From the IMG/VR virus record IMGVR_UViG_3300033068_001610, positions 64,001-87,224 of that record: DNA of 23,224 bases; one strand, written 5' to 3'. Shown here one piece after another: positions 1-23,224 of this stretch. Below the pieces are notes generated by a model. The model worked only from the letters and a program-made list of their open reading frames with translations. It had not been told where the DNA came from and did no database searches. The translations under genes and the position numbers were made by a program. The DNA is from a virus. Lineage: Duplodnaviria > Heunggongvirae > Uroviricota > Caudoviricetes. How positions within the stretch are numbered: position 1 is the stretch's first letter; every line of letters begins with the position of its first letter.

Positions 1-1
1 A

Positions 2-3000
2 GGAATTACTATTGGTTCTGTTGATGTAAACAAGATTGAAGACTTAAAACTTGTTCCTGTATCAGAAGAAACAGAAAGCACAGGTAATGAAAAATTGGAC
101 AAATTAATTGTTCAATTAAATAGTGTTTATAGACAAGTTGGTAAAGTAGTAGCTGCAACAGAAGAACAAAAAGAATTTAAAAGAGAAAGATTAAATATAT
201 TAAAAGAAGCTATACGAGCTGCTCAGTCATCTAATAATGTAGAACCTTTAGTTACTGTTATTAAAGTGATGAGTAGAGAAGGTGAACAAATTATTAATGA
301 TTGGGAAACTCTTTATAGTAAAAAAGCAGCTTCTTCTGATGATGTTACAAATAAAGAACTTTCTGATTATGCTGATAGTATAAGAGAATATATTTCTATT
401 GCCAACATATTTGTAGATGTAGATAAAATGCTTAGTGATCTTATTTATACTCCTGAAATGGAAGTTGGTAAAAAGACAAAAAGAGAATTAATGGAACTAG
501 CAGAGAGAAAAAAATTAGCTAGAGAAATTAATGAAGAAGCCAAAGCTATTTTCTCCTCCAAAGATACTGTAAAAGAAATAGGAAATAAATTTGCTGACAA
601 GTTTATGGGGCAAAGAAATCTTGTTACAGGATTACTTAAGCCTGAAGCTATATGGTCTTCATTAAGTTCTATGTTTAGAGGAGCTGTTGATAGTCCATTA
701 AAATCTATTTTAATCTTAACCAAATTAACTGATAATGCTAGAGGTAGAGCAGTTAAAGATTCTACTAAAGAAATAGATGAATTAATGTCTATCAGAGAAA
801 AATTAGCAAAACGTGGTGGAGATTTTAGAGAACTTGTTCAAAAAATATATCAAAAAGATGACAAATCTAAATTGGTAAACAAACTCATCTATAAATTTAA
901 AAAAGAATTTTATGATGCTGTACAGGATAATTCATTAGAAGGAGCCCAAAGCAAGAAATGGATACTAGAAAATATCAATGTTGATGAATATAAAAAGGAA
1001 GCTTTAGATATATTAACTAAAAAAATAGCAAGGATAAAAAGTATCTATCAAGATAATGAAGAAATGATGATAGATCTTATAACTAAAGAAAGAGATAAAT
1101 GGGATATATCCAGAAAAACTTTCAATGGTTGGAATAACTATATCATTAAAAGACATCCAAAAGATATTTGGTTGTCTGATGATTATCTTGAGTTACAAAA
1201 AGATAATGATTTGATGGATTTATATAACTTTATCAGCAAAGTAAATACTAAAGCTGCAGATATTGGATATATTCAAAACAAAATTCATTCAACTTTTATT
1301 CCTTTTGTAAGAAAAAGCCTTGCTGAAAGTCTTGCTTGGGATTTTAGTTTGTCTGCTGTGACACAATTAGGAGATAATTTATCTTTAAGAGCAGGAGATA
1401 TTGGATATGGTTCTGTAAATGAGTTAACAAAAGAAATAGAACATTCTATACCTAAATATTATACTCATGATTTTTCTTTACAAGAAGATGGTAAACATGA
1501 TTATTCTGAAGTGAGTGAAGATATTTTCAAAAATATGATTTTATATATTAATCATATGCATAATTATAAATATCTATCTGAAGTGGAAGGACAAGTTCAA
1601 TTAGTTAAAACTATTGAAACATTTAAAAACCATTTAAGAACTTCTTTTGTTGGAAATATTGTTATGGAAGGAGGAAAACCACAAGAAGAAGGGGGTAATG
1701 AGAAAAATGCTAAAATGTTTGATGAATTTATGAGAGCAGTCTTTTATGAAGAAAAATATCCATTATCTTCTGGAGACACTCCTATTAACATTGATGTTAC
1801 AAATTTTATAAAAAAAGCCATTAATAAAGTGGCAGGGAAAGAAGTTTACACTGTAGATGAAAATCCTGATGCAAAATCATTAATTAAAACTATTGATGCT
1901 GCAAATAGAGCTTTTCAACTCAAGACTTTGGGATTTGAATTCATTTCTGGAGCTGTTAACTGGTTTGGTAATAACATTCAAATAGCAACTCAGTCAGGTA
2001 ATTACTTTAAAGCTAGAGAAATTCTTTCTAATGAGGGAAAACTATTAGGTAATAAGTTTAAAAATGATGAAGAAAGAGAAATGTTTATTCAATTAATCAA
2101 TACTTTCCTTCCACTAAAAGATGATCCTTCCTATGATGCAATGAAAGAGGCAGGGATGACTGAATTAACCAAACACAATTTTGCTGATATGTTAATGTGG
2201 TTTATGAGAGAACCTGAAAACCATATGCAAAAAACTATATTTTTAACATTATTAGATAACACAATGGTTGTGGATGGCAAGCTTGTTAATATAAGAGAAT
2301 ATGTCAATAATAAATATAGTGATAGATATAGTAGTGCTCAAACATATGCTGATGCTTCAAAAAATATTGAAAAAGAAATTGAAGAATTAAAGAAAACAAG
2401 TTCTATTTCTGCTATTAAAACACTTGAAGATGGTAAACTAGTTATACCAGGATTTGATTTGGATAATTTTAATGAAACAAATCGTTTATCTACATTGGCA
2501 AAACGTATATCAAGAAATGCTACTGGTAGCATGACACAAACAGACATCAATAAAATGAACATGAATGTTTGGACTAAATCCATGATGGTGTTCAAAGGAT
2601 GGATTCCAAAGTTGGTTGATACTAGGTTTGGTGAGTTTAGAAAAATATCAGATGATTTCTCTGTTCAAATTGACGATGATGGTTTAACAACAGGAGAAAA
2701 ATATGATATAGGTAGAATTAGATTGTTTGCTTCTTTCTTACATTTCAATATAATTAGAACTATTACAGAGATTAATGATATTTTATCAGTCAATGAAAAT
2801 GGTTTAGTTAAATTAGATGAATTGTTTTTAAAGTATTCTGAAGTGTATAAAAAACAAACAGGGGAAGATTTAACAATGACTAAAGCAGAATTTGCTGATC
2901 TTATAAGAAACAATCTTCGCAACCAAGTAAAAGAACTTTCAGTGCTGTTTTCTCTTCTAGGGTTGATGACATCAATGGGATATTTTGAACCAGATGATGA

Positions 3001-3367
3001 CAAAGACAAAGCAGCAAATAATTTTCACAGATTTTCCCTTAAAGTGATTGATAAATTTGTTGGAGAACTTTCCTTCTTTTACAATCCTGTAGAGATTGAA
3101 AAGATATTAAGTGGTAGTGCTTTCCCTGCATTAGGTTTATTTTCTGATGCTTCCAGGTTTACAAAACATTTAGCTTTACAAACAACAGGATTTGACTGGG
3201 GTAATACAGAACTTACACAAGAACAAGTAAGAAAAAAAGCACAACCTATTAAATATTTAGGAAAAATGCTTCCTATTACAAAATCATTTATTACTTATGG
3301 AGCTATTATGAGTGATGAATTTGCTAGAGAGTATGATGTAACAATTCAGAAAAATAATAATAGGTAA
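2..3367 (+). CDS. Giant phage protein, C-terminal part only (5' end outside window); putative virion cargo/internal ejection protein
   Basis: Frame is open from position 2 (GITIGSVDVNK...), so the TTG at 95 is internal. Helical and Lys/Glu-rich. The late segment RISRNATGSMTQTD...MMVFKGWIPKLVDTRFG resembles C-termini of large Crassvirales-type internal proteins (from memory). Confidence 0.55.
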   Translation, partial: GITIGSVDVNKIEDLKLVPVSEETESTGNEKLDKLIVQLNSVYRQVGKVVAATEEQKEFKRERLNILKEAIRAAQSSNNVEPLVTVIKVMSREGEQIINDWETLYSKKAASSDDVTNKELSDYADSIREYISIANIFVDVDKMLSDLIYTPEMEVGKKTKRELMELAERKKLAREINEEAKAIFSSKDTVKEIGNKFADKFMGQRNLVTGLLKPEAIWSSLSSMFRGAVDSPLKSILILTKLTDNARGRAVKDSTKEIDELMSIREKLAKRGGDFRELVQKIYQKDDKSKLVNKLIYKFKKEFYDAVQDNSLEGAQSKKWILENINVDEYKKEALDILTKKIARIKSIYQDNEEMMIDLITKERDKWDISRKTFNGWNNYIIKRHPKDIWLSDDYLELQKDNDLMDLYNFISKVNTKAADIGYIQNKIHSTFIPFVRKSLAESLAWDFSLSAVTQLGDNLSLRAGDIGYGSVNELTKEIEHSIPKYYTHDFSLQEDGKHDYSEVSEDIFKNMILYINHMHNYKYLSEVEGQVQLVKTIETFKNHLRTSFVGNIVMEGGKPQEEGGNEKNAKMFDEFMRAVFYEEKYPLSSGDTPINIDVTNFIKKAINKVAGKEVYTVDENPDAKSLIKTIDAANRAFQLKTLGFEFISGAVNWFGNNIQIATQSGNYFKAREILSNEGKLLGNKFKNDEEREMFIQLINTFLPLKDDPSYDAMKEAGMTELTKHNFADMLMWFMREPENHMQKTIFLTLLDNTMVVDGKLVNIREYVNNKYSDRYSSAQTYADASKNIEKEIEELKKTSSISAIKTLEDGKLVIPGFDLDNFNETNRLSTLAKRISRNATGSMTQTDINKMNMNVWTKSMMVFKGWIPKLVDTRFGEFRKISDDFSVQIDDDGLTTGEKYDIGRIRLFASFLHFNIIRTITEINDILSVNENGLVKLDELFLKYSEVYKKQTGEDLTMTKAEFADLIRNNLRNQVKELSVLFSLLGLMTSMGYFEPDDDKDKAANNFHRFSLKVIDKFVGELSFFYNPVEIEKILSGSAFPALGLFSDASRFTKHLALQTTGFDWGNTELTQEQVRKKAQPIKYLGKMLPITKSFITYGAIMSDEFAREYDVTIQKNNNR

Positions 3368-3371
3368 TATA

Positions 3372-3442
3372 GCTATATTATATCTTATAAAAAAGTGTAT
3401 AATTTTTAATTTGAAATATAAATATTAAATTTGTATATTAAT
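3372..3442 (+). promoter_or_regulatory. Putative promoter: GCTATATTATA-N5-TAAAAAA ... TAAATTTGTATATTAAT
   Basis: TAAATTTG (3426-3433) matches the Bacteroidota -7 consensus TAnnTTTG, 20 nt before the ATG at 3454. The same architecture recurs at 12163-12233. Confidence 0.6.
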
Positions 3443-3453
3443 AATCCCATGCT

Positions 3454-6400
3454 ATGAGTTTACATTGTGGTCCATCTTCTTGCTCCATTTTATTAAGTGC
3501 ACAATGTGTATTTTACGAGGGAGCAAATCTTATATATACAGGAATTAATACCAATGATTCTGTTCAAACAGCCATAGAAAAAATAGAGGCTGCTTTTAAT
3601 ATGGGATATGCTGGAAGTTCTGGTACATCAGGAACTAGTGGTGTAAATGGAAGTTCTGGTACATCAGGAACTAGTGGTGTAAATGGAAGTTCTGGTAGTG
3701 CAGGTACATCTGGTACAGATGGAACTACAGGAGTTTCTGGGTCTAGTGGTACTTCAGGAATAGATGGGGCAACAGGATTGTCAGGCACAAGTGGTTCTTC
3801 AGGAACTAGTGCAATTGATGGAACATCAGGATCATCTGGAACATCAGGTATTAATGGTAGTATGGGGTCTAGTGGTTCTGCAGGTTCTTCTGGAACTAGT
3901 GGAACATCTGCAATAGATGGTACATCTGGTACCACAGGAAGTTCAGGAACAAGTGGAATTGATGGTTCTACAGGATCTTCTGGCTCAGCAGGTTCTAGTG
4001 GTACAAGTGGAACGTCAGGTAGTACTGGAACATCTGGAAGTAGTGGAACCTCTGGTACATCAGCAACTGCTGGTACTTCAGGAACCACTGGAACTTCTGG
4101 TACGTCAGGTATTAGTGGATCTTCTGGAACCACAGGTACTAGTGGTACCACTGGTACAAGTGGAACAACAGGAACTAGTGGAACTTCTGGTATCAATGGA
4201 ACGTCTGGCTCTAGTGGAACCACTGGGACATCAGGAACCACTGGTACAAGTGGAACTTCTGGAATATCAGGGACAAGTGGCACAACAGGCACAAGTGGAA
4301 CCACAGGTACGTCTGGTACATCAGGGTTAACTGGTTCTTCAGGTACGTCTGGAACAACTGGTACTTCTGGAACTAGTGCTATAAATGGAACAGCAGGTAC
4401 TTCAGGTACTTCAGGGATAAATGGCACTTCTGGTACTAGTGGAACTACTGGCACCTCTGGGACTACAGGAACCAGTGGTAGCTCAGGAATAAATGGGACT
4501 AGTGGTACTACAGGTACGTCTGGTACATCAGGAAATAATGGTACTTCTGGAACAACAGGAACCTCTGGTATTAATGGTACCTCTGGAATAAATGGAACTA
4601 GTGGCACAACTGGTACTAGTGGTAGTTCAGGGACTACAGGAACATCAGGTACAACTGGTACGAGTGGTGTTTCAGGAACTTCTGGAACTACTGGAACTTC
4701 TGGGACTTCTGGAATTAGTGGTACGTCAGGCAGTAGTGGGACAACTGGTACTTCTGGTACTAGTGGATTAAATGGTACGTCAGGTATAAATGGTACATCA
4801 GGATCTTCTGGTACAACTGGTACTAGTGGAACATCTGGAAATAGTGGTACTTCTGGGGTGAGTGGTACTAGTGGAACAACAGGTACCAGTGGTACAACAG
4901 GAACTTCTGGAACATCTGGAATAAATGGAACATCTGGAACAACTGGTACTTCTGGTACATCTGGATTGAGTGGAACAAGTGGATTAACAGGAACTTCTGG
5001 TACTACTGGAACAAGTGGAACTACTGGTACATCAGGAACTTCTGGTTTAAATGGTACAAGTGGTATTAATGGAACTTCAGGTGTTAGTGGGACTAGTGGT
5101 TCAAGTGGGACTAGTGGTCTTACTGGTACATCTGGTGTGTCTGGAACTGCAGGTACATCAGGTACCTCAGGACTTAATGGTACATCTGGTTTATCAGGCA
5201 CAAGTGGTACAACTGGAACTTCTGGTACAAGTGGTACTAGTGGGGCTAATGGCACTAATGGTGTCAATGGCACTAATGGAACTACTGGTACTTCAGGTAG
5301 TAGTGGTGTTAGTGGAACCTCAGGCACAACAGGAACTAGTGGGACAAGTGGTAATACTGGGACTAGTGGAGTTAATGGTACATCAGGCACAACAGGCACT
5401 TCAGGTACTACAGGTACTAGTGGAACAAGAGGTACATCAGGAACTTCAGGAGTTAGTGGAACTTCAGGAATTAATGGAACTTCAGGTACTACAGGGACTT
5501 CAGGTACAAGTGGTGTTAGTGGTACTTCAGGGTTAACAGGTACATCAGGAACTAGTGGAACATCAGGTGTTAATGGTGGAACAGGTACTAGTGGAACAAG
5601 TGGTACAAGTGGAAATTCAGGAACAAGTGGAGTAAATGGTACTTCAGGAACCACAGGTACAAGTGGTACAAGTGGAGTTAATGGAGGTGCTGGTACTAGT
5701 GGTACATCAGGAACAAGTGGTGCAAATGGAACTTCAGGTACAACAGGCACAAGTGGTACTACAGGTACTTCTGGTACTAGAGGAACAAGTGGAACCAGTG
5801 GTTTAAATGGTACTTCTGGGGTAAATGGTACAAGTGGTGTAAGTGGGACAAGTGGTTCTAGTGGAACCTCTGGATTAAATGGCACCAGTGGTACAACTGG
5901 TACTTCTGGCACGTCAGGTACTAGAGGAACTAGTGGTATTAATGGTACATCAGGAGTGAGTGGAACTTCAGGGACTACTGGAACTTCTGGAACAAGTGGT
6001 GTGTCAGGTACATCTGGTGTTAATGGTACCAGTGGAGTAAATGGGGGTAATGGAACATCTGGTACTAGTGGTACATCAGGAGCTAATGGAGCTTCTGGAA
6101 CTTCTGGAACAAGTGGTACTTCAGGTACATCTGTAACTGTATCAGGAACAACTAACACTATAACTAAATTTACTTCTGCTACAACTATAGGCAATAGTTT
6201 GATTTATGATAATGGGACTTTCATAGGTATAGGAACAACAACTGATAATGGCAGTAAATTAAGAGTAGAAGGAGATACATATATTAGTGGAAAAGTTTCA
6301 TTAGGTCAAAGTACATACCATAAACCAGTCACTACTCAATGTGCAGGAGAAATAGTATATTATGGAACTGGTACAACAGTTGCTGGTAAATTATATTACT

Positions 6401-6717
6401 TAAGTACAGGTCTTGTATGGACATTAGCAGATTCAGATGCAGCAGCTTCTTCATCAGGAATGTTAGGTATTGCAATAGGAACAAACCCAGCTACAAATGG
6501 AATGTTAGTTAGAGGTTCTGCTAGATTTGATGCATTAACTCCTTATACAGCTATGACTGCTGGACAAATTCTTTATGTATCTACTACAGCAGGAGATTTT
6601 ACTGCAACTGCACCAACAGGAACAGGTAAAGTAGTTAGAGTAATAGGTTATTGTGTTGATGATACAAATAATACATTATATTTTTGTCCTGATAATACTT
6701 GGATAGAATTAACTTAA
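3454..6717 (+). CDS. Gly-Thr-Ser triplet-repeat fibre-like virion protein (1087 aa)
   Basis: Short Cys-containing N-terminus ([17 protein letters not shown]), ~843 aa G-X-X repeat, then a tail-fibre-like GIGTT segment and a C-terminal globular domain ([16 protein letters not shown]...GMLVRG...VRVIGYC). Confidence 0.75.
3604..6132 (+). repeat. Coding G-X-X triplet repeat, 281 triplets (9-nt period), synonymously diverged
   Basis: [15 protein letters not shown] triplets. Register is kept over 2529 nt, with only a few G-to-A substitutions (AID, ATA, AIN) and no Pro. Confidence 0.95.
3613..3696 (+). repeat. Exact 36-nt tandem duplication (2 copies plus 12 nt)
   Basis: ggaagttctggtacatcaggaactagtggtgtaaat at 3613-3648 and 3649-3684, followed by ggaagttctggt. 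Confidence 0.9.
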
Positions 6718-6726
6718 TAAAAAATA

Positions 6727-7662
6727 ATGGCAACAATACAAACAGCTACAACATCAGGTGTAATTAGAAATAGCGGAACCAACTACTTTGCAGTTCTTAG
6801 TGCTGCTACAGGTACATTTGTGCAAGTATATCCTACTTCTGGTTTAGTTGGACAAGCTCAGATAGGTTCTACTTTTTATGTAAATAGAGGACTTATGGCG
6901 TTTAATACTGTAGGTATTACTAGTGTGCCAGTCAGTGCAACATTTAACTTTTATATGGGGGCTGTCAACTATTCTTCATATAAAGTAGTAAAAGCTACTG
7001 CTCCAAATACTTCTATTAATTTAGCATTAGCAGATTATAACAATTATACTGCAACTAAGTATGTAACTAATAATTTTGTAGTAAATGGAACTGGATGGTA
7101 TTCATTACCGCTAAATGCAACAGCTTTATCTGATTTAGATTTATTAACTACATTTCAGATAGGGATTTTATCTGCTTTGGAAGGTACTGGACCAATTACA
7201 GAAGATTTTAGAGATAACTTATACTTTAACGGGTTCCCCCCATATATTGAATATACTTTAGCTAGTGGATTTCCTCATAAAGTGTTTAGTACACCTGTAG
7301 CAAATCAAAATAAAATAAATACTACTCTTTTTAATACTATAAAAAGAATAGACGGTGTACCTGTTGCCCCAACATCATACCCAGATTATTTTACTGATTC
7401 TTTTGATACTAGTTATACAACTGCTGGAAATGCGTGTGCTTCACCTTCATCTCCAGCAAATAGAACTATAAGATATATTAGTGGGTCTTATACTGCTGGA
7501 CAATATACTGTTGGTAGTACAGTTTATACAGATAGTAGTCTAACTACTACTTTTAATGGTGGTAATAATTGGTATGGAATTGGATTAGGAAGTGCTTATA
7601 TAAGTACTTATCAAATATCTACAAGCGGTGTTATACTTAATGTAGATAATTGTGGTTATTAA
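6727..7662 (+). CDS. Putative virion structural/fibre-associated beta-rich protein (311 aa)
   Basis: Rich in Thr/Ser/Gly/Tyr and follows the fibre gene by 9 nt. RGLMAFNT...SATFNFY is weakly reminiscent of DNRLRE-type jelly-roll domains. C-terminal module FNGGNNWY...ISTSGVI. Confidence 0.55.
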   Translation: MATIQTATTSGVIRNSGTNYFAVLSAATGTFVQVYPTSGLVGQAQIGSTFYVNRGLMAFNTVGITSVPVSATFNFYMGAVNYSSYKVVKATAPNTSINLALADYNNYTATKYVTNNFVVNGTGWYSLPLNATALSDLDLLTTFQIGILSALEGTGPITEDFRDNLYFNGFPPYIEYTLASGFPHKVFSTPVANQNKINTTLFNTIKRIDGVPVAPTSYPDYFTDSFDTSYTTAGNACASPSSPANRTIRYISGSYTAGQYTVGSTVYTDSSLTTTFNGGNNWYGIGLGSAYISTYQISTSGVILNVDNCGY

Positions 7663-7682
7663 AAATAAATAAATAAATAAAA

Positions 7683-7859
7683 ATGGAAAATTTAATTTCA
7701 GTATTAGTGATTGTAGCAGTTTTAGCTACTCTTGTAGTAATCTACAAAAGAAGAGAAATCTTTAAAAATAAAATAAATGGGAATGGAGAATATATAACTC
7801 CAGAAGATGTAAAAGAAGTTCCTAGTAAAGATTTAGAAGAACCTAAAGGAAGAGAATAA
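7683..7859 (+). CDS. Small single-pass membrane protein (58 aa), not in ORF track
   Basis: MENLISVLVIVAVLATLVVIYKRREIF...: ATG after an A-rich leader, hydrophobic helix followed by KRR. Confidence 0.65.
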   Translation: MENLISVLVIVAVLATLVVIYKRREIFKNKINGNGEYITPEDVKEVPSKDLEEPKGRE

Positions 7860-7874
7860 TAAATTTTATTTAAA

Positions 7875-8001
7875 ATGAATAGACAAGGGATTAGTTATTA
7901 GTACAGATGGTTCTAAATTATTTCTTTCAAATTATTCAGGAAGTTTTGTAAAAGGATTTAATTTAACCAAACCATTTCAAATCTATGCCAAGTTTGGTTA
8001 A
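7875..8001 (+). pseudogene. Frameshifted, truncated beta-propeller-blade remnant
   Basis: ATG 7875 (MNRQG) stops at 7899. Removing one base of the GGG run gives GLVISTDGSKLFLSNYSGSFVKGFNLTKPFQI, similar to G-x-x-F-x-x-DG-x-K propeller blades. Its TAA (7999-8001) overlaps the opposite-strand FkbM stop. Confidence 0.4.
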
Positions 8002-8657
8002 TGATTATCAATGTAGATAATTACTTCAGTATAATAATGCAGAAATGATTCATTCCACACATCCCATTTAATATCACAACCATCAAAAGAATGTATTTGA
8101 AAATTGGGAAATATTCTTAAATAAACATCCCTGAATACTCTGAATTTTTCTATAGCTTCTGGTGTACCAAGATGCCATTCTCCTGCTATATATTTAACAT
8201 TGGCTTTTATCCAGGTTAAGTTTTTTATAGTGAAAATATCATATTCTCCCCCCTCACAATCTGTCTTAAGGAAGTCAATTGTTTTGATGTTGTAATCTTC
8301 CACAACTTTCATAAAAGTGGTGGAATACATACTATCTTCTTCAACAAAAGGAGTATCAAAAATAAACTCTCCCACTACGTTGGAAATCCCTTTATTTATA
8401 GGGGTAACATTTCCATGTCTAGTATTAAGAACAAGTGTTTTAAATTCTTCAAAGCTGGGCTCAAATGCAAATACATTTGCAGGATTTTTATTTAGTATTG
8501 AATAAGTAAAGGGACCTAAACTAGCCCCTATATCAAATACTACATCTCCTTCTTTTACATCATGAAATTTAGTGTAAATTTTATCCACAAAAATTTCTTT
8601 TTCTATAGTTTCCCTGAATCCTGGGTAGCATTCAGGAGTCCATATAAATTTTTTCAT
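7998..8657 (-). CDS. FkbM family SAM-dependent methyltransferase
   Basis: VVFDIGASLGPF (motif I), VFAFEPS, IDFLKTDCEGGEYDI and GEWH are typical FkbM/Methyltransf_21 motifs. ATGA overlap with the upstream GT gene. Confidence 0.85.
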   Translation of the reverse strand: MKKFIWTPECYPGFRETIEKEIFVDKIYTKFHDVKEGDVVFDIGASLGPFTYSILNKNPANVFAFEPSFEEFKTLVLNTRHGNVTPINKGISNVVGEFIFDTPFVEEDSMYSTTFMKVVEDYNIKTIDFLKTDCEGGEYDIFTIKNLTWIKANVKYIAGEWHLGTPEAIEKFRVFRDVYLRIFPNFQIHSFDGCDIKWDVWNESFLHYYTEVIIYIDNH

Positions 8658-11600
8658 TTTATAATTTTATTAATCTCATTAATAACCATGGTAGATGTGA
8701 TGGCTTTTTGACATTCAAATTGCTTATCAGTTCCTTTGTTGATTGGGCACCAGTCCCAATCTCCTTTATCAAACTTGAAGTTTGGATTATTCCAACAGCT
8801 ATTACATACTGATTTTACTATTGGTCTATGACATTTAAATTCATGTTCTTCATTGGTAAAATTAGAAATCATAATCACTTCTTTACCTAAAGCCCAAGCT
8901 AGCCAAGTTAAACCTGAAGAAAGACCTATGAAAAATTCACTGTTGAAAATTTCATACATAGTGTTTTCCATAGACTTGTCCTGCAAAGACACACAATTTT
9001 CAAAAAGATTGTCTTCCAAAGAAGTATTAACAACAGTATATCCTTTTTTATAAAGATATGTAATAACCTCTTGCCAATTTTCTCTAGTCCAAAACTTACA
9101 CCCTGCAGTACTGTTAGTTGCTATGGTTACATACTTTTTAGTTGTACCCTGTCTTGTCTTTACAATAATAGAAGGTTTAATTTCTACATACTCGAGACCA
9201 AGGATATTGGTAGCAGTTTGCTGAAGAGGAATAGTGTTAGGCAGCACAGGCTCTTTATCAGAATTGTAAAACCAACCTATCTTATACATTGCATAAATAT
9301 TTTGAACTGTAGAGCCTGGATTGACAAATTCTACATCAGTGTATACCTCTTGAAAAAGAGAATTATGAAATGTAGATACAATTACTTTGCAGTTATGTTT
9401 AAGTCTAAATTCTTCTACATAAGGAATCCAGGCAATAGTATCTCCAAGAGACTTACTATCAAAAGAAATATACACTCTACTATTCAAATAGTCTAAGTTA
9501 TTAACATAAACTAATTTATCATCTTTGTGCACTTTAATAGTCCATTTAGTATAATATTCTCTATTACATCTCACCCAATGATTAACTGGTATTTTGTCTG
9601 AGTGTACAAGTGTCTCTCCATCCCAAAATTCAATTGTAAATAAACTTTTTGAATGTCCTGTAACTTCTACAAATGGTTGACCAACAAAATTACAATTAAT
9701 TTTATAAGAAGGAGAATTTTTTCTAAATTCTGGAATTTTATTTTTCATAATGGTTTTATATAGTTTAATGTGATTATTTGCAAAATCTTCTGAAGTATTA
9801 TCTTCAGGTATTTCATAAGGAATTTTTTGCATAATAGTTTTTAACTTATTACTTACAAGATGTAGTGGATCTAAACTATGTGTATACTTATCATAAATTC
9901 CACAATATTGAGGAAGTCTTCTTGCAAGTATTGGAAGACCATAACTTATAGCTTCCTTTAGAACAAGTGGATTACACTCCCAAGTAGAATTAAACATGAA
10001 TATATCTGCAGCTTGCATGAATAAATGTATATCTTTTCGTTCTCCCCACACTTTTACATTACTAGGAAGATTTTTCATTAAAGGTTCCCAATAGTCTTGA
10101 AAATTACCAGCTTGATTACCTATAAAATGAAACATCACTTTAGGATGGTTTCTTGCAATTTCAATACCTTCTGCTTGATTTTTACCAGGAGTCCATAAGC
10201 CAACATTAATGACTTGTTTAACATATGGTTCCATTCCTAGATATAATCTAGATTGTTCTTTCAATACATTAGATATTTCTTTTTTGTCTATAGGAAACTC
10301 AATAACTTTTTTATATCCTTCATTATTACCAAATGTATTTAAATGATAGGGAGTGCAGAAAGCATAAGCATCTGGAACATAAATTTTATCTTTTGGTTTA
10401 AAAGAAATATCATGACAAGTTTCCACTATACGATATGATCTGTTATCATCATATAATTTTTCTATCATATTGAGATTTAATCTTTCAGACATTTCGTCAA
10501 TATGAACAATATTAGGTTGAATATCATTAATAATATTAATCAACTCTTGCTTTTGTTGTAATGTATAAAAGTTTTTTTGTCCTATTAATTTGATTATTGC
10601 ATTTCTTTGAACTACAAAATCTAAACTAACACAATCATATTCTACTACAAAAATTTCACATTCTCCTGTAGCTAATAAAGCCTCTATTCTTTTGAGAAGA
10701 AATGCAGGCATTCCCCCTGTAGACAAATGTGGAGCTAGAAATAGTATTTTTATTTTATTTATTGGTTTTTGTTTATCAATTTCTCTCCTCATTTCTTGCA
10801 TTTTTGGATAAGATTTTTCTCCATGAAAAAATAGAATATTTTCTTTATTTCCTATTCTTAACCATGCTTTATCTTCTATAGGTTCTCCTTTGTAAATAGA
10901 TTTTACAAGCTCTATTCCTCCATTCACATATACATAAGGAAGCCCTTTTTGTATGTTATATTTCCAAAGAAGAACATTAAGAATTGTTTCTTCATTATAA
11001 GGAGCATAATAAGGAGTGTTATGTTTAACTTCAGGATGATTACACATCCATATCCATTCATTCAAGAAAGCAATATTCCATTTAGAAGCTACAAAATATC
11101 CAGATTGTCTATATCGCTGTCTTACAAATTGATTAACATTAAATAATTTACATGCTGGAGCTTCTAAACTTTTGTGATATTCTGTTTCATCCATAACACC
11201 ACCTCTGTCATTATATTGTAGCCAATCATACATCCCTTCTACGAAGTAAGGATGTGACACTTTGTCAGGAAGCATTTCAAATATTTGATCTGCATTATGT
11301 GTAGCTACAGAATCAGAGTCTATATAAGCAACTACATTAGCATATTTTAATAGACAATCTTTAATTATCTCAGGACGTTGAATAAGAATGTTATATGTAT
11401 CACTATTAAATCTATCTATATATTTGCTTTGTTTTTTATCAACAATATTACAAGGCCAATAAATAGTAGTGGCTCCTTCAATAGTGTTGTTAAAATTTAA
11501 TAGATAAACAAATATAGGAATATCACTTACTGCTCTGATGGAGTCTACACATCCTTTCACAGTTTTAAAATAAGATGCTGTTGCATATAAAACATATGCT

Positions 11601-12115
11601 TTTGGCACTTTTATATCTTTAGACATATAATAACCATACCATTCATTAGAATATAAACATTCTAAAGATGGATATCTCTCTAATACAATCTCATGTGTAA
11701 GATCTGGTTGGTGATGAGTCTCATGTATGTTTCCTTCATATTCTCCCTGTTCCATCATGTAAGGAACAGCTACTAAATATTCAATTCCTTTCTGTTGAAG
11801 TTTGTTTATAAATTTAGTAGCTTTATCAGTAGGAATGTGTTCAAGTACATCTCCTAAAATAATTAAATCATAATTATCTATATTAAAATCAAGAACATCT
11901 CCTAAATAAACATTGTCATATTTATCTCTAAGATTATATTGTTCAATATATGGTCTCCATATCTCTATAGCATCCATTCTATACCCAATATCATGGAGAA
12001 GATTATAGTAAGTTCCTTCTCCAGGGCCTACATCTAGTATCCTTTTTGTGTTTGGAATATTGTTTATAAAATATTCTCTAATTTCTTGTTTAAATACTGT
12101 ATAACTAGTTGGCAT
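8654..12115 (-). CDS. Four-domain protein: class I methyltransferase + GT-A-type glycosyltransferase + GT4 + BAHT (TibC/AAH-like) O-glycosyltransferase
   Basis: RILDVGPGEG (SAM binding); YIDSDS (DxD); ILFLAPHLSTGG and DIFMFNSTWECNPLVLKEAISYGLP (GT4); SKSLGDTIAWIPYVEEFRLKHNC and CNSCWN...DWDWCP...FECQKAIT (TibC-type four-Cys motif). Start placed at ATG 12115 because the TTG at 12136 lies inside a promoter motif. Confidence 0.85.
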   Translation of the reverse strand: MPTSYTVFKQEIREYFINNIPNTKRILDVGPGEGTYYNLLHDIGYRMDAIEIWRPYIEQYNLRDKYDNVYLGDVLDFNIDNYDLIILGDVLEHIPTDKATKFINKLQQKGIEYLVAVPYMMEQGEYEGNIHETHHQPDLTHEIVLERYPSLECLYSNEWYGYYMSKDIKVPKAYVLYATASYFKTVKGCVDSIRAVSDIPIFVYLLNFNNTIEGATTIYWPCNIVDKKQSKYIDRFNSDTYNILIQRPEIIKDCLLKYANVVAYIDSDSVATHNADQIFEMLPDKVSHPYFVEGMYDWLQYNDRGGVMDETEYHKSLEAPACKLFNVNQFVRQRYRQSGYFVASKWNIAFLNEWIWMCNHPEVKHNTPYYAPYNEETILNVLLWKYNIQKGLPYVYVNGGIELVKSIYKGEPIEDKAWLRIGNKENILFFHGEKSYPKMQEMRREIDKQKPINKIKILFLAPHLSTGGMPAFLLKRIEALLATGECEIFVVEYDCVSLDFVVQRNAIIKLIGQKNFYTLQQKQELINIINDIQPNIVHIDEMSERLNLNMIEKLYDDNRSYRIVETCHDISFKPKDKIYVPDAYAFCTPYHLNTFGNNEGYKKVIEFPIDKKEISNVLKEQSRLYLGMEPYVKQVINVGLWTPGKNQAEGIEIARNHPKVMFHFIGNQAGNFQDYWEPLMKNLPSNVKVWGERKDIHLFMQAADIFMFNSTWECNPLVLKEAISYGLPILARRLPQYCGIYDKYTHSLDPLHLVSNKLKTIMQKIPYEIPEDNTSEDFANNHIKLYKTIMKNKIPEFRKNSPSYKINCNFVGQPFVEVTGHSKSLFTIEFWDGETLVHSDKIPVNHWVRCNREYYTKWTIKVHKDDKLVYVNNLDYLNSRVYISFDSKSLGDTIAWIPYVEEFRLKHNCKVIVSTFHNSLFQEVYTDVEFVNPGSTVQNIYAMYKIGWFYNSDKEPVLPNTIPLQQTATNILGLEYVEIKPSIIVKTRQGTTKKYVTIATNSTAGCKFWTRENWQEVITYLYKKGYTVVNTSLEDNLFENCVSLQDKSMENTMYEIFNSEFFIGLSSGLTWLAWALGKEVIMISNFTNEEHEFKCHRPIVKSVCNSCWNNPNFKFDKGDWDWCPINKGTDKQFECQKAITSTMVINEINKIIK

Positions 12116-12130
12116 ATATTTAGTTTTAGA

Positions 12131-12141
12131 ATACAAATTTA
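12131..12141 (-). promoter_or_regulatory. Putative -7 promoter element TAAATTTGTAT for the GT/MT cassette
   Basis: Identical 11-mer to those at 3426 and 15042; TAAATTTG ends 18 nt upstream of ATG 12115. Confidence 0.55.
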
Positions 12142-12162
12142 TGAAAATTTTTTTTAATTAAC

Positions 12163-12233
12163 GCTATATTATAGTCACTAAAAAAATACAGCTATTGTTA
12201 TTAAAGGTTTTATTAATTACATTTGTTATTAAT
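12163..12233 (+). promoter_or_regulatory. Putative promoter for lysis cassette: GCTATATTATA-N5-TAAAAAA ... TACATTTGTTATTAAT
   Basis: TACATTTG at 12218-12225 with a TTG ending 20 nt upstream; same bipartite layout as 3372-3442. Confidence 0.6.
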
Positions 12234-12298
12234 TTTTAACCTATTAATAATATATCTGTTCATATATTAGATGATAAAAGAAATGTAAAACATTTACT

Positions 12299-12628
12299 AT
12301 GATGCCTGAAACTATCGAAAAACAGATTAAAGCAGAATTAAAAAGTATGGATCAGCGATTAGAAGATCTAGAGGGCAAAATGACCTCTATTGACACCAAA
12401 TTGACACAAGTAGTGGATGCAATTTTAGGAAATGCTTTAACGAAAGAGGGGGGTGTCATAGATGACATCAAGACTCTAAAAAATAAAATAAAGACATTAG
12501 AAGACAAATTAGCAGATCAAGAAGCATTTAAGAATAAAATACTTTGGACAATAGCTATTTTGGTAACTATTGGACTTATTATACAGTATATTTTAAGTAT
12601 ATATGTTTCTTTAAATAAAACAGCATGA
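12299..12628 (+). CDS. Coiled-coil protein with C-terminal TM helix (holin/XhlA-like candidate)
   Basis: Heptad-like helix followed by ILWTIAILVTIGLIIQYILSIYV; first gene of the lysis cluster. Confidence 0.55.
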   Translation: MMPETIEKQIKAELKSMDQRLEDLEGKMTSIDTKLTQVVDAILGNALTKEGGVIDDIKTLKNKIKTLEDKLADQEAFKNKILWTIAILVTIGLIIQYILSIYVSLNKTA

Positions 12629-13251
12629 TTTTTCCAAAAATATTATTATTTATAAAGAATAATTTCTTTAATTTATTAATAGCAGTTTTGGTATTGATAG
12701 TTTTATTACAAAGATGTGGAGGCCCTACTCCTACACCAGAGCTTCCTACAGTAAAAAAAGACACTGTATGGGTAGTAAAACAAAATATATACATAACAAA
12801 GCCAACTCTTGTACAAACTATTCCAGGAGAACCAGGAACTGATTTTATTCCAGATCCAAACTATTCTAAACTTGTATTACAATATCAATCTCTAGTTAAA
12901 GATTATATTGCCAAAAATATTCATAGAGATAGTATTAAAATAGATAGTATTGGGTATGTAAATATTGAAGATACTGTCAGTCATAACTTGATACAAGGAA
13001 GAAAAACTTCTTATAAATTTAAATATCCTGTTATAACAAATACAATAACACTTCCTCAAGAAAGGAAAAATCAATTGTATTTTGGGGGAGGATTAGAAAG
13101 TAATCCTATGGCAGGTAGTATGGAGTTTAATGTTGGTTTATTATTAAAAAATAAAAAAGACCAAATTTTTAATGTATATGGTGGAGTGGATACTAGAGGA
13201 GATTATCAAATAGGATTACAATCATATTGGAAAATTAAATTACACAAATAA
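12625..13251 (+). CDS. Membrane-anchored/lipoprotein, spanin-like candidate
   Basis: N-terminal hydrophobic stretch ending LLQRC-GG (possible lipobox), Pro-rich linker and C-terminal amphipathic beta strands; ATGA coupling with the previous gene. Confidence 0.5.
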   Translation: MIFPKILLFIKNNFFNLLIAVLVLIVLLQRCGGPTPTPELPTVKKDTVWVVKQNIYITKPTLVQTIPGEPGTDFIPDPNYSKLVLQYQSLVKDYIAKNIHRDSIKIDSIGYVNIEDTVSHNLIQGRKTSYKFKYPVITNTITLPQERKNQLYFGGGLESNPMAGSMEFNVGLLLKNKKDQIFNVYGGVDTRGDYQIGLQSYWKIKLHK

Positions 13252-13252
13252 A

Positions 13253-13516
13253 ATGTTTATAACTTTATTTAAATATATTGAACCTATTTGGTTAGGATCT
13301 GATAACAAGGTTTCTATTCGTAGAGTATTAACCTTGATATTTTCATTTAATTTAGTTTGGAATATTTCAAAAACAATCAATAATATTAAACCTGGACAAA
13401 CCTATGCAGATGTTGCCATTTTATTGGGTGTAGAAGCTGGTTTAATTGCTGCACTTATGAGTTTAACTACTTATAGTACCTCTATTATAAACAAAAAATC
13501 AATTACAGAATCTTAA
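13253..13516 (+). CDS. Two-TM protein, holin candidate
   Basis: 87 aa, two hydrophobic segments, K.SIRRV motif before TM1, near the endolysin gene. Confidence 0.55.
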   Translation: MFITLFKYIEPIWLGSDNKVSIRRVLTLIFSFNLVWNISKTINNIKPGQTYADVAILLGVEAGLIAALMSLTTYSTSIINKKSITES

Positions 13517-13527
13517 ACAGACTAATC

Positions 13528-14106
13528 ATGAGTATATTTATAAAAGCTGGACTTTGGTCTCAGAAAGCAAAAGGATTTTTAGGAGAGTTTAATTTAACTA
13601 AATATATAAAGGATTTAATAGCTGAAACTCCAGTAGAAGGGGGTGTAACAAAGATATATGTAGATGCTAAAGTAGCTACAAGTATTCCTTTAACTGGAAC
13701 TACACCTAGTAACCCTGTTAGTGGTGAAATTGAAGTATTAGAAACAGCAAAAGGTATATGGTCAAAGGGTGGTTCATATCCAGATGATTATTCTGGTATA
13801 TTTTTAGGAGAGGGTTCGTCTGGATTATATTTTAGAAATTTGTTTGATAATAATGAAGTATCAATTAGAACATATGATAGCGGAGTAGTTATTTCTGACA
13901 ATAGATTAACAGCAATAGGATTAACAGGACTTCAAGACTTTTCCCCAAATATCACAGATTTAGATTACACACAAAAAATATATGTAGATGCATTACTTCC
14001 ACAAGTAGCTAATGATTTTGCTAATGATGCAGCAGCAGCTATTGGTGGAATAGCTGTAGGTAGACTATATCATACAGCAGGTGTAGTTAAAATAAGATTA
14101 AGTTAA
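13528..14106 (+). CDS. Hypothetical virion-type protein (192 aa)
   Basis: C-terminal FANDAAAAIGGIAVGRLYHTAGVVKIRL resembles ends of phage fibre-like proteins (from memory). Confidence 0.5.
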   Translation: MSIFIKAGLWSQKAKGFLGEFNLTKYIKDLIAETPVEGGVTKIYVDAKVATSIPLTGTTPSNPVSGEIEVLETAKGIWSKGGSYPDDYSGIFLGEGSSGLYFRNLFDNNEVSIRTYDSGVVISDNRLTAIGLTGLQDFSPNITDLDYTQKIYVDALLPQVANDFANDAAAAIGGIAVGRLYHTAGVVKIRLS

Positions 14107-14134
14107 ATTATATAATTAAAAATCAATAATTATT

Positions 14135-14581
14135 ATGGTAACAAGTGCACAAGCTTTAAAAAAATATGGTGATCCTGTTAAGGAAGCGTCAATGGTTCTT
14201 TGGGATGTTCCTACAGAACTGGAAATAGGTGTAATACCTAAAAGACTTTATTGTAATAGAGACATGATAGGTCCATTATCTAAAGCTTTTAAAAATCTTA
14301 TAGATAGGGGATTTGTAAATGAACTTAAAACTTTTGATGGTTGCTTTAATATTCGTAAAAAACGAGCTTTAAACTCTATGTCTTTACATTCTTGGGGTAT
14401 TGCAATAGATATGAACGCTTCTGATAATGTTTTAGGAAAATCTAGAAAAGAATTAATAGCTTTAGGAAGAAACCCATTTAGTGAAGGATTTTTACAATGT
14501 TTTCGTGATGCTAGTTTTGATTGTGGTGCTGACTGGGTATCTCGTCCTGATTTTATGCATGTTCAATTATCTAAAATATAA
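14135..14581 (+). CDS. M15 family Zn peptidase, endolysin
   Basis: FNIRKKR...SLHSWGIAIDMN (SxH-x6-D) and DFMHVQL (third Zn ligand). Confidence 0.88.
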   Translation: MVTSAQALKKYGDPVKEASMVLWDVPTELEIGVIPKRLYCNRDMIGPLSKAFKNLIDRGFVNELKTFDGCFNIRKKRALNSMSLHSWGIAIDMNASDNVLGKSRKELIALGRNPFSEGFLQCFRDASFDCGADWVSRPDFMHVQLSKI

Positions 14582-14682
14582 TGAACGCAGGAATATATAG
14601 TATATTTTGTGTTTCTAATAATAAATATTATATTGGTCAAGTAAATAGATATGGAGTTATTTATAAATTAAAAACTATATAA
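14581..14682 (+). pseudogene. Truncated GIY-YIG homing endonuclease remnant (33 aa)
   Basis: MNAGIYSIFCVSNNKYYIGQ... has the GIY-x10-YIG motif and then stops; TAATG coupling to the endolysin stop. Confidence 0.75.
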
Positions 14683-14684
14683 TA

Positions 14685-14804
14685 ATGGCAAAAGTAGAAA
14701 ATTCACGTAAAATTGTGTTTGGTGCTAAGAAATCAGGTAGACATAGTAAGTCATATGGTCCTAAAGTAGAACGTCCCAAGAAATATAGAGGACAAGGTAG
14801 ATAA
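14685..14804 (+). CDS. Small basic protein (39 aa) ending KKYRGQGR
   Basis: MAKVENSRKIVFGAKKSGRHSKSYGPKVERPKKYRGQGR; tightly packed with neighbours. Confidence 0.7.
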   Translation: MAKVENSRKIVFGAKKSGRHSKSYGPKVERPKKYRGQGR

Positions 14805-14816
14805 CATCATCATCTA

Positions 14817-14891
14817 ATGCAAGCCTTACTGTTTACAATAGTAATGTGTTTGTATTTTTATTTATTAATAAAATATTCAAACGAAAAATAA
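14817..14891 (+). CDS. Possible 24-aa hydrophobic peptide
   Basis: MQALLFTIVMCLYFYLLIKYSNEK fills the gap between two small ORFs. Confidence 0.35.
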   Translation: MQALLFTIVMCLYFYLLIKYSNEK

Positions 14892-14892
14892 A

Positions 14893-15039
14893 ATGGCAAT
14901 TCCAGATAGACAAATAGGACAAGCTTCTAGTACAGAAGCTCAGTTGTTGCATCAAATCTCTAAACAACTAGAGAGATTGATTGCAGTGACAAGTGCATCT
15001 TATGTGCACACAACTACAACTACTACTACTGTAGTTTAA
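14893..15039 (+). CDS. Small protein with poly-Thr tail (48 aa), not in ORF track
   Basis: MAIPDRQIGQASSTEAQLLHQISKQLERLIAVTSASYVHTTTTTTTVV; Thr codons vary (ACA/ACT). Confidence 0.75.
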   Translation: MAIPDRQIGQASSTEAQLLHQISKQLERLIAVTSASYVHTTTTTTTVV

Positions 15040-15041
15040 AA

Positions 15042-15057
15042 TAAATTTGTATATTTG
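15042..15057 (+). promoter_or_regulatory. Tandem TAnnTTTG elements (TAAATTTG, TATATTTG)
   Basis: Two adjacent Bacteroidota -7 matches ending 26 nt upstream of ATG 15084. Confidence 0.55.
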
Positions 15058-15083
15058 TACATTATAAACCAATAATTACAAAT

Positions 15084-16100
15084 ATGAGAGATTTAAAATT
15101 TCTAACAGTATGTCCAGATGATACTTATTATACTTGGCAAGTCAACCTTTGGTTGGAAAGTTTAAAAGATATTGGGCATTCAGATAAAGCAATTATTCTT
15201 GTTTTTATACCTAAAGGAAGAATAAAAAATACTAAATGGGAAGCTATAGTTAATCTATATCCAGAAGCTGAGTTTCAGTTTTATAATGATGAGGATGATT
15301 TAACTAGATTATTAGGAGTTTATATTCCTGTATTGCGTCCTTATACAGCATGGAGATATTTTAAAGATTTTCCTGAGAGAAAAGCAGATGCTATTTTTTA
15401 CTGTGATTCAGATATTTTATTTACAGAAGATTTTAATGTAGATAAATTTTTAGATGATGAAGTTTGTTATCTTTCTGATACTAACAGTTATATTAATGCT
15501 TCTTATTTTGATAGTAAAATCAACCAAGTTTTACCAGAAAAACTAGAAGAGTATAAAACTAGAGATATTCTTTCTGAAATTGCCAGCGTTATTGGTATTG
15601 ATAGACAGGTAGCTGAAGAAAATAATTTAAATTCAGGAGGTGCACAATATCTTCTTAAAAATTTAGATTCCTATTTTTGGAGTAAGGTGATGAATGATTG
15701 TCTTCTTATAAGAACCTACCTTCAGACAGTTAATAGGGAGTTTTTTAAAGATGAAAATTCTGGATTTCAAAGTTGGTGTGCTGATATGTGGGCTGTTCTT
15801 TGGAACCTTTGGTTAAGAAATCAGGAAACTAAAGTGGTACCTGAATTAAATTTCGCATGGGCAACAGACCCAATTGAAAAATTAGAAACAACAACAATAT
15901 TTCATAATGCTGGTATAGTTTCTGAGACAGGGAATGGTTATCCTGCTTTTTATAAAGGTAAATATATAGGAGGACAAGATCCTACAAAAGATCAATATCT
16001 AGATGTAATTCTAAATGATGAGATTTCTAAAACAAAATGTACTTGGTTTTATACTAACAAATTAAAACAATTAAGTCAAAAATATAAAATTAACTATTAA
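15084..16100 (+). CDS. GT-A fold glycosyltransferase resembling peptidyl-serine galactosyltransferase/hydroxyproline arabinosyltransferase (GT96/GT95-like)
   Basis: TYYTWQ, YIPVLRP, IFYCDSDILF (DxD), SGGAQY and SWCADMWA occur in the same order as plant SERGT1/HPAT motifs as I recall them (YFDWQ, YPAINKP, ILDADM, VGG, GWISEMYG). Confidence 0.6.
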   Translation: MRDLKFLTVCPDDTYYTWQVNLWLESLKDIGHSDKAIILVFIPKGRIKNTKWEAIVNLYPEAEFQFYNDEDDLTRLLGVYIPVLRPYTAWRYFKDFPERKADAIFYCDSDILFTEDFNVDKFLDDEVCYLSDTNSYINASYFDSKINQVLPEKLEEYKTRDILSEIASVIGIDRQVAEENNLNSGGAQYLLKNLDSYFWSKVMNDCLLIRTYLQTVNREFFKDENSGFQSWCADMWAVLWNLWLRNQETKVVPELNFAWATDPIEKLETTTIFHNAGIVSETGNGYPAFYKGKYIGGQDPTKDQYLDVILNDEISKTKCTWFYTNKLKQLSQKYKINY

Positions 16101-16111
16101 AAACAATTATT

Positions 16112-16315
16112 ATGAGTTCAAATAAGAGAGACCTTAAGGCCTTTGTACGCTTCGATGGAAGTGGTAGAGTTGTTGCAGGAAGTTTAATCTTGCGAAGAAG
16201 TAAACCTAAAGTGGGTAAATGGCAGGAAATTATTGGGTATGAGTGTTGTAATCCTACAACCACTACAACTACAACTGTAGCTCCTACAACCACAACAACC
16301 ACTACAATTATTTAA
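16112..16315 (+). CDS. Small basic protein with Thr-rich tail (67 aa)
   Basis: Basic beta-rich N-terminus, then CCNP-T7-VAP-T7-II. Confidence 0.75.
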   Translation: MSSNKRDLKAFVRFDGSGRVVAGSLILRRSKPKVGKWQEIIGYECCNPTTTTTTTVAPTTTTTTTII

Positions 16316-16326
16316 TATAATTTGTA

Positions 16327-16740
16327 ATGGCAACCCAGTCTTTGTTTCCTGAACAGATGCTTAGAGCATCTTCAGAAGGCTTAACTTTAGAAGTTATAGC
16401 AGGTAAATTGACCTATTTTCATGAGCAATTACATTTATTGCATTGGCAAACTAAATCATATGCAGAACACCAAGCTTTGGGTGGATTGTATGATTATGTT
16501 CACACATTTAAAGATGATCTTGTGGAAAAAATAATGGGCTATTGTGGTAAAAGACCAGGTGTATATAAAATAGATCCTTTAAATATGTCTTCTTCTGAAA
16601 TAGTTGTTAATGATCTTTTGCAATTTGCAACAAAATTAAAACAATATGGAGAAGCTAATGCTTATCATGATGTTTGTAATTTAGCAGATTCATTGTCAGG
16701 AGAAGTGGCTAAAGTTAAATATCTTTTAACTTTGTCATAA
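16327..16740 (+). CDS. Ferritin-like/Dps-like protein (DUF5856 type)
   Basis: HLLHWQTKSYAEHQALGGLYD...DDLVEKIMG and a C-terminal helix ending KYLLTL. Confidence 0.75.
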   Translation: MATQSLFPEQMLRASSEGLTLEVIAGKLTYFHEQLHLLHWQTKSYAEHQALGGLYDYVHTFKDDLVEKIMGYCGKRPGVYKIDPLNMSSSEIVVNDLLQFATKLKQYGEANAYHDVCNLADSLSGEVAKVKYLLTLS

Positions 16741-17024
16741 TGGAAGTAAACAAAAAACATTTTCCTAAGATGATGCAAGATAATGATGAAACATTTCTTG
16801 CACATCTTGAAGGTGTAATATCTTCTGTAGATGAATTGTGTTCATTAGAAATATCTAAAAGTATAAACTCTTATAGATTTAGAATAGCTCCTAGTCTTCC
16901 TATGTATAACAACATGTTGATAGAAGAAATATTTAAATTTTGTAATTTATTTCATATAAAATTAGATATGAGTAAATCTATAACTACTTCAGCTGTTATA
17001 GTTTTTGATATAACATTAAATTAA
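16740..17024 (+). CDS. Hypothetical protein (94 aa)
   Basis: TAATG coupling with the upstream gene; normal composition. Confidence 0.7.
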   Translation: MEVNKKHFPKMMQDNDETFLAHLEGVISSVDELCSLEISKSINSYRFRIAPSLPMYNNMLIEEIFKFCNLFHIKLDMSKSITTSAVIVFDITLN

Positions 17025-17079
17025 TTTTGTTATAAAATTTTATTTAACTAATTTTACCCCCTTAAATCATAAAAATATT

Positions 17080-17433
17080 ATGGCAACAATCAAAAAAGCA
17101 CAGAATGGTGTTAGAGCAGGAATAACTAAAGGACCAGATGGTGGTTTTACAGCTACTCCTTATGAGAAAAAAACTAGTTTTAATACAGTGAGAGGTAAAA
17201 AAATAGAAAGAGTTATTACTAATACCAAAACAGGAACATCTTCAAAAACCAAGATGAATACCAAAGAAGATGATGCTGCTAAAAGAAAACAAACAATAGA
17301 TAGTACATCTACTATGAGAAACAGAGATTTTAATGCTAGACAAACCAATCTTGAAAGAGTTGTAGGTAGAAATCTAGGATTAGCTGAATATAAATCTGGG
17401 GGCAAATTGTCTAAATCTAAAAAGAAAAAATAA
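17080..17433 (+). CDS. Lys-rich small protein (MATIKKAQNG...YKSGG)
   Basis: Very basic; terminal motifs shared with the next ORF. Confidence 0.7.
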   Translation: MATIKKAQNGVRAGITKGPDGGFTATPYEKKTSFNTVRGKKIERVITNTKTGTSSKTKMNTKEDDAAKRKQTIDSTSTMRNRDFNARQTNLERVVGRNLGLAEYKSGGKLSKSKKKK

Positions 17434-17666
17434 TGGCAACAGTTAAAAAATTTCAATCAGGAGGATCAAAAGGTAAAAAAGCTGTAGGGGCTGAAGGAAG
17501 AAGTAGAGGATCTGTTTCTGTAGGAGGCAATCCTAAATTGGATGATAAGCCTAAGGCTAAATACACTCCTACTAAAAAAGAGGCCAAGAATCTTAAAGAT
17601 GCTACACAAATGAAAAACATGCGTCCAGTATTTAAATCAGGAGGAATGGCTAAAAAAGGATGTTAA
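17433..17666 (+). CDS. Lys-rich small protein (MATVKKFQSGG...FKSGG)
   Basis: TAATG coupling; paralogous termini with the previous ORF. Confidence 0.7.
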   Translation: MATVKKFQSGGSKGKKAVGAEGRSRGSVSVGGNPKLDDKPKAKYTPTKKEAKNLKDATQMKNMRPVFKSGGMAKKGC

Positions 17667-17667
17667 T

Positions 17668-17760
17668 ATGAAACTTATAAAACCAACAACTCAGCAGCCT
17701 AAAGTTTTAGTTCCTAGAGATAGATCTATTACTATTAAATTAATTATAAATAGAAAATAA
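17668..17760 (+). CDS. Possible 30-aa basic peptide
   Basis: MKLIKPTTQQPKVLVPRDRSITIKLIINRK; 1 nt after the previous stop and TAATG-coupled to the next ORF. Confidence 0.5.
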   Translation: MKLIKPTTQQPKVLVPRDRSITIKLIINRK

Positions 17761-17918
17761 TGGACTCAAGTAAAGCCAAAAAAGCAGGAGCACCAAGAAA
17801 AGCACCTAAGGTGAAAGCTCCAAGTAAAAAAAACCCTAATTATATGAAGGAAAATGTCCCTTCACAAACTAAGGGATCTGCTCAATGGCCTATGAAGTCT
17901 AAAAGATTAAGTAAATAA
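17760..17918 (+). CDS. Lys/Ala/Pro-rich small protein (52 aa), histone-H1-like composition
   Basis: MDSSKAKKAGAPRKAPKVKAPSKKNPNYMKE...; last gene before the terminator. Confidence 0.65.
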   Translation: MDSSKAKKAGAPRKAPKVKAPSKKNPNYMKENVPSQTKGSAQWPMKSKRLSK

Positions 17919-17947
17919 GTTCATCTTACCATTTGGAAGAAGGAAAT

Positions 17948-17983
17948 AAAAAAACCCACTAGCTTGATTTAGTGGGTTTTTTT
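17948..17983. terminator. Bidirectional rho-independent terminator
   Basis: AAAAAAACCCACTA-gcttgatt-TAGTGGGTTTTTTT: perfect 14-bp inverted repeat with a U-tract on both strands, between convergent gene blocks. Confidence 0.92.
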
Positions 17984-18037
17984 GTAATGTTAAATAAAAT
18001 TTACAATTATAGTACTTTTTGTAAATTATATTTAATG

Positions 18038-18553
18038 CTATTTCTTGATTCCCCAAAAGTAAAGATCTGTATCTCCACGTTCCAGGCTTAATGAACTCAT
18101 TTCAAAATATGAAATAGGAAGAACAGAATAGAAATCTTCTATTGAGATATTTCTATAATGATCTAATGTAAATTTACTATCTTGAGGAGTATGATTATTT
18201 GTACCATGCTCTTGTCTTTTGGGACCTGCACATGTAAGAATAAAAATTCCTCCTGGTTTTGTATTCTTGTACATCATGGAAAGAGCTTTGTCCCATTGCT
18301 CACAATGTTCTAACATTTCTGAAGATATTACTACATCATATTTATCTGGCATAGGAAAGTCATTTATTGAAATAACCATATCTACTCCAGGAGCTTCCCC
18401 TAGATCTATACCAAGGTAGTCACAATCTTTAAAATGTTTTCTTACTGAGCCATTAATATCCTGGCTTCCCACTTCTAATACAGTTTTATCTTCAAAATAA
18501 GAAGGAAACTGTTGTTTTACTTTTATTACAAAGCTGTCAATTTCTGGGTGCAT
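18038..18553 (-). CDS. Class I SAM-dependent methyltransferase
   Basis: VLEVGSQDINGS, YLGID...GVD, DVVISSEMLEHC, KPGGIFILT. Confidence 0.85.
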   Translation of the reverse strand: MHPEIDSFVIKVKQQFPSYFEDKTVLEVGSQDINGSVRKHFKDCDYLGIDLGEAPGVDMVISINDFPMPDKYDVVISSEMLEHCEQWDKALSMMYKNTKPGGIFILTCAGPKRQEHGTNNHTPQDSKFTLDHYRNISIEDFYSVLPISYFEMSSLSLERGDTDLYFWGIKK

Positions 18554-18554
18554 C

Positions 18555-19037
18555 TTAATTTATTTTTAATAGTTTAATTATTTTTCTAAACGTGTTAATA
18601 TCTTTACATTCTCCTCTAAATGTAGGTTCAGTATAATAGTTTTCTACTAATGAAGGATCTTTTATAATTAATGTAATTTTATTAGTATTGAAGTTCCAAC
18701 TTAACATGTAATTTCTATCTTCTCTAAAAAAAGTGTAAGTCATGTTTTCAGGAACAATGTCTCCTTTGTACTCAGTTACAAATGATGTCCATCCTTCAGC
18801 TTCTATTTGTTCTTTAGTGAGATAGGGTACTCTTATCTGATAAATTTCAAACATTCTTTTTAAATTATACCCTAAAAAAGCATCAGGATAAGTCATTTTT
18901 ACCCAAGTATCTTCTTCTGGTTGAGGCATAAAATGTATAAAATTTAGATCATATGGTTTGCCTTTTTGAAAAATCTCATATTGATATCCTATATGAAAAT
19001 CTTCTATATTTGGTGTAAAATATTTATTTTCTTCCAT
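18555..19037 (-). CDS. Hypothetical protein (160 aa)
   Basis: KYFTPNIEDFHIGYQYE N-terminus; operonic packing. Confidence 0.7.
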   Translation of the reverse strand: MEENKYFTPNIEDFHIGYQYEIFQKGKPYDLNFIHFMPQPEEDTWVKMTYPDAFLGYNLKRMFEIYQIRVPYLTKEQIEAEGWTSFVTEYKGDIVPENMTYTFFREDRNYMLSWNFNTNKITLIIKDPSLVENYYTEPTFRGECKDINTFRKIIKLLKIN

Positions 19038-19785
19038 CTATAAAGTTTTTTAATAATTGTACATAATCATGATTCCAATGAGGATTTAATTGTATTTCTC
19101 CTATTGGAATTTTTCCTTGTTTTCTAAGAAGTTCTATATGTAAAGAATGTCTTTCAATAACATTAGGTCTTCCTTCAATATCATGTCCCATTCCTGATTG
19201 ATGATAAAGATCTGCAGATGGCATAGCCCATCTATACATCCAACTAGCTTCTTCTTTAGGAGGACTAGCAAAAGTTCTTCCTCCATATTTAGCAAGACGT
19301 TCTATGAAAGTCATATCATACCCTGCATTTTCTATAGGATGATATCCAATAGCTTCCCAAGCTGCTTTTCTGAATACAATGCCAGAATTACCAATCCAAG
19401 TAATATCAGTAATATTAGGTTCATTATAAAATATACCATTTTGCCAATGGAGGATATTAGTTTCATCTGTAAAGTATTTAGCAACATTTTTTAAATGATT
19501 AGGTAAAGCAATATCGTCATCATCCCATTGACAAATAATATCACCTTGACAAACACTAGTGGCATAAGTTTCTTTATCCCCTATAGTTTTAAATGTTTGG
19601 TCAAAATTAATGATTGTAACTCTTGGGTCATCATATTTAAGCTTCTGTAAGGCATAATCATTAATAATGATGAGTTCACACCTATCTTTAGGATAATCTT
19701 GCCTGAGGAAGCTTTCAATAGTCTCCTCAAGCAAGTTTACTCTACCATAGGTTATACATTTACAACTTATGAATGGCAATTCCAT
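19024..19785 (-). CDS. GT2 family glycosyltransferase
   Basis: ISCKCITYGR..LLEETIESFLRQDY, LIIIND, ICQWDDDD. Confidence 0.85.
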   Translation of the reverse strand: MELPFISCKCITYGRVNLLEETIESFLRQDYPKDRCELIIINDYALQKLKYDDPRVTIINFDQTFKTIGDKETYATSVCQGDIICQWDDDDIALPNHLKNVAKYFTDETNILHWQNGIFYNEPNITDITWIGNSGIVFRKAAWEAIGYHPIENAGYDMTFIERLAKYGGRTFASPPKEEASWMYRWAMPSADLYHQSGMGHDIEGRPNVIERHSLHIELLRKQGKIPIGEIQLNPHWNHDYVQLLKNFIDGRK

Positions 19786-20078
19786 TACCAGATATGAATT
19801 ATGTCAAATGGTGATACCATTAATACATCTTTTTCTGAAGAAAGAGGAATCAAAAGTCCTTGTGATAATTTACTAGGATCTACTAATACTTCATCTCCTT
19901 CTTTGATATCACTTACAAGATCTCCTACAGCATACACTACAAGATGTGACATTTTTTTAAGAAGTTCTTTATTTAAAGCATCTTTTGTATTTTCATCTAC
20001 AATAAGTTTACTTTCTTCTTTTTTTGGTAATGAGATATAAACTCTATTACCTCTTAGTTTTTTAAATTCTTTAGCCAT
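19785..20078 (-). CDS. GroES-like co-chaperonin
   Basis: KLRGNRVYI...SKLIVD (mobile-loop region)...VYAVGDLVSDIKEGDEVLV...DII. Confidence 0.65.
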   Translation of the reverse strand: MAKEFKKLRGNRVYISLPKKEESKLIVDENTKDALNKELLKKMSHLVVYAVGDLVSDIKEGDEVLVDPSKLSQGLLIPLSSEKDVLMVSPFDIIHIW

Positions 20079-20081
20079 TTT

Positions 20082-20339
20082 TTAAATTGTTAGTGCTTTC
20101 ACTGCCCACATACAAGCTTCTTCATAAGCTGTTTGAGCCAAAGCGATTAATCTTAATTTTTCTCCACTTGTAACTTGAAGTTGTTCAGCTGATTTATCAT
20201 ATGTTTTTGATACTTCATCATTTTTATGAGATTGTAACATATTAATTAAAACAGCTGTTTTAATTTTAATTTCTCCCACATGTTCTGAGTTTGATACATT
20301 AAAATCAACTCTTACTCTTTCTTCCCCTAAAGTTGCCAT
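20082..20339 (-). CDS. Acb2/Tad1-like helical hairpin protein (candidate immune-signal sponge)
   Basis: LGEERVRVDFN...RLIALAQTAYEEACMWAVKALT parallels the Tad1 segment RENACALTHVEEALMW as I recall it. Confidence 0.55.
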   Translation of the reverse strand: MATLGEERVRVDFNVSNSEHVGEIKIKTAVLINMLQSHKNDEVSKTYDKSAEQLQVTSGEKLRLIALAQTAYEEACMWAVKALTI

Positions 20340-20341
20340 AA

Positions 20342-20641
20342 TTAAATAGATAAAAGGTTAAAAAATCTTTCTTTATCTTCAGGATTTAGAGTGATTTCTG
20401 ATTGAACCACTGCTTGTTCCTTTTTACCATGAATAACTCTATTTGTTCTAACGTTAACTGAATCTGGTTGTGTAACCATTTCTTCATGAAAATCATCTAA
20501 AATGATGATAAGATCTCCATTAGGCAGTTCCATGCTGCGAATAACCATGTCAATGTTGAATGAAGCTCTTGATGTTTTTGTTTCTGGAGCTTCTGCTGTT
20601 CCCACTTGGTGGGTAATTGTGTATAAAAATTGGTTTTTCAT
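20342..20641 (-). CDS. Hypothetical protein (99 aa)
   Basis: Operonic packing, 2 nt from the next gene. Confidence 0.7.
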   Translation of the reverse strand: MKNQFLYTITHQVGTAEAPETKTSRASFNIDMVIRSMELPNGDLIIILDDFHEEMVTQPDSVNVRTNRVIHGKKEQAVVQSEITLNPEDKERFFNLLSI

Positions 20642-20645
20642 AATA

Positions 20646-20834
20646 TTATAAATTAGTTGCTGTTGTTAATGTATATGCATTTGCATAATTTGTTGAATTT
20701 CCATTTGCATTATTTGCAAGGTTTTGATATTGAGGACCTCCAAAACTTCCTCCAATTATTTGATGCCCTTCTGATAATGTGCTCCTTTTAATTTTTCCTG
20801 AGGGAACACTACTAAAATTAAAAGAAGGTGTTAA
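20646..20834 (-). CDS. Start-less 62-codon -1 frame extension of ORF 20831-21031
   Basis: Open -1 frame (LTPSFNF...TATNL*) with no ATG/GTG/TTG; ends 4 nt before ATG 20641. Confidence 0.6.
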   Translation of the reverse strand, partial: LTPSFNFSSVPSGKIKRSTLSEGHQIIGGSFGGPQYQNLANNANGNSTNYANAYTLTTATNL

Positions 20835-20840
20835 AAATTT
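20782..20840 (-). promoter_or_regulatory. Putative -1 programmed ribosomal frameshift signal
   Basis: Slippery heptamer A AAT TTT (20840-20834), then TAA, a 6-nt spacer and a 14-bp stem CTTCTTTTAATTTT/AAAATTAAAAGGAG (one G-U) with an 18-nt loop. Confidence 0.6.
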
Positions 20841-21031
20841 CTTACAAGAATTTGAACATTATCAGGATCTTTTGCATATTCTTCAGGAATTTCTCTTGTA
20901 ATTTTAAATATAAGATCTCTTTCTGATTTAGCCATTGCTGACGTTGGTTCAATAATAATTTTGGAATCTACATAGTTTCCTTCTTTGTCATAATCATGCA
21001 CTACTACTGCATACTGAAATAATTGTTTCAT
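20831..21031 (-). CDS. Small hypothetical protein (66 aa) ending VRNF*
   Basis: LFQYAVVVH...IIIEP...EIPEEY...VQILVRNF; last codons form the slippery site. Confidence 0.75.
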   Translation of the reverse strand: MKQLFQYAVVVHDYDKEGNYVDSKIIIEPTSAMAKSERDLIFKITREIPEEYAKDPDNVQILVRNF

Positions 21032-21034
21032 AAT

Positions 21035-21175
21035 CTATTGGTTTTTAAATTTATTATATTTACTGTGACCTATTTTAGATGTTGTTTTAATAACATCTTT
21101 TTTATTATTTTTAATCTGTTGTTCTATCACTGAGTTTAATCTATCAAAAACAGCTTTGTAAAAAGCTGGATACAT
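21035..21175 (-). CDS. Hypothetical protein (46 aa)
   Basis: ATG 21175 lies 1 nt after the HNH stop, so it is more likely than the overlapping start at 21229. Confidence 0.5.
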   Translation of the reverse strand: MYPAFYKAVFDRLNSVIEQQIKNNKKDVIKTTSKIGHSKYNKFKNQ

Positions 21176-21176
21176 A

Positions 21177-21569
21177 TTAAATATTATACTTTGTCTTAAG
21201 ATATTCTCTTCTTTTGTTGATTTCATCATAACGATACATGTTATTTTCTACATTTGTATGTTCATCAAGGGTCAAAAGTATAATATTTTCTTCATCTAGA
21301 CAAGCATCAGGATATTTTTCTTTAGGAAGTATATGATGAAAGTAGATACTCAGTGCTTCAGACCCTAAGTAAGTGCCACTTATCTCTGAATAATGTCTTT
21401 TTTTCCTCCAAAGTGACCTGAACAGGGCCACTTGCATGATATATGCTTCATTAACTATCTTTTCAGAGCTTAATGTTGGTTTTATGCTACATTGAGCCAT
21501 TTTTTTACGTGGTTTATGCAGAAAGCAATAGTCACTTTCTGCATTTTTTCCACATGTTTTACATTTCAT
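21177..21569 (-). CDS. HNH-type endonuclease with N-terminal CxxC...CxxH zinc finger
   Basis: MKCKTC...YCFLH and FHHILPKEKYP...EENIILLTLDEH. Confidence 0.7.
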   Translation of the reverse strand: MKCKTCGKNAESDYCFLHKPRKKMAQCSIKPTLSSEKIVNEAYIMQVALFRSLWRKKRHYSEISGTYLGSEALSIYFHHILPKEKYPDACLDEENIILLTLDEHTNVENNMYRYDEINKRREYLKTKYNI

Positions 21570-21862
21570 CAGTAATTACCTATATTAGAATGTTCTAAAA
21601 TCTTATAATGTGTTACATTAAATGGAACTTCCATATATCTATCAAATTTTTCTTGTTTAATAGTTGTACTACAGGTAAAAAATATACCTGCTTCTTGTAA
21701 AGCTTTTTGAAAATGACTAGGCTGACAACCTGTAAATCTAGTTGTTTGGATTTTATTTATAAAATCTCTCCAATCCATATCATCATACTTTTTTTCTATA
21801 TGAAAGAAAGTATAATCTTTTTCAAAACCATTGTTATAATCTACAAAAAAATAATCAGTCAT
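21569..21862 (-). CDS. Hypothetical protein
   Basis: TGATG coupling to the HNH gene; ATG 21862 avoids overlap with dut (alternative start 21898). Confidence 0.6.
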   Translation of the reverse strand: MTDYFFVDYNNGFEKDYTFFHIEKKYDDMDWRDFINKIQTTRFTGCQPSHFQKALQEAGIFFTCSTTIKQEKFDRYMEVPFNVTHYKILEHSNIGNY

Positions 21863-21872
21863 ATCTTTCCAT

Positions 21873-22385
21873 CTATCTTCCTGTTGATCCATAGCCATTT
21901 TCCCCCCTTTCTGTATCTGATAATGATTCTACTTCTTCAAATTCTATTTTTGGATATGGAATTATGATAAGTTGGCCCACTTTATCTCCTGGTTCATAAA
22001 ATTCCATTTCAAAAGTATCAGATTTATCTTCTTTACCTACAGAAATATAATCAAAAGTATCTGCTATATCTCCTCCTGGTTCAGGAGCATCATTTGCAAA
22101 AAAAGAAACTGGTTTAAATTTAAACATAATTTCTCCTCTATATCCAGAATCAATAACTCCCACTGAGTTACTAAGAACAAGATCTTTTTTAGAATTGGAG
22201 CTTCTTGGAAACAAAAGTCCAACATGTCCTTCTGGTATTTCAATAGCAAGCCCTGTTTTATAAACAATATTTCCTTCTTCATCAAAGAATCTTCTTGTTG
22301 CTACAATGTCCATACCAGCATCTCCTTCTTTAGCATATGAAGGAATGGTTGCTCTATTATTTAATTTTTTTATTTTTACATTCAT
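21873..22385 (-). CDS. dut: Trimeric dUTPase
   Basis: AGMD (motif I), FPRSS (II), GVIDSGYRGEI (III), KVGQLII (IV), RGENGYGSTG (V). Confidence 0.95.
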   Translation of the reverse strand: MNVKIKKLNNRATIPSYAKEGDAGMDIVATRRFFDEEGNIVYKTGLAIEIPEGHVGLLFPRSSNSKKDLVLSNSVGVIDSGYRGEIMFKFKPVSFFANDAPEPGGDIADTFDYISVGKEDKSDTFEMEFYEPGDKVGQLIIIPYPKIEFEEVESLSDTERGENGYGSTGR

Positions 22386-22396
22386 AATTTTTGGTT

Positions 22397-23224
22397 TTAA
22401 ATTTCTTCTTCAATTTCTACTGGCAAATCTGCTTCATCAAGAGAATGAATTTTATCAATAATTTTTTTCTTCATTTCTTCATAAAATGGTATATCAGTTT
22501 TTAGTCTTGTTTTAAACTCTTCAAGATTGTATTTGACATCATCAATGGTCATAGTTTGGCCATATTTTCTACCAATTTCAAAATCATTGATTAATGTCAA
22601 CATTTCATCTATTTTATCAATACCCACACCATAAACAATTTCAAATTGTGAAACTCTATAGGGGGGTGTCATTTTATTTTTGGTAGCTTTCACTTTAGTA
22701 ATATTACCATAAACAACGTCTCCCTCTTTAGCTTGACTTTTTGAAATTTCCACTCTAACATCAGAATAGAATTTTAAAGCATGCCCTCCTTGCGTTGTAG
22801 TTGGGTTACCAAACATAATTCCAATTTTTTCTCTATATTGGGATATTACAATAACACAAACATTATGTTTAGATAAAGCCCCTTTTAATTTAGGATAGGC
22901 ATTACTATTTAATAGTGCTTTTTTACCTATTGTAGAATCTCCAACATCTCCATCAAGTTGTTTCTTAGGGATGAGTGAACTATCTGAATCAATAATTAAT
23001 AAATCAATTTCTCCAGATTCTATTAAAGCCATAGCAATATTAAATCCTTCTTCACCACAAGAAGGTTGTGAAATTAACATTTTGTGAGTGTCTACCCCTA
23101 TTTGTTGAAAATAAGTTTTATCAACAGCATATTCGCCATCAATATAGGCAGCAACTCCTCCTGCTTTTTGACACTCTGCAACAGCATGTGCACAAATAGT
23201 AGATTTTCCTGTACCTTCCCAACC
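22397..23224 (-). CDS. recA: RecA/UvsX-like recombinase (5' end outside window)
   Basis: Frame is open to the window edge: GWEGTGKST (Walker A), YIDGE, LLIIDS (Walker B), TTQGGHALKFYSDVRVEI, KNKMTPPY. Confidence 0.93.
   Translation of the reverse strand, partial: GWEGTGKSTICAHAVAECQKAGGVAAYIDGEYAVDKTYFQQIGVDTHKMLISQPSCGEEGFNIAMALIESGEIDLLIIDSDSSLIPKKQLDGDVGDSTIGKKALLNSNAYPKLKGALSKHNVCVIVISQYREKIGIMFGNPTTTQGGHALKFYSDVRVEISKSQAKEGDVVYGNITKVKATKNKMTPPYRVSQFEIVYGVGIDKIDEMLTLINDFEIGRKYGQTMTIDDVKYNLEEFKTRLKTDIPFYEEMKKKIIDKIHSLDEADLPVEIEEEI

Follow-up and report, generated by a model that had tools for sequence, protein, structure and literature searches.

We consider it fairly likely that the stretch of DNA analysed here (the window, 23,224 nt) carries a phage-encoded protein O-glycosylation module, with the neighbouring collagen-like fibre as its substrate. 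The fibre protein, P0001, is probably sugar-coated, because the pairing of such a fibre with a BAHT (bacterial autotransporter heptosyltransferase; TibC/Aah-like) enzyme related to P0002 recurs in many phages and some bacteria; we infer the glycan itself from the gene sequences. No published account of a BAHT–collagen-like fibre system was found in the literature.

The fibre and enzyme genes

The source phage is uncultured, with a genome of ~115 kb. The P0001 and P0002 genes are convergent, with 1.9 kb from stop to stop (Table 1). The first in-frame ATG of P0002 lies at 12115, which is the end coordinate given in the original prediction and the start used in a public record, and an alternative TTG start lies at 12136.

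Table 1. Features of the candidate glycosylation module (window coordinates)
Feature	Position	Strand	Basis or comment
Fibre gene P0001, 1087 aa	3454..6717	+	ORF and translation; Pfam Collagen (PF01391), 376 bits, 3.8e-115
Collagen-like domain, P0001 aa 51-893 (843 aa)	3604..6132	+	Gly-X-Y register; candidate glycan acceptor
C-terminal knob, P0001 aa ~959-1087	6328..6714	+	AF2, VIA-align
P0003, 311 aa, S/T-rich	6727..7662	+	Directly 3' of fibre gene
FkbM-family methyltransferase P0004, 219 aa	7998..8657	-	TIGR01444, Pfam Methyltransf_21
P0002 gene, 1160 aa	8654-12136	-	ORF and translation
Class-I SAM methyltransferase domain, P0002 N-terminus, aa ~8-115	11792..12115	-	PF13489 and PF08241 above cut-offs
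GT-A-fold glycosyltransferase-like domain, P0002 aa 176-465	10742..11611	-	AF2 and Foldseek; DSD
GT4 (GT-B, Glycos_transf_1) domain, P0002 aa ~470-795	9752..10729	-	PF00534
BAHT (TibC/Aah-like) domain, P0002 aa 813-1160	8657..9700	-	TIGR04414; candidate priming Ser/Thr O-glycosyltransferase

P0001 begins with 50 Cys-rich residues, continues as a collagen-like stalk, and ends in a knob; it matched tail-fibre families in PHROG, mainly via its repeats. The stalk contains 277 Gly-X-Y triplets in strict register with only four Gly-to-Ala slips; X is Thr in 68% and Y is Ser in 66% of triplets, giving 446 Ser/Thr. Pro is absent, and only 8 of the 843 residues are charged. Its GC content is 0.45–0.46, against 0.29 in the flanks. 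Collagen triple helices are usually aided by Pro/Hyp or charge pairs. The original prediction had described ~840 aa of G-T-S repeats in a protein encoded ~2 kb from the enzyme; repeats, length, and distance all agreed with this description, but the collagen nature of the repeats had been missed.

The knob, modelled by AF2 with pLDDT >85, aligned in VIA-align with the capsid accessory proteins of HFTV1, Pam3, Adjutor, FCWL1, and XM1 and with the phi29 gp8.5 base (Z 9.5–8.0, rmsd ~3 Å over 110–118 residues). Nearly all of the top 28 structural matches were capsid accessory proteins, and Foldseek matches were weak (E 0.03–0.2). According to these models, the knob likely shares the fold of trimeric capsid decoration/cement proteins and acts as a trimerisation nucleus. 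It was found in none of the related phages' fibres compared, whereas the N-terminal 50 aa showed 41–70% identity in ~25 syntenic relatives; because of this difference in conservation, we treat anchoring to the capsid through the knob as a possibility. We infer that P0001 is present in the virion.

P0002 combines four catalytic-type domains, ending in the BAHT domain. The GT-A-like domain (AF2 pLDDT 88) gave its best Foldseek matches to GT6 alpha-1,3-Gal/GalNAc transferases and the UGGT catalytic domain (E ~1e-7, TM ~0.5, 12% identity), and both Asp residues of its D-x-D motif were invariant (D104 and D106 in the numbering of the domain alignment). It had no sequence match in Pfam or PDB and is a candidate GT-A-fold retaining glycosyltransferase (GT6/GT8/GT24-like). 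PF00534 matched the GT4 domain at aa 640–746 with 41.1 bits (gathering cut-off, 26.4). In all 80 related viral loci, a GT4 domain was fused to or adjoined the BAHT domain, whereas the SAM methyltransferase was fused, separate, or absent. A constant GT4 with optional methyltransferase, GT-A, and FkbM modules fits variable glycan elaboration.

P0004 scored 49.7 bits on TIGR01444 (curated cut-off, 37.7). Its gene follows that of P0002, with its start overlapping the P0002 stop, and the two genes therefore belong to one operon; a P0004-type gene occurs in only a subset of related loci. P0003 had no Pfam match and only a weak match to a PHROG of unknown function, and no relative of it was found in the 80 related loci.

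Comparison of the BAHT domain with TibC

Judged by profile score and alignment, the last domain of P0002 is genuinely related to TibC, the enzyme that glycosylates an adhesin in E. coli. This domain scored 253 bits on the TIGR04414 equivalog model (curated cut-off, 200; 254.1 bits in the genome search), matched TibC (4RAP) at 6.7e-43 over 306 residues, and holds LGDTIAWIPYVEEF and the cysteines of CNSCW...WCP...FEC. P0002 D899 aligns with D110, the catalytic base of TibC that was mutated in 4RB4 (PMC4358343); this column was invariant in 57 phage sequences and was conserved in 17 of 18 bacterial collagen-linked and 34 of 34 autotransporter-clade sequences. T1010, K1014, and W1078 correspond to TibC Thr-226 and Lys-230, which contact the beta-phosphate, and to Trp-305, which contacts heptose O4 (PMC4358343). 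Across 28, then 57 phage sequences, the Lys and Trp columns were invariant and the Thr column nearly so. All four iron-finger cysteines of TibC (C339, C342, C358, and C370) align in P0002; across the phage alignment three of them never vary and the fourth hardly does, and iron binding is predicted from sequence. A TibC/AAH-like C-terminal glycosyltransferase domain had been proposed for this protein, with loss of catalytic or Fe residues as a refuting outcome, and the proposal held; Ser O-glycosylation is a candidate role of the BAHT domain, and the fusion to methyltransferase, GT-A, and GT4 domains had been overlooked.

In contrast to TibC, P0002 carries Thr (T1059) in place of Arg-286 and lacks the dodecamer thumb. 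Arg-286 contacts adenine N1 in TibC, accounting for ADP specificity, and the R286A variant is inactive (PMC4358343). This column was Thr in 52 of 57 phage sequences and Arg in 31 of 34 autotransporter-clade and 10 of 18 bacterial collagen-linked sequences. The thumb, a beta-hairpin (F265/V266) that builds the dodecamer ring (PMC4358343), was gapped in 55 of 57 phage sequences, and it was present in the autotransporter clade and in 7–8 of the 18 bacterial collagen-linked sequences. Loss of a residue essential in TibC and deletion of the thumb in the phage enzymes count against glycosylation of the fibre. Together with the iron finger, the N-terminal barrel of TibC (residues 1–97) binds the protein substrate (PMC4358343); the P0002 alignment begins only at TibC residue 62 (model position 41 of 374), and PF21129 (TibC_1st) was matched only in the homologue from phage Mel-JY01 (5e-4).

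Because the adenine-binding Arg is lost, the donor of the phage enzymes may not be ADP-heptose, which lends some support to a caution already voiced in the original prediction; heptose would be the sugar only by default, from homology. Neither the 87-kb record nor any of 16 complete genomes of related phages yielded ADP-heptose genes; MAGs containing related contigs do encode rfaE domain II. E. coli produces ADP-heptose.

Gene linkage and phylogeny

Among viral loci of at least 15 kb, an S/T-rich Gly-X-Y ORF (S/T at least 0.6, Pro-free) was found in 44 of 45 BAHT-centred loci versus 5 of 36 dUTPase-centred controls (Fisher p 5e-16, with loci not phylogenetically independent). This ORF was nearly always directly downstream of the BAHT gene and convergent with it. 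In the reverse test, with contigs selected solely by a (GTS)4 DNA pattern, BAHT was present in 14 of 28 viral contigs versus 1 of 32 controls (p 4e-5); the other 14, mostly fragments, carried S/T-rich collagen-like fibres without a detectable BAHT. Shared ancestry inflates the co-occurrence in phages, as does the habitual clustering of fibre and glycosyltransferase genes in hypervariable regions (PMC7029224). The pairing also appeared in unrelated synteny contexts, namely 321-kb jumbo contigs, the 735-kb megaphage LR756501, and Microcystis phage Mel-JY01, a cultured carrier of the pair. In bacteria (Arenicellales, Methylococcales, Burkholderiales, and others), chromosomal BAHT genes that stand alone lie 0.1–1.5 kb from genes for small Gly-Ser/Thr-triplet proteins; in the one Arenicellales chromosome examined (L294), three such proteins are lipoproteins. 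The co-occurrence of BAHT and G-T-S genes, suggested earlier as a check, is thus found across many phage lineages and also in bacteria.

No collagen gene was found near BAHT at loci L053, L084, and L285, the last being a T4-like locus where BAHT lies beside the capsid gene region and a collagen gene is absent within 10 kb. In close relatives, the neighbouring fibre was a YadA/beta-helix-like repeat protein (L007) or another S/T-rich fibre (L028). BAHT phages without a nearby collagen gene, like S/T-rich collagen-like fibres without BAHT, count against fibre glycosylation. P0002 might instead glycosylate the capsid, the tail tube, P0003, or a host protein, which we consider unlikely. Retention of BAHT in relatives beside a fibre that lacks the collagen stalk (L007, L028, and L053) and the capsid-adjoining position at L285 are in keeping with such a target, as is the known phage virion glycosylation at the C-termini of capsid and tail-tube proteins (Freeman et al. 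2023, PMC10527164, as cited in PMC12619734). However, the S/T-rich Gly-X-Y repeat is the only recurrent neighbour of non-autotransporter BAHTs in both phages and bacteria, and P0003 has no counterpart in related loci.

In a tree of 123 BAHT domains from phages and bacteria, all 23 autotransporter-linked domains formed one clade (support 99.8) that included E. coli Aah, encoded next to AIDA-I, while all 61 collagen-linked domains, phage and bacterial, fell outside it. The two types lie on opposite sides of one branch, so the label changes exactly once. P0002 belongs to a lineage separate from the autotransporter clade, a split absent from the original prediction, and no autotransporter or AIDA repeat was found within the window.

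This phylogeny also bears on whether the module remodels the host surface (LPS core/O-antigen, capsule, or surface protein), for example to block superinfection, with the fibre gene a mere neighbour in a hypervariable region. GT9 is classically the family of LPS heptosyltransferases, and weak GT9/heptosyltransferase I matches were obtained with P0002; this interpretation has been given to the glycosyltransferases that cluster with pelagimyophage tail-fibre genes (PMC7029224), and further sugar genes of the window lie far from the fibre (15084–16100, a GT2 gene at 19024–19785, and a methyltransferase gene at 18038–18553). Nevertheless, we judge host-surface remodelling quite improbable: P0002 scored 253 bits on the protein-specific BAHT equivalog but only 30 bits on the LPS heptosyltransferase I model. 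The two protein-substrate binders of TibC, the iron finger and the N-terminal barrel, are retained, the barrel apparently at least in part. The genes beside stand-alone bacterial relatives encode small Gly-Ser/Thr-triplet proteins and are not LPS genes, and the type of neighbour follows enzyme phylogeny.

Glycan hypermodification of the phage DNA by these glycosyl- and methyltransferases is scarcely credible, and we know of no BAHT family member that acts on DNA. The window also carries nucleotide-metabolism genes (dUTPase), and GT-B/GT-A DNA glycosylators are described as widespread in phages (Pyle et al. 2024, as cited in PMC12619734), but the enzyme gene sits among structural-type genes, outside the replication block, and its bacterial relatives adjoin small Gly-Ser/Thr-triplet proteins.

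Proposed function and known systems

Under the favoured reading, glycosylation of the fibre, the BAHT domain of P0002 would transfer the first sugar from a nucleotide sugar to Ser/Thr hydroxyls of the (Gly-Thr-Ser)n stalk. This priming would take place in the cytoplasm of the infected cell, probably before the chains trimerise or while they do so, with the C-terminal knob as the nucleus. The fused GT4 and GT-A domains would lengthen the first sugar to a short glycan, and O-methylation by P0004 and by the SAM methyltransferase domain of P0002 would cap it. The predicted product is a ~240-nm triple helix in which each trimer offers as many as ~1300 potential sites for glycans, and the phage might benefit from a more stable helix, from shielding, or from adhesion. 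The structure that TibC recognises is a folded beta-helix and not a collagen chain, which counts against action of P0002 on the stalk.

A broader scenario is possible, although we hold it doubtful: a widespread, distinct TibC-like lineage would have switched substrate from beta-helical autotransporters to Pro-free (Gly-Thr/Ser-Ser/Thr)n chains, with a dense methyl-capped glycan replacing hydroxyproline in holding the triple helix. The result would be ~240-nm sugar-coated phage collagen 'hairs', here possibly anchored to the capsid by the cement-protein knob. In bacteria, the same enzyme and substrate types would serve small surface proteins that include lipoproteins, and the donor might not be ADP-heptose.

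To our knowledge, mycobacteriophages are so far essentially the only tailed phages with documented virion glycosylation, and the sole role known for BAHT enzymes is the virulence-associated modification of autotransporter adhesins. If fibre glycosylation is correct, it would constitute a second, far more widespread type of phage self-glycosylation, in aquatic phages from 110 kb to 735-kb megaphages, and the BAHT family would gain a second substrate class. It would also offer plausible stabilising chemistry for proline-free bacterial and viral collagens, and glycosyltransferases in phage host-recognition regions, usually taken as host LPS modifiers, would need re-reading.

The closest analogue for the expected appearance of P0001 is BclA of the Bacillus anthracis exosporium and of C. 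difficile (with SgtA), which has a collagen-like Gly-X-Thr stalk, a C-terminal trimeric knob, and multiple short Thr O-glycans that include O-methylated sugars. The enzymes, however, are unrelated (no BAHT), BclA repeats are Pro-rich (GPT), and BclA belongs to a bacterial spore surface rather than a phage particle. In Riftia cuticle collagen, sugar on Thr stands in for hydroxyproline and stabilises the triple helix, and in Mimivirus, where collagen-like proteins are present, virus-encoded enzymes glycosylate the surface fibrils; both differ from the present system in enzymes and hosts, and neither involves BAHT or a tailed phage. The P0001 knob probably has its fold in common with cement proteins and the phi29 head fibre gp8.5 (8QSY, 8HDT, 8SAJ, 7KMX, and 6QYY), the latter likewise linking such a base to a trimeric fibre, but it is C-terminal and not conserved among related phages.

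In mycobacteriophages, phage-encoded glycosyltransferases decorate the phages' own structural proteins, as shown by mass spectrometry (PMC10527164, as cited in PMC12619734); there, capsid and tail-tube subunits accept the sugars on their C-terminal tails and the enzymes are of other families, whereas the P0002 system is predicted from sequence. The TibC-TibA and Aah-AIDA-I pairs (PMC4358343; 4RAP/4RB4) share with P0002 the catalytic Asp, Thr/Lys, Trp, and four-Cys iron finger, and plasmid-borne Aah-type enzymes show 31–36% identity to its BAHT domain. In all of these, the enzyme gene lies beside that of a long Ser/Thr-rich repeat protein, the expected target of cytoplasmic hyperglycosylation. 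TibC and Aah, however, stand alone and neighbour an AIDA-type beta-helix autotransporter, whereas P0002 joins its BAHT domain to GT4, GT-A, and methyltransferase domains and neighbours a Gly-X-Y collagen-like fibre in a phage.

Gene layout and the collagen-like fibre

The window forms the final 23 kb of an 87-kb IMG/VR record with an estimated completeness of 75%; complete relatives have genomes of 110–118 kb, with direct terminal repeats in four of those examined. Its phage genes include a dUTPase and an M15 endolysin, and the genes of interest form two convergent groups (table below). A promoter and terminator scan of positions 3300–12400 gave counts not above those of shuffled sequence.

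Features of the window covered by this analysis
Feature	Position	Strand	Basis or remark
1121-aa protein upstream of the fibre	2-3367	+	Open at the window 5' end
Fibre (P0001), 1087 aa	3454-6717	+	ORF/translation
S/T-rich protein (P0003), 311 aa	6727-7662	+	ORF; next after the fibre gene
FkbM methyltransferase (P0004), 219 aa	7998-8657	-	Start overlaps the enzyme-gene stop
Enzyme (P0002), 1160 aa	8654-12136	-	ORF; first ATG at 12115
338-aa protein	15084-16100	+	phrog_4417 (function unknown)
SAM methyltransferase (phrog_32762) and GT2 glycosyltransferase	18038-19785	-	Replication-side block, 6-7 kb from the BAHT gene

The G-T-S repeats originally read in the fibre do exist, but their nature proved different, as they stand in a strict Gly-X-Y collagen register (Pfam Collagen, 3.8e-115). 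Residues 51–893 comprise 277 Gly-X-Y triplets with four Gly-to-Ala slips, X being Thr in 68% and Y being Ser in 66%; each stalk chain contains no Pro, eight charged residues, and 446 Ser/Thr. With the collagen rise of 0.286 nm per residue, the predicted triple helix would be approximately 240 nm long and would expose all 446 Ser/Thr of each chain. Conservation of the first 50 residues extends to approximately 25 syntenic relatives, and the C-terminal 130 or so residues are predicted to fold into a beta-rich knob, whose structural neighbours were almost only trimeric capsid decoration/cement proteins and the phi29 head-fibre base (Z 9.5–8.0, rmsd approximately 3 Å over 110–118 residues; Foldseek matches were weak). 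Because collagen zipping starts at a C-terminal nucleus (PMC11923368), the modelled knob is treated as the putative trimerisation nucleus of the stalk; it is also a possible head anchor of the fibre. An HMM of the knob gave no credible match among 3061 ORFs of 160 loci, and the related fibres lacked it; the knob is therefore not a conserved partner of the enzyme.

Two neighbouring proteins were also characterized. The 311-aa protein had no relative across the 80 related loci and a weak PHROG match to an unknown family. The 1121-aa protein had no Pfam or PHROG match; its language-model neighbours were viral clusters, partly with LPD38/LPD39 and ART-PolyVal ('polyvalent' phage-protein domains), and its synteny with the fibre recurs in many relatives.

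Domains and conserved residues of the enzyme

Pfam/NCBIfam analysis resolved three parts of P0002: a class-I SAM methyltransferase at the N-terminus, GT4 (PF00534, 41 bits), and, at the C-terminus, a domain of the bacterial autotransporter heptosyltransferase (BAHT) family. The original prediction of a TibC/AAH-like glycosyltransferase with the family's conserved cysteines held for this last domain, which scored 253 bits on TIGR04414 (a curated equivalog model with a cut-off of 200) and whose alignment to the TibC crystal sequence spanned 306 residues (6.7e-43), a match sufficient to establish its fold. In TibC, D110 is the catalytic base, T226 and K230 are beta-phosphate ligands, W305 contacts the heptose, Arg-286 contacts adenine N1 and is required for activity, position 300 governs heptose stereoselectivity, and a beta-hairpin thumb builds the dodecamer (PMC4358343). 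D110, T226, K230, W305, and the four iron-finger Cys were conserved in P0002 and in the set of 57 phage sequences, and position 300 (TibC numbering) was Ser, as in Aah. The Arg-286 column was occupied by Thr in 52 of the 57 phage sequences and by Arg in 31 of 34 autotransporter-clade sequences, and the thumb was deleted in 55 of the 57. Judging from these alignments, the domain is a real and probably active BAHT relative; since Arg-286 and the thumb are not conserved, an ADP-heptose donor or a TibC-like ring should not be presumed.

The interval between the methyltransferase and GT4 (aa 176–465) had no Pfam/NCBIfam family match and no PDB sequence match. Its model (pLDDT 88, from an alignment of 26 phage sequences) matched retaining GT-A enzymes best, namely GT6 alpha-1,3-Gal/GalNAc transferases and the UGGT catalytic domain, and a D-x-D motif was invariant in the domain alignment; we designate it a putative GT-A domain because of its fold alone. 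It showed no sequence similarity to the 338-aa protein, which carries a DSD motif, shares 58–76% identity with its counterparts in most syntenic relatives (30–34% in a few), and is always encoded a few kb past the BAHT gene in these relatives. The 338-aa protein may be an additional glycosyltransferase belonging to this system. The GT2 of the replication-side block was found again in some relatives.

The BAHT family is large: among 1.84 billion cluster representatives, 1439 clusters matched the phage domain at E ≤1e-3 and 703 at ≤1e-30. The best 150 of the 1439 were mostly multidomain fusions of 312–2033 aa, some with tandem BAHT. The representatives P0007, P0011, P0028, and P0098 matched the BAHT query in three or four distinct stretches, which suggests tandem domains within single proteins. 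GT4 was fused to or preceded BAHT in all 80 viral loci described below, with the methyltransferase, GT-A, and FkbM parts variably present.

Pairing of BAHT enzymes with Gly-X-Y proteins

An IMG/VR scan with the BAHT domain recovered 126 relatives, from which 80 loci were kept, 45 of them with at least 15 kb of sequence. A collagen-like ORF was defined by at least 45 residues of Gly-X-Y with at least 60% Ser/Thr at X/Y and Pro essentially absent. The expected co-occurrence of enzyme and repeat gene was recovered in 44 of the 45 longer loci, compared with 5 of 36 loci in a control set built around the window's dUTPase (Fisher p 5e-16, the loci not being independent); in the sole exception (L072), the Gly-X-Y fibre is interrupted. 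As in the window, the collagen-like ORF nearly always followed directly downstream in convergent orientation. These loci represented several synteny types, including 137–321-kb jumbo contigs, Microcystis phage Mel-JY01, and the 735-kb megaphage LR756501, one type encoding enzymes of approximately 1600 aa with a different domain order. Conversely, contigs picked solely by a degenerate (GTS)4 DNA pattern contained BAHT in 14 of 28 cases versus 1 of 32 controls (p 4e-5, the picked contigs being mostly fragments), with no BAHT found in the other half. A locus-level version of this reverse test (BAHT in 3 of 80 (GTS)4 loci) was uninformative, because the sequence available per locus was limited and frequently broke off within the fibre gene.

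Mel-JY01 (PP395634.1, positions 2-8430; locus L082) was the sole cultured phage in this analysis to carry both genes. Its G-T-S collagen ORF of approximately 1000 aa is cut by the record start, with annotation covering the last 178 codons alone, and its 1226-aa GT4...BAHT fusion is annotated 'methyltransferase FkbM'.

The pairing has exceptions. No collagen gene was present near BAHT in L053 and L084, or within 10 kb in the T4-like contig L285, which carries a distant BAHT representative (P0015). In the close relatives L007 and L028, the collagen fibre is replaced by a YadA/beta-helix-like or another S/T-rich fibre. In L007, the same four-domain enzyme (BAHT 64% identical) accompanies a fibre of approximately 990 aa (10241-13216, minus strand) with 'STIGGGxxNTASG' YadA/beta-helix-like repeats, a repeat type nearer the classical BAHT substrates.

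Scanning prokaryotes at one genome per species returned more than 500 BAHT relatives. Those sharing 36–45% identity with the phage domain came from MAGs and genomes of Arenicellales, Methylococcales, Acidiferrobacterales, Burkholderiales, and other groups; they were mostly stand-alone genes of approximately 380 aa with small Pro-free Gly-Ser/Thr-triplet proteins within 0.1–1.5 kb, although the Methylomicrobium lacus locus (L296) had no such neighbours. On an Arenicellales chromosome (L294:8525-12595), the genes flanking a free-standing 377-aa BAHT encode three small lipoproteins that combine a lipobox with triplets of the GSS/GTS type and end in poly-Asp; a histidine kinase and a sigma-54-type response regulator are encoded next to these lipoproteins. 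Relatives 30–36% identical (Burkholderia, Paraburkholderia, Selenomonadales, and others) had AIDA-type autotransporters as neighbours, and in no case collagen-like genes.

Glycosyltransferases in fibre regions are usually read as host-surface modifiers (PMC7029224), and the GT4 and GT-A parts of P0002 may act in this way; such a role fits poorly with the BAHT domain and with the bacterial loci. The view that Gly-X-Y Ser/Thr repeats form a substrate class draws its strongest argument from a maximum likelihood tree of 123 BAHT domains. All 23 autotransporter-linked enzymes, including E. coli Aah, whose gene lies immediately upstream of that for AIDA-I, and the enzyme of another BAHT–autotransporter pair of E. 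coli, fell on one side of a branch (SH-aLRT 99.8), and all 61 collagen-linked sequences fell on the other. Because the neighbour label changes exactly once, the Gly-X-Y Ser/Thr repeat appears to be the substrate class of the collagen-linked lineage and not a mere hypervariable-region neighbour.

Proposed glycan synthesis and relation to known systems

From the domain types, we infer an order in which the BAHT domain would prime Ser/Thr of the stalk, the GT4 and GT-A domains would lengthen the glycan, and the two methyltransferases would cap it. The FkbM family includes sugar O-methyltransferases.

Of the ADP-heptose pathway, the 87-kb record contained neither a cytidylyltransferase-like nor a SIS_2 gene. 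No SIS_2 gene was found in 16 complete related genomes; the sole match was in the megaphage LR756504.1 (430122-430517 and 457145-458236), where a stand-alone 389-aa BAHT and a GmhA-like SIS_2 lie 27 kb apart, with no collagen gene within 15 kb of the BAHT. The phage genes thus give no indication of the donor. Contigs with near-identical or related enzymes occurred in MAGs of Sediminibacterium, Chitinophaga, Ignavibacteriaceae, and Flavobacteriales, a weak hint at the host, and because these MAGs encode heptose-1-phosphate adenylyltransferase, host-supplied ADP-heptose is plausible. The loss of Arg-286 argues for caution on this donor, and its replacement by Thr hints at another.

The literature searched contained no paper that connects BAHT or TibC enzymes with phages or with collagen-like proteins. 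The BAHT enzyme family and virion glycosylation are known; the combination proposed here and the putative Gly-X-Y substrate class are classed as new. TibC has Arg-286 and the dodecamer thumb, whereas the phage BAHT domains mostly lack both. BclA is a known glycosylated collagen-like protein; the phage fibre is likewise collagen-like, and would also be glycosylated under the proposed scheme.

Follow-up and report, generated by a model that had tools for sequence, protein, structure and literature searches.

Conserved programmed frameshifts in phages are, to our knowledge, almost exclusively those of tail chaperones, together with a few capsid and tail genes. The lambda-like tail assembly chaperone G/GT is reportedly made by a -1 frameshift of this kind (attributed to Xu, Hendrix and Duda, 2004). 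G/GT resembles what is inferred for the gene family described here in that a heptamer-driven -1 shift is found across diverse tailed phages despite divergence of the proteins, and in that the shift fixes the ratio of two products with a common N-terminus. It differs in gene family, position and size; the present family has no tape-measure neighbor, and its shift site abuts the stop codon.

The closest architectures, judged by analogy, appear to be the 3′-terminal frameshifts of the capsid genes of phages T7 and A2. The major head protein of Lactobacillus phage A2 is said to acquire a C-terminal extension through a 3′-terminal -1 frameshift (cited in PMC10885494). Gene 10A/10B of T7 (G_GUU_UUC), as is inferred for the genes described here, slips at its very end and adds a C-terminal extension to a phage protein (PMC5009743). 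In T7 and A2, as predicted for our family, most of the protein is a short form, and a smaller part is a long form with the same N-terminal domain. However, the T7 and A2 products are capsid proteins encoded in structural modules, whereas the family consists of proteins of 65–75 aa encoded among replication, recombination and nucleotide-metabolism genes, and the family tail is not a folded domain but a linker, predicted to be disordered, with a short motif at its end.

Two further systems can be compared. NS1′ of West Nile and Japanese encephalitis viruses is produced at C_CCU_UUU (U_CCU_UUU in some), heptamers also found in one branch of the family (proteins ending R-P-F), with a 3′ structure at a short spacer (PMC5009743). 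That system works on eukaryotic ribosomes, in RNA viruses and in unrelated proteins, and the likeness is in the signal only. The dnaX gene of E. coli (tau/gamma) likewise combines a -1 shift and a 3′ stem-loop in a replication-module gene and gives isoforms with and without a C-terminal part that binds a partner. Unlike the family, dnaX has a shifted product that is the shorter one, a different heptamer (A_AAA_AAG) and an SD-like enhancer upstream of it, and there is no relation between the proteins. A partner-binding role for the tail of the phage family can only be guessed. No description of the gene family, of its frameshift, or of frameshifting in crAss-like phages was found in the searchable literature.

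Organization of the locus

The window, that is, the whole 23,224-nt stretch of DNA that was analyzed, carries on its - strand an ORF for a protein of 66 aa (20831..21031, stop included), supported by the ORF listing, an AlphaFold2 model and clusters of homologues. The 3′ end of this ORF reads GTA AGA AAT TTT TAA and contains the slippery heptamer A_AAU_UUU (20834..20840, - strand), on which the Asn codon AAU in the P site can re-pair to AAA and the Phe codon UUU in the A site to UUU. The 0-frame stop TAA (20831..20833, - strand) is flush with the heptamer, and its U and the base after it are also part of the first -1 codon, UUA (Leu). Read after a slip, the -1 frame (TTT TTA ACA CCT...) translates as F-LTPSFNFSSVPSGK...NAYTLTTATNL. 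The extension itself comprises 62 codons (LTPSFNFSS...NAYTLTTATNL; 20649..20834, - strand), has a high content of Thr, Ser, Asn and Gly, and should be disordered according to prediction. Its last residues, N-A-Y-T-L-T-T-A-T-N-L (20649..20681, - strand), form a C-terminal peptide that the tail alignment identifies as conserved, and the -1-frame stop TAA follows at 20646..20648 (- strand). The long isoform would have 128 aa (the 66 aa plus the 62-codon tail), and its predicted tryptic junction peptide is NFLTPSFNFSSVPSGK.

Since the -1 stop lies only 4 nt (TATT) from the next gene's ATG at 20641, the extension occupies the whole 189-nt gap between the two genes. Upstream of the slip the -1 frame is open for just 8 codons, and no ATG, GTG or TTG occurs anywhere in the -1 ORF. 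The original prediction had been made from this DNA alone, and the elements on which it was built (the ORF, the heptamer, the stop, a -1 frame with no start, the 4-nt spacing and a hairpin) were all found where it had placed them. It had also called the extension rich in Gly, Asn, Ser and Thr, a description that fits the tails of the window's clade as a whole, which contain 16% Thr, 15% Ser, 14% Asn and 9% Gly.

Distribution of the gene family

Close homologues of the 66-aa protein fall into 79 clusters of 65–70 aa, and the ending R-N-F is present in 78 of the 79. A profile search of 1.84 billion representatives (clusters at 50% identity) extended the family to at least 343 clusters at E ≤ 0.001. 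Among the best 150 of the 343 representatives, 128 are Phe-terminal and 100 terminate in R-P-F. The R-N-F clade of the window is thus a branch of a far larger superfamily, in which R-P-F is the commoner form. Relatives ending in R-P-F and a stop, which the original prediction had mentioned, do exist, with C_CCU_UUU or C_CCU_UUC as the heptamer. One member (P0072) ends in K-P-F. The superfamily spans phages of 28–69% G+C, including one phage of 735 kb.

Among 50,697 phage records searched at the nucleotide and protein levels there was no cultured relative; the sole matches were LR756501 and LR756503, which represent an unannotated 735-kb metagenomic phage with a family member. Contig scans of GTDB species genomes likewise did not find a relative. 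The family member in LR756501 (L163; LR756501.1 259365-262565, approximately locus positions 1489-2270) ends CGC CCT TTT TAA, and its tail, of 188 codons, includes collagen-like Gly-x-Ser/Thr repeats and an IGLGTTNP motif. Several other members (P0084, P0092, P0093, P0095 and L044 2294-2707) have been called with 30–60 additional N-terminal residues.

Loci from the R-N-F clade (8 + 52 + 30) and a further 70 from the R-P-F branch were collected. Removal of duplicates left 114 distinct loci, which form the basis of the heptamer and frame tallies given below.

Conservation of the slippery site

A heptamer in which YYY is UUU lies directly 5′ of the stop codon in 101 of the 114 distinct loci. AAAUUUU is found at 41 of these, CCCUUUU at 31, CCCUUUC at 16 and other heptamers at 13, and C_CCU_UUY is present in place of A_AAU_UUU at 47 loci. 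Perfect XXXYYYZ heptamers account for 90 of the 101, and the remaining 11 are of the U_CC, G_CC, A_CC, G_UC (e.g. G_UCU_UUU), C_UC and G_GU types, including one locus (L035) with a T7-like G_GUU_UUU. The stop is flush with the heptamer in every one of the 101 loci (TAG in 57, TAA in 36 and TGA in 8); a locus outside this tally, L097, has one additional codon between the two. Heptamers of the form H_HH.U_UU.Y, which include A_AAU_UUU, C_CCU_UUU and C_CCU_UUC, are among the most efficient in E. coli (Sharma et al., PMC4066793), and G_GUU_UUU and U_CCU_UUU match working types known from gene 10 of T7 and from viruses of the Japanese encephalitis group (PMC5009743). The efficiency of the slip in the phage's own host cannot be inferred from the E. 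coli data.

The same tally bears on which tRNAs would slip. At a “shifty stop”, the -1 step is made by the Phe-tRNA alone, which moves in the P site from UUU or UUC by one base, so as to include the U before it, with a slow stop codon in the A site, and the identity of XXX is irrelevant. Strict invariance across the 101 loci is limited to N-U-UU-Y and a U-initial stop after it, the stop is flush with the shift site at all of them, and the 11 imperfect heptamers, which give poor P-site re-pairing in the tandem model, fit a single-tRNA slip at least as well. With these 11 heptamers and an invariant core of U-UUY plus stop, slippage of a lone Phe-tRNA is still possible. It is nevertheless opposed by the 90 perfect heptamers and by the codons that supply the first X. 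Arg is encoded in this genome by AGA in 77% of cases and by CGC in 0.7%. In R-P-F loci of 28–38% G+C, CGC precedes CCU in 15 of 17, yielding C_CCU_UUY, and the rare codon CGA retains the A of the heptamer in four Asn-type loci. A single-tRNA slip needs none of these rare codons, and their retention favors slippage by two tRNAs. A structure 5–6 nt past the site is the classic spacing for tandem slippage, and this is the spacing at which the stem of the family is found. In addition, U_CC and G_GU, two of the imperfect types, are known tandem sites (PMC5009743). Slippage by the Phe-tRNA alone is in our judgment unlikely, and we continue with tandem slippage as the preferred reading.

Conservation of the open -1 frame

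The -1 frame is complete, meaning that it does not run off the contig, in 98 loci, and in all 98 it is open for 44–154 codons (median 65). The median open length is 8 codons in the +1 frame and 12 codons in the 0 frame past the stop. Stops are frequent below 40% G+C; among the 58 loci in this range, the shortest -1 frame has 45 codons and the longest +1 frame has 16. The first residue of the tail is Leu in 99 of 101 loci. The original prediction had proposed that homologues be examined for a conserved heptamer plus stop and for an open -1 frame, and both expectations are met by the loci tallied here. It had also conceded that a single-base assembly error or an indel pseudogene would undo it. 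These can be excluded, since about 100 independent assemblies have the same arrangement.

Most tails contain no start codon, and where one is present its position is not conserved. This bears on the proposal that the 62-codon frame is a separate small gene, translated from a non-standard start or by re-initiation and never fused to the 66-aa domain. The sequence AAAAGGAG in the 3′ arm of the stem does resemble a ribosome-binding site, and gene callers sometimes report the tail as an ORF if it chances to contain a GTG or TTG. Yet the window and most loci have no ATG, GTG or TTG at all, the heptamer is invariably the point at which the frame opens, and the conserved L-x-x-P that comes right after the slip would be lost from a separately initiated product. 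Natural in-frame fusions of the two parts also exist, and the heptamer and the tail are lost together (see below). We consider a separate gene extremely improbable.

The composition of the site bears equally on the RNA polymerase, which could stutter on the T run and add one U to part of the transcripts, giving the fused protein without any ribosomal slip. The run at the window's site consists of five T, one added U would give an identical protein, and crAss-like phages use unusual polymerases. However, seventeen loci with CCCTTTC or GCCTTTC, that is, three T followed by C, keep an open -1 frame. Stems that aid polymerase slippage sit 5′ of the run, and the combination of XXXYYYZ, a 5–6-nt spacer and a 3′ stem is one of ribosomal signals. 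Known bacterial transcriptional slippage involves runs of 7–9 or more (PMC5009743), and with five T, far under this length, the run-length criterion is not met. A polymerase origin of the shift is very improbable, and ribosomal slippage at the heptamer remains the preferred reading.

The downstream stem-loop

A stem-loop that is likely to act as the frameshift stimulator lies at 20782..20827 on the - strand, where 14 contiguous pairs (20827-20814 with 20795-20782) follow the heptamer after a 6-nt spacer. The stem contains 3 G-C, 1 G-U and 10 A-U pairs and has a folding energy of -11.1 kcal/mol; a competing fold of 20828-20767 reaches -14.3 kcal/mol. Taken alone, this AU-rich hairpin is not exceptional (z of -0.8 to -1.2 against shuffles). 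The single sequence thus leaves the matter undecided, and it is the relatives that decide. When the best hairpin beginning 3–9 nt past the heptamer was scored, 33 non-redundant Asn-type loci had a mean hairpin z of -2.65 against dinucleotide shuffles, with 8% of the shuffles equally stable. The energy z-scores of the R-P-F loci are weaker (mean of -1.2, median -0.6), especially at high G+C.

The arms of the stem vary across loci yet stay complementary, as in ACUCCAUC/GGUGGAGU, GCUCCAUUA/UAAUGGAGC and GUCCCAA/UUGGGAC, with further complementary pairs in GUUCCUGAC/GUCAGGAAC and UGCUCCUGCAAGG/CUUUGCAGGAGCG. This was quantified by a swap test, in which the 13 nt beginning 3 nt past the heptamer were paired with the downstream sequence of the same locus or with that of other members. 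Asn-type loci paired with their own downstream sequence at -12.95 kcal/mol and with those of others at -7.95 kcal/mol. The corresponding values were -12.8 and -6.9 kcal/mol for R-P-F loci below 45% G+C, and -15.5 and -11.3 kcal/mol for R-P-F loci at or above 45% G+C. None of 5000 permutations reached the observed mean in any of the three groups. As far as sequence comparison can tell, the downstream stem is kept by covariation, and the compensatory changes in the stem that the original prediction had asked of homologues are present. A consensus structure for 33 downstream regions was not obtained with MAFFT and RNAalifold, because loop lengths differ between loci. Neither an Rfam family nor a terminator was found in the gap.

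The tail as a protein

In an alignment of 39 tails one Leu is invariant, Pro occupies position 3 or 4, and neither the length nor the sequence of the linker is fixed. Tails from the clade of the window have a shared C-terminal Y-[ST]-L-T-x-A, and the end motif of the family is S/T-N-x-Y-[ST]-L-T-x-A-[LST]-N, in which Tyr and Leu are invariant and Ala is present in at least 90% (alignment A3). In the R-P-F branch the end motif is looser, [ST]-Y-x-[AST]-[AS]-x-[LIV], and is often preceded by a second element, Y/F-T-x-[ST]. The end motif occurs a single time in the 87-kb genome. Purifying selection on the tail is weak except at its ends. The pN/pS over 16 close pairs is 0.66, a value consistent with a flexible linker between constrained ends. 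Because the gene 3′ of the tail varies among loci, the tail can be said to travel with the 66-aa gene.

A second recurring motif, G-N-[VI]-G-I-G-T-[ST]-x-P, is found within otherwise unalignable linkers at seven loci (L006, L014, L032, L071, L081, L082 and L143). We take it to resemble motifs of phage fiber proteins. No GNVGIGT-like motif occurs in the window's tail or elsewhere in this genome.

The weak selection on the linker could suggest that the arrangement is kept for some other reason, such as an RNA element in the gap, and that the shifted product is a rare and functionless by-product. A tail pN/pS of only 0.66, a linker free in length and sequence, and a conserved stem-loop are all compatible with such an element. 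An RNA element, however, would not hold one frame open for 44–154 codons at about 30% G+C, where the other frames close at a median of 7–9 codons, and it would give no reason for a peptide motif to persist at the end of that frame across 28–69% G+C. The gap also has no Rfam match and no terminator. We find this explanation hard to credit, and prefer to read the tail as a protein extension reached by frameshifting.

Losses of the arrangement and in-frame fusions point in the same direction as the alignments. In one clade the genes end K-K-F (AAA AAA TTC TAA); these lack both the slippery site and the tail, and ~15 nt or less separate them from the next gene. At locus L128 (CGA CCC TTT TGA) the heptamer and the tail have both been lost. 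Conversely, some members carry the tail in frame. The long form of P0089 reads ...VKEMFPSFHYSS...GTYTLTSAITN, that of P0090 reads ...ILIKKF-LSNTL...SNSYTLTSNV..., and P0102, P0099, P0106, P0132, P0152 and P0210 are further in-frame carriers. Each of these in-frame forms comes from one contig, and so any one of them, taken singly, could reflect a homopolymer or assembly indel; the junction of P0089 is different, and an error of this kind is unlikely there. Longer fused proteins were not found by a word-index search, and a few were found by exhaustive profile search. In an AlphaFold2 model of P0089 the in-frame tail has a pLDDT of ~50, and the model gives no evidence of docking of the end motif on the domain.

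In the window the tail is followed by a gene for a protein of 99 aa (20342-20641, - strand), which is a conserved neighbor (L048-L060 and L085-L090). Its homologue in the K-K-F clade starts ~15 nt or less from the stop of the family gene, in the +1 or the -1 frame depending on the locus.

Domain fold and gene neighborhood

AlphaFold2, run with a 30-sequence alignment, models the 66-aa domain with a pLDDT of 90.9 as a small alpha/beta fold (strand-strand-helix-helix-strand). The domain had no match in Pfam or PHROGs and none in Foldseek searches of PDB and BFVD at E ≤ 0.001. Its best VIA-align score, a Z of 6.4 to the eL20 N-domain and PurS folds, is of a size that common arrangements also give. 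A protein atlas searched with the domain returned unnamed viral clusters only, and searched with the tail it returned nothing. The gene family is therefore new to Pfam and PHROGs. YkzG/RNA polymerase epsilon, phi29 p6, eL20, PurS and a vertex chain of phicrAss001 (Z of 3.9) were weak look-alikes. They were not used, because all fall within the range of common small alpha/beta arrangements.

The neighbors of the gene in the window are RecA, dUTPase, HNH-like, Acb2-like and GroES-like genes and glycosyltransferases, and PhoH-, MazG-, clamp-loader-, RuvC- and GroEL-like genes are found near related loci. The setting is thus a replication, recombination and nucleotide-metabolism module and not a structural one, in agreement with the original prediction, which had placed the signal in a non-tail block. 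A tail assembly chaperone of the G/GT kind was considered and rejected on the basis of the replication-type neighbors and the lack of a PHROG or Pfam match.

Several other features of the neighborhood may be mentioned. Two genes downstream of the frameshift gene, a protein of 85 aa (20082-20339, - strand) matches the Pfam Acb2/Tad1 hairpin domain (E of 1.8e-9) and phrog_717, and is a candidate anti-CBASS or anti-Thoeris nucleotide sponge. A 97-aa protein (19785-20078, - strand) has a GroES-like sequence pattern with no Pfam match above threshold, and similar small GroES-like genes lie 3′ of the family gene in L023, L081, L129 and L139. A terminator-like hairpin with a T run (CAGCTTTTTACAAAGCTG TTTTT; 21151-21168, - strand) is located just past the stop (21177) of a 130-aa HNH-like gene. 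This hairpin sits inside the start of a listed 64-aa ORF (21035-21229), which may in fact begin only at the ATG at 21175. Farther away, a collagen-repeat fiber protein (3454-6717, + strand; Pfam Collagen, E of 4e-115) adjoins a protein of 1160 aa with methyltransferase and glycosyltransferase domains (8654-12136, - strand). Conceivably, this glycosyltransferase protein might also act on the predicted frameshift tail, which is rich in Ser and Thr.

Proposed mechanism

Three sequence marks of programmed -1 ribosomal frameshifting, namely a slippery heptamer, a conserved -1 ORF with no start, and a covarying 3′ structure at 5–9 nt, are all present. We propose that a programmed -1 frameshift takes place at the last two sense codons of this small phage gene, a reading to which we assign a probability of roughly 0.88 and for which there is no experimental evidence. 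It was the claim at the center of the original prediction, and the heptamer, the open frame and the covarying stem of the relatives lend it comparative support. Most ribosomes would read through ...Arg-Asn-Phe to the TAA and release the 66-aa globular protein. A fraction would slip one base back on A_AAU_UUU, the Asn-tRNA moving onto AAA and the Phe-tRNA onto UUU, while the stem-loop 5–6 nt downstream holds the ribosome. The slipped ribosomes would then decode UUA (Leu) and 61 more codons, giving a 128-aa isoform in which the same domain is followed by a flexible linker rich in Thr, Ser, Asn and Gly and by the C-terminal Y-T-L-T-x-A peptide.

What was observed, in nucleotide and protein sequences throughout, is a conserved signal, a -1 frame that is open and constrained as protein, a stem that covaries, and long forms that occur naturally in frame. 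The slippage itself is inferred from these features, as is the participation of two tRNAs rather than a lone Phe-tRNA, and there are no data on the shifted product or its rate. The mechanism would be a canonical, textbook -1 ribosomal frameshift; it is the gene family that is new.

What the tail does is a matter of guesswork. It might tether the domain to a replication or recombination partner, with the ratio of isoforms fixed by the slip rate. A wider proposal is that the frameshift is obligatory superfamily-wide, that the docking site of the C-terminal peptide is a replication or recombination partner or, in trans, the family's own domain, and that the slip rate fixes a tethered:untethered (capping) ratio. 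We offer this tentatively, as a possibility that is open to considerable doubt.

Implications

The proposed frameshift is located in a tiny, unannotated gene of a replication module, and the same letters are kept across very different uncultured phages. All gene callers miss it, so that databases list the 66-aa half and leave the gap empty, and its recognition would correct the annotation of hundreds of phage genomes. If the frameshift is obligatory throughout the superfamily, no other conserved recoding signal of tailed phages, the one in the tail-chaperone gene excepted, would be as widespread. The A_AAU_UUU, C_CCU_UUU and C_CCU_UUC sites with their covarying stems constitute a natural series for studies of bacterial frameshifting, Bacteroidota included, and a two-isoform protein with a conserved C-terminal peptide would provide a tractable entry to the biology of uncultured phages.
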